Shown one piece after another: positions 1-64,000 of a DNA stretch of 64,000 bases. Source of the DNA: Cycas panzhihuaensis (lineage: Eukaryota > Plantae > Cycadophyta); the NCBI GenBank assembly GCA_023213395.1, contig CM041465.1, forward strand, positions 48,739,741 through 48,803,740, given 5' to 3'. The position numbers were made by a program, and so were the translations under genes. Within the stretch, counting starts at the first letter, position 1; each line of letters starts with the position of its first letter. The notes under the pieces are model-generated. The model was not told the DNA's origin, searched no databases, and was given only the letters and a program-made list of their open reading frames with translations.

Positions 1-329
1 AGTATCCAACCGAATCAACATTGGTAAATCCTTTTAGCATAGGAGAATCAACTTATCTATAATCCATCCTATGCTATAAAGTGTTATGTATATATTTGAG
101 AATCCTTGTGGTAGCCTTCTAATGTGACATTTTATGCTGTGATATGAACCTAGAACAAAGTCTAATTGCATATGAAATGTTCACGCGAGTTTGAGTGAGA
201 TAAATCAAACTCCTCACTAGTTGTTTATGAAGTGTAGGATCGACAAGTTTTTCTTGTTCATCCATAATGAGTTTTGTGCCAGTCTCCATGGGGATAGGCA
301 AAGGTTTGCAGTCGCTCATTTTGAATCAT
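1..329 (-). mobile_element. Ty1/Copia RT C-terminus / RNase H start fragment (continues left of window)
   Basis: Minus-strand MSDCKPLPIPMETGTKL...LVRSLIYLTQTRVNISYA, then LKGFTNVDSVG (decayed GFTDADWAG). Cut at ~329 by the gypsy LTR. Confidence 0.85.
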
Positions 330-379
330 TGTATATGGGTGAGATTGCATATATAAATTTTAGATAAAGTTACAATCAA

Positions 380-842
380 ATTATATATAGTTGCAATTAT
401 GATTGATTTATAGTTGAGAAATAGTTGTGACTCGATAGTAGTAGAGTAGCAGTTGTAGCCCAATTATAGTTGAGAAACAATTATGACCTTATTGTAGTTG
501 AGCAGTAGTGGAAACTTGATTATAGTTGAGTAGCAGTTGTGACCAAATCACACTTGTAGCAGTAATTATAATTAGATCACAGTCGAGTCTTAATTACGAT
601 CGAATCACAGTTAGAGTGATAGTTACGACCCGATCATAGTTGAGTCATAGTTGCAATGGATCGTATTTGGAACTACAGTTATGATCAGATTGTAGTAAAT
701 CCATAGTTGTGATCAAATTGCAATTGAAGTCGCAGTCATGACTAGATCACAGTTGAGCCATAGTTATAATTAGATCATAGTTTGAGCTGTGATTGCAATT
801 AGATTACAATTGGAACCACAATTGTTACTAGATTGTACTTGT
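380..842. repeat. Degenerate tandem array, ~28/29-bp unit (consensus ~GATCACAGTTGAGCCATAGTTGTGACCA), ~16 copies, inside putative LTR
   Basis: Successive units visible, e.g. gatcacagtcgagtcttaattacgatcg / aatcacagttagagtgatagttacgaccc / gatcacagttgagccatagttataatta. Confidence 0.8.
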
Positions 843-3800
843 AAAATAAAAGAGAACTGACCATTTTATTATTTGTATTATACCATTTTGTGATATAACC
901 AACAATGATTAAAACTATTGATTTTCAATGTATAAAATAGGAGTCAGTCTAATGATGATAGAACTAGAGATAAGGGAGAGAGATAGAGAAATCAAGAAGT
1001 GTGTGTTAAATTCTTCTTACTGTAGCAGGCTTGGCACTTGCAAATTTAATCCTTATGTACTATTGGGCCTATGTCTAGTTATGAGAGGATTAGACACAAT
1101 TCTTGATTCTAATGACATCATGTTTTGTATCACATCTAGTATTCCTTATGCTTGCTTTATCTAATTATGGGTGAATTTTTTAGATAGATAAGTAAATACA
1201 CACATTGGTTTCGTTTCCTAAATAAATTTGGGAGGAAGGTGAATGAAAATGCCATTATGGGCAAGCCTAAGTAAGTAAATTAGGATCTCTTTAATGCCAC
1301 CTAAGATTGAGGCAGAATCACATTGTGAACATGGAGAGCATTAGGAGAAGGACAAACTTTAGGTGGGAGTAAGGATGTCAGGATTTGTAGTTACACCAAA
1401 AAGACAAATAAAGAGGCAACCACTTGCTAACTTGAAAGGAAAAAGAAAGTCAAGTATAGAAGGAAAAACATAGGAGGAGGCGAACGTTGACGTAACTGGA
1501 TAATTTGTCAAGGAAAAAGTGACACAAACTATAAAAGATCAAGGGTATGCATTGAAAGAGGATCTTGGCGAAGAATGGATACAAAAAGAAATAATTAAGG
1601 AAGCAATGTTGACCAAAGAGGAACCCTGAGAGGGAATAACATTCCAGGAAGATAGAGGCAATTCAATTGAATTAGAACTATACAGTACAATAAATAGAGG
1701 GTGGAATCACCATTAGTTATAAGTAAGAACCCCCTTGAGACATATTTTAAATATTCTCTTTAAGTCAATGATGTCAAGCCCAGAAGGAAGTGTAGGAGGC
1801 AAAAGTTCACCACTAGGAGGGAACCTAGGTGGTGGAGGTCCATCATCAAGCCAGCCAACCTTTACTAATACTAGTGGAGGTGGTAATCAACCACCAAGTA
1901 GAATGAGTCAAGGAAGCAGAGCATGTGTTGTTGGACCTTACATTATTATGCAGAATGTCTTTGCTTTCTTAAATCTACAATTTGATGGATCTACATATCT
2001 AGGAGATCACTTAACATTATTTAAAAATATGATGAAAATTAAAAGAATTGTAGATCTAATGATATAAAGGCTTAATTTTTTTCCACATTGTGAGGAGCAA
2101 TGATTGCTTAGTTCTAGTATGTAGCGGTGTGAAATCTATCATGGGATAGATTGAAAGATTAGTTTTTGGGTTGCTTCCAAAAGTTAAGAGATCTAATGGC
2201 ATTAGTAGAAATAAAATAAGATCTTGGTGAATCGATCAATGATTTTGATGGTTAAATATGGGTTATAATGAATAAGATGCAACCAACAATGGCAATTAAT
2301 CTAATGCTCATAATGAAATATTTTGTGTAAGGATTAATCCTGCAAGTAAGAGACAAAGTCATGTTGCATTCGATGAATAATTATGAATAAGTGTAGAAGT
2401 TAACTTTGAAATTTAAAAATCAAATGAAGATAACATATTCTCAATTAACAGTGCAACAAGCTTCACAGATGGGACTAATTCTTTTTCAAATGTTGTAGAT
2501 GAGAATACAATTGTGAGAGACGTACAATTAAAATAATGTGCTAGCACCACAAATGGGAATGAATTCATAGATTGAAGAATTGAAAAAAGAGGTAGAGGCA
2601 TTAAAGAAACAACCATCAATATTAATTCTTGCAAGCATGCTATAGAATTAAGAAATGGAGAAATTGTATGCAGAATTGGCCAGGTTGCTCTTGGAGAAGT
2701 CTTGAGACAATATTTGGTTCTCTCCATCTTGCAACTAGCAAGTTCATTTGAAAAACAAACACAATGGATTGATTAAATAGTGCAAGTATTATAGGAAAGC
2801 TAACCATAATATGTGGGAATGCTTCTTCCGACCAAATAATGAGATTCATAATACATTTCTCAAAAGGTAGAAAGATCAGAAAAATAATATAAGTGGAAGA
2901 CAAATCTGGTTCATTATTTCTTGTGCCAAAGATAGGTCTACTTCAGATCAGACTATCTATTAGAGAAAAAAGGAGGTAATTTTATCTACAAAGAATATAA
3001 GTCAATAGATCATGAATAGAAAATTTATCCAAAAACTAAATCATAAAATACTAATTTGGTCACGGTCATTCTAGATAAAGAGATGCCTATCCAATTATAA
3101 ACACGGAGTGGAAAAGTAACTGCAATGCTAGTACAAGATACCTTTTCAGACCCAATAATAGAAAAGAAAAGACTCCAAGAAGTTGTGAAAATTCTCCAAG
3201 ATGCAGTAGGTGAGGCTCAACAAGAAGAACTTCAATAAGAACAACAATTCAAGGTCCAAGAATATAAAAGAAGGACAATTCCTGAAAAACATTCTTCAGG
3301 TAAGGAAGGTATAAATCCATGGCAAAGGCTTCAAACTATTAAAGATTTATTAATAGAGTTAGGAGTCTCAATTCTTATTTCTACCATATTTTAATGGTGG
3401 GAAGCTGGTGATTTTCAACAACTAATTCTGGACCAAATTAAAAAGCTTGTGATGAGAGCAATTAAGGATAAAGGAATAAATCTTAGAGTTCTAATATTTA
3501 TCTCTAAAACAACATTATGCAAAACAATTATTGAGGGTACAAAGACTATTCAACAATGCCCCTATAGTATGAATCCTAAGCACAAAGAAAAAGTGAAAGC
3601 AAAATTAGATAAACTGTTAGAAGTTGGCTATATATTTGAAGTAAAAAATAGTGAATGGGTAAGTCTAGTCATAGTGGTTCCAAAAAAGAATAGAAAGCTT
3701 CGAGTCTATGTGGACTATAGAGATTTGAATAAAGCAACAAAGAAAGATCTATTTCCAATTTCATTCATTGAAGACATCCTTACAAATGTGGTAAGACATG

Positions 3801-4554
3801 AGGCATATTTCTTTATATATGGCTTTAACAAGTATAATCAAGTTAGAATTGCTCCATAGGACCAACTGAAGATGGCTTTTGTCACCAAGTGGGGAACATA
3901 TGCATACAGAGTTATGCCTTTTGGGCTTACGAATGCACTGGCCACTTTTTAGAGGATAATTCTAAATATCTTTCAGTAGGTAATTGGTAAATCAATTAAA
4001 GTGTTCTTGAATGATTGGACAATCTACATGCTACTGAAAGACCATATTAGAAATTTACAATTAATGCTTGAAACATGTAGAAAGACCAAGTTATGTCTGA
4101 ACTCAACTAAATGTACATTCTTGGTACCATTTAGATCTTTATTGGGACATGGTAACAAAAGAAGTGTTGCAAATAGTCCTAATAAAATGGTAATAATCTT
4201 GAATTTTTCTATAGATGGCAAAATAAGTAAAAGGCTTTCTAGGCATGACTAGATATTACAAAAAGTTTATCAAAGAGTATGCTTAGATAGCTAATCTCCT
4301 AAAAACCTTATTAAAGAAAAAAAATAATATGGTGATGGTAATTACGACAATAATTGGCATTCGATCTATTGAAAAAGAAGATTACAGAAGCACCTATTCT
4401 AACATGTATGTGGATGCTTTATTAATGGTTATCAGATGTGTATTAGCTCAAATAAATGATGAAAATATAAATAGATTTTCCTATTTACTTTGCCAATCAC
4501 AAGTTAACACAAGAAGAGTAGAACTTTTAAGTGATTATATGTGAAGGCTTAGGC

Positions 4555-7500
4555 TGTCAAAGGTTCAATATGATAATTGATGAATGCTCTTCACTTTATT
4601 GATCAATCATTTAATTGTATATATACAATTGTGGAGAAGGTATAAATGACAACTGCTCAATAGGATTATGCCACTTGTCACCTTGAGAGAGGAGAGGAGA
4701 AGGGTTTAGGATCCTCAATTAAATACTTTAGGAACACATCATAACCCTAGATAAAACATTAGCTTCTACACCCCCTCTTAATGTTTTATCTATCTTAATC
4801 CTAATTGATTTCCAAAGAAAATAAATTTTTTCTTGCCAAGAGATTTGGCAAGAATGCAAGTCGTTTGTTCTCCTGAAATGTAATGCTAAAGCTTAATTTC
4901 TCTATTATACACTTTTTCTCTAATTAAGTGATGGTGCACTTCTATGTGCTTTGTTCTTACATGCAACACTAGGTTCTTTGTCATTTTGAATGTGCTTTGA
5001 TTATCACAAAATATCTGAGTAGGCACCACTTACTTCTGTTCTAGATCATTTAGGAGTTATCTGATCCATACTCCTTCACATGCTGCATTAATTGCTACCT
5101 TGTATTTAACTTCTATTAAAGACAATGCAAATGTATGTTACTTTTTGCTACTCTAAGAGATCAATGATTCCCCTAGGAAGAAACAATACCCTGATGTAGA
5201 TTTTCTATATATTTTATCTCCAGCCTAGTTTGAGTCACAAAACCCAGTGAGATGCATATTGTTTTCTCTTTTATATTCCAGTCTAAGACTTGTTGTTCCC
5301 TTTAGGTATGCATCATTCTAATGAGGGACTTTGGGATTTTCCATAATCCTAGAGACTATACCAACTACATACAAAATGTCAGGTCACGTGGCTGTGAGAT
5401 AAATTAGGATTCCAATCAATTATTTATATATGGTTGCATCAACATGGTGTGCTCCTTGTTCTGTGCTTAGTATAATTTTAGTTTCCATTCGTGTGGAGGT
5501 GCTATTACAACTATCCATTTTGAATTTACTTAGTAAAATTTTGATATATCTAGAATATGAAAGAATAATGGAGTTATTGTTTTGTTCTATTTCTATACCG
5601 AAGTAGTAATGCAATATTCCTAGATCTATCATTTTAAAAACCTTCTCGAATCACTTTTTGATAAATGTTATTGAATTCTCGTCATCTTCAGTAATCAACA
5701 TGTCATCTACATATACCACTATGATAGATGTTAAGCCTTGATTGGATTTCATATATAGACTATGATTTGATTCACATTGGTGGAAGCCATTTTGAATGAG
5801 ATATGAATCTAGCATGGCATACCGGGCTCTTGGCACTTGTTTGAGATCATACAATGCTTTTCTTAATTTGTAGACCATATTTTCTTGTCATGATTTTATT
5901 TATCCTTAAGGTTGATATATATACACTTCTTCTTATAGATCCTCATTCAGGAACACACTTTTAACATCTATTTGATAGATCTTTCATCCTTTCTGAGCTG
6001 TAATTGTGATCACAGTTCTTACTATATTTAGTTTTGCTACTGGAGAGAATGTTTCTTCATAATTAATTCTAGTTGTCTATGTGTAGCCTTTTGTGACCAT
6101 TCTTGCCTTGTATTTCTCAACTTCCCTATTCAAATTTTTCTTTATTTTGTATGCCCATTTACAATATATAATAGGTTTATCTTTAGGAGTTGGTACCAAG
6201 TCCCATGTTTTATTTTTATGTGTGGCTTCAATTTCTATGTCCATTGGTGCTTTCTAGTCTTAAGAGTTACTTGCTCCTTCATAAGCACTTAGTTTAATGG
6301 AGCACACTAAGGCTTGTGGTTTCTGAGATCTAGTTTAATGTTCAAATATTTTTCCTTTTGTTTCCTAAAGCATCTTGAGATACCATTTTGGTACTCGTTT
6401 TGAGCAATGTCCTTGTGGTGACTTGATTTTTTCATCTTTTGTGTGAGTATCTGAACCACTGCCTTGTTGCATATCAGATAGATGAGTGCTGGAATCATAT
6501 GCTTATTGGTTATTTGATGTTATTTCCTTTGAAGTGGTATTTTATATTCTAATGCCGTTAGAGGTAATGTTCGATTTATCTTCTAACTAAATAGTTTATG
6601 GGTTTTGATCGTCAATATTTATTTCTTGAGGAACTATTTTATCAAGTTCTTTTTTCTCATGAAAGATTACATCCCTACTTACATATAGTTTATCTGTCTT
6701 TGGATCAAGACATCTCTATGTTTTTGAATGACTACTATACCCAACCATTATGTATTTTATACTTTTATTATCCAACTTAGTCCTTTTCTTATCAGGAATG
6801 TGAACATACACTTTGCAACCAAAAATCTTTACATGACTTATATTAGGCTTATGTCCCATCCATGCTTCTTTAAGTGTTACATTATCTAGTGACTGAGTAG
6901 GATTTCTGTTGATTAAGTATACAACTATATGTATAGCTTCTGCCCAGTATTTCTTAGCTATCTCACTATTGTTTAGCATGCATCAAGCTATTTCTACAGT
7001 ATTTCTGTTCATTCTTTCTGCAACCCTTTTTGATTGAGGTGTATAGGGAGTTGTAAACTGCTTACAAATTCCATGGGTTTTGCAAAAATGGAGGAATTCA
7101 TTAGATGTAAATTCCCCCCTTCCATCTGAATGGATACATTTAATTTTCTTACTACTTTCCAATTCAAGTTCTGCCTTGAATTTCTTGAAATAACTAAATG
7201 ATTTTGATTTGTTGGAAATAAAGTATGCCCATGTTTTCCTTGAAAAATCATCAATCAAAGTCATGAAATACCTTGCCTTAGTTGTTGAAACTAATATAAA
7301 CGATCCACACAGATTATTGTGTATTAGGTCCAACTTATTTTGTGCATGCCACATGTTTTTTTAGAATGAAATCCTATGTTGTTTTCCCATCATACAGCCG
7401 TTGCATATAAAATAATTGAAAGAAATATCTGGTAAGCCATTCACCATCTTGAATTTCTTTAATTTTTCTAACCTACCATGAGATACATGACTATAATTCA

Positions 7501-9980
7501 AATGCCATATTTCATTAGTATTAGTACTAGTACTAGTTATAGCAAGAGACTTTACATTAGAAGGTATTTTAGTGGGGCCTTTATCAGGCAGTACAATAAT
7601 GGAGAGAAGTTTATACAACCTATTACACTTTTCTCTTTTGGCTATTACAGTTCCATTGTTTTTCATATCAAGGATGTAACAAAAACCAAATTCATCAAAT
7701 ACTATTCTTAGTTTTTTGTCACTTAACTGAGACACTAACAAAAGATTCTTCTTCATTCTTGGTACAAAGAAGACATTACCTATGCGTTAGACTTTTCTAT
7801 CATTTCATATAGTAATTTATCCTATTCCTTTTATATGCAAAGAAACATTGTCTCCTAACTCAAAAGATTTGTTAAGGTCATAAGGTTTGATGACTTCAAC
7901 CATTCTTCAATGCCTACTATATGATGTGAAGCTCCTGAATCAATGTATCAATTTTTTACTGCTCTAGCATTTGTGGTTAACGTCGTGATGAAGGCTATTT
8001 TAACTTCTTCTTATACTATGTCTTTTTCTCTGTTGTAATTTCTAGTTACTTATTGTTTTCCTTTTTGAATTTTGACTCGTCTCTAGTAGCACTAGTATGG
8101 AAAATGACCTATTTATCTACAATGATAACAGACTTCAAAGGCTCTATAGTTACCTTAAAAATGGCATGGTTTGTCGTAGTTGAAGTAAACTCTAACATCT
8201 CGTGGTGGACTTCTTCCTCATCCTCTTCCTTCAGTCCAATGTCCCCTGTAAGTAGTTAGTGCTCTTCCTTGTAACTTTGGATTAGGTTGTCTTCGTCGTT
8301 TACCTCCTAAGTAGAGTTTGGTGACAAACACTTCTCCACCTCATGAGTCTTCTTCATATCTTTGGTTTCTCTGTTCTTGAATTAACATATGACCTGTAAG
8401 GACATCAAAAGTCATTATGGTAGTTTGCCTTCCTCCTGCCAAGATGTTTACCATATTATTAAAGGATTTAGGAAGTTTTTTTAGTACAAGATATATCAAC
8501 TCAGTGTCAGTCAACTTGTCTCCAATAGTAAGAAGAGCAATTTTAATATTGGTTAGCCTTATTATTAATTTTGACATAGTTTGACTTTCCCTCATTTTTA
8601 GTTTGTAAAGTTCTTCTCTTAGAGCCACAATTCTTGCTTCATTTTTTCTACTAAATATGGAGGATATTATTTTCCATATTTCACTAGCATGTTCTAATCC
8701 ATCCACATATACCAACAAGGAATCAGAAATTAAGAGCTTGAGTATAGAGATTGTTATATTATTCCTTTCTTCTTAGTTTATAAAATTTATTATGTTAGAT
8801 GGCTATTTTTATTCCCAAGTGGTAATCTTCCAGGCATGTTTTGCCCTTAATAGACCCTCTATTGTTATCTTCCAAATACCGAAATTCATTTTAGTCAATT
8901 TATCATTTTTAGGTAGTGATCTAGCAGGGGCGACCATAATTATTTAAGAATTGACTGTTGACAAGGTTAGATTTAATGATAAGAGGCTGCAAGGACATAT
9001 GTACAAACAACTGTATGAAATTTTGTACGAAACCCAAAGTGTATGAACAAGAAAAATGACAGCCCTAAATTGAAGTACTCACATCTTAAAATTCTCTTAG
9101 GTCTGAGAGATACGACAACAAGAAGGTGAAAATCCACACGATACCCAAAGTGTACTGATAAGAAAAATGATGGTCCCAAACTGAAGTACTCACAAATAAG
9201 TATCCAAAAATGTATTTATTATCTTAAAACTATCTCAGGTCTGATAGATACAACAATGAGAAGATGAAAACCCATGCCCAAGGTATTTGGAGAAAATACA
9301 GAAAAATCTTTAAAAAATTAGATCAAATCTCTTGAAAGATGGACTTAACACTAACAATCAAGGATGAGAGGAGTTTTTAGCACCTTGAATTAGTGATTTT
9401 TGAGAGAATTTTGAAGAGGAGAAGCCTTAAACTTGTGCGCCCTTATGATTGGTCAAAACTGCACCAAAAGGGCTTTAAATGATGTTGCTCTAGAAGAGAA
9501 ATATGTCAAGGAGGGCCTGATCTACAATCTGGGTAAATTTCATTAAATTCTAAGGACTTTGAATTTTGGCATCCGTACAAAGCTGTATACTTATGTATTA
9601 TCGTATGATCTCCTTTAAAACTAGCTTGGCATTTACTTTGAATGAATTTGACCTTCATAAGAGAATGTTCTTTGACAATGACTTGATTTAATCTTTCTTC
9701 TTTAGAGAAACCCTAGCTTAATTGTCTCACAGATAGGAGGACCGAATGACCTACTCTAATACCATGTCAATGGTTCAATATGACAATTGATGAATGCTCT
9801 TTACTTTATTGATCAATCATTTGATTGTATATATAAAATTATGGAGAAGGTATAAATGACAATTGCTTAACGGGATTGTACCACTTGTTACCTTGAGAGA
9901 GGAAAGGAGAAGGGTTAAGGACCCTTAATTAAATACTTTAGGAATATATCATAACCATAGATAAAATATTAGTGTCTACA
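4555..9980 (-). mobile_element. Full-length degenerate Ty1/Copia element J
   Basis: 216-bp LTRs at 4555-4770 and 9765-9980 (TG..CA, ~23 mismatches). TSD TAGGC at 4550-4554 and 9981-9985. PBS-Met rc ctctaatacca before 9765; PPT rc ccccctctt after 4770. Minus-strand gag (8341-8718), GAG-pre-INT (7361-7756), integrase (6716-7354), RT IIVVYVDDMLI (5651-5878) and RNase H. Confidence 0.95.
9027..9280. repeat. Two diverged direct copies (~110-140 bp) in the 5' leader of Copia J
   Basis: acccaaagtgta...gaaaaatga...tgaagtactcaca...atcttaaaa...aggtctga.agatac.acaa occurs twice. Confidence 0.7.
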
Positions 9981-10704
9981 TAGGCATTGGTCTATGTCTT
10001 GCAGAAGTTCAGATATTATTTGTTAGCTAATCATTTCATTTTCTTTTTTTATAGATCATCAAGCCTTACGATACTTAATAAACAAACCAATCTTGTAGGG
10101 TAGGACCAGCAGATGGTTAGTGCTATTATAAGGATTCAATTTTAGCATCATCGTAAAAAAAAGAGATAAACATATAGTGCTTGATGTGTTATCATAAGAA
10201 GTAGATAGAGAACCTACCATTGGAGTATACAATAATTCTCCTAATAATGAACTATTTTCTATAGAAGTAGTGCCAAAATGGTATGAAGGTATTGCAAAAT
10301 ATTTGGCCAAATAACTGGTACAGGTGGAAAGGCAAAGTTTTATTTGAAAAAAAAAAACTATTTTAATTGATACAAGGAATTATATACAAATTAGGTCTGG
10401 ATGGCATATTAAGAGGATGCATATTAAAACAGGAAGTATAAGCAATATTATGAGAAGCTTATAAGAGAGTGGTAGTAAATCATCAAGGTGTGGAACCCAT
10501 AGTATAGAAGATTTTGTTGGCAGGCCTTTAGTAGCCAACATTGTTCAAAGATACTGACAAGTGGATTCACAACTGTAATGTTTGCCAGCATGTGGGCAAA
10601 CTCATTAAGCATCACTTCGTGCCTCTTCACTCGATCTTAGCACATGTGCCATTCAAAAAGTGGGGTTTGAATTTCATTGGACCAATCAACCCCTTGACTA
10701 AATG

Positions 10705-10782
10705 AACTAATGTAAGATATATATTGGTGGAACTAATGCAAGATATATATTAGTGGAACCAATGCAAGATATATATTGGTGG
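10705..10782. repeat. 26-bp tandem triplication within the integrase remnant of H
   Basis: aactaatgtaagatatatattggtgg x3 with 1-2 substitutions per copy. Confidence 0.9.
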
Positions 10783-11131
10783 CCATGATTTTTTTAACAA
10801 AATGGATAGAAGCTTAACCTCTTAAGAATTATGATGCTACGAGTATGGTAAGATTTCTGTATAAAAATGTTATTGTTCATTTTGATTGCCCTTTAGAGTT
10901 AGTATTAGATCAATGTAGCAGTTTTTTGAATAGCACTATAAAACATCTTACTAATGAGTTTATGATCCAATACTGCTAATATTCCTTTTATTATCTTAGA
11001 GCTAATGGTTAGGTTAAGAGTACTATTAACAAAATTTTGAAATTAGATTTATTAATAAGATCTGCAATGAGGGAAGGACTGATTAGGTAGAATGTTTACA
11101 TTATATTCTTTAGGTAGACAAAACAACAATC

Positions 11132-11665
11132 TATAGAAATGGCCAAAAGGCCTTAGAAACCCAACATTTAGAAGTTATATTCACTCTAATTCTAGAAAGT
11201 AAATAATCTAGACTAATAATGAAAGTATGTGATCAAACATGAGTAAGATTAAATAAGAAAGAGTAAAATGATACCAAATATGAGGAGTTAGAATTGGTCC
11301 AACCTCCAAATTAATAGTAGTTTGATTAGAAAACTAGTAACATAACATTACAGCTCTAACTCTATATAAGAACAATGAGAAGAGGTCTTAATATATAGAG
11401 TGAAAAGAGAGACCTAAGGTATTGGATGTTTGATAAGTGTCAAACATCTAAGGTACATATATCATTTTGGTCTCTTAAGTGAGCAAAAGTGCATGGGGGT
11501 CCATTTGACCCTCAAGTGACAATATTGTATCACTAGGAAAGAATGTTGGTGTCCACTTTATTACTTAAGTGATAAGTTGCCCCTAAAGTATAAAATTATA
11601 AATAATACATGAAAAATAAAGTACATAGTCTTAACATGTAAACATAAGGTTTAACACCCTGCCCC
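11132..11665 (-). mobile_element. Probable orphan 3' LTR plus PPT of another LTR element (I)
   Basis: H integrase frame stops at ~11131. The segment ends ...ttaaca(11656) followed by ccctgcccc (PPT reverse complement). No partner LTR in the window. Confidence 0.45.
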
Positions 11666-12880
11666 TTGTTGGGGTTAATGTTCATCACCCCACTCCTACC
11701 TTTTACACATGTGAGTGCACACATGTTAAGGTAAGTCAGGTAAGGTTAAGTTGATTTGAGTTAAGTTATTGAGTTATGTTATTGAGTTATGTTATTGAGT
11801 TATGTAATATTTTATTGTTATTTGAATTTTAGGGGTTGAGGAGTTTCCCTCCTCCCCCAAACTATATATTTGGAGGGGTGTCCAACCCTGGTGTCTCTAG
11901 ACACTGTCTATATTGAAAATTTATTATGTACTCACTCAAAGATGGATTGAATATAAAGGATTATGTGTACATGCAATAATGTTTTAACCATTTGATTATG
12001 CTCTGCTCTGTTTCCATCATTTTACAATCCTTCATTTGACATTAGAGCTTAGATTGCTGGCCTATTGCTTAATTTTTGGCCTGTTGAAGTCATTTTTGAG
12101 AAGAAAGAAGATCCATTAGTATTTGAAGTAGATCTACTCATGGCAAGCCAAACATTGGTTATATTCATTTTCTGTAAATCTTATTAGTAGTTTCTTGTAT
12201 TATTTTTTATTAAAGATCTGATTATTTCTGATTTATATTTGTAAAATAACCTATATTTTCATAGATCTGTGCAGAATCATAGCTACAATCAGTAAATATT
12301 CAAGATTTTATCACTCTACGAAGTTTTTATTAACAAGTTTTATATATTTTGTCAAATACTTGGCTATTTTTGGTGTATTTTATCTATTTATTCAATATAT
12401 TTTCTAGATCTATGCAATAGTTGTTGCATATTCAGCGTAACAAGTTTCTTAGAGAAGTTATACTACAAGTTTATTGTTTATTCACAATTTTTTTCAGGTT
12501 TTGGCAAGCATAGGTTAATATTCATTTTACTAATCTATCTCTTCATCCGCTTGACGAAAGTGCAGTATATGACTACTTGTTGGATTTCTGGCAAGTTCAT
12601 CTATCTACTGGAGAAATCGGTTTGAAATTTTACCTTGTGTGGAAGAATATCTCATCCTCGGAAGGCAACTCTCTACAAACTGGTCACTGTCACTTTACTA
12701 GTTTTTTTTTTTTAATTTACATGTAAATATTTTTTGCTTAAATATTCTTCCATTAATATTACGAGTGAGAAGATTGTATTACATTGTATTGGCCTTCTAT
12801 ATTTTGGCCCTCACCCTCTGATCTGAGTATTACAACTTGAAATTTCATCTTTTCTAGAAGGAGATCTAGGTCTTTTATGT

Positions 12881-12913
<33 letters not shown>

Positions 12914-13718
12914 TTCTTTATATTTTACATTTTCTCCATTTGAATATAAGCCCTGAGAGCCTATGTGGTGGTGAGATCTGATGAGCCAGATCTCTCTTTT
13001 ATAACATGTTGCTCTATGTGGCAGTCAAAGTTTTTTTTACATTATTTATATATATAAATATTTTGGTCCAAACGTATTTGTGGAAGAAAGAATATTAGGC
13101 GCTTCATAGATCTCTTACATCTGGTTATCAAGCCATGCAAGATAGCTAATAACAACTGCACCATCACGTATATGTACCTCTCTTAATCCATCAAGCTTTG
13201 CAGGATTCTTCATAAGCCTTTAAAAGGGGCTAAAAATAATTATTATTACAAAACCCTGTTAGGTTGCTCGACATTAATGGCCATTTCTGAATCTATTGGG
13301 TCTCTACAGGCACTTAGTATATGCTACCACCATTGTTGCAACTTTTGATTTAGCTGTTGAGGAATAATTCTCTAGAGCAATGTGATCAACCCTATTAATG
13401 CCCAAATTACACTCATTACTCTGATGACACCTTAATCCATCGACACTCTTCTTGGTTAGTTTCACTTGCATTTCTGCCATCACCTGTGGGCATCTCTTTC
13501 TCACCCAAGAGAGTTAAATCTGAATCCTATGTGATCTCCACGTTTTTGGGTAATGTTGCTAGCACCTAAATGGAAAAAAAATGACCTACCCATGGCATTA
13601 TAAGTCAACCTGTATGCCTTGCTGCTGATGCCAAATATGGTAAATTTATAGCTTGAAAGGAGGCCCGATCCACTCTAAAATTCTGGAACGTTCTCTTTGA
13701 CTTCCTCTAAATCTTCAT

Positions 13719-13903
13719 CGCAATTATAGGGTTTGAGTGTACAGGCAAAACCTTCATGCATTTCCCCGTTTTTGCATCCTAAATTCTCACAGTTTCATCA
13801 AGCACTCCCAAAACAATTAAATTAGACTGTGAATTAAAATTAATGCATAATTAGTGTGGCCCTTCAATGTTTTGACATAGCTACCTATCTGAGCATCCCA
13901 TAA
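13719..13903 (-). pseudogene. WDR5: Captured fragment of WD40 protein WDR5 (COMPASS component)
   Basis: LWDAQIGSYVKTLKGHTNYA-(frameshift)[40 protein letters not shown], compared with WDR5 KTLxGHTNYxFCVNFNPQSNxIVSGSFDETVRIWDxxTGKCLKVLPAHSDPVTA. Confidence 0.85.
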
Positions 13904-14334
13904 ATTTCTGAGATCTGCTAAGGACTTGTGATCGCTTAAATTTTTGACCCCAAATTTGTTCAACTTTGAGAGATGATAGTATTGTAATTTCTGGTAATAC
14001 TGCTGAAGAATCCAGAATAGTGTAAGACAAGTCAAAATCTAAAACAATAACATATCAACAGTTGGAAGAGTTGCACAGCTTCAGTAGAGGAACCTGCGTC
14101 CTCTGAGAGTAAGGTTGACCCGAAAAATTCAAGTTCTAGTTTTAAGGCATGATAATACAACCTCCCTAGAACTTCAAGTTCCTCTCTAGTCAATGAAATA
14201 GTTAGTTTGTCAAGCAACTCCTCTATCTGCAATGCTGATGCCTCATAGTTTGTAGAAGAGTAGGTTTCGATCCACTATTTATACAGATGATCACTACACT
14301 CAGTCCCCATAACTTTGGAGATTTCTTGCCCTAG
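13892..14334 (-). pseudogene. TH2: Captured fragment of bifunctional TenA-HAD protein TH2 (thiamin monophosphate phosphatase)
   Basis: LGQEISKVMGTECSDHLYK*WIETYSSTNYEASALQIEELLDKLTISLTREELEVLGRLYYHALKLELEFF, then after frameshifts VIVLDFDLTC..TILDSSAVLPEI..ADLRNLW. This covers the TenA end and HAD motif I (DFDLTC). Confidence 0.85.
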
Positions 14335-14799
14335 GCCTCTGTTAAGGAATTATGTAGTTTGAGCTATATATCTCCATCTCCACTACCCTTTCGAAATGGC
14401 AATGTTTCTGGTTCGCTATTGTCTTCTTAGTGGCACTTCATTCTAAGAGACAAAGTTTGACTGTCACTCCTACTAGGGTTTTGACTTCTGGGGCTTCAAC
14501 TATGTGACAACGAGCAACTATGACTATTCCCAAAAAATAAAATATTTGTGGTAATACGAGCAGCACGACTTGCATTCTACAGGCGGCGACAATGGCGATA
14601 TATTATCCTTTATTTATTTATTATTTTTTATTTTCTATAAAGTTTGAATTAATAAAATTAAATTAAATATTATTTGAATTCTAGATTTAAAAGGCTCAAG
14701 CCCCCTTTAGTCTTGGCCCCTGGTCATATATTCCCTCCATATGACCTTTATCTTGTTGCTAAAGGGGCTTTTCAACTTTATAAAATTTTTTCCTTTTTT

Positions 14800-15951
14800 A
14801 GAAGGATATAGCCAAGCCCTCTATAGATGGCACAAAGTATCGCTAGTTGGTAGGGAGTCTGATATATTTGACTCACACCAAGCCTAATATCGCATACGCT
14901 GTCGAGTTAGTTTCCTACTACATGTAGAATCCTTAGGAGCCTCATTTAGTTACTGCAAAGCGGATTTTGAAGTATTTGAAGGGGACAATCAATCTTAGTC
15001 TGGAATACTGTTGAGGTAAAGAGATACAATTACATGTCTACACAGATGTTGATTGGGGAGGAGATTTCGACGATCAGAAGTCCACTGTTAGATACCTGTT
15101 TAGTGTTGGCAATGGATTTATTTCATGGAAGTTGAAGAAGTAAGAGACAATGGCATTATATTCTACAGAGGTAAAATATGAGGGACTCAGTACTTGTGTG
15201 AAGGAAGCCATATGGTTGCAAGGTCTCTTAGAGTTTCAAATAGACACCAAGTTATCTTTGTTGATAATCAAAGTACCATTTATCTATCAAAGAATTTAGA
15301 GTTTTATACACATATGAAGTAAATTAAGATTCAACACCATTACATTCATGAATAGATCAAATCAAAGAAGTTGTAGGTTGACTACTGTTTGAGTGAATTC
15401 TAACTTGTAGACGTGTTCACAAAACCTCTCACTGAAGATCAATTCACGAAGATGCGTACTGGACTTGGACTCACCAATGTTATCCTTGAGGAGGGATGTA
15501 TCGACAACAATAAAGAACCTGTAGGATAATCTCAGCGTTTGTGATAACATAACTATTGCAGTTGTTAGGCTCCCCACATTCACATTGAGGGGGGATGTTA
15601 ACATGGCAATTAATTATTAAGCCACTTAGTTAATGTTAATATGGTTTAATTAAGTGAAAAGGTATGAAGCCAAAAGGTATGACTTATTCAGAGGGTCACA
15701 ACCCTAATTGGGTGACACCTCTTGGAAGAACATAAGTGCCTTAAACCCTTGTGTATTCGATGAATCATTGTATCAAATTCATTATGAAATAATCAAGTGA
15801 TCCATTAAGGATCCTTTTGTGGTGGGTTTTTTCCTCAAAGGATTTTCCCACGTAAATCTCGTGTATTGTGCATTTGTTTTCTGTATACATTTGTTTACTT
15901 GCTGTGTATTATAAAAGATTATGCGGTTGGGAACATTTGTGTATGATTTCA
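14800..15951 (+). mobile_element. Copia 3' remnant (RT end, RNase H, PPT, 3' LTR), related to element F
   Basis: LVGSLIYLTHTKPNIAYAV and YTDVDWGGDFDDQKST. PPT tgagggggga, then LTR start tgttaacatgg at 15596. Shares tccttgag.aggatgtatc.acaa with F. Right end approximate. Confidence 0.8.
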
Positions 15952-16119
15952 TGTTCCTGGACAAGGTTAGTAGAGTAATTAATAACATAAAGTTATGAAA
16001 GAACTATCTTAAAGGCTAAGAAGATATTATAAAAAGAAACATTTCCAAGATATAAAAGACTTATTCATTTTTTAACATAGCCCTTCCATTGATTAGGTTC
16101 CAATAAGGTCATATTTTAT

Positions 16120-16122
16120 TGT

Positions 16123-16158
<36 letters not shown>
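16120..16158. repeat. (GT)n microsatellite
   Basis: Direct reading. Confidence 0.9.
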
Positions 16159-16161
<3 letters not shown>

Positions 16162-17039
16162 ATTTTAATGTTGCTATGAGTTTGATGAATTAAGGTTAAC
16201 AGTTTATTTCCACAATCAAATAAAGATTATAGTGTTATTATGGTATAAATTTGAAATTATTAAATATTTTGTTATAGAAATAAATGATGAATATATGTAA
16301 AGATGAGTGGCTAGTTGGTGACCATGTTTAGGTACACTCTTTAGATTTAGAATAAGCTTAAAATAAAGCTCTTACAAGAGATCTTAACATTAATTCAAGC
16401 CTAGCTAATTAGTTATGCTTTTCTTAAGCAATTGATACATACTATAATGAAAATGTTTGAACTAAAAAAAATTATGGAGAACACAACCACTCATAATTAT
16501 GATAACAATTAAGGAGGCAATGCTTTGAAATTGCAACCATATATAGAATTTGTATTGAAGTCTTTATGAAGGCAATGCAAACCTATGTAAACAATTTAAA
16601 TAGGCATGATATGGGCAAATTTAATCTTATAAATTTAGTAATATATCATAAGCACATCTAATTTAAAAAAAATTGAGATGGGGGTTTCTTAAATGTGAAA
16701 GAAATACCAACTTATTATATTTATCCCACTACTAACGTATATGAAAATCATGTTCAATATAAAATGGATGAATCAAACCCTAAGGAGAGAGAATATGAAA
16801 AATAAGATTTGAATATTTTGTACATATAATCGATATAATAAGCATATTGAGCTTCAACTTTATAGAGTGCAATTATATTTCAACTAAGGCAAATGAAAAA
16901 CTTTTCTAAATACTAAGCACACTAGCTTCTCATGGGTATAATACTAACTTACTTATTATAAACAAGTAATGCTTGAAACTTCTCAAATACGTTAAACAAA
17001 ATAAAAGACCAATTTGTATGAATAACCTTTAGATGCATT

Positions 17040-17075
<36 letters not shown>

Positions 17076-19218
17076 CTTATGTAAAATGCTCATGAAGTTA
17101 CACACAAGGTTAAAATATCATGTCTAAATGATATGGACATACATAAGGTGAGACATATCATTATAAATGTGCACACTCCTATGGATGTTGAATTATTATG
17201 CATGTACTTCCACCCTAACCCCAAACATATGCACCCACTTGCCCACCCAGTCACCTATTATGCTTCCTTACATTCCCCATAGTGCATTTGATATTATAAG
17301 AAGACTTCAAACACACGTTAATCTCAATTAACATAATTATTTATCTAATTATCAAGTTGGCAACTAAATTCGTAGCTTTTCTTAGTTTATAATTGTAATG
17401 CACCTTATTAGTAAGAAGGAATTCTTATATTTGCCACTTCAAAAGTAAACATTTGCATACATATGTAACCCATTCCCATAACAATTGGCTTTGACCTTAA
17501 CTCTCTTACTAACAAGCTTCCTTTATAATTAAGGGATGAAATCATATTAGTATTTTTTGAAGAATCAAGGTATTAACATGCATATATGCCATCTAATTAA
17601 TGAATGGACCTAATAAAAATCATCATAAAAACCAATAATAGAATTAGATGCAACATCTTTGACTAATTAATGCTACACACTAATAAAATATTTACAAGAA
17701 GGAATAATGTGAGAAAATGAAAATACTGGACTTGACCAAATGAAAGATAAAAGTGTCGAAAGAATTAAATGAGCTTATGCTATATTTGCCACTTTTGAAA
17801 CAAGTGATGTTGAAATTAACAGAGTGCTTGCTCAAAATAAGAAAGATAATAATTTATCATAAACATGACCACACATTCATATTAATTTGAACATTCTTGT
17901 TAAGTATTGTTAAAAGTCTTAATATGAGCACAAACAAAATGAACAAATTCCTAACACCACGTAATTGACACTGACTAAATAATTTAGAATGAGCTTGTAT
18001 TACAAGGATGTAAAACAACTTTAGGCTTTAAAAATAAAGGGGTTTGTTATGTTTCAAAGTTTTAACTATAATAGATAAAGATGAAATTATCCCTGAACAT
18101 AAAGAACTTCTTTTATGGGAATATAAAATTAGATCTTGGTCATGTTGAGAGACTTAAGAAGGCCAAATTGTTAAAAATTAGAAGCAAAAGGTCACGCAAG
18201 TTAAAACAGTTAAATTGCTCAAGTAATTATGATATATTCAAAAAATATAAAGTGACCATTTATGTTTGCACTCGAGCCAAGCCCCCTTTAGAGGAAGAGG
18301 GGCTAATTCTCATTTTATGGATAGAAAGATTTCTCCTTTTGTGGAAGCTGCTTCTACAATTTTTGTCAATATAAGTCGCACTCTCGCTTCATTTATAGTT
18401 TGAGTGATTTTAGATCTCCTGGGTAGCTAGTGTGATTTTTTCTTGAAGCATGCCTTTGATTTGAGCCCTTGAAAGATCCCTCACATAAGGGGGTCATACA
18501 CAATACAAACCTCCTTTTGTCATCATGTTATTGTTGTTGCACTCACAAGAGAGAGAATTGGAGCTCATTTGTTACTAGGCATGTAGTTACCTACCTTTTC
18601 TCATCATCTCTTCTTGAAACTCAAATCGTCTTTCACATGCATTGTGCTGGCTTACATGACTTTCCAACAAAATATGGATGCTATAAGATCACAAGCACGT
18701 TCTTTTGAAATTAGTCACAAGTGAATCCATTTAATTGGACTCTAGAGAGATTCCTCAGAGTTTAAAACTTACCACAACAAAGATTCTAGGTAAATCTAAG
18801 GCTAACATCTTTTGATCAACCGGATTTAGGAAATCTAAAATAATGTCTTAAACTTAACGCAGAGCAAGATTGCATCGCGGGGTACATTTTATTTTATATT
18901 AATTATTGATATTCAGGCTTGGAGACTCGAAATTGGCTATTAAGACCGTTTTGTCGGCTTTTGATTGGAGGGGGGAAAACTCGAAACGTAACCGTGAAGT
19001 GTTCACAAAGGGTGATTTGAAACTCTGTCCGGCAAAACTGACTGCGTCTTGCAGGTATGACTCATCCATAGAATGAGGAGGAGAGCTCGCGTGGGCGGAG
19101 AATGGTGAAAGTGGACCTGTCAATCTTTGACTTGGGGAGCCTATAAATCGGTCGCCCTTCTTTGTTATGTGCGAGATTGATTGGTGGGTGGAAAATGCGT
19201 TAAAATCTGAGGGAAGGA

Positions 19219-19830
19219 ATGAATAACGACAATATTTGGGGGGATTGGGGGAAAATTGATAAATCAGTGGAGATGCAGGCGAGGGGTGCATCGACAGAAG
19301 AATTAGGGTTCATAGCACTACGACAACAGCCGGGCAAACGGGAATGGCATCTGAAGGTCGTAAAGATGTTGTCTTACTTCATCCTGGTAGGCTCTGGAAT
19401 CGTCTTTGGTGTGGTAGCCACTTTCCATATGACCAGGTATTTGGGTACCCCGAATCTGTTTTACTCCACATCCGTACTAGCACCGACACCCTCCCCGTCT
19501 TTGTCTTCGTCCTGTAAATCTGGCATCGGTCAGGAGCCCCAGAGATTGGAACAGTGGATCGAGCCTTCGCATGTGATGCACAATATGAGCGATGAGGAGC
19601 TCCTGTGGAGGGCTTCCATGGTGCCTCGGAGGAAAGGATATCCTTTCAAGAGGGTGCCCAAGATCGCTTTCATGTTCTTGACGAGGGGCCCTTTGCCGCT
19701 TACGCCCCTTTGGGAGAAATTTTTTAGTGGGCACGAAGGACGCTATTCTATTTATGTTCACTCTCTTCCTTCATATAGACTCCAGGTTCCTTCATCATCT
19801 CCTTTCTATGGTCGTCAGATTCCAAGCCAG
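19219..19830 (+). CDS. Core-2/I-branching beta-1,6-N-acetylglucosaminyltransferase family protein (DUF266, GT14-like, BC10-like), exon 1
   Basis: N-terminal transmembrane anchor ([17 protein letters not shown]), then [14 protein letters not shown]...[42 protein letters not shown]. Donor CAG|GTGAGT at 19830/19831. Alternative start ATG at 19273. Confidence 0.93.
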
Positions 19831-21531
19831 GTGAGTGCTTTCTTTCTCATTCTTTCCACAAAACCCCCTTTTTTTTTCATTTGCAGTTTCACAACTATTG
19901 AATAGCAATAAAAACTGCAATAATTTTCAGGTTTTGACTCCGTCCCCCCCCCCCCCCCTCCCTCCCTCTCGGCGGTTAAGTAGTGATCAGTAAAGAATCT
20001 GCCGAGGATTTTTTTCAAAAGTTAAGTTTTCTATGGTATTACTGGTAATTAGTAAAATATATAGCAAGAACTTTTAAATTTCCAGTCTTCCAGTGAATAA
20101 TCCTCACAAGATTGTCCAAAAAACCCGAGATAGTGGGTACCTTTGATAAAATTGCAATTACATTTTTTCTGATCTGAAACGTTTTCCAGTTTGATGAGAT
20201 GTGCTTCAATGTAATTAAGCTTGTTGCACCATACCATTGGTTGTCTGGATTTGTTGAATTCTGAACTATTGTCGGAAATCATGCCCTTGATCCACATCTT
20301 TCTCTATTCGAATTCATTCTTCCAGTGTTGGCCCTATTGTGGTTATCAGAAAAATAGATCTCTAGTCTGAGTTCCATTACCCCTTGCTGTATTATGGTTC
20401 ATCTTGTTGCAAATATGAAACTACCTGGCCTTGGTTGGTCCTGAGTTTTTGTGGCCTGGATTTTCATTTTCATGATGCTCTTCCTTTCTGCATTGGTGCA
20501 CTAGATCTCTCATTGTCATGTTTTTCCAGTCTCTTTGACATTTCATCCTTGTTCTTCTTTTGCTGCAGTGTCCTCATTGTTTTTAGTTTGTATTACTGCC
20601 GGTTTTTAGTTTCAATGTCCAGTTGTATCATACTTGGCATTGCCACTTTCAAACAATAATGCAATGTTTAGGAAGTAGACCGCTGACCATTATTCTTTCA
20701 CAGCTTTGTTACCTTTTTGTCAATCTTTTCCACTTCAGGTTATCTGTGCAGATGCGTAGTTGGTCATGACCTCATTTACATTTACTTCAAGACTTTCCAT
20801 GCTTGCATTATCTGACGGGGGGGTTTTCTGTACCAATCTATTGCTACAACCCTAGTATGGTATGTGATGTCGTTAATGATATGGTCTTGATTTGATGCTG
20901 TATCTGTGAGACTCTTTGGTCCTTAGTGACTTTCTCTGTGACTACTTATTTCTTCTTGAGAATTTTTTTATTGAGCTTGATATGACTCTGCTCTCTTTTG
21001 GATACACAATCTAGTTCATGTTAGGGTCTTGTGTTCCTTGGGTGATTGCAAGATCTAAGAGCAGACACATCTTTCATAGACATTGTTTAATCACTTCCTA
21101 GACTGAATTTTATCCTCCATTGTGACTGTGTCTCTACAAGAATCTTCAGTAATGAAAGTGATTTCCTTTTGCTGTCTTTTTATTCTGGCTGGTATTAAGT
21201 TCTCTTTCTTGTAAAGGGTAAATCGTGTTAAGTCTGCTCAGTTTTTCATGGTTGTAGTTTTCCCCTTCATGGTGAGGGTCTTTCATAACTGCTTGGTCAA
21301 TTTTTTTTCTTGGAGTTGAATCTGTTGTTCTGTGGTGTCTTTGGCCCTTTAAAGACCCTTAGTATTTAACCTCTTCTAATTGAAATTTTGTTGTGTTAGC
21401 TTGATTGACTTTGCATGGTTCCTCTTTTGCCCATGGTAGAGTTTTCCAGCTCCTTACCATATTATATTATACTATATTGCTATGCTAGTACATATCCATT
21501 GCAATTTTGCTGACTGTGTGAATTTTGATAT

Positions 21532-21547
21532 GTATATATATATATAT

Positions 21548-21592
<45 letters not shown>
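21532..21592. repeat. Compound (TA)n(GA)n microsatellite in the intron
   Basis: Direct reading. Confidence 0.9.
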
Positions 21593-21595
<3 letters not shown>

Positions 21596-22300
21596 TGGCT
21601 TTATCGATGAATCTCAGTCTGTTTGCAAGAAACAGTCCTGACATGCAATGGGCTGCTGTTTTGGATGCATAGGCCATTTTCTAAGGGCTGCTGTTTTTTT
21701 AAGGCCATGATTTTTAACATCTATGGAAAGCCCTGAAATTAGTATGTGCATAGTCTTAACAACATGGGGATGTAAGAGGTGCATCCATGTCTTTGTTCCT
21801 TGTTGAATTCCCAACAGATGATGTTTCTTTTTTCACTGGAGTCCTCTTTTCTTGGATGAAGCTCTCAGAAGCTAGCCGTGTAATAATTGCCAGACAGTAT
21901 TTTACCTTGTGTTGAGAGCATGCAGTCCAGTTCCAGTTCTGGTGGATTCCTAAACCTTTTGTTCTTTACTAATTGATGACATGCAGCCACCTCCCAAAGA
22001 GGTTGTGAAGCCTAGAGTCAATATTTTGGATATCCAAATGGCTAGGGTGTCTGTGCTTCCATGATCCATGCATATGACAACATATTCAAGTCATGGACAC
22101 CTGATATTTAGAGAATGAAACTTGACAGTGACTTGTAGCTTATGGATTTTATTGGCTAATTACATGCTTGTTGACCATATGCATGCAACTCTATGCTGTC
22201 GTACCTTTCCTGTCCCTGACTTTCTAAATGTGTTGCCTTGTAAGGGCACTTATTTAGTGCTTGTCACCATGAATCTAATCTATAAGATTTGTCTCTGCAG

Positions 22301-22942
22301 ATTGTACAATGGGGACAAACAAATATGTGTGATGCAGAAAGACGACTTCTTGCAAATGCTTTGCTTGATTTTATGAATGAGAGGTTCGTACTATTATCGG
22401 AGACGTGCATTCCTGTGTTTAACTTTACTACCATGTACAATTACTTGATCAAGTCGCAGCACAGTTTTATCAATTCATTTGATGATCCAGGCCCTTATGG
22501 AAGGGGACGTTACAATAGGAACATGATTCCTGAAGTAACATTAGGTCAGTGGCGGAAAGGGTCTCAATGGTTTGAAGTTCAGCGAAAGGTGGCAGTTAGC
22601 ATAGTTTCTGACAGCAAGTATTACCCGAAATTCAAGACATTTTGCACACCATCTTGTTACATTGATGAACATTACCTTCCTACTCTCTCTAATTTGCAGT
22701 TTGGATCTGTGAACTCCAATAGAAGTATAACGTGGGTGGACTGGTCAAGAGGCGGCTCTCACCCTGCAATGTTTGGAAGGGGTGATATCACAGAAGATTT
22801 TATGAGGAAAATTCGTGATGGAACTAACTGCACGTACAATAACCAGACTACTTCCTTATGCTTCCTATTTGCACGGAAGTTTTCTCCAAGTGCATTGGAT
22901 CCTCTGCTACAGCTTTCATCAAAAGTTATGGGATTTTATTGA
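22301..22942 (+). CDS. Core-2/I-branching (DUF266) glycosyltransferase, exon 2
   Basis: Acceptor tctctgcag| at 22300; phase-0 intron of 2470 bp. VQWG..MCDAERRLLANALLD..NERFVLLSETCIP, WRKGSQWFE, CYIDEHY, TWVDWSRGGSHP, CFLFARKF. The spliced ORF is 417 aa (399 from the second ATG) with no disablements. Confidence 0.95.
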   Translation: MVQWGQTNMCDAERRLLANALLDFMNERFVLLSETCIPVFNFTTMYNYLIKSQHSFINSFDDPGPYGRGRYNRNMIPEVTLGQWRKGSQWFEVQRKVAVSIVSDSKYYPKFKTFCTPSCYIDEHYLPTLSNLQFGSVNSNRSITWVDWSRGGSHPAMFGRGDITEDFMRKIRDGTNCTYNNQTTSLCFLFARKFSPSALDPLLQLSSKVMGFY

Positions 22943-23456
22943 TGTGGTATTTTATACTAACGTGCAATCCCTTTGGAAAGTTGGATTCCTCCTTTCTTGT
23001 GAAGGGATTGTAGGCTACTTTGGGCATTTTAAAATTATTCTGTGTTTATATCTGAGTTTCAGATGCCCTCTCAGAAGTATGCTCCAGTTATCAGATACTT
23101 TCAACCCGCTTTGGGTTTCAGCGCGTTGATTATTTCATTTACACTTCTATTCCCAGAAATTATGTCTTTATCAAAAGATAGGGTGGCAGGGGTTGCTTTT
23201 CTCATTCTTTCATTATCAGGCTTTATTACTTGTATTTATTTATTGTAAAGTATGCATTGACAGTTGCATCACTTAATCCCAATTTTGATAAAAATATATT
23301 CAGTTTGTCCTAGAGACCATTAAAGAATTGGTTGTGAATGACAACATTCATTTTGTGGTATCCTGCCAATGTGACAATGGAATGTGTTGCCCTAGGATGA
23401 AAGATGGTGCAATCATGGTCGGAAGATCCCTCCTTTACAACTACGAAAGCATACAA

Positions 23457-23795
23457 CTGTTATGATCCAACCCAGCTTATAAGTCGATCGCATTTACAAT
23501 TAATTATCAAGTTTTTAAATATTAAAAAGTTGGCCTCAATTATGATTATTGTGAGATAGGCAGATTATTACCTATAAATGGGGAATTATTATTCATTTGT
23601 AAAATTATCTTTTGTGAGTTTAGTCATTTGGGGTCAATTGACCATTGGGCTCCTAGGAACTTCGTTTGAGCTTTCTTATCAACGTTCTTCTTATTTGATG
23701 AAGTAGATCCAATTTGGGATCACTTCAAGTGGTATCAAAGCCAAGACTCGAGTTCGAATCCCTCTGGGGGTAACGTTGCTTATGGGGGTGGTGAG
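23457..23795 (+). mobile_element. Possible TRIM/short LTR-element remnant
   Basis: ...cacttca(23727) is followed by PBS-Met-like tggtatcaaagcc (23730-23742), gagttcgaatcc and a purine/G-rich tract. No second LTR found; left boundary uncertain. Confidence 0.35.
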
Positions 23796-26079
23796 GCAAT
23801 ATGCAGGAACATCCCTATAGCTAGGGCCCTTGGAGTGCCCAAATGCCGGTGAAAATGAGGCTAGGTGGGGCTAGTCCATTCAACCCGTGGGAGATGTCAT
23901 GGTTTATTTGGTGGAGAGTCCTTCCCACTAACACCTTGAGGTTTTGGTGCAATGTTCTGCCACAACAATAAATGAATGAAGATGCAAGGCTGGTCTCTTT
24001 GCACTTTGCATTGGTTGAGTTCTTGATGAAATTTGTGGTGTTCTTTGACACACCAAATCTCACCATGGTCTCCACTAATGATTTTATGGTGTTTTATTTT
24101 TTGTTTTTTTTTTCTTTTTATATTTAGTAGGTAGATGAAATTGTGAAACAATAGCAAGCTTTGACTTGGTTATCACTGATAGACTTCAATTTAGAGATGA
24201 GACTACTATGTGACGAGAAAGAAATAATAAAATTATAATTGATCAAATCCAATTGGAGGAAATCATGAATTGTTTTGCTAGTATGTATTTTTCAGAACTC
24301 ATTTATGAAGCTATGTATTAAGACATTTGTAACATTGGCATTCCCATATACATGGTGTGCAATATGTTGTTTCTATTGTTGGTAATTTAAATAATTATGC
24401 TACTTTGTGAGAAATCCTTCAGTACACTAGTCAAGGTTATCAATAACATAGAGGAGAGATAAGCTTGCAAGAATGCTTCAAAACTCTGCTAAAGGGAGAT
24501 GTAAAGTAAATGGAGAGCATCTCTTGGTTTCTCTTAGGAAGATAAAGAAATAAGGGATGTTTTGAAGAATGGGAGGTAAGCAAAGAAAATAAAAAACATA
24601 GGGAAGGGAGGTTGTGAAACATTAGACTTCAATGCCATTGAATACCTACGAGTCTATTTGTAGAATGATTTGAATGAAATGTAGAGGAAGGAAAGAGAAA
24701 GGAAAATGTCTGACCTAAAAAAGGTCTGAGTCTAAGATTTTGTCATGAAGCTAATTGGAACTAGTTACTGAAGAACCTAAGCTATTTAGACAAGGATTCA
24801 AAAGATTATGGTACTTTTCAAAATTAGAAATTATACCATTGAATGAATTTTGTATATTTTGCAATAAGAAATCAACTTGGAACTTGCTTTTTCTAATTTT
24901 ATAATACTTAAGAAACAATCCTTTCAATAGAGACGTCTCAAAGAAAAAATTTGTAAATGAATGGCCAAATGAGAAACAAGGCTAAAGAGAGCTCATCCAA
25001 ACCATATTTTGATGACAAGAATAAAAAGTCCCATGATGAAATTAACATGCACTCCCATACACACATAAATCCAAAAAAGTGGCTATGTGTGTGTGTGTAT
25101 ACGCCTGAATGCATAGCATTATTCATCTAATATCCAATGCCACTACACATTTGTTTCAAACTCTTTGTTGAAGTGGATTATTTTATTGTATTGATAATTA
25201 TTATACCATCATATTTACAATTTAGTGCATAATATTAATATTAAGAAATCATGAATGCAATCAATGATTAAGCAAGTATAGGGGTGCATCTCTAACTAAT
25301 GTTGTCTAATAGTGAGTTGAAACCACTAATAAATAGAAAACTAGTGCCTAATAGTCATATGAAGTTGATTTGCATTATTATTACTTGACATTACACCATT
25401 GTTTGTCTTTTTTAATAGTATGAAATAAAGGGAATTATTTAAGCTATGGTTAAGATATTTAACATCCCATGTGTAGTCGCTAATAAACTTATGGTAACGG
25501 TAGTTTATTGTGTTCATCCAACTCTTTGTATTACTCATAGGGAGCATTACAATATAATTTTAACAAGGTGGAAAGAACATGGTGTAGAGCTCCTTGACAA
25601 ATGACTCGCGTTAATGTAAGTGTAGTATAGAATGATTAAAGTAAATTATATTCTTAATAAAACAAAAGGTCTTGTACCCGACCCGTGAAAAAGGGCAACT
25701 TAGTGGTCCCATTGATAGGGGATAACCTGGACAATAGCTATTGACTTTTTTTTAAGAAGACATCAGGATGTTAAGGGGGGAAATAATACGACAAGAGAAA
25801 CATAAATTGGTGATTGGATCAGTGACACGTGTTCTCATTTTCTCTCCAAGTAGGTCTGCTTAACCCAATACCTCTCATTTGGGAGCTCCTAGAAATGATG
25901 AAATTAAACATTAGATTAATGAGTAAATTTCATTTTTATTGTGCCGGTAATTTCATTTCATTTTTGTGAGACTGCGTTTTATGCATTTTACACAAAGATA
26001 AGAGCACAACCTTCTCAATGGAAGGGAGCGCAATAATTGTCCCCAAACTTAGAGTAACCTGGCGTTTTTATCATTTACT

Positions 26080-27170
26080 TTTTGGTCACGAGACGCAAGG
26101 GCGCATCTATATAATTTAATTAATGGACTTTGACAAAGGAGCAGTTTTTAGTGAGATTTCAACAAGGCACGTGAACTGCAGAAGGAAATTGTGAGGGTAG
26201 TTGCGCCGGTGATTGAGATCCCAGACGCTTTTTTGGAACGGGGCGCGTCAACAGGGCGGCAACGAGATCTCGTGCGATACCAGAGGCAATGTTTTCTCGA
26301 GTTTTGACCAGAATCTCACTCCTAATACCAATGGATGGTAGAACGTGGTCTCCCTCCGCTTTTGGAGTCTGCGTAACGGCATGGGGTTTAATATTAGGTT
26401 CAACAACACTCACACAACGGTGACGGTATATAATCAAGTCACAAATTCGATGGGCGGTCAAATTTTGGTTTCGGACCGTCGGTTTAAGGGGCATAGGGTC
26501 GGAACCGCTGGTCGCGGCTTAGTATAGGCCGCGCATTCCCTGGCGATTCAGTTGGTAGGACGTGGCTTGTTTGTTGCCCTCTCCAAAACACGGAGATTGC
26601 ATCATTGAACGTCTCTTTGCCTGATTTGTGCTGCTTCGCTTGGGTCGCCCGACAAATTAGGTCTACTGCTATCGCCGCCGCGAAACCGAAATCTCTGCAA
26701 ATAACATAACATCATGATATAAGGTTATCCAATACTGTTAACTAACTTTGTCTATCCAAATTTGGAACTAGATTTCGATAAATATGGCACATTCATGAGG
26801 GGACTTATGGCCTAGGCTTAAAAAAAAAATTTGGAACGCTAACTGGTCGGTCGGTTTCGTAGCAGAAGATGATGTGTTCGTAAGGGTGCTAATGTTTGCA
26901 TTAATTTCGAAGCTGCTTGAAGCTGCAATCCACTGATATGCGTAGTAAATTTTAAATAGGGAGCCTGCCCTTCTTATTGATTGGTACAAACACTAGGTCT
27001 ATGTTGTAAGGATGGAATAGAACTTGTGAAAACGACTTAAATCTACAATTGCTGCAAATATGATTCTTATGTTATTCCTCAGCGGTTTAAAGTCAATTCC
27101 TACATTGGGATGTTTCTGGTCATTCCCAGTGGTGAAATACTTAACTCATGTAATAGAATGCAGGTAAGTG
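26080..27170. promoter_or_regulatory. CpG-rich island without a recognisable ORF (candidate promoter, non-coding first exon or ncRNA locus)
   Basis: Abrupt rise in GC and CpG relative to the CpG-depleted flanks. TATA-like motifs at ~26108 and ~26427. Consensus donor CAG|GTAAGT at ~27163. Confidence 0.4.
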
Positions 27171-28436
27171 CAAGTCATCGAATGCAAACTTATGAATGTT
27201 ATATTACAATCTTCTTCTTGTGGTTTATTTAGTCATGCTTACATGTTAGTGCATGTTTTCATGACATCAAATGTTTTGTAAATTGGGATATGAGCCCGGA
27301 GTCAAATTAGATTTTAGTTTATTATTCCTACTTTGGTTTTATAATAATGATTGAAAATTAATAGTATATATATATATAAAGGTAAATGGATATCATTAAA
27401 TCAAAAAATTAAATGCAATATAATGGGAAATACAATTCAAATTATAATTTTGGAACATAAAATTTTATGATTAATAAAAAATGAGCATCATAGTTTAGTA
27501 TTAGAGCATGAGTTCAATCTTCAAAAGGTTTTTGGCATGCATAGTTATGAGTGCTCATTTATAAAATATGAATTTATATGCTCTTAATTTGTCAAATACC
27601 ATTAGATTCAACTTACCTATTACCTAAAGAAGTTAGTTGCCCCTTAGGAATAATGGAATTAAATTAGAATACAAATGTATGCATAACCCTATTACCCTGT
27701 TGTAACCGTTTTCCATGTTCCTTGGTTGTACCTACTAAAATAGAGTGTTCATAGTTAATTACTTAAACTTCAAACATAAAACATCTATGTGAATTGATTA
27801 TCTAATGTGAAATTGTGTTATGTATGAAACTTTTGGTGAAACCTGAATGATTGGGGATTTAGTTGTCTTTTATTTTCTATAATGTTATTTCCCATATGAA
27901 ACTTCTTGATTTCATGCCACCTAATTCACCTCCTTGTAAAAAGGTTAGCCGAAAAGAGCACAATCACGAGGCTTTTCCTAGGTTTTAGAGTAGCCAGGTG
28001 ATTAGGTTTGTTTACTTTTATCTTATTATGGTTGTTAATATGTCAATGGCATTTGCTTTGTATATAGTTAGCCTTAGATGGCTCGAGGATAATATTGATT
28101 TGAATTATGGCTCAATACATAAGTACAATAGAGCTATAACAACCATCACCATAGGATACAAATTAGTAAGAGTCAACTAATTTACTAAAATGAACTTGAA
28201 GTAATCTCTGAAGCAAATACAAAGATATAGCAAAATAGGAATTAAGCTATATTGCGAAAATATTAACAAAATTTCTAATAAATGGTGGTGTTAAAGAACA
28301 CTGGTGAGTATTTTCACCTTATATTTATAGTCGGGACGTTGGACAAGCTTGCTATTGATTGTTTTTTTTTTTAAATTAAAAAATAATAAAAAATAAATAA
28401 AATAATATGTACCTCTTTCCTATGTCAGTTGTATAC

Positions 28437-30064
28437 AGCTAGAAGCGGCCTAATGGAGTTCCAAAGCCATTATGTATACTTTTAATACAAAATGAATATT
28501 GTATGTTAACATTCTCCCCTATAAAATTCATTTTGTATAACACTAAGTTTATCTCTGAATTTGTAGAATTTAACCTTCCTAAGTACCTTTGTAAAAGTGT
28601 CTGTTGTATGATCTTCTGTGCTGTAATAAACTAATTTTATTTCTCTTACTTGGACAAGTTTCCAAATGAAATAATGTTGCATCTCAATATGTTTAGTTCT
28701 TCTATGAAAAATCAGATTACGTGCCATCTGAATAGTGTTTAAATTGTCACACCATATTTTGGTAGAACCATCATGTTTCAATTGGAGATTATGAAGAAGA
28801 CGACATAGCCAAACCGTTTCGCATGCACCTAATCTTGCTATCTTATATTTTGCTTCAACTGTGAATAAGGAGACGGTATTTGTTTAGCCGCTTGCTAATG
28901 TGTAGTTTTAGGATTTTGTATGAACCTTAACACAACACTAACTGCATGTATGATATCTGGTCGTGTTGATATAAAGTATATTTGACTTTCAATCAACTGT
29001 CTATATAATGTAGAATCAACAGGAATAGAATCATTAAGTTTGGATAGTTTGATTCCAATTTCAGCTGGTGTGGATAAGGCCTTGCAGTCACTCATCTTGA
29101 ACTTTTAAAGTAAGTCCAAGGTATATTTCTTTTGGGAGATAAAGATGCCATCCTCATTTTGTCAAACTTGTAATCCTAGAAACTAATGCATTAACCCCAA
29201 GTCTACCATTTCAAACTCTTTGCATGTCATCTTTGAATTTTTGAGAAAGATAGGAGCCATTTCCTGTATAGACCAAGTCATCAACATAAAGTCCCATAAT
29301 TAATATGAAGTCTTTTTAACTTTAATGTATAGGTTTGGATCCGATTGGGTTCTCTCAAATCCTTGATCTCTGAAATAGTTATCTATCTTAGAGTACCATG
29401 TTCTAGGTGCTTGTTTTAAATTATAAAGTTTCTTTTTAAATTTATACATTTTATTCTCTTCCCCCCTGACCTCAAAACCTTTAGTTGTTGAACATTTATT
29501 TCTTCTTCAATATAACCATTGAGAAAGACACTCTTAACGTCTATTTGGTGAACATCCCAAACTTTTTGGGTTGCTAGACTTAATATCATACGAACAGTCT
29601 CTATCCGAGCAACATGAGTAAAAGTTTTATTATAATCTATGCATTCTCTTTGTGCTTAGCCTTTGACAACAAGTTTGACCCATTATATATGAACTTAGTC
29701 TTATAGATCCATTTGGTTCTAATGGTTGTTTTATTGGTGGGAAGATCAACAAGTTCCCATGTATTATTTTTTACTATAGAATTATACTCCTCTTCCATAG
29801 CTTTTCTCCATTCATTATGAGTATTTGCCTCTTCATAAGTGTGAGGCTCATGGATTTCCATTACTTGACTCATAATGGTGAAATTAACTCGATTTGAATG
29901 AGTAGATCTTATGTCAAAGTTATTGTCCAATATATTATCTAAGTTATGGTTTCTTTAGACCCATATGCGAAACCTTTGAGGTTATAGACGGCTGGAAGCG
30001 GCCCCGCAGAGTTCCAAAGTTATTATACACACTTTTAATACAAAATGAATATTATATGCTAACA
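28437..30064 (-). mobile_element. Internally deleted Copia element (RT and RNase H retained)
   Basis: ORFs EPHTYEEA..WRKAMEEEYNSIVKNNTWELV, MSDCKALSTP and IWCDN..FHRRTKHIE. Matching LTR-end segments at 28437-28511 and ~29990-30064; PPT rc ttctcccct. The 3' LTR extends further left with an unresolved boundary. Confidence 0.85.
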
Positions 30065-30867
30065 ATCCCATAAGTCAACCTGTAACTAGCCATCCCTATT
30101 AAGAGGATGCATAAATCACACAAATTAGTAAAACCCATCTCTTCTTCGAGCAACTTGATAAGAGGAATTCATGTCCCTAAAGGAATGCTCAATAAAGTTT
30201 TATTGTATTGGATTGAGTGTCAAACCTTCAATCGTGTATTATATGAATATCATAAGTCATGCATTGATGTGAGTATTGGTGTAAAATGAGTGCTAAACTT
30301 AGGCTTCCCTAAAATTCCATGTAAGTTGAGCTAGCCCATAAATGAACCTTCATTTCATAAATGCACTTAACAATATTGGGTTAAATAAAAGGAGTATCAA
30401 TGAAACATGATTACCTAAAATTTATTAAATATAATTTAATTATTTTAGAGAGATTGATTAGGCTTCTTTGTGTGTTTGATGTTTTATTAAAATTACATTT
30501 AATGCTTTTTGTTTTAATTGTAAGCCATAAAAAGAAGATTGAAACCTTGAATTATAGTAGTATAGAGGAAGAGATTTTGAAATTTCATCTCATAATAAAC
30601 TTGCAAAATGCAAACTAAAACAAACAAAAATAAATGAATAAAAGTTATCTTTATGGTTAGTGACCTTTGTCCTACTTCTAGTGTAATTAAATTTCTTTGA
30701 TTAAGAAAGATAATTAAGGATTTATTTAATGTGTGGTACTATGACATGTCTAAGGCTAAGCTATGCTTAGTACCATTTAATTTAATTTAACCCTATAGAA
30801 ACACAAGTTGTGTATTAAATGACTAGAGTGCAATGTTGTCCTTAACTCTAATTGATTGACCATAATT

Positions 30868-30898
<31 letters not shown>

Positions 30899-31519
30899 CC
30901 ATGTATGAAGTATAAAGTATTGATTTTAGTTAAAGAATATAAGCAAATTAAATTATAGGATGAGGTGATATAGCAAGGTTAGGTGTTTTTCTTCCTTTAT
31001 CATGGACTTATAACTAATTCCTTAATTATGAACGATGCCTTGGAGAAAATCCTAAATTCATTTAGAAATATAAGTGGTAACAAATTTGTTGCCTAGTTAG
31101 TCATTATGCATTGTATAGAAAATAATACTATAGAAATGACTACTTTGGATCAATTAAGAATGTAATGAAATGTTTTTGTATTTGTATCTACATGTTCATA
31201 CCAATGATTATGGTTAAGGATGATTATCAAGCCCACTAATCGATTACTGGTGTTCTTGTTAGAAGTGATATAGATACAGTTACTATGGTGATCCAAATGG
31301 GCCAACCACATTGAATAAGGATGCTTGATCGATCATAGGGGGCCAATCACCAAGCTAACACACAAGGTGCTTTGTAAAGGTGTCTAAAGATGGTTGATTG
31401 ATTATAAATAGATGATGTTTAAGGTACAATTGTCACATGCATATATATGTGTCTGGTGTTCTCCTATAAGGAGGCATGACTTGTTGGTGTACCCTTTTAT
31501 ATACAAGTAATAATAAATT

Positions 31520-32400
31520 AATAGTAATTGTTGATTGAGTGTGTAACAATACTCCCTATCTTAAAAATGCTCTACCCTTAAAGTATACTTAGAAAATGGC
31601 AACTTAATATTGCCTCTTGTAGATAGGAGGTGGTCATATTCATTAGACTTGCTTCTTTCAATAATGATTTGATGAGTTGCGAGTCATTGTAAGTTCTCAA
31701 ACCAAGCTAATTTATTCGAGACTTGATGCTACAAAATCTTCTATATTCGATTATTATATTCGACTGTAGATATGTGCTAGATTGCCTATATCTAATTGGT
31801 TATTGAATGTTTCTTTTTGAGAAGCTTTAATATATCCAATTTGTGACATATCCATTAGGAGAGGCTTTAATATATTTTTTAGTATATTATATCCTAGGAT
31901 CAATTTGGAATGTGACTAGGAGATGAAGTTGTTAATAATACTAATGGATTTTCTAGTGTATAATTTTTAATCTATGGATTATAAGTTGCTCTTTATTATT
32001 TAATAGGTGGAGTTGGACATCTAGTGTCTTCTACCATATGTGTGTTGTCTTGTTGAACCACTAATCAATAGTGTATTTTTGCTTTCACTTGTTTTGTATA
32101 GTTCTTCATAATTTTTTTATGATGATCTTTTAAGTCAATTGGACAAATGACCTCTAAATTTGATGTGTATTCTTCAAATAAGCATATCTCTTATGGGGGT
32201 ATATTTTCACCTAGATAATTTGAGTATGATTTCTAGGTTTATCTCATATTTGATAGGTTCTCTTGTGTGTGCTCTACCATACATGATCCCTTGTCGATGA
32301 ATATATAACCTGGTGATCCACATTCATATCACACAATTATAAAAAATAATTTGAGCTTTATAATATTTAAGTTCTTCGATATATTATTCTTATAGTTCAT
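31520..32400 (-). mobile_element. Highly decayed gypsy-like gag/protease remnant
   Basis: Minus-strand V*YECGSPGYI (zinc-knuckle-like, ~32305-32335) and DIGSIVT-like protease motif near 31545-31560. Very degenerate. Confidence 0.35.
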
Positions 32401-33383
32401 TATATTCTTTTTCATAATTTTTACAACCAAGTGGTAAACAAAATCTTGGGTTAGCTTTGAAGTGCATGACATTAACTATTTGAGATATAGTTAAAGCTCT
32501 TAGTTTTTCTTGAGGATCTTTGATCTTAAATAACCTTTGCATTTTAGCTAATTAATCATTATAAAAAGAATGAATGGCACCATGTTTATCTTCTATATTA
32601 TTTGATGGCAAGATGCCATCTTAGTTTAGTACCACTAATTTGTGGTTGTGTACTTTGATAAACAACCCCAAATAACCATCTTTACATAATAACACTGCGA
32701 TGTTTGGGTTACTACATTTTAGTAGATCTCCTTTTTGCATTGTTGGAAGATTGTCAAACCTTTTTCTTAGTGCTCTAACTCTAATTTTTACTTTTTTAAG
32801 CTTTAGCATTGCAACTACTATATAGTTCTTGTATTGGCCTCGTACTTTTTTGGCATTTTTGTTTAGTTGATGTCTTATGTCATTATGTTCCCTTATAGAT
32901 GATTTTAGTTGTTGGACACCTAATATATATATATATACACACAATAATATATATTATTTATTTATGAGTGTTGACTTATAGATTTCACACCACCTATGAG
33001 ATCGGTACACTTGTCAAGGTAACACAGGTTGTAATCTAGTTTAGGATACAGTCAACATAATCATCACACAGATTTATTCACTATTCCACCCAGTTATGTC
33101 ACAGTTTACAAACAACAATACAGTAATCATCACATATTTAGCAATTCATCCTCATAACATACAAAGAATTCACATTTCCACGTAACTCTTATTTTATTAA
33201 GCAACAAGTCCTTATACAAAAGGTGCTGGAATGCATTCCCTGTGCATTCCAACCACATACACTGTTGCTATCACATGTATACTCGAAAGGTACACATCAA
33301 TATACACAACTTAGGCTGTTGTCATACGTACTGGTCTCCGTACCAATGTGTGTCTGAATACTTGGCTTTCACCCTAGAGAGTA

Positions 33384-36300
33384 TGTCAGAATTTTAACAT
33401 GGAGAACATTGATCAACTACAAGAACAATATCACCAAACAAAGATCAACACACTATAATCAGAATGCATGAACATATTAAGAACACCAAGGACTTAATAT
33501 GAGCTTTGATGATGTGATGTCTATACACTACCTCAACCACCTTTATATACAAGAGAGGTGGGAGACTATACAACACAAGTAATGCATGTGGGACAAATAC
33601 CTTTGTCTTGACCAATATCATTATACCACTAACTTGACCAATAAGCTTCTATCCTTTACATAGTATTATAATGTCCCTTTGACCCTAAGACTTAGGACTA
33701 TGACTAATAATCCTAGGACCCACTTTTACTTAACCACATACACATTAAACATTATATTCTAACACCTCCCCTTAATGTTTAATATTCAAACTATGGACAA
33801 TTTGACATAATTGACATACATTAACACTTGACTTGAATTTGAGACTATAGACACTAAAGACAACATAATAAGACTGACACATGACACTTTGACACATGGC
33901 TATCAAGGACTCTAATGCACTTTGTCTTCTTTGAATCTCCATCGTCTTAATCTTGGAAATGTCTTGAACACCATATCTTGGACTTGATCTTGGTCTTCAA
34001 TCCTGTAGTGTCGTTTTTGAAGTAGTCCTTTGTATTGACGATTTTCGAGCTTTGCTTCTTTCAACTTCATACATAATTGAGAATCCTTGGACATGCAAAA
34101 AAAGTCGTGAAAGATGGGTAATTCAGAATGATCCTGCATGTACTCATCAAAAATATCTTCAAGGTGTCTTTTAAATATGTCTTCTATCACCTGTTTGCTT
34201 CCACCTTCTTCAATATATGAGTGATCGAAATAGATGTTAACAATACCATCGTTGTCCAAATGCAGTAATGAGTTGTCAACCGGTAAGACACCATTATCCT
34301 CCCTTGAAGCAATGGATTTATTGAGACGAGTTCTTGCAAGCTGTGTGATATACCTTATTTTCTCTGTGTCACTCAAAGGGTTCCATGAACTAAGTATAAT
34401 GAGTATTTTCATGATACTCATATGCATATACTTTGTGATTATGGATACGCATACATGGAACATTATTTCAACATGATTGACTTTTATGATCAGGTAACCT
34501 ACCCGAAAGGCAATATGATTTCGACAAGTAAGATTATGATGATATGGTATCCTCCTTATGTTCCTTTGGAAACAACTTTCTAGTGCTACTCTAGGATATG
34601 CTGTTATAATTTTGATTTTTTCAAAGATGAGGACAGAGGATGCAATCGAGTTGAAAGAGATCATGGATAGTTTTCAATACATCCATATCACTGTATGACC
34701 TATTATCATTTGAGTTCTTCCTATCAACCTGTCAACACAAACTAGGATAATATTATCCATACATTTTGTTAGACACCTTGTGTCTCTATGAACTGTTATC
34801 GGTAAGGATTGATGCTTGGAATCTTCATCCTTTAAAGCTGGTTCCTTGATGAGACTTGAAGTATTTGATGGAGTCATGGCTTTGTTATACTGTTTTTCCC
34901 TTTTTTCTTTTCTCTTCAACTTCTTCCTTTGATTCTTTGCCCTTTTGATTCTCCTCTGCACTTCTTCAGGACCTTTTTCATCCACTTCTGTCAGTAGTTT
35001 TCAAGCATCCTCTCGGTGAATCGGTGATGCGGAACACGGATAATGAAGTGATAGGAAGAAGGGAGGTTATCCTTATCAAGGGATGCAAGTATCACGTCAA
35101 TAACAATCCTGTTTTTCTTTTTGAAAAATTCCTCCCCTTCTTCGTGAACTATTTCAGTACCTATGACTATTTTTCAAAGTTTTTTCCATACAAATAGGCT
35201 CTTCATCTTAATTTTCTAAAAACAAAACTTAGTTCCAATATATTTGGGCAAAGGGAAGAAGAGATCTGATAGCCAGTATTCATTTTTTTCAGGCACAAAG
35301 ACTATGATATCATTAAACTCCAACATGTATGAATAAGTCAATCACAGCTATAACTCTTATAATGTATCAATAACAGATATTGTGGCAACAATCTAGGTAA
35401 TCATGATCTCAGTCTCAACAATTGCAGTTCAGCAACCTGCTTATTTATTTATTATCTACCACTGTTCATAGATCACAAATAACACAGACAGAACTAGTTA
35501 TTTTCTTCACTCTGAATTGGCATTGCATGGCACTTACTTGCTCATTAGTCCCCCTTTTTGTTGAGCAATAACGCTCAAGTCATATCTTATACAGTCAGTT
35601 GGGAGACTGTCAACAAGCTTCTAATTCCTAACATTTGGTCCAACTGAGACAGAACACTGTCTGTTGTTCTATCCTCTTGTATTCCACTCAAATCATGAAT
35701 ATTATCTCCTGATAAAACTGGCTGTAATTGGAAACAGGCTAGTCACCAACTAATCCTTGACTGTGTTGCTTGTCAAGATGCTGAAGGCTTTCTCGATGTT
35801 GTGGCCCCTGCAACTCCTAGATTTGACACTTGAGGTATGAAATTCATACCATCAGAAACATAATGGTTGAAGTGACAACCCTCTTTAGATGGGGTACCTC
35901 TCAGCTCAACATTCTTCAAGTTTGTATCATACTCATTTCAATGAGCCTAAGCCATTCAGCTGCACCAGCTCCACGTCAAATCGGCTTCTGCATCCTATAT
36001 ATCTGAAGAAGGTACCAATAAGACTCCAACAACTCCTCTGAATTTGTTTGGATGAAGTCTACACACTCTTCCTCTTGTCGGCCTGCACCGATGGTATCTC
36101 TGCACTGCTGATTCGTACTGTCTCTATGTCCACGTTCTTGCCCGAGCTCACTTGGACTGCCAAAGCATCCGATCTCCCCACACAACATCGCAGTTTGCAG
36201 GTCGGAATGATAGATTTCCCAGAAACTAGATCTATATGTGGACACATTGTTTGTTGGCCTCCATACAGATGATGTTTGCACTAGGTGCAATGCAACCACT

Positions 36301-38107
36301 ACACCTATGCACTATGGTCCATGAAGTCAATAACCTTGGAATTGAAGTATGTTTTCACTTCTGTGCTTTCGGTGGTCACTACAAATACAAGTGTTAACGA
36401 TCTTCATCTCAAGTGTTACTTCAAATATTCAAGCCAGCTTAGCAGTTAAGCAACTTGCAGAGACTTAGCAACATAATCGTCTCTTGTGATTAGGGGTCTA
36501 TCATTCATTTCAATATACGTGCACTCTAATTCAGAGGCCATGTCTCCCTTATTGCAAACAGACGTGCCTTCATTAAGTGCACTTGGGGTTCATGAGATGT
36601 TCAGACTGAAGGGTCATGACATTTTTGAAGCATGCAAGGCGGGTTCTGCCATGACCCGAGAGGGTTTGATTTCGACCAAGAATGGTGAACTTGCTTGCAA
36701 CATAGGAGATGAATTGGAGTGGGACGACATGTGTTTACCTGCAACCTTACGGAGCAGTTTGCCTGTCTGGCTACAATGGGCGAGGAGGAGAGGTCTTTGG
36801 GCAGCGTATTTTGCAAAGAAGATGTTATCTACCAAAAGGACTTGTTAAATTACCTGAGAGCTGGAGCCAAGAGAGGGTTACGCCTTTTTCCACAAATAGA
36901 TTCCTCTTAAACACTTATGTAGATAACTAATTTGCACATAGGGCAGTACAAGGCAAATCTTAGGCCTTAGATGTGTTTCAAATGGAAAAATGGGTGAGGT
37001 CAAAGTGTAGAGCTTGGCGACAGAGCATTTATAAGCAGTCAACATATGATCTAGAGGCTTTTCCTAGAATATTTTCTCCTCTAAATGGAAATTATGATAC
37101 ACAGCCTTAAAGTTTTTTTTTTCTCCTTAATCATCAATCAACTGGCCTACTTCATCTTATTCTTGTGCTCAGAAATAAGACCGTGATGCCCAAAGAATCT
37201 TCAACCTTTAATTTTCACAATCCAAATTTCCAATATTTCCTAATACAAACTCTAGTAAGATTTGTAGGGATGTAGTCTTCACTTACACCAAATAGAGCTC
37301 AATGGCCAACAATTTAGATTTATTCATATACCAACTAATTTCTTCATAGAGTAAGCCCTAATACATGGTTACTTCTCATAACAAAGTGATGGAATGATAT
37401 TACCTGGTGAACTTCTTGTTTCACATCGATCCTTGGCACACTTCGTATCGACACTAGCCTTGAAACTTTTCTTCCAATTCGATCTCCTATCTAGTAACAA
37501 CTTTGATAGAGCCATCTCCTTGCTTGAGCACTATGTCCTTCACTGGACTTCAATCTTCTTACAGTAGGATAGCCTCAGAACTTCTCCCCCACAACTCAAT
37601 CTTCAACTTGGCAAATGATTTAACAGAGTCTCGTCCTTCTTTACTGGAAACTTGGCTAATTTGCACACAATGCCCTTACACATGCAACTTGCAGTTACAC
37701 AGATATGAAAGCCTGCTCTGATACCATGTCAGAATTTTAACATGGAGAACATTGTTCAACTACAAGAACAATATCACCAAACAGAAATCAACACAATATA
37801 ATCAGAATGCATGAACATATCAAGAACACCAATGACTCAATATGAGCCTTGATGATGTGATGTCTATACACTACCTTAACCACCTTTATATACAAGAGAG
37901 GTGGGAGACTATACAACACAAGTAATGCATGTGGGACAAATAACTTTGTCCTGACCAATAGCATTACACCACTAACTTGACCAATAAGCTTCTATCCTTT
38001 ACATAGTATTATAATGTCCCTTTGACCTTAAGACTTAGGACTATGACTAATAATCCTAGGACCCACTTTTACTTAACCACATACACATTAAACATTATAT
38101 TCTAACA
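33384..38107 (-). mobile_element. Non-autonomous Copia-derived LTR element B (no pol), inserted in the LTR of A
   Basis: 381-bp LTRs at 33384-33764 and 37727-38107 (~14 mismatches). TSD GAGTA at 33379-33383 and 38108-38112. PBS-Met rc gctctgatacca at 37715-37726; PPT rc cctcccctt. Confidence 0.95.
33912..35326 (-). pseudogene. Element B ORF: Copia Gag N-terminus fused to unrecognised sequence
   Basis: LPKYIGTKFCF*KIKMKSLFVWKKL*KIVIGTE resembles the Copia gag start, with stops at Trp codons. It continues into ORFs 34674-34985 and 33912-34664, which have no recognisable pol motifs. Confidence 0.6.
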
Positions 38108-39022
38108 GAGTATACCGTAGGATTGAATCACTTAGCTCTCACACTGGAATGGTCCTCAAAGCATCATTAAATATGTCCCTTTGATGCCTTTTGGGTGAAA
38201 GGTTATGACCCAAAGTCATAACCATACCTTTTTGTCACTAAGGTACCCTTTCACTTTAACACTTGATTAAGTCTCCTTAATGGTGTCTTTTCTAATCCGT
38301 ACATATGTCCTTTTGGGCTGACGTCATCATTTCTAGGTGCCTTTGGGTCAGATCTGTCTATATGTACCTTACTATCTGCAAGTGTACCAAAAATGGTACA
38401 CATCTTGTAATGCATACCCAAAAGGTACGTATTTGTCAGACGTACCGAGATTGCATATTTTCTACCTTTTTCCACTATGCGTACCTCCATATAGTCTATA
38501 CCTGCATTCCTCTAATCAATACAAGCCTGTATTCCATCTTCATCAAGGTCTATGTGTCAAAATATGTCTCAACATCTATCCCAAGTCAACATGATGGGTT
38601 TGAGCATCCTTGCTTAATAAAAATTTAAAATTTGGGGTATTCCTCCCCCTCTCTGTTCTAAGGCTGCCCCTACTACCTCTGTTCTACTGCTTGGTTGCCA
38701 TTCTTAGTTAATAAATCATCATCTATTGGAACTTTTTTTTTTTAATGCCTTTGTCTTGTTTTGTTCAACTTTCCCTTGATTTTTTGTATGATAATTTATC
38801 TTTCCTCCATGCTTTACCATATTACTTATTTGTATGATATGAGTTACGATTGTTTTTCTGTTTTTAATTTTTTTTTGTATTTTATGTTATATACCGAATT
38901 GAATCACATTCCAGTATCAAGGCAATTCGATTTTGCCTCAACTTCATGCAACACGTTATAGTACAACCAGCTGATTCAACTAGTAAGTTGCTCCACCCTA
39001 GTTAATATAGGGTTTCAATTTA

Positions 39023-42000
39023 CTACCCTTGACCATTTCGGGGTAATGGCGGCGATAGTTTCTTCAACCGGATAGTGCCATTCTGGTACACCTTCTCAAT
39101 CATATATGGGCCTTTCCAATGCATCTTCAATTCTCCCTGGGTTGTTTGGGATTTGTTGTCGAATCGCCATACTCGATCACCCTTTTTGAAATACGATGTC
39201 TTGTCGTGGCAGTCGTGCCTTGTCTTTTTTCGCCTTTTCCTTGGTATGGTATGCTTTGTTAGTTTCTTCTTACGATCTCTTAATTGATCTTTGTTTATTA
39301 TTTCTTCTCCCAACCAATGTTCTCTACAATGTATCAAATAGGTAATTCCATATAATAATTCTTCATAAAAGGGCTTCACATAATCTCCAATGTATTCTCC
39401 ATGATTTCTATCTTCTACTGTGGTAATTTTGTTTCATAGACTGGAATCTCTAGGAATACTCTCAGCAAGTTCCTTTTCTTCTTCCTTAAATTTGGTGCCG
39501 ATGGTTGAAAAGAATCTTTCGCTGGGTAGGTGTACCTCTAAAGAAGATGATGAATGTTTGTTACTTTCTTCTTCAGGCTAGGATGGAGGTGGGGAAGGGT
39601 AGTCTACCTCAAGACCCACATCGAAGGTAGAGGGAAGGTTAGGGTTAGAGAGGGTTGGGGTATCAGGAGGTGAATTAGGATAAGGGTTTGGGTTAAAAGG
39701 GGGATTTGGGTTTGGGTCTAGGTTTTTAATATTATTATTAACACTCGTATAATTAACAAATTTAGATTTAATATCAACGTCCTCAACTACATTCCGAGAA
39801 AGTAGGTTACACCTATAGGATGAGGGGTTGACTTCATAGGCGTCTTGTAACCAGTAGTCCACAAATCTCATCCTATTTTCATCGTCTGAAGAGTTGTAAA
39901 TTTTTTCAAAGTAAGTCGGTTTAGCTTCTTAGCGATTGATTAATTTGGTGGGTTCTTCAGTTGTATGGTAGAGATTTTCTTTGTCGAACGAAGAAGTAGT
40001 TGTTTCACTCACAATGGTTGTACTTGAACCATCGTCAGGTATCACTTCAATGGATTTCTTCCCTAATATCGGTAATACTACTTCATTCCCTCTATTTGAC
40101 AAGGTGAAGGTTATGTCTTTCCAGCTTTGAAGACATTAGGTTTTGTATAGCCACGGTCTCCCCAGTAAGGCTGGATAAGGAGTTGCACTTTTCTCTGTTT
40201 CCACAATCGTAAAATCGATCTTTACAATAATTCCTGCCACATCCACATTGATGTTCGTCAGTTTTTCCATGGGTTGCACCAACAATTCATTGGCTAGTTT
40301 TAACAAATAGGTTGCTGCTTCCAACTTCAGACTCCCAAACTTCTACCATGTCGAGGTGGGTAGTACATTCACAACCACTCCTCTGTCCATGATTACCCTC
40401 GGAAAATTTTCTCCCAAGACTGTAATTGTCACCGTGGGATCCATGTCGAATGACGACATCACTTTCTTCAGACTCTTGGTGATTCCTCGTTGTAATATTC
40501 CTTCTTTAATCTAGTCGATTACTTGGCACAAAGGAATGGTTAATTGCAATTGTTTTACCAGATTCTCCATCAACAACAACATTCTTGGAATATCTTCTGT
40601 TGGTAATCCTTTGAACAATTCTTCCATTTGCACCACTTGGGGTTGTATTTCTTATTTTTCTGGTAATTTTTCTTTCTCTTTTTATTATTTTTCCTTACAT
40701 ACACGTGCTTGGTTTTAGGTTTTCCCATTGGCAACATAGTCTCTGTTTGAGTTAGTTCCTCTAACACTTGTTTTGCTTGTCAGAATCGACTTATCTCTGT
40801 TTGTGGGTTTGGATATCCCTCTTCCTCATTTTCCTTTTGCTTCTTTTGAAGTTTTATATTTTTTCTTTCTAGTATGATTATCATTAAATTGGTAGCCTTA
40901 GCTTTTCCTTTGCAATCTTTCGTTTGGTGCTCACTTGGTCCACAATTGTTGCACACGAATGGTTTCTGTTCATATTCCTACTTAGTTGGACATTTTAATT
41001 TCCAATGTCTAAAATATAAACATATAGAGCATCTCCCCATTGGTTGTTTCTTCCTCGATGATTCTCCCATACTCCTTGTCGTATATATATTTCGAGGTGG
41101 GTTGCCTCCTCTTTCCCTACCCCGTCCTGTGTATGATCTTCCTATTGGGTTGTAAAAACAATCATTTGTCGTATGAGTATCCATATCGTATATGTGGCAC
41201 CATTTGTCTCTCTGGTGCATTGCACTATTTTTTGGATTGATTTCACACTCTTTTGTTGTGTGCGAACTTTCTTCGCAAATGTGGCACCACTTTTTCACTT
41301 TAAATTCATGGTCCTTCTTTTTCTTTGTCGCTTCCTCTTCTTTATTATTTTTTATTTTCAATCTTGCCACTTCCTTCCTTAAAGCTTCTACTTTTGATTC
41401 CTCTTTCGATACTCCCACCTGGCAAAAAGGTCGGTTATGATGATTGTGTTTAATTTCCCTTATCTCCTCTTGTAATCTCAATCAGAGGGGGTCGTGTCCT
41501 CTAGCTTGAGCATCCATCACCACTTCAAAATCTAGTGCTAAATCTTGGGCATTCTAGAATGACTTCAATGGATGTGCATGCATCATGGCTCTCAGCGTTT
41601 CATTTAATCCTCTAACAAAATAAATTTTCATATTGTGATCTGTCATAGTCTCGTTGATCATGTTGGTTGCAATGATTTTCATCCGACTGATATAGGTCAA
41701 CACCGATTCTCCAGGTCTTTATTTGATTTCCCTAAGGGCAATTTCCATTGCTTCATTACTTCGAAACTTTTGAAATCTTTCTTCAAAAGACTTTTTTATA
41801 TTGGCCCATGATTCTTTCTTGTCCAATTCCTTGTACCAAGCCAATGGTACTCCCCTTAATGTACAAGCGAATCTGGATTTTATCTCATCTTCATCCATAA
41901 TTTTCTTCACGTCAATAAAATTTTGGAACAAATATGCATGCTCAATTGCATCCGAAGTGTCGTTAAAGATCAATTTCCTAAAATCTCTATAGTCGTCCAT

Positions 42001-42697
42001 CCTGGGAGATTGTACCGGTGTCCCACCTAGTGGTGATTCTTTCCATTTTTCCTCCTCACTGGATTCTATCTCCTCTCCTTCACCCTTTTCTTTTGAAGAT
42101 GTGTTTGGAGTGCTTACTGCAATATTATCTTTCCCAAATAATGGATTCTTAAATGGTGTCTTTAGATGTATAGGTTCTGGCACACCTAGCACTTATACTA
42201 TCAATGGTGTAATCATTATGTATGATTGATCAGACCCTCTGTCTGATGAATCCTAAAAAAGATGCTTTGTTAGATTATTTTTCCAATATGCTAAAGGACC
42301 TTCCTCCGCCTTCTTCTTGTTGTCACTTAGGTCCTTCGGGGTGCCTTCCACAGGTATACTTTCCTCCTTCCTTAGAGTGTCTTTATGTTCCTTATCCACC
42401 TTTAGTTTTTCTTTATATTCTGGGCTAAATATGTCATCCTTGATTGGGGCTGATGTTAGTACCATTTGTTCGCCATTGTTTCCCTCTCCTTGTTCCTGAG
42501 GTGTCTTGGCTCCACTTGCCTTAGATTCTTCAACGAACTGTCCCTTAGTCTCGTTATTTTGCGAACTTAGTCTTCTTGCCCTTCTCAGTTTTGACTCTTT
42601 TGACCATCGTAATGCTCTCTGTCTACTTGTTTCTTTCCCTTTAGGTGAAGTATCCTTTTATGGATCTTCTGCCTTTGAAGGCCTCTTAGGTGGCATT
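39023..42697 (-). pseudogene. Element A coding region: Gag (4 CCHC knuckles), protease, linker, integrase C-terminal GPY/F; no RT, RNase H or integrase core
   Basis: Start MPPK; gag FACTLRGVPLAWY. Knuckles CHICEESSHTTKEC, CHIYDMDTHTTNDC, CSICLYFRHWKLKC, CNNCGPSEHQTKDC. Protease IMDRGVVVNVLP...ALLGRPWL. Tail LKMHWKGPYMIEKVYQNGTIRL. Confidence 0.85.
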
Positions 42698-43035
42698 GGA
42701 AGGTCCCCTGGTTGTCAGAGGCTTAGTTACAGTCTGCCATCACGACGATAGCCAGAGTCCTCTATCCTTTACACATCCCCCTTGTGAAACTCCTAGGCCT
42801 CGTCCCTTCTCAATGGATGTAGGCAACAGAACCAATGTTGACTTATAGATTTCACACCACTTATGAGATTGGTACACTTGTCAAGGTAACATAGGTTGTA
42901 ATCTAGTTTAGGATACAGTTAACATAATCATCACACAGATTTATTCACCATTCCATACAATTATGTCACAGTTTATACACAGTGTTGGAGTTAATCGTTA
43001 TCACTCCACTCCCACCTTCCAACCAGGACTGTACA
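42644..43035. repeat. 392-bp direct duplication, copy 1 (copy 2 at 49006-49397), flanking element C
   Basis: ggtgaagtatccttttatgg...ccaggactgtaca is present twice, with ~8 mismatches. Confidence 0.95.
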
Positions 43036-46000
43036 TGGTAGAATACCACTCTTTAATGATAATTGCACACTAATATAATAAGCAAATAACTCCAAAAGAG
43101 CACTTATATTGCAATACCCTTCGAGGGGGCAACCTCCCAATTACATGTAAATAACAATGATATTCAAGATATCATACTCTAAGGATTACACAAATATATA
43201 TATGTCTCTATGCTTACTACTCAACCGTCTCCTTATGCATGTGGGATATTACATGAATATATATAGTGTTCAATGACCACTACACAACCTTCTACTTATG
43301 CATGTGGGATAATAAGAAAAGGGAAGAAGTAGAAGAAATAAAGATATAAGAGAGAGAAGAAGTACAAGATATAAGAGAATATAAGAGAAGGTAAGTTAGG
43401 GTTGGATCCTAACAAAGTCCCCCCAAAAAGCTTTGCCCTCAAAGCTTGGTGATCTCAGTGCTCTAGGACAAATTGTTCATTCTTCGTGTTGCATCTTATG
43501 GAAGTTGTTTCCATTTGATGAGATACTCAATGATTTGTCTGGATCGTAGATGTCGAATTCTTCGGTCGATGATACATTCTGGAATGAGTTGAAGTTGCCC
43601 CTCCTCATTTAATATAGGTAATTCTATTTAAACTTGTACTTGTTGCCCAATTACCTTCTTGAGACATGAAACATGAAAGACATTATGGATCCTTGATAAT
43701 AGTGGTAAGTCCAAGGCATATGCAACTTCACCAATCTTCTTGAGAATTTTGTAAGGTCCATAATTGTAACTTATGTTGCCCATTCCGTTTGAGAGATTCC
43801 TGCTTATACGGTTGCAACCGTAAGTATACCCAATCACCTGGTTGAAACGCTCGTTCACTTCGCCCTTTATCTGCTTATTGTTTCATCCGATTTTGTGCAA
43901 GGTTCAAATTTTCCTTGAGCAGCTTAAGAATATGTGTTGTTTGTTGGATGTGGTCTTCGACTGCTTGAACCTTAGAACTGATTATGGCATAGTTTTTAAA
44001 TGTGGGTGGTTCATAGCCATATAATGCTTGGAACAGAGTCATTCCTGCTGATGCATGATAGGTTGTATTATACCACCATTCTGCTAAAGGAAGCCAATGA
44101 TACCACTGCCCCTGCTTATCTGAAGCATAACACCAAAGGTATCCTTCAAGGCACTTATTAACCACCTCGGTTTGTCCATCATTTGTGGATGGTAGGCTGA
44201 GCCCATTGTTAGTTTAGTACCAAGTAGATGGAAGAGTTACGTCCGAGAGTTCTTTGGTAAACTTGGGATCCCGATCACCGACTATACATTTGGGCATCTT
44301 GGTGCAACTGTGTATATCCTTTAAAAGACCTCGGAATTTGCTTTGCCTTATATGTGGCGAATGCCACAAAAATGAGCATATTTAGTTAGCCTATCAACAA
44401 CCACCAGTATAGCATCTTTTCCTTCTGACTTGGGCAGACCCACGATGAAGTCCATAGAGATTTCTTCCCATCGTTGATTTGGTATGGGAAGGGGTTGCAA
44501 TAATCCTAGAGACTTATTTGTTTACATCTTATGCCGTTGATAAATTTCACATGAGGAAACATATCTCTTTACATCTCCTTTTTGTCCCTTCCAAAAGAAG
44601 GATTGTTTTAAGCGGTGGTATGTTCGTAGGAACCCTGAGTGACTTGCTGTTGGAGAGGCATGTGCATCATGTAAAATTTGCTCCTTAAGGCTAGAGTGAG
44701 GGCATATATATATTCGATTCTTATACCAGAGAATATTTGAAGACCATGTATAATGGGTTGAATGCCCTACTCCAGCTTGAAGGTCTTGAATGATCTGCTT
44801 TGTAAAGGAGTCTTCATCCCATTCTTGTTGGCATCGCTATCCAAGAGGATTATTTGTTGTGATAGAATATAGTGCGAGCCTTCTTCCTTACGAGATAAAG
44901 CATCGTGACTATATTATTCTTGCCTTTTTTATATATTATTTCAAAGTCCAAAGCTTGCATTTTGGTGACCCATTTTTGTTGTTCCTCAGATGATGTCCTT
45001 TGAGATAGAAAATATTTTAAGCTATCATGGTTCATTTTAATTTGGAAATGTGTTCCCAATAAATATTGTCGCCATTTCCTAACTGCATGAAGAATTGCTA
45101 ACATCTCCTTCTCATAGGTGGACTTGACTTGTTCCTTGAGTGTAAGTTGACGACTTTCAAAAGCCAAAGGTTTTCCTTCTTACATTAAGACTGCTCCAAT
45201 GCCTTGCCCCGATGCATCACATTCAATGGTGAAGGTCTTTGTAAAGTCAGTGTTGCAGGGCTGGTGTGGTAGTTAAAGCCGACTTTAGGTGTTCAAATGC
45301 TTGAGGCCTTATCATTCCAATGAAAAGAACCCTTTTTTAACAAATTGATTAAAGGGGAAGCAATCCTTGCATAGCCTTGAACAAACTTTCGATAATATCC
45401 AGTGATTCCTAAGAATCCACGAAGGCCCTTGATGTTTTTAGGTTTAGGCCAGTTTGCGATAACTGCTATTTTCTTAGGATTCACCTTGACTCATTCTTGA
45501 GAGATGATATGGCCCAAATATTCTATTTCTTGCCCAAATTGACATTTTGATTTTTGCATAAAATTTGGTTGTCTGCAAGCACCGTAATGCCTTATCAACA
45601 TCTTGAAGATGGTCTTCCACGTCTGTTGAAGATCAAAATGCCATCAAAAAAGACTAATATGAACTTCCTTAAGTAAGGTTGAAAGAGTTTATTCATGAGT
45701 CCTTGAAAGGTGGATGGAGCATTAGTCAAGCCAAATGGCATGACTAAAAATTCATAGTGACCTTCATGTGTACGAAATGCAGTTTATGAACATCCTCTGC
45801 TTTGATCACGATTTGATGGTATCACATTGTAAGTCCAATGATGTGAAGAACATTACTCCATGGAGTTCATCCAAGAGTTCATCAATGACTGGTATAGGAA
45901 ATTTATCCTTGATGGTTATCTTATTGAGCTCATGATAGTCTACACACATGCGAAATGAGCCATCCTTTTTCTTACTAAAATCAGTGGCGAGAAAAAGTGC

Positions 46001-49000
46001 TTTTACTTTCCCTAATAATACCAGTATTAAGGAGTTCTTGAACTAGTCGTTCAATTTCATCCTTTTCTTTGGTAGGGATCTTAAGGTATGGTCGAATACA
46101 AGGAGGATTACTTCCAACTACCAGGTCAATGCTATGATCTTGGTCACGTACTGGGGGAAGACCTTGAGGAATATTTTGAAAGACCTGGTTATGGCGGTGA
46201 AGTACCAATTTTAAGTCATTTGGTATACCATCATCTTGGAGAATGTCCCCTTCTGTTGGAAGTTCTTGACCTTCTAGAGCATAACGATTCCTATACCACC
46301 CTTTTTAATAAGCCTCTCCATACGATGTGAGCTGATGATTTGGGTTGGTGGAGGAATGATCCCATTCAATTGATAGTCAATTCCTTCAGAAGTAAATCGG
46401 ATGAAGAGCTCCTGCATATTTAGTTGAATGGTCCCTAGTGGTTTGAGCCATTGTACCCCTAATACAACATCAACTACTCCAACTTGAATGGCATACATAG
46501 AAGTGGAGAGGTGATAGTCACCCATTTGCAACTTGATATTGTGACATTTTCCCCCGCAAGCGAGTGTCCCTCCATTAGCCACCATAACCTGAAAATTTTT
46601 GACAGGATATGGAAAGCGATTGAGTTCTTGACAAGTTTCCGATTAATGAAATTATGGGTACTCCCAGAATCTATGAGGACAACCACCTTCCTTTTCTTAA
46701 TGTACCCAATAAGTTTGAGTGTCGAGGGGCCGCAATTCCGGTAGGGCATGCACCGATATAGTAGCAGTATCTTCTTCTGCCTCCTCAGGTGGGTCACAAT
46801 CATTATTTTCTGGCTCTAATGAGGCTTCTTCTACTGGTTCCTCATCTTGAACATCCTCAATTATAAATAAGCGTCGTTCAGGACACTTATGGTCTTTATT
46901 CCACTTTTGGTTACAACGAAAACATAACCCTTTCAATCGTTTCTCATCCATCTCTTGGGAAGTCATTCGTCGTACACCAGGAACCTGAAATTGTGGTCGC
47001 TTTTTTGGAAGTGTTCGTTGGGGGGGTCGGGATGCCTTATTTTTTGCTTCAATGTGTCGAGCAAAATTAATAGCTGTAGAGATGTTATTAGGTTTTAAGA
47101 GTCGCAACTCATGTATGATGTCATCTCGTAACCCACCAATGTATAGCTCAAGTAATTTATCCTGACAAAGACCATCAACCCTTGTGGAGAGACGTTGGTA
47201 TTCTCAGTATAAGTCAAAGCAGTCCCCTCCTGTCTAACTTTAGCTAACTGGTTAAAGTGGTCCTGATCCCAGGTACTGTCATATTGAGCTATAAGATCTT
47301 TGACAAAACCCTCCCATTGATAACTAAGCCCACCAATTGTTTTCGTAACCCATTGGTACCATTGGTAGGGTTCAGTTTCCATGTGTAAAGAAGCAAGTGG
47401 GATCTTCTTATCTGCTAGAACTTGATGAAGAGAAAAGTACTATTCCATTTGGGTGATCCAAGTGCGTACATCTGTGCCATTGAACTTCCTGATTTCTACC
47501 TTGGGAAGGAAGTTTGGATGAAAGCGCCTACCATCATTACCTTCATCTTCTTTAGCAAAGTGACCCCCACCTATGTGAGTAGTATCATCAAGGTCACTCT
47601 TTTCTTCCTTAAGAGGTTTCATGGATGTGAGCTCTAGCATTCGCTTCAATTTTTCATTGAAGTCATTCTGGATTTGTAATATATCTTCTCGAAGTTGTGA
47701 AACAGCATCATTGAGATCTTGGGTCCAACTTGGGTTCATCTTAGGGGCCATTAGTCCACAAGACCTAAGTTGGAATCTTGGTTGGTAAATGTGATTGAAA
47801 AGGATTTGACGGGGTGTCTATAGACTGTTATCCCCAATATGAGGCAATATGGATTTTTTGCTTTTGCTTTTTCGCCTTTTGCTTTTGCTTTTTACTTTTT
47901 GCTTTTTGCTTTTTGGGCCTTTGGTTGGGTACGGACTATGTCTTGTGAGCGATAACCATGATGGCTAGAGACACTCGATTTACCAAATAGATGATGGTGA
48001 CTCATCGGCCAGACTAAGTGCGCACAACCCACTAATAGGTGACCCGGTACACTAGGTATGGGCTTGTCCGGTTTGTAGGCCCTCAGATATACTTATCCCG
48101 CACGTAAATAATATCAACTTACGGAGGCAAATGCTCTACTCTATAGTTGTACTACCGCCTCTAAGTGCGTGGAGAGTAACTTCCGGGGCTAACCGCTTAG
48201 GTGCACTACAAATTGCAGACGGTCAATAGGTTTCCTATGGTTACCTATACTAGGAAGGCCTATCTAGGGGTCCTCCTATATACCCAGTGCACGTGAGGCA
48301 CAATTCGTGGCCGAGTTACGCCAGGCTTGATTCGAGTGTGATCTCCAGGTCCTTCACGCAAGGGATGGAAAGCCACAATGCGCTTAGCCCAAAAGCAGCG
48401 GATCCTCGTGATATTTATAAACCCGACACGGGGTCTCTATCTAAATGCAAAGAGAAGCGCCTTTGGCAGTGTTAGGGTAGCTGCCCGATTGCAGTGTTAT
48501 CTACCCCAAAAAAGCAAAGTAACTAAATGGAAATCAAATGAGAATAGGTACTAATGAGAAAAAAATGACAGAAAAAATTGATTATTTAGTACCTTGACTC
48601 TCCCACAAGGAATGGATCGACCGCTCTGATACCACTTGGTAGGATACCACTCCTTAATGATAATTGCACACTAATATAATAAGCAAATAACTCCAAAAGA
48701 GCACTTATATTGCAATACCCTTCGAGGGGGCAACCTCCCAATTACATGTAAATAACAATGATATTCAAGATATCATACTCTAAGGATTACACAAATATAT
48801 ATATGTCTCTATGCTTACTATTCAACCGCCTCCTTATGCATGTGGGATATTACATGAATATATATAGTGTTCAATGACCACTACACAACCTTCTACTTAT
48901 GCATGTGGGATAATAAGAAAAGGGAAGAAATAGAAGAAATAAAGATATAAGAGAGAGAAGAAGTACAAGATATAAGAGAATATAAGAGAAGGTAAGTTAG

Positions 49001-49007
49001 GGGTTGG
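43036..49007 (-). mobile_element. Ty3/Gypsy chromovirus C (Reina-like), inserted in the 5' LTR of D
   Basis: LTRs at 43036-43414 and 48637-49007 (right one lacks the last ~9 bp; ~6 differences). PBS-Met rc gctctgatacca at 48623-48634; PPT rc aagtcccccc. Gag, [32 protein letters not shown], RNase H IECDASGQGIGAVL, integrase, and chromodomain IIEYLIKWKQLP. Multiple frameshifts. Confidence 0.93.
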
Positions 49008-49732
49008 TGAAGTATCCTTTTATGGATCTTCTTCCTTTGAAGGCCTCTTAGGTGGCATTGGAAGGTCCCCTGGTTGTCAGAGGCTTAGTTACAGTCTGCC
49101 ATCACGACGATAGCTAGAGTCCTCTGTCCTTTACACATCCCCCTTGTGAAACTCCTAGGCCTCGTCCCTTCTCAATGGATGTAGGCAACAGAACCAATGT
49201 TGACTTATAGATTTCACACCACTTATGAGATCGATACACTTGTCAAGGTAACACAGGTTGTAATCTAGTTTATGATACAGTCAACATAATCATCACACAG
49301 ATTTATTCACCATTCCATACAATTATGTCACAGTTTATACACAGTGTTGGAGTTAATCGTTATCACTCCACTCCCACCTTCCAACCAGGACTGTACACCT
49401 CATCAACCTCATTTTACACATGTGGGTGCTCAACATATGTAGGTAAGTTAAGGTAAGTTAATGTTAATTTGAGTTAGATTCATTTGAGTTAACATTATTT
49501 TATTGTTAATTTGAATTTCAGGGGTTGAGGAGTTTCTCTCATTCCCCAAAACTATAAATATTGAGGGGTGTACAACCCTGGTGCTTTTAGACACCGCCCT
49601 CATTTGGAAAATTTGTAATATTCACTTCTCACAATGGATTGAATATAGAAGTTTCATGTGTTTATGCTACAACAATGTATTGATGTATTGATCTATTGAA
49701 GTTTATTCTATGTGTTGCCCTGTTCTCCTACA

Positions 49733-49844
49733 ATATTATTTCTAACATTTGGTATCAGAGCATAGTTTAGCTCCATATTATTTCCAACATTTAGTATCAG
49801 AACTTAGTTTAGCTCCATATTTTTTCTAACATTTGGTATCAGAG
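49733..49844 (+). repeat. 42-bp tandem repeat of LTR end plus PBS (also at 56086-56197)
   Basis: atattatttc.aaca-tttggtatcagagc-ttagtttagctcc. CA ends fall at 49747/49789/49831 and 56100/56142/56184. Confidence 0.92.
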
Positions 49845-51006
49845 TAGACGATTGCTAGCCTGCTGAAAATTTTCAAAGAAGCAAGAAGATTTTGAAGCAA
49901 ATTTACTCAAGGAAGCAATATTGGCTACATTAATTTTCTGCAAGTTTTTTATATTATTTCAATAGATTTGATTATTATTGAGTTATTTTTGTGATATAAC
50001 AAGTATATTTCAGATTTTTTCACAGATTTGTGCAGATTTATAAAGGATTTCAACTACTAGTTATATTTTTTCAAAGATTTGTGAAGGATTTCAGCAGCAA
50101 GCCATATTTATCCAAGTTTTTTCTCAGATTTGAGCTATATTTCTTCAGATTTATATTTTTTTATCATATATTTTGCCATTTTTTGGTATATTCTTGTCTA
50201 TATTTCTAGATCTACGAAGGAGATCAGCATATTTCAGTTACAAACTATATCTTTTCAAAGATTTATGAAGGATTTTCAGCTGCATGTAAGATTTATTCAA
50301 GTTTTTCTTCATATTTGTGATATATTTTCTCAGATCTATATATTTTTATCAAAAATTTTACATTTTTCAAGAAGATTTCTATCTATTTATCCTATATTTT
50401 TGTAGATCTGCATAGGATTGCAGCTGCATACAATATTTACTCAAGTTTTTTCTCAGATTTGAGCTACACTTCTTCAAGATCTGCCTTATATTTTTCAAAT
50501 CTACTTATTTTGTCAAGTTTTTCAGCATTTTCTGCTATATTTGATTCAGATCTGCTATATTTCATTTCGGATCTGCTTATTTCAATAATTATTTCAATAT
50601 TTTCTAGTATATTTGTTGCAGATCTGCAACATTTAGTTCAAATTTGCTATATTTCATTTCAGATCTATATTTTTAACATATATTTGACCATATTTGTAAG
50701 TTCTTTTTACAGATATGCAATTTTTGAGGTATATTCAGCCTTCTGGAAAAGTTCAAACAACAGATCTCACTTCTGCAAGTCAGCTACAACCACATTTACC
50801 AGGTTTTTTAGTTGTTTTTTTTGTTTTAAACACATATTTTTGATATATCTACTGCAATATATTTGAAAAGATTTTAGATACATATATATGCATCTCATTT
50901 GCTTAATATATTTCTGTCAAAATATTTGAAATCTTCTGTTTTCATTTGTGCTCTATTAAATCAACAAAAAAAAAAAAAACTCAATATCTTTCATATTTTT
51001 TGTACA

Positions 51007-51009
<3 letters not shown>

Positions 51010-51081
<72 letters not shown>

Positions 51082-51151
51082 ATTTATTTATTTTAAAATA
51101 TTCTTCGCAGTCATTAGCTCATATTCAAAAGCTCAACATTTTTTCATGCTT

Positions 51152-51223
<72 letters not shown>
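51010..51223. repeat. (TA)n and (TA)n(GA)n microsatellites in the leader of D
   Basis: Direct reading. E has a (TA)n at the analogous place (~12882-12906). Confidence 0.9.
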
Positions 51224-51229
<6 letters not shown>

Positions 51230-52162
51230 CTTCGTTACAATATTGAGCAACCATTGGCTCATATCTAAAAGCTCAATAATGAATGACATTTTCTTTCTAT
51301 TTTTGAAAAGTTTAAAATTTTTTGTTATAAAATCTAGAGTACTCAGCTTGGGCGCCTTCAATAGACTTATTTGGCTTAGATTTAGAGCTTACATAAGTGA
51401 TTTTATGTTAGTTTTAACCCTGTGCTTCTCAAGTATTGACTTCTCTCATAAAAGTCACCAAATACTTGGCTGATACCATCAATACATATCAAGAAATTTG
51501 AAAGGCGGATGCTGCATTAACCCACTATAGCCTCTTTTTAAGTTATTCTAGAGCATTTTTTCCTGAAGATTTGCTTGAGAAGAGTCTTTGAAGGCCTCGG
51601 CTTTATAATGAATATTTTGAGAAAACTGAGTTGTTGATTAAGCCTTTACAAAACCCATTATTGTGGCACAAGCTTCTTGCATAGCTTGAACTATTTTGCT
51701 ACCAGAATCCTTTAACACAACCAGCAGGCATCCCATCTATCTTCACACAGCTCATTGAGGAAGCATAATACTCTAAAAAAAATATAGTTTGTGGGGCTTA
51801 TTTGTAACCCTGTCGGTGTTGAGCTTCTTCTCATAAGTGTGATGCTTTGCTTCTTTGAGCTGCCTTTTATAAGCATGATGCCTTTTTTCTTTACAGTTTG
51901 AATATTTTTTATACTTGTTTCTTTGCAATAATAATAAGAAAGTCTGACAACATTGAACTACTACACTTGTTAAGCATTTTTTCAACACGCTTGACCCCAG
52001 TTTGAAATCAGAAATTCAATATTAGCTACAACAACATCCATTTACATTATTTTTTTCAAACAAAAGCCACAATAAAAGTGGTGTTAAGTTGCCGATTTCA
52101 TTCGACAAAGTCATCCAAGTTATCATTGTTCCTACTGTAACAAGGAGGGCAACGCATACATT

Positions 52163-52290
52163 CTGCTAACAATAAATCCACTGCTGTTCGAACTGAACTG
52201 GCGCTTACATTGCCATGGGAGTGAGAAGTTGAGTTCTGTATGCACGCAAAACACTTTAACCACAGCATTCATAAATGGAGAGCATTTGGC
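52163..52290 (-). pseudogene. Captured fragment of a Deg/HtrA protease (Deg9/Deg2 type)
   Basis: [38 protein letters not shown], compared with Deg9-type [33 protein letters not shown]. Confidence 0.88.
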
Positions 52291-52294
52291 ATTA

Positions 52295-52443
52295 GAGCAT
52301 TTGGATGAAACCTCTTTGTATAGAGTTGCACCATTAGTTGAAAGATTTCATATCTTGGAGGGAAACAAGGTTCCACATATTTATAGATGTCAACAAGCTC
52401 TTCTACAATCATCTGTGCTTCTTCCAAAGCAGCTTTTAAATTC
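52295..52443 (-). pseudogene. SEC6: Captured fragment of exocyst subunit SEC6
   Basis: [45 protein letters not shown](+1)IQML, compared with SEC6 [49 protein letters not shown]. Confidence 0.9.
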
Positions 52444-52449
52444 TGTATT

Positions 52450-52560
52450 GTTAGTAGCCCTCTTTAGAAACTCTTCTACTTGCCTTCTTAGTTCAGGATT
52501 CAGTGCTAGGGTTTGCGTAAAGCATTGCGATAAGAACTGAATGGTCTCCTCCACCCACTG
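52450..52560 (-). pseudogene. CAS: Captured N-terminal fragment of exportin-2 (CAS/CSE1)
   Basis: [35 protein letters not shown], compared with the plant CAS start [30 protein letters not shown]. Confidence 0.85.
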
Positions 52561-52884
52561 AAGAAGATTGCTGGCAATAGTCCTTCCATCTGACATTTTG
52601 GATTATATGATATTCATGAAAACTGACTTATTAAGTTGTAGAAGTTGAGAAAGCTTCCTAGTTCGGACTATGAATGGTTGTGGAATATTGAACAACATTC
52701 CAATCTCTCCAACCACATCCCAAAGCTTCTCTGTTCCATCCTTGTAGGTGAATAAATCAACTGTTCCAGAGATGGCTACATACAACTCAGTAGGCGCCTT
52801 GTTTTGAAGGATCACATCTTCTTTTGAAGGAAGATATTCTGCAACTATCTCTGTCACCAATTGCATGAGGAAACCATTTGAAAG
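52558..52884 (-). pseudogene. Captured fragment of a Shaker-type K+ channel cyclic-nucleotide-binding domain (AKT/KAT/KC1 family)
   Basis: LSNGFLMQLVTEIVAEYLPSKEDVILQNKAPTELYVAISGTVDL...GEIGMLFNIPQPFIVRTRKLSQLLQL..FMNII*SKMSDGRTIASNLLQ. Contiguous, with no intron. Confidence 0.92.
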
Positions 52885-52962
52885 AACTGATCTTTGCCAT
52901 ACTGCGTAGATTTGATCGCCGTCCTTCATCTTTGTGTCACCACGCTTCCACTTCGCAATAAC

Positions 52963-53031
52963 TGCGCAAGCCATATTCACAGTATTCCACGAGACCAGAT
53001 TCTGTTAGGGCATTCTCTGAAAGAGCCTTCG
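52963..53031 (-). pseudogene. Captured fragment of a PLS-class PPR motif
   Basis: RRLFQRMP*QNLVSWNTVNMACA matches the ARRLFxxMPxRNLVSWNxxI consensus. Short. Confidence 0.7.
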
Positions 53032-54876
53032 ATTCTGGTAATTCAAACATCAAATTCCCAACCTGACTGGAAGAGTGCCCTTCACGCTTGGACACAGTGC
53101 CATCGTCAACATGAGTTATGTCTACACTCTCTATTTCGACCACGTTACGGGCATAACGACGCAAGGGAAAGGCGCAACGTGACGGTCGGTGGCGTCTGAG
53201 ATGGCGGCGTGACCCCATGCCTTAGTAATTTATGTTTTTTTCTTTTATTTTAAATATTTTTTTACATTTGGCGCAATCATTTGATGCGTTGATCGATCGA
53301 TCATTGATCGATCTCACCGTAATAAGCGGCTGATCACAATGACAACAAGAACCTTTGATTTTAAAAATTTAAAATTTTTTTTCTTTTAATAAAATTTTAA
53401 AAAATTTAATCATATTATATAAAATTTTCAAACCCGGGGTGTAAAGAGCCTAACCCCCTCTTGAGCCTCAGTCTCCAGTCCCATTTAGTCACTACGTGAC
53501 TGTCAGGGATCATTAAAGGGGCCAACACCTTTATAAACCTTTTTTTCTTTTTATTTTTTATTTTTAAATTTTTTATCCTACATAGGGTTACTCACAAATT
53601 TTTGCCATAACTCCTCACAGGCTTATCAGTTTCTAATGAAACTAGTTTCATTATGTCAAAAATTTTCTGTAGATTGATTTCGACTGGTCATATGACCAAT
53701 TTGATGCTGATTTGATCCCGTTTCAGTCGATTTAAAGTCAATTAGTCATTTTTTTAGCAATTTTTAAACTTTTACAAAATTATTTTTTGAACTGATTATA
53801 TTTTATTACCGGGTGACTATTTTATATCCACGTTTGTTCTAAAGTGATCTACGTTCAACAAAATTTATTACTCATTTTTTATTTTAATTTTTAAAATTTA
53901 TTTTGATCACTATTTTAATCGCCGAAAGTGGCACTTTAGTAGTTTTCAGTATTTTTCTTAACATTTTACCATAAAGGTACCTGTTGCCATTTCTACTATA
54001 ACTTCTCTGTTTTATATCAGAATTCAGTCCCGTCAGTTTCGTTGGGAAACTAACTCAATTCTCTTTGATATGACATAGTTTTTTATACGTTTTAACATAC
54101 TGTTACTGATTTTCAAATTGCTCAAAGTAGAGGTACCTAATTGTCTCCAACCTGCCATTTTTACACATTTATATATATATTTCTCAAAATTTTTTAGCTG
54201 AAAGTATATTGATTAGTCTTTTAAACAATATTTTATTATTTTTCAACATTTTATAAAGTTTTCTTAGCAATTTTATGCTTTTTGGAGCTCCTTGCTCCTG
54301 TTAGGCCTTAAAAGGAGGTCTATACATTTGAATAATTCAAATTTGACTTGTAGGAACCCGTTTTCAAAATGGATAGTTCCATTGGATAGATATTTTATTA
54401 ATTTTCATATTGGTGAAGTTTCATATTATTCTAACATCGTTTAGTATATTTTTGAAGCAACCAAACTTGAGGTTATCCTTTAAATCTTCTTTTAAAATGT
54501 TTCTTCATACTCCTTATCTTTCAAAGTAAAATATACATATATTTCAGTTTTTTTTAGTATTATATATTATCATCAAGGCTAAGAATTTATTTCATTAAAA
54601 ATTTATATTTATTCATTTGAAGAAAATCAAAAGGTTAAGGATTATTTCTTTTATCATCAAAGTTACATTTTATATTTGTATTGCTAAAAGGATCTTTATT
54701 ACATGCAAATTTGCTTATATATCCATCATTTCCTTACTGTGTCTAGTTGATTGACTTTCCAAAGTGCATTACATTTCTTTTGAAAAATATATTTGACATC
54801 ATATAAGTTTAGTCACTTATTGGCTTTATTTGATTTGATAAAAGTATACTTTTTATACTAAAGTTTTCTTAATAAA

Positions 54877-55680
54877 ATGACACAATTTCCTATATTCAAT
54901 GAATATAATTTTTCGTAATGGTATAGGACTATGCAAGACTATTTTATTGAACATGATCTTCTCAAATATTTACAACATGAATGTAATTTCAGTATTAAAG
55001 AAAATTTTAGAAAAGATAATGAAACATTAGGTTTATTATTTTGTAGTATGAATGATGATGTTTTTTCAAAGATTTCTGTATTAACTACTTCTAAATCAGT
55101 TTAGGATATATTGATTTCTACTTATGGGTGAGATACCCTCTATGTATTTGATGATATTTTTGATGAGCATATGATGCAGGTGACAGAACAAGTGAATCAT
55201 AATAACAACAACCATGAAGATTCAGATCAAATATAGGACTAACTTGCTATACAAGTACATGATTCTCCATTTGAAGGGGAGAATGAATCTTATGACATGA
55301 TGGAAAATGAATCTTATGATATGATGAAGAATGAATCTTATGATATGACGAAGAATGAATCTTATGATATAACAAAGAATGAACTTGATAATATAACAGT
55401 TGTTCATAACATAAAGACTACAAAAGATAAAGTTCAAGTTCAAAGCCTTCTTAATGTTTCAATTGATAAAGTCAAAATTACATCTATTCATCTACATTTG
55501 AATCAAGTTTCATCTACTTATAGTTTCTTTACATCATTCCATGGTAAAGAGACATATGTGGCTATAAGGATGAGAAGAGTTGATAAAGATCAAGATCATA
55601 ATTTCAAAGTTTTTTTCAAATACAAGTTCCATAAGTTTAAGGAGAAAATACAAGTGTTCGTGATGATCATTAAGGGGGAG
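54877..55680 (+). pseudogene. Element D ORF: Copia Gag N-terminal half fused to an acidic repeat region
   Basis: MTQFPIFNEYNFS*WYRTMQDYFIEHDLLKYL...KDNETLGLLFCSMNDDVFSKISVLTTSKSV*DILISTYG. In frame with ORF 55297; 24-bp repeat NESYDMMK x4-5 at ~55281-55400. Confidence 0.75.
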
Positions 55681-57420
55681 AATGTTGGAGTTAATCATAA
55701 TCACTCCACTCCCACCTTCCAACCAGGATTGTATACCTCATCAACCTCATTTTACACATGTGGGTGTTCAACATGTGTAGGTAAGCTAATGTTAATTTGA
55801 GTTAGTTTCATTTGAGTTAAGTTATCATTATTTTATTATTAATTTAAATTACAGGGGTTGAGGAGTTTCCCTCCTCCCCTAAAATTATAAATATTGAGGG
55901 GTATACAATCCTGGTGCTTTTAGACACCACATTCATTTGGGAAATTTGTAATGCTCACTTCTCACAATGGATTGAATATAGAAATTTCATGGTTTATGCT
56001 ACATTACAACATTGATGTATTGAAGATTTGTATTATTGTATTGATCTATTGAAGTTTATTCTATGTTCTGCCCTGTTCTCCTACAATATTATTTCTAACA
56101 TTTGGTATCAGAGCTTAGTTTAGTTCCATATTATTTCCAACATTTGGTGTCAGAGCTTAGTTTAGCTCCATATTATTTCCAACATTTCATATCAGAGCAA
56201 TACAATAATCATCACATATTCAACAATTCATCCTCATAACATACATAGAATCCATATTTCTACGTAACTCTTATTTTATTAAGCAATAAGTCCTTGTACA
56301 AAAGGTGCTGGAATGCATTCTCTGTGTATTCCAGCCACATACACTATTGTTGTCACATGCATACCGGAAAGGTACACATCAATATACAAGGCTTAGGCTG
56401 CAGTCATACGTACTAGTCTCTATACCAATATGTGTCTGAATACTTGGCTCTCACCCTGGAGAGTATACCATAGGATTGAATCACTGAGCTCTCACACTGG
56501 AATGGTCCTCAAAGCATCATTAAATATGTCCCTTTGATGCCTTTTGGGTTAAAGGTTATGACCCAAAGTCATAACCATACATTTTTATCACCAAGGTACC
56601 CTTTCATTTTAACACTTGATTAAATCCCCTTAATGGTATTTTTCTGATCCGTACATCCGTACATATGTCCTTTTGGGCTGACGTCATCATTTCTGGGTAC
56701 CTTTGAGTCAGAAATCTGCAAGTGTACCAAAAATGGTATGCATCCTATAATGCATACCCAAAAGGTACGTAACTAGGTATGTATCTGTCATACGTACCTA
56801 AATTACATATTTTCCACCTTTTTCCACTATGCGTACCTCTGTATAGTCCGTACCTTCATTCCTCTGGTCAATACAAGCATGTATTCCATCTTCGTCAAGG
56901 TTTATGTGTCAAAATATATCCTAACAATGAGTGCCAACATAAATTCTAGTAATTGATACTTAAAATCCATATAAAAAAATTTAAAGTTTTTGTGACCTAA
57001 GGCTTAGTTTTTCAACTAAGAAATTCATACACTAAGAATATTCTTAAAAAAAAGAAAAGAAAAAATGAGAGGATATTGTCCGTTTAAAAGAAATATCCAT
57101 TTTTTAAATTGGATGTACTTAAGGTTGTGGCTTTAAGATATAATGAGCATTTATATTATTTTTTGTCCTTTTTCTCTTAAACTTGTTAAAAGTACTAGTC
57201 TGTATATATGGCGTCAACATCTATTTCTTTTAAGGAAGATGAGACTACCACTATAAAGTTAGAGACAACAAATCATTCACAACAAGAAGGCATGCTCACA
57301 TCTATTTATTATTATTTTTTATGGGATGTGATCTAGACTAGGAATCATTCTATAATACTAGTTATGGTGGCAACATTAGCTTGCAAAAATGTATGGGTGA
57401 AACATTGTTAGAATTAGAGA

Positions 57421-60400
57421 TGTTAGAGTGGCTAAGTGTTAACCTCATAGTTAATTAATGTAAATATGGTTAATTAGTACATTGATTAGTTAAATGGTCA
57501 TGATTAATGAAAAGTCACATATCTTTAGATGGACACACCATATGGTTTTAAACATATACCAATCCCTAGGTTGGATGTATCATCTCATTGTGGTGTGATC
57601 AATGTAATGATTGATTTGGCTTAGTGGGTCTTTTCATAAAAGGATTTCCCCATGTATAGTGAGCATATTGTTCTTTATTATTTGATGCTTGCTATGTATG
57701 CTAAAGATTTGCATGTATGTTGTGCATATTAAACCATTCACAATCTTTACATGGTACCGAACCATAGAGGAAGTTTAAGAGGGAGACAAAAGTCATTTAA
57801 AGTCATACAAGGGAGAAGTTTAGGCTTTTACATTCGTGAAGGCTTTGTGATGAATTGGTGACTATTGAAAATCAAATTTTCCTATGTAGAGAAGTTGTAT
57901 GATATACTTGCTATAGTGTTGAAGTGAGTAGAATCAAATTTAGGTCAGTTAATGTGATTTGAATCAATTTTTGTGTGTGGAAGGTCATCATCTAAGTAGC
58001 ACATTTAGAGCTGCAACAACTCACAAAAAGGTCACAATCGAGTTTTATCAAATTTAAGTTATTACAAGCAATGGCAAATCCCACAAAGCAGTGGCAACAG
58101 TTGGGTGAATATGCCCTTTAACATATTCAAAATCATTTCAAATTCAAGGAAAAGATGGGAAGCTTTGTTTTGAAATCATCCCTCCAAATTTACTTATCAT
58201 TTCATCATTTTTCTAAGTGATTTATGATTTTTTTTTGGAGGAAGTGAATTTTGTGTGAAGTATTTCATTTAGACTTGTTATTTTAAAGCTGATAATGTTT
58301 TGTTTTGGTTTATTATTTACCATTTGAAGCTATTCTAGAGGGTTACTTGGTGTGTTTTGGCAACCTGTTTATGGTGGGTGCAAATGCATTGAGCCCTGAG
58401 CCTATGCAAATTTGGTAGTAGTGAAGATATACACTTAAAACCATTAAAATATTGTATTTTTTAGTGAATTGTTGATGAATGGAGATTGAACAATATGTAA
58501 AGTGTTACCTAATTAAATAAACATCAAGTAGTTTGGAATAAAAGACCCATTTATAAGCTCATTTCTCATGATGGATAAGCTGATGCCCTGAGTTATCTTC
58601 AATAGGAACAACTTCAGTGAGTGGAAGGCAAACAGAGAGTTGGTGTTGATAGTGAGTCAAATATGTATCATCATCAAAGACAAGTTATTGGCCATTTCAT
58701 TGGATGAAAATAAGAGAACTTGTATGGAAAGGAAGTTGTTTATAGATGTGGGACTATTGAAGTTATTTCTGACACTAGACTAGAGGGCTCTAGTCCACAA
58801 CCCAAAGAAACCAAATGAAATTTGGGTAAAATTATTTGAAACATTTGAGAAGAAGAAGATAAATTGTTATGTTGCTTTGATGATGGAGCTTCTTAACACC
58901 ATAATAGAAGACACAAGTAATAGAAGCACCTACTTGAATAAGATAAAGGATTTGAGGAACAAACTAGAGGAGGTAAAACTTGACTTAGTGGATGATGCAT
59001 TGTTGTTTACAATAATCATGCCAAAACTATTGGTAACATTTATCTTTCAAACCATCTATGTAAAGGATGAAGTAATAGAGGGTGAATCATTTGAGTTATT
59101 GAAGAATCTCATTTTAGTCAAGGAAATTGAAGCACTATAATAATTCCAAATTCATCTATCTTAGTCACAGAGACATATATGAGAGATGATGTTCATGAGG
59201 GAAAGTGTACATAAAAATTAGGAGAAGCATCTTAGGGGAAGAAGAAGTTTATCAGTAAATGTAACTATTATAAGAATGATGTCCACTTGTAGAAGAGTTA
59301 TTGGTTTAACGGGCAAGATAAACGGAAAGCAAACTAGGATGATAAGGGGAAGGGTATTACCACTTATTATGTAGAAGTGTCATCCTTATCAATTGAATCA
59401 AATCAAAGAGATTATTGGATTTTGGACTTAGGTACATAGAGAAACATCTCTTTTTAGAAGCAAAACTTTGATGCATAGAATGATAGTCCTAGTGATGTAA
59501 AATTCATTCTTGGGAATGCAAGTGTGGTGCTTATTCAGGGTGTTAGCATTATTTTACTTACAAATGGAAAATTTAAGGGACTGTACTATATACTTAAAAT
59601 GAAAAAGAATCTTCTATCAACCTGAGAGATACACAAACAAGGTATGAAGGTTGAGCTCTTTAAATACAAATGCTTAATTAAGGATCCAAGGAAAAAATTC
59701 TTTGTCATTGCTACTAGAAGAGTGAAAGATGATTTTTTGATGTTCTAGAAGTTTGACTCTCATAATCAAATTAATGCTTTTATTGTTAGTATAGATGGTG
59801 TGAACAAACAATGGTATAAACACCTTGGTCACCTTAATTATAAAAGCATTAAACTTATAAATCGTTTGAATATATTGGAAGGATTACCCTAATGTTTCTT
59901 GTTCAAGGGGTATATGTAAAGGATGCACTTATGGGAAGCATCATTGCTATCCTTTTGCTTAGGATTGTGCTTAGAGAGTTACGAAGAAGCTAGAGCTTAT
60001 ATATATTGATTTGATTAGTCTTCTTTTAAACACTTCTATATCTAGAGCTTGCTATACTTTGGTGTTTGTAGACAACTATACTAAGAAGGCTTGGGTATAT
60101 TTTCTGAAGAGTAAGTTTGAAGTATTTGATTGCTTTCGAGAATGAAAGATATATGTCAAGAATGAGTGTGATATGAAAATTAAGATTTTGAGGAGTGATA
60201 ATGATAAGGAGTACATTAATCGTGCCTTTAATAAATTCTACTTGGATCATGGTATTAAATAGGAACTAACTATCCCCTACATCCAACAATGAAACAATGT
60301 TGTTAGGAGAAAAAAAATCATACCATAATAGAAATGGAAAGGTGTATGGTGTATACAAAGAACTTGCCACCTATGTTTTGGGTAGAAGTTCTTGGGATTA

Positions 60401-62943
60401 TCGTTGATATCCTAAATAGGATATCGATAAAGGCAGTTTGTGGCATGACTCTTGAAGAGAATTGAGATGGTCCTAAACCTACTATTGACCATTTAAAGAC
60501 CTTTGGATGCATTTCATATGAATACATCCTAAATGAAGATAAAAAAAAGTTAGATTATAAGAGTTTTAAGTGCATATTTATGGGGTATTTAAATCATAAT
60601 AAAGTTTATAGACTAGAAAATCCATAGGGAAGAAAACCTTGCTATTAGTTAGGTCTCAAAGTTTGATGAGTCTAAGACATGTCGTGCTAAAAATACATTA
60701 TCTTAAAAAACCTTTTACTCCCCACTACTTTCATTTCTTGTTGGTATTTCATTAGTAACAAAGGTTGAGGAATAAGCCACTATGATTCAAAAGGAAGAAG
60801 GATCAAGTGGAGAAGGTGATAATGAGGAGTTATGACATGAGTAGGCACCAATAACATCAAATGCTTCGATGTCATTGTGGGCTAGGATGACCATTGAGGA
60901 TTCAAGTGTGACACTACAAAAACTTACAGATGAATGATGAATGATGAATGAGGAGCCAACGTGCTAATTAAACTTTGATGGTTAACACCATGAACTTCCA
61001 AGCCCCTACTTCATATGATGAAGCAAAATATGATCCTTATTTGAAGGCTTCTATGGAGAAGGAATTTTGTTTTTTGATTAGAAATGCCATATGGGTGTTG
61101 GTTCTATTGCCTCCTAAGAAAAACCTTGCTAGTTGTAAGTGAGTTTATAAGACCAAGTTTTACTCCAATGGAATGCTAGATAATTATAAGGTGAGACTTG
61201 TTGCATAAGGGTTTAAGTAGAAAGAAGGGATCGATTATGACAAGATATTTGCACCAGTCTCTAAGATGATAATGGTTAATTTAATCCTTTTATTGGCAAC
61301 AAAACATAGCTGTGAGTTACACTAAATGAATATGAAATTAACATTCCTTAATAGAGAGTTGAAATTGGAGATTAACATGGCACAACCTCTAAGTTTTATT
61401 TAAAAAAGACAAGCATCTTGTATGCTGTTTGAAAAAATAATTTTATGGACTAAAGCAAGCACCATGTGCTTAATACACTAAAAATGATGCTAGATTAAAA
61501 GAAGAGGGATTTTTTACCACATACCTAGAGCTAAATTTATTTATTCAAAGGAGAGAAACTCCAATAGTAGTTATTATGTTGTACATTACTAATTTTTTCA
61601 TTACTGGCAATTGGAATAAGACTATTATGGGAATAAAATCTAATTTAGAAGAAACTTTTAACATGACAAATCTTGAGACTCTACACTACTTCTTGGGCAT
61701 TGAGGTAAGGTAGATGAAAGGTAAAATTTTTGTGTCATAAATAAAACATGCGAAGAGCTTTGTTAAGAAGTTTAAGATAGAGGGCTGTGAATTTGTTAGA
61801 ACACCATGCACCAATGACACTAAGCTCATGAAAGATATGCATAAACCTGCAATAGATAGAACATTATATAAATAATTGGTAGGGAATCTCTTCTACTTGA
61901 CTCATAATAAGCCAAGTATTATATACACTATTGGGTTGGTTTTTTACTACATGTAGGTGCCTAAGAACTATGTTGGGTTACCATGAAAAGGATTTTGAGG
62001 TATGTGAAGGGAATTTTATATGTTAGTTTGGAATACCTTTGACATACAAAAACATAGCTAGTTGGATATATTGGTGTTGATTGGGATGGAGATGTCAATG
62101 ATTATAAGTCCATAGTTGGATGCATTTTTCGTATTGGTAATGAACCTATTTCATGGTAGTCCAAGAAGTAAAAGATAATCACATTATCTTCCAATGAGGT
62201 TGAGTATCAAGGTCTATCTATTAGTGCAAGGGGTGTTGTATGGTTGCAAGGACTACTTGATATTTTGGCAATATAAAGCGGTATGTCAATCATACTAATT
62301 GATAATTAGAATACCATTTATTTGTCAAAGAATCTAGAGTCCCATGCCTATATGAAGTATATAAAGATGAAATACCATTATATTTATGAGTAGATTCAAG
62401 TAGAGAAGTTGTAGATTGAGGACTATATGAGCAAAGATTAACTTGAAAATGTATTTATAAAGGTAGTTATTGAAGATCAATTCATAAAGCTTTGAACTAA
62501 GTTGGGACTTCGTGAAATTATCCTTGAGGGAGGATGTATCAACAAGGATAATTCTTGCCTTCACCTAAAGATTTCTAACTGAAGCCTAATTCATCATATT
62601 TCTATTAAGAGGGCATGTTAGAGTGGCTAAGTGTTAACCACATAATTAATTAATATAAATGTGGTTAATTTGTGAGTTAATTAGTTGAATGACCATGATT
62701 AACAAAGAGTCACATCTTTTTAAATAGATGTACCATGTGGATTTAAATATATACCAAGCCCTAGGTTGGATGTATCATCTCATTGTGGTATAATCAATGT
62801 AATACTTGATTCAACTTGGTAGATTTTTTCTTGAAAGGATTTTTCCATGTATATCTAATGCATTATTCTTTATTATTTGATACTTGTGTATGCTAAAGAT
62901 TTAGATGTATGTTGTGCATGTTAAACCATTCACAATCTTAAGA
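57421..62943 (+). mobile_element. Old full-length Ty1/Copia element F
   Basis: LTRs at 57421-57751 and 62616-62943, strongly diverged. TSD AGAGA at 57416-57420 and 62944-62948. Decayed PBS tggtaccgaacc; PPT taagagggca. Decayed gag, integrase, RT and RNase H in Copia order. Confidence 0.9.
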
Positions 62944-62948
62944 AGAGA

Positions 62949-63500
62949 TAAATTTCATAACAAAAATGAATACGAGATCTCTCTTAGATATAATTAATCT
63001 ATCCCTAAAATATACCTTTTGAACACTCATCAAACATTGTACATTGATGTTACATTATAAATATAAATAATTGCATAACGAGAAATGAGTAGTTGGTTAC
63101 ACACATGTGCCTCACATGAGTGTGACTTCCCAACCAACTTAGCAATCAACAAATTATAATGTTAATATTATTTTAATAATATTATAGCACTTCCATTAAA
63201 TATTTACATCATTAATCCTAACACTTATCCCATCCATGAACTTTTGGAATATATCCCAAGATAAAGGTTTAGTAAGGATATTTTCTAGTTATTCTTCTAT
63301 AGGCTTGTAAATAAGCTTGATGTAACCATTTAAGATCAACCCCTTAATGAAATGACAATGTACTTTGATATACTTAGAACATTCATGAAATATTAGATTC
63401 TTAGCTAACTTCAACATCCTCTAGTTGTCATAGTACAAAGTCACTGTATCCTCTTGATGTAAATCTATATTATTAAGAATTTGTTTAAGCCAAATGGTTT
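62949..63500 (-). mobile_element. Copia G: RNase H end plus 3' LTR (LTR probably 57406-63223, split by F)
   Basis: Minus-strand TLYYDN*RMLKLAKNLIFHECSKYIKVHCHFIK. LTR end cctaaca at 63223; tgttagaatt at 57406 just left of F's TSD. Confidence 0.65.
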
Positions 63501-63769
63501 CTAAGGTTGTTATAACTGCAACCTTATTGTTAATACAAGAAATACATATTTTTGATGTCATGAAATTTGTTCTTAGGACTAAAGCGGTCTATTTCTTTAT
63601 TCAAATTATAAATATTAATTTGTTATACCCTTTAAGGGTATATTTTGGCTAAAAGTTTGTTTAGTTAATAAGATCCTTTAAGAATGGGTTGTTGGGTTTT
63701 ATTCAACTTGTTGCCCTTCAATTTGTTATTATTCTCTTACTATTCTCTTATTCATAACCCTTCTCTTTA

Positions 63770-64000
63770 TGTTAAGAAACATAAATAAACACATACATAT
63801 TTACATTTATAGAATCTTTCACCATACACAATAAGCAAATAAGATATACATAGAAAATAGTTACATAGCACACATGATTTATGTAGGAAACCCTTTTGGG
63901 AAAAAACCTACCACAAAAATCTATTGATTATATTGATTACCACTTGCTTGATATGAATATACATGGGCTCTAGGATTTTATAGCCTTCTAAGAGGTGTCA
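63770..64000 (-). mobile_element. Start of another Copia-type LTR (reverse orientation), runs out of window
   Basis: Starts tgttaag. atgtaggaaaccc..aaaaaacctaccacaaaa resembles the reverse complement of the LTR motif at ~15815-15860. Confidence 0.5.

Follow-up and report, generated by a model that had tools for sequence, protein, structure and literature searches.

The window analysed here, 64,000 nucleotides of the Cycas panzhihuaensis contig CM041465.1 (assembly GCA_023213395.1, positions 48,739,741 to 48,803,740 of the forward strand), contains an element, called D below, with the features of an LTR retrotransposon and an array of short host-gene pieces in its 5' leader (Table 1). The array is situated between the PBS and a gag remnant and is antisense to D. 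It does not lie directly behind the PBS, as ~1.4 kb of leader separate the two.

Element D, the carrier of the array

The two LTRs of D are 86% identical, and the last ~110 nt of the 5' LTR consist of three tandem units of "LTR end + PBS-like" sequence. The PBS is of the copia type, being complementary to the 3' end of initiator tRNA-Met (tRNA-iMet). The sequences flanking D are two halves of one sequence, which is found uninterrupted in a paralogue at 33050-33190, with a paralogous empty site for D at about 33110; of the target-site duplication only 4 of 5 bp match (CACAG/CAGAG). The gag remnant corresponds to positions 1-65 of the Retrotran_gag_2 profile (E 0.016, below the cut-off), and no pol ORF was found in D by inspection of ORFs and translations or with Pfam. 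An earlier reading, made without database searches, had described D as a pol-less LTR element, and this description is correct: LTRs, PBS and PPT are present and a pol ORF is absent. Because of the LTR pair, the TG start, the PBS, the PPT, the gag remnant and the rejoined flanks, we regard D as an old, crippled, non-autonomous LTR retrotransposon of the Ty1/copia type that carries an array of host pieces in its leader. The first part of this leader is ~62% identical over 830 nt to the corresponding region of another element of the window, E. The high-copy repeat located further downstream in the leader is probably one or more nested transposable elements; at the joint 53742>54239 contigs skip 496 nt with TA..TA ends.

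Table 1. Features of element D, in coordinates of the window.
Feature	Position	Strand	Evidence or remark
Element D	49345-56197	+	Ty1/copia-type LTR element, non-autonomous
5' LTR	49345-49844	+	begins TGTTGG
PBS	49834-49844	+	TGGTATCAGAG, adjoining 5' LTR
Leader with ~95-190-nt sub-repeats	49845-50740	+	common to element E (11667-12436)
Two overlapping pieces (51557-51696, 51630-51797)	51557-51797		transcript-like contigs, ~92-93%
Further piece	51994-52109		transcript-like contig, depth 194, loose ends at 51994 and 52109
Deg9-type (Do-like 9) protease piece, about residues 99-135	52165-52293	-	PDB 5il9/5ila
Exocyst SEC6 piece	52296-52441	-	Pfam PF06046
Importin-beta-family N-terminus-like piece	52442-52605	-	ESM Atlas lead
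K+ channel piece, AKT1-type Shaker (AKT1/KAT1-type): C-linker end and CNBD	52606-52887	-	PDB, Pfam
Piece without match	52888-52959	-	translation
PPR-like motif, FQRMP*QNLVSWNT, ~20 aa	52960-53031	-	by eye in translation
GC-richer piece, 93-aa ORF, ATG at 53218	53032-53218	-	ORF call
Module conserved between D and E	53325-53552 (E 14584-14798)		~64% identity
High-copy repeat in leader	53572-54890		summed contig depth 5,000-55,000
Copia gag N-terminus remnant	54919-55101	+	Pfam Retrotran_gag_2, translation
PPT	55672-55682	+	AAGGGGGAGAA, directly 5' of 3' LTR
3' LTR	55683-56197	+	match to 5' LTR

Identity of the array pieces

The array comprises at least 5-8 pieces, which are short (about 70-280 nt), tightly spaced and derived from unrelated host genes. 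All identified pieces lie on the minus strand, in different frames and with stops and frameshifts, and they do not form a fused ORF. The sequence-only reading had recognized a head-to-tail series of minus-strand host fragments at 52163-53218, and this observation holds, with the K+ channel, SEC6 and Deg9 pieces identified, whereas the assignment of a further piece to CAS/exportin-2 was not confirmed and the PPR piece is recognized by eye only. The K+ channel piece aligns with residues 375-474 of the structure 7fcv in PDB (E 2e-24) and matches the Pfam family cNMP_binding (2.6e-7), with 261 matches in a representative library. The SEC6 piece matches its Pfam family with an E-value of 5.4e-9, above the curated cut-off, while the Deg9 piece was identified by PDB only (E 1.3e-14), its ORF (52132-52272) having no match in Pfam.

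Additional evidence for the borders of the pieces comes from transcript-like contigs, assembled from a run (X24) that bears the same species label and that we guess to be RNA. These contigs align with individual pieces at ~91-93% and continue beyond them, on both sides, into dissimilar sequence. Positions 1193-1337 of one of them, 2755 nt long, coincide in extent with the SEC6 piece, with 13 mismatches, and the loose ends of the contig over the Deg9 piece fall at 52165 and 52293; judged by such ends, the gap between the Deg9 and SEC6 pieces is 2 nt. Another contig spans 52936-53041, over the PPR-like motif, which is too short for an HMM. The earlier reading had also placed further pieces on both flanks. 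In the flank 51480-52160 the contigs indeed point to at least three additional pieces, at 51557-52109, including the two overlapping ones, which are matched by separate contigs that run on unlike, whereas the flank 53032-53218 is without any match. Six further minus-strand ORFs of the region 51638-52272, including the Deg9 ORF, have no match in Pfam.

For the piece at 52442-52605 an ESM Atlas lead to IBN_N/exportin clusters (score 0.93) is the sole support, with no match in Pfam, PDB or the homologous-protein search; it probably includes some 5' UTR. The 93-aa ORF has no match in any of these three or in ESM Atlas, and the piece that contains it is almost absent from three DNA runs (depth 0-3 at 53042-53147). 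The length window of the homologous-protein search leaves out full-length parents, and its blanks for these two pieces therefore mean little.

Spliced RNA as a template and spread of the array

No intron interrupts the K+ channel piece at 52729|52728, where a conserved intron position falls. This position was deduced from partial ORFs of other species rather than from the Cycas parent gene: in four independent ORFs homology ends right after G-x-E(Q/S), and in three it starts just before GDVxGEIG. Since the piece is intron-free across this position, its template would have been a spliced RNA, and at least this part of the array appears to be a copy of a mature transcript, if the intron position of the other species applies. 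The presence of a conserved exon-exon junction within the piece agrees with the transcriptome fragments postulated in the earlier reading. The piece is short of 18 nt at the same place, and genomic contigs that carry these 18 nt are also contiguous there; they could be the parent gene, if the intron is absent here. A single contiguous genomic segment was rejected as the source of the whole array, because the genes represented are unrelated and each piece has its own matching contigs, which diverge at both ends.

In three related species (organisms A, B and C), genomic contigs of 85-90% identity run through 52063-52275, 52370-52526 and 52556-52713. The internal junctions of the array are present in these contigs, and thus the array was transposed as a unit: the chimeric element retrotransposed after capture. 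Most differences between copies of the array are C>T/G>A changes, and its pieces are decaying passengers. The summed contig depth drops stepwise along the array toward a conserved module (see below), a gradient that could also reflect deletions or an unrelated repeat within 51240-52090. A joint 53264>53599 seen in other copies was set aside as a possible effect of alignment between direct T-rich repeats (53229-53261/53542-53574).

A conserved module and a second array

The module consists of a nested stem-loop and CTTTATAAA, followed by a T-rich run, and it borders the arrays of both D and E. On the plus strand it folds with modest z-scores of -1.8 and -2.8. The array of E is a different one, also antisense, with a WDR5 piece beside the homologous module; the WDR5 match in Pfam is weak and the only one for this array, and PDB gave nothing for E 14035-14259. 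E is not a simple second member of the D family, as its D-like 5' part is joined at about 14800 to a different copia element, and its 3' part has a pol end, PPT and LTR like those of a third element, G. The leader of G (57750-58870) contains no obvious host pieces.

The sequence-only reading had proposed a dedicated cassette that accumulates fragments serially instead of by a one-off capture. Serial accumulation is plausible in view of the array of E beside the same module and of the stepwise depth, but the gradient has other possible causes. A dedicated, adapted device is not shown, with stops and frameshifts in the pieces, copies whose differences are mostly C>T/G>A and RNA runs in which the array is missing. 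In this copia lineage, the leader appears to be a place of repeated capture and not a device built for the purpose.

Origin of the antisense array

In published cases, host sequences captured by LTR elements are usually in sense orientation (PMC7264820), and therefore the antisense polarity of the array needs an explanation of its own. The identified pieces are complements of mRNAs on the plus strand of the element, so the simplest route would be switching by the plus strand. Pieces would be added by the reverse transcriptase of the element, by template switching onto host mRNAs inside the particle: the growing plus-strand DNA, in the course of second-strand synthesis, would switch from the minus-strand DNA onto an mRNA, hop from mRNA to mRNA, and re-enter the element next to the module with its stem-loop and TATA-like box. 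The chimeric element then retrotransposed and carried the array along, as its internal junctions in related species show. Such a route would explain why the pieces are antisense. With run-off of the plus strand, the high-coordinate ends of the pieces should tend to fall on mRNA 5' ends, and the importin-like piece and the piece with the 93-aa ORF look like ends of this kind. An old copia element that gathered host mRNA pieces in its leader in this way is the reading we consider fairly likely. It has been also considered that the leader contains a built-in hot spot, where the plus strand repeatedly leaves for packaged mRNAs, returns beside the module and stacks antisense pieces of spliced germline transcripts, a possible source of antisense RNA or siRNAs directed at essential host genes; this is a tentative proposal, about which we are rather doubtful.

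An unlikely alternative is that the array is another mobile unit inserted backwards in the leader of D, such as a Helitron, a Pack-type DNA transposon or a chimeric processed pseudogene made by a LINE. Reverse transcriptases of LINEs likewise switch from mRNA to mRNA and are known to yield intron-free head-to-tail chimeras, the leader of D holds other nested repeats (the high-copy repeat and the 496-nt indel with TA ends), and at its low-coordinate edge the array is rich in T. Around the block, however, there are no TIRs, no end with a hairpin and CTRR, and no clear poly(T) or target-site duplication. A simple scan of both strands of 50700-54000 revealed no GC-rich hairpin followed by CTRR-T, inverted matches within 51225-53620 are limited to AT-rich low-complexity sequence, and the T-rich edge contains no clean poly(T), the exact edge of the array being undefined. 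The earlier reading had named a Helitron or Pack-MULE with its own termini as the competing possibility; with neither TIRs nor a hairpin and CTRR end, a TIR element or a Helitron was rejected as the carrier, which is an LTR retroelement. Besides, the K+ channel piece is intron-free, unlike typical captures by Helitrons or Pack elements, and at the equivalent place in E, next to the same module, lies another antisense array of different content; recurrence of this kind would call for repeated backward insertions at one spot.

It is also conceivable, and compatible with an LTR retrotransposon carrying host pieces in its leader, that the array is a working part, with the module as an antisense promoter, or with antisense host pieces in the element RNA giving rise to small RNAs or decoys that act on parent genes or on silencing. 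The TATA-like box and stem-loop of the module are conserved between D and E, the module adjoins both arrays, and the first downstream piece on the minus strand opens with an ATG. Against this function, which we find quite improbable, stand the lack of the array in any RNA run, the transcript-like run, which gave contigs of the parent type only and none that bridges a junction, the stops and frameshifts in the pieces, the C>T/G>A differences as found in silenced repeats, and the modest fold scores of the module. Finally, plants are known to fill gaps during break repair with short stretches copied from elsewhere, frequently several in succession and linked by microhomology, but filler DNA from double-strand-break repair in the leader, serially copied from ectopic templates (cDNA or RNA), is a very improbable source of the array despite the short pieces that abut without spacers, as it should produce random orientations while all identified pieces are antisense, it needs RNA or cDNA templates for intron-free pieces, and the like array at the same place in E points to replication of the element itself.

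LTR elements are known to capture gene pieces, usually in sense orientation in the published cases. A lineage that strings many spliced host pieces always backwards at one place of its leader would point to an undescribed route of replication error, the switching of plus strands onto mRNAs, and its arrays would record the mRNAs that had been packaged. Essential genes (K+ channel, exocyst, protease) would then have antisense copies under transposon promoters, and cross-talk by small RNAs would be possible. In annotation, blocks of this kind also give rise to spurious gene models and paralogues.

Comparison with known systems

Maize Bs1 and other transducing LTR elements of rice, sorghum and maize (PMC13317346, PMC2774510) resemble D in being non-autonomous, in their intron-free pieces from several unrelated host genes and in the amplification of these together with the element. 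The captures of the Bs1 type are, however, sense to gag-pol and fused into an ORF, in contrast to the pieces of D, which are antisense, located in the 5' leader and without a fused ORF. The analogy with Bs1, drawn in the earlier reading, fails on orientation because transductions of this type are sense. In a survey of maize (PMC2774510), each LTR element with captured pieces had them from one gene only, as opposed to at least 5-8 pieces in D. The arrays of Helitrons and of Pack-MULE/Pack-CACTA elements are alike in their head-to-tail pieces of unrelated genes and in their amplification by transposons, but they copy genomic DNA including introns and have termini of their own, neither of which was found in the array of D.

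In yeast Ty1 retrosequences and in animal LTR-mediated retrocopies, the reverse transcriptase hops between co-packaged RNAs. Chimeras of the Ty1 type, like D, join intron-free host sequence to sequence of the element; they are formed during minus-strand synthesis and have sense orientation, whereas the polarity of D calls for a plus-strand switch or another polar step. Antisense content is also known from the additional ORFs of Grande, RIRE2 and Retand, which sometimes have their own promoter (PMC7264820). Those ORFs are situated between pol and the 3' LTR and are conserved family genes with no host homologue (PMC7264820), while the array of D is derived from the host, variable between relatives and located upstream of gag.

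The carrier element

Self-comparison of the window reveals an LTR pair (49345-49844 versus 55683-56197, 86% identity) beginning with TGTTGG, which delimits element D. Its flanks join up into a sequence that stands unbroken in a paralogous repeat at 33050-33190, so D is a discrete insertion. The 5' LTR is directly followed by TGGTATCAGAG, the copia-type primer site (PBS) for initiator tRNA-Met, which belongs to three tandem 'LTR end + PBS' units, and AAGGGGGAGAA directly precedes the 3' LTR. Positions 54919-55101 of the plus strand preserve part of a copia gag N-terminus (a sub-threshold match to profile positions 1-65 of Retrotran_gag_2, E 0.016), and no pol was found in D. These features together argue that D is a plus-oriented, non-autonomous copia-type element, in agreement with the pol-less LTR carrier of an earlier sequence-only reading. 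The array of host gene pieces is found in the 5' leader of D, ahead of gag and in antisense orientation to the element.

Each LTR ends (49733-49845 and 56080-56197) in three tandem ~42-nt units, each composed of the LTR end, the PBS-like TGGTATCAGAGC and some 13 nt. With the PBS absorbed into the repeat in this way, the units hint that plus-strand transfer was faulty and error-prone in the D lineage. The leader also holds tandem sub-repeats of about 95-190 nt (50000-50740; at 12160-12436 in the neighbouring copia-type element E) and, at 53572-54400 and probably on to about 54890, a repeat of very high copy number (summed contig depth 5,000-55,000, three species). There, a joint 53742>54239 skips 496 nt with TA..TA ends, pointing to a small nested insertion of TIR type at about 53743-54238. 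D itself is inserted within the LTR of another element (segments 32969-33384, 38107-38574, 49006-49344 and 56198-56926); the paralogous host LTR (32969-38574) is without D and is split by a younger element (33383-38107) with 96% identical LTRs. At 42644-43405 and 48634-49397 lie two 98%-identical blocks whose order is permuted (A-B and B-A), and in both places block A ends in the first 52 nt of the D LTR; either an element with 373-nt LTRs (B) and a flanking 392-nt duplication, or a rearrangement, could account for them.

Composition of the array

The minus strand of 51240-53330, translated in three frames, is a series of short coding-like stretches, with the frame changing between them. On sequence likeness, three pieces (K+ channel, Sec6 and Deg9; see the table) are identified beyond doubt, and the PDB and Pfam matches bear out the claim of unrelated host pieces on this strand. 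The K+ channel piece matches best AKT1 (PDB 7fcv residues 375-474, E 2e-24), as well as Pfam cNMP_binding (2.6e-7) and 261 entries of a representative protein library (top identity 62%). The piece at 52605-52442, previously called CAS/exportin-2, has no match in Pfam, PDB or a word-indexed protein search; because ESM-Atlas alone, with exportin/IBN_N as the nearest clusters, points in this direction, it may be called importin-beta-like only. The proposed PPR piece amounts to about 20 residues (FQRMP*QNLVSWNT) recognised by eye in the translation, with a contig of run X24 covering 52936-53041. A 93-aa ORF at 53218-52937 (-) is without match in any protein search made.

Logan contigs from four runs were aligned to 51240-54400 at 80% likeness. 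X24, a small run of 50 Mb bearing the same species label, has high-depth contigs of kilobase length; that it is RNA is only guessed. Its contigs match single array pieces at about 91-93%, the sequence beyond both ends being unlike the window, and they behave like parent transcripts of the pieces. These matches fix the piece boundaries, with a gap of 2 nt between Deg9 and SEC6, a tight spacing in line with the sequence-only reading, and show the flank 51480-52160, previously left unassigned, to consist of additional pieces.

Pieces, X24 contig matches and summed contig depth along the array
Feature	Positions	Strand	Match or value
K+ channel piece	52887-52606	-	C-linker end and cyclic-nucleotide-binding domain of plant Shaker channels
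Exocyst Sec6 piece	52424-52305	-	PF06046, E 5.4e-9, above curated cut-off
Deg9 piece	52272-52162	-	Arabidopsis Deg9 residues 99-135, PDB 5ila/5il9, E 1.3e-14
X24 match	52296-52441		positions 1193-1337 of 2755-nt contig; SEC6 piece
X24 match	52165-52293		Deg9 piece
X24 match	51994-52109
X24 match	51557-51696
X24 match	51630-51797
X24 match	52936-53041
Summed depth	51240-52087		about 100-1500
Summed depth	52088-52511		about 35-300
Summed depth	52512-52829		about 10-60
Summed depth	53042-53147		0-3

A relative element and copies of the array

D and E have in common the LTR start and leader (E 11667-12436 versus D 49345-50740), an AT microsatellite zone and a module bordering both arrays (14584-14798 in E, 53325-53552 in D, about 64% identical). 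The module holds CTTTATAAA, then a T-rich run, and a nested stem-loop (z -1.8 and -2.8); the sequence of its inner stem is not the same in D and E, but the pairing is kept in both. Between these landmarks the content of E differs from that of D and includes an antisense WDR5 piece (PDB E 2.4e-11). E was rejected as a clean element: from about 14800 onward its sequence belongs to another copia element, one related to G (57420-62939), and comprises the pol end, PPT and LTR of that element. The D-like part stops right after the module, and 14799-15920, comprising an RNase H end, the PPT GAGGGGGGA and an LTR beginning TGTTAACATGG, is 65% like G at 61830-62894.

Several joints within the array (52063-52275, 52370-52526 and 52556-52713) are spanned by genomic contigs of three related organisms, with identities of about 85-90%, which shows the array to be present in several copies and to have moved as a unit once assembled. 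Changes between copies are mostly C>T and G>A, like those of silenced repeats, and the array is present in no RNA run searched. The summed depth (single contigs having a depth of about 3-7) fits stepwise addition of pieces at the module-side end with amplification between steps; the same profile would arise from deletions or from an unrelated repeat on the left side.

Origin of the array

Splicing of the template was tested indirectly, by checking where homology breaks in short ORF-type proteins from many clusters among the K+ channel matches. In P0117, P0140, P0088 and P0139 it runs to G-x-E(Q/S), followed by unrelated residues; P0120, P0126 and P0142 have an unrelated N-terminal stretch, with homology setting in just ahead of GDVxGEIG. 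This pattern marks an intron that is conserved among Shaker paralogues and between species. At that position (52729|52728) the K+ channel piece continues without a break, which implies a spliced template, the intron position being inferred from other species and not from this plant's parent gene. Exactly at the conserved exon-exon junction (52726-52729) the piece is without 18 nt (6 aa), which could be a later deletion or an alternative splice acceptor. Two genomic contigs (X1 record 5 and X5 record 30) possess the 18 nt and are also contiguous across the junction; they could represent the parent gene itself, if in this species it is without the intron.

The analysis establishes a copia-type carrier, host mRNA-derived pieces, their position upstream of gag, propagation as a unit and antisense polarity of all identified pieces. 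We consider it probable (about 0.7) that a copia element captured pieces of spliced host mRNAs by its own reverse transcription and then amplified them. The pieces would have been added through template switching by reverse transcriptase. In minus-strand switching, the classical transduction route, they would come out sense, as captured pieces usually are (PMC7264820). If, instead, growing plus-strand DNA switched onto intact packaged mRNAs, the complement of spliced mRNAs would be placed on the plus strand of D, head to tail and in one polarity, with every hop toward the mRNA 5' end. The importin-like and 93-aa ORF pieces seem to contain an N-terminus, as run-off at mRNA 5' ends would predict. 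This plus-strand route is tentative, and accounts for roughly half of the probability given to capture by reverse transcription. A dedicated cassette is at most a possible reading of the array. A Helitron or Pack-type array, the alternative named in the sequence-only reading, is rejected, as there are no terminal inverted repeats around the block and a simple scan of both strands of 50700-54000 found no GC-rich hairpin followed by CTRR-T.

Comparison with known systems

The array is thus neither of the Helitron nor of the Pack type, nor does it resemble the conserved antisense ORFs of Grande, RIRE2 and Retand. LTR-captured fragments have been listed genome-wide for maize, rice and sorghum (PMC13317346), and in maize no LTR element with pieces of more than one gene was reported (PMC2774510). 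Closest to the D array is maize Bs1, in which sequence from three host genes is sense-oriented and has been fused into an ORF. What sets the D array apart from Bs1 and the listed LTR captures is how many pieces it has, their uniformly antisense orientation, their location in the leader, and that they recur in relatives.
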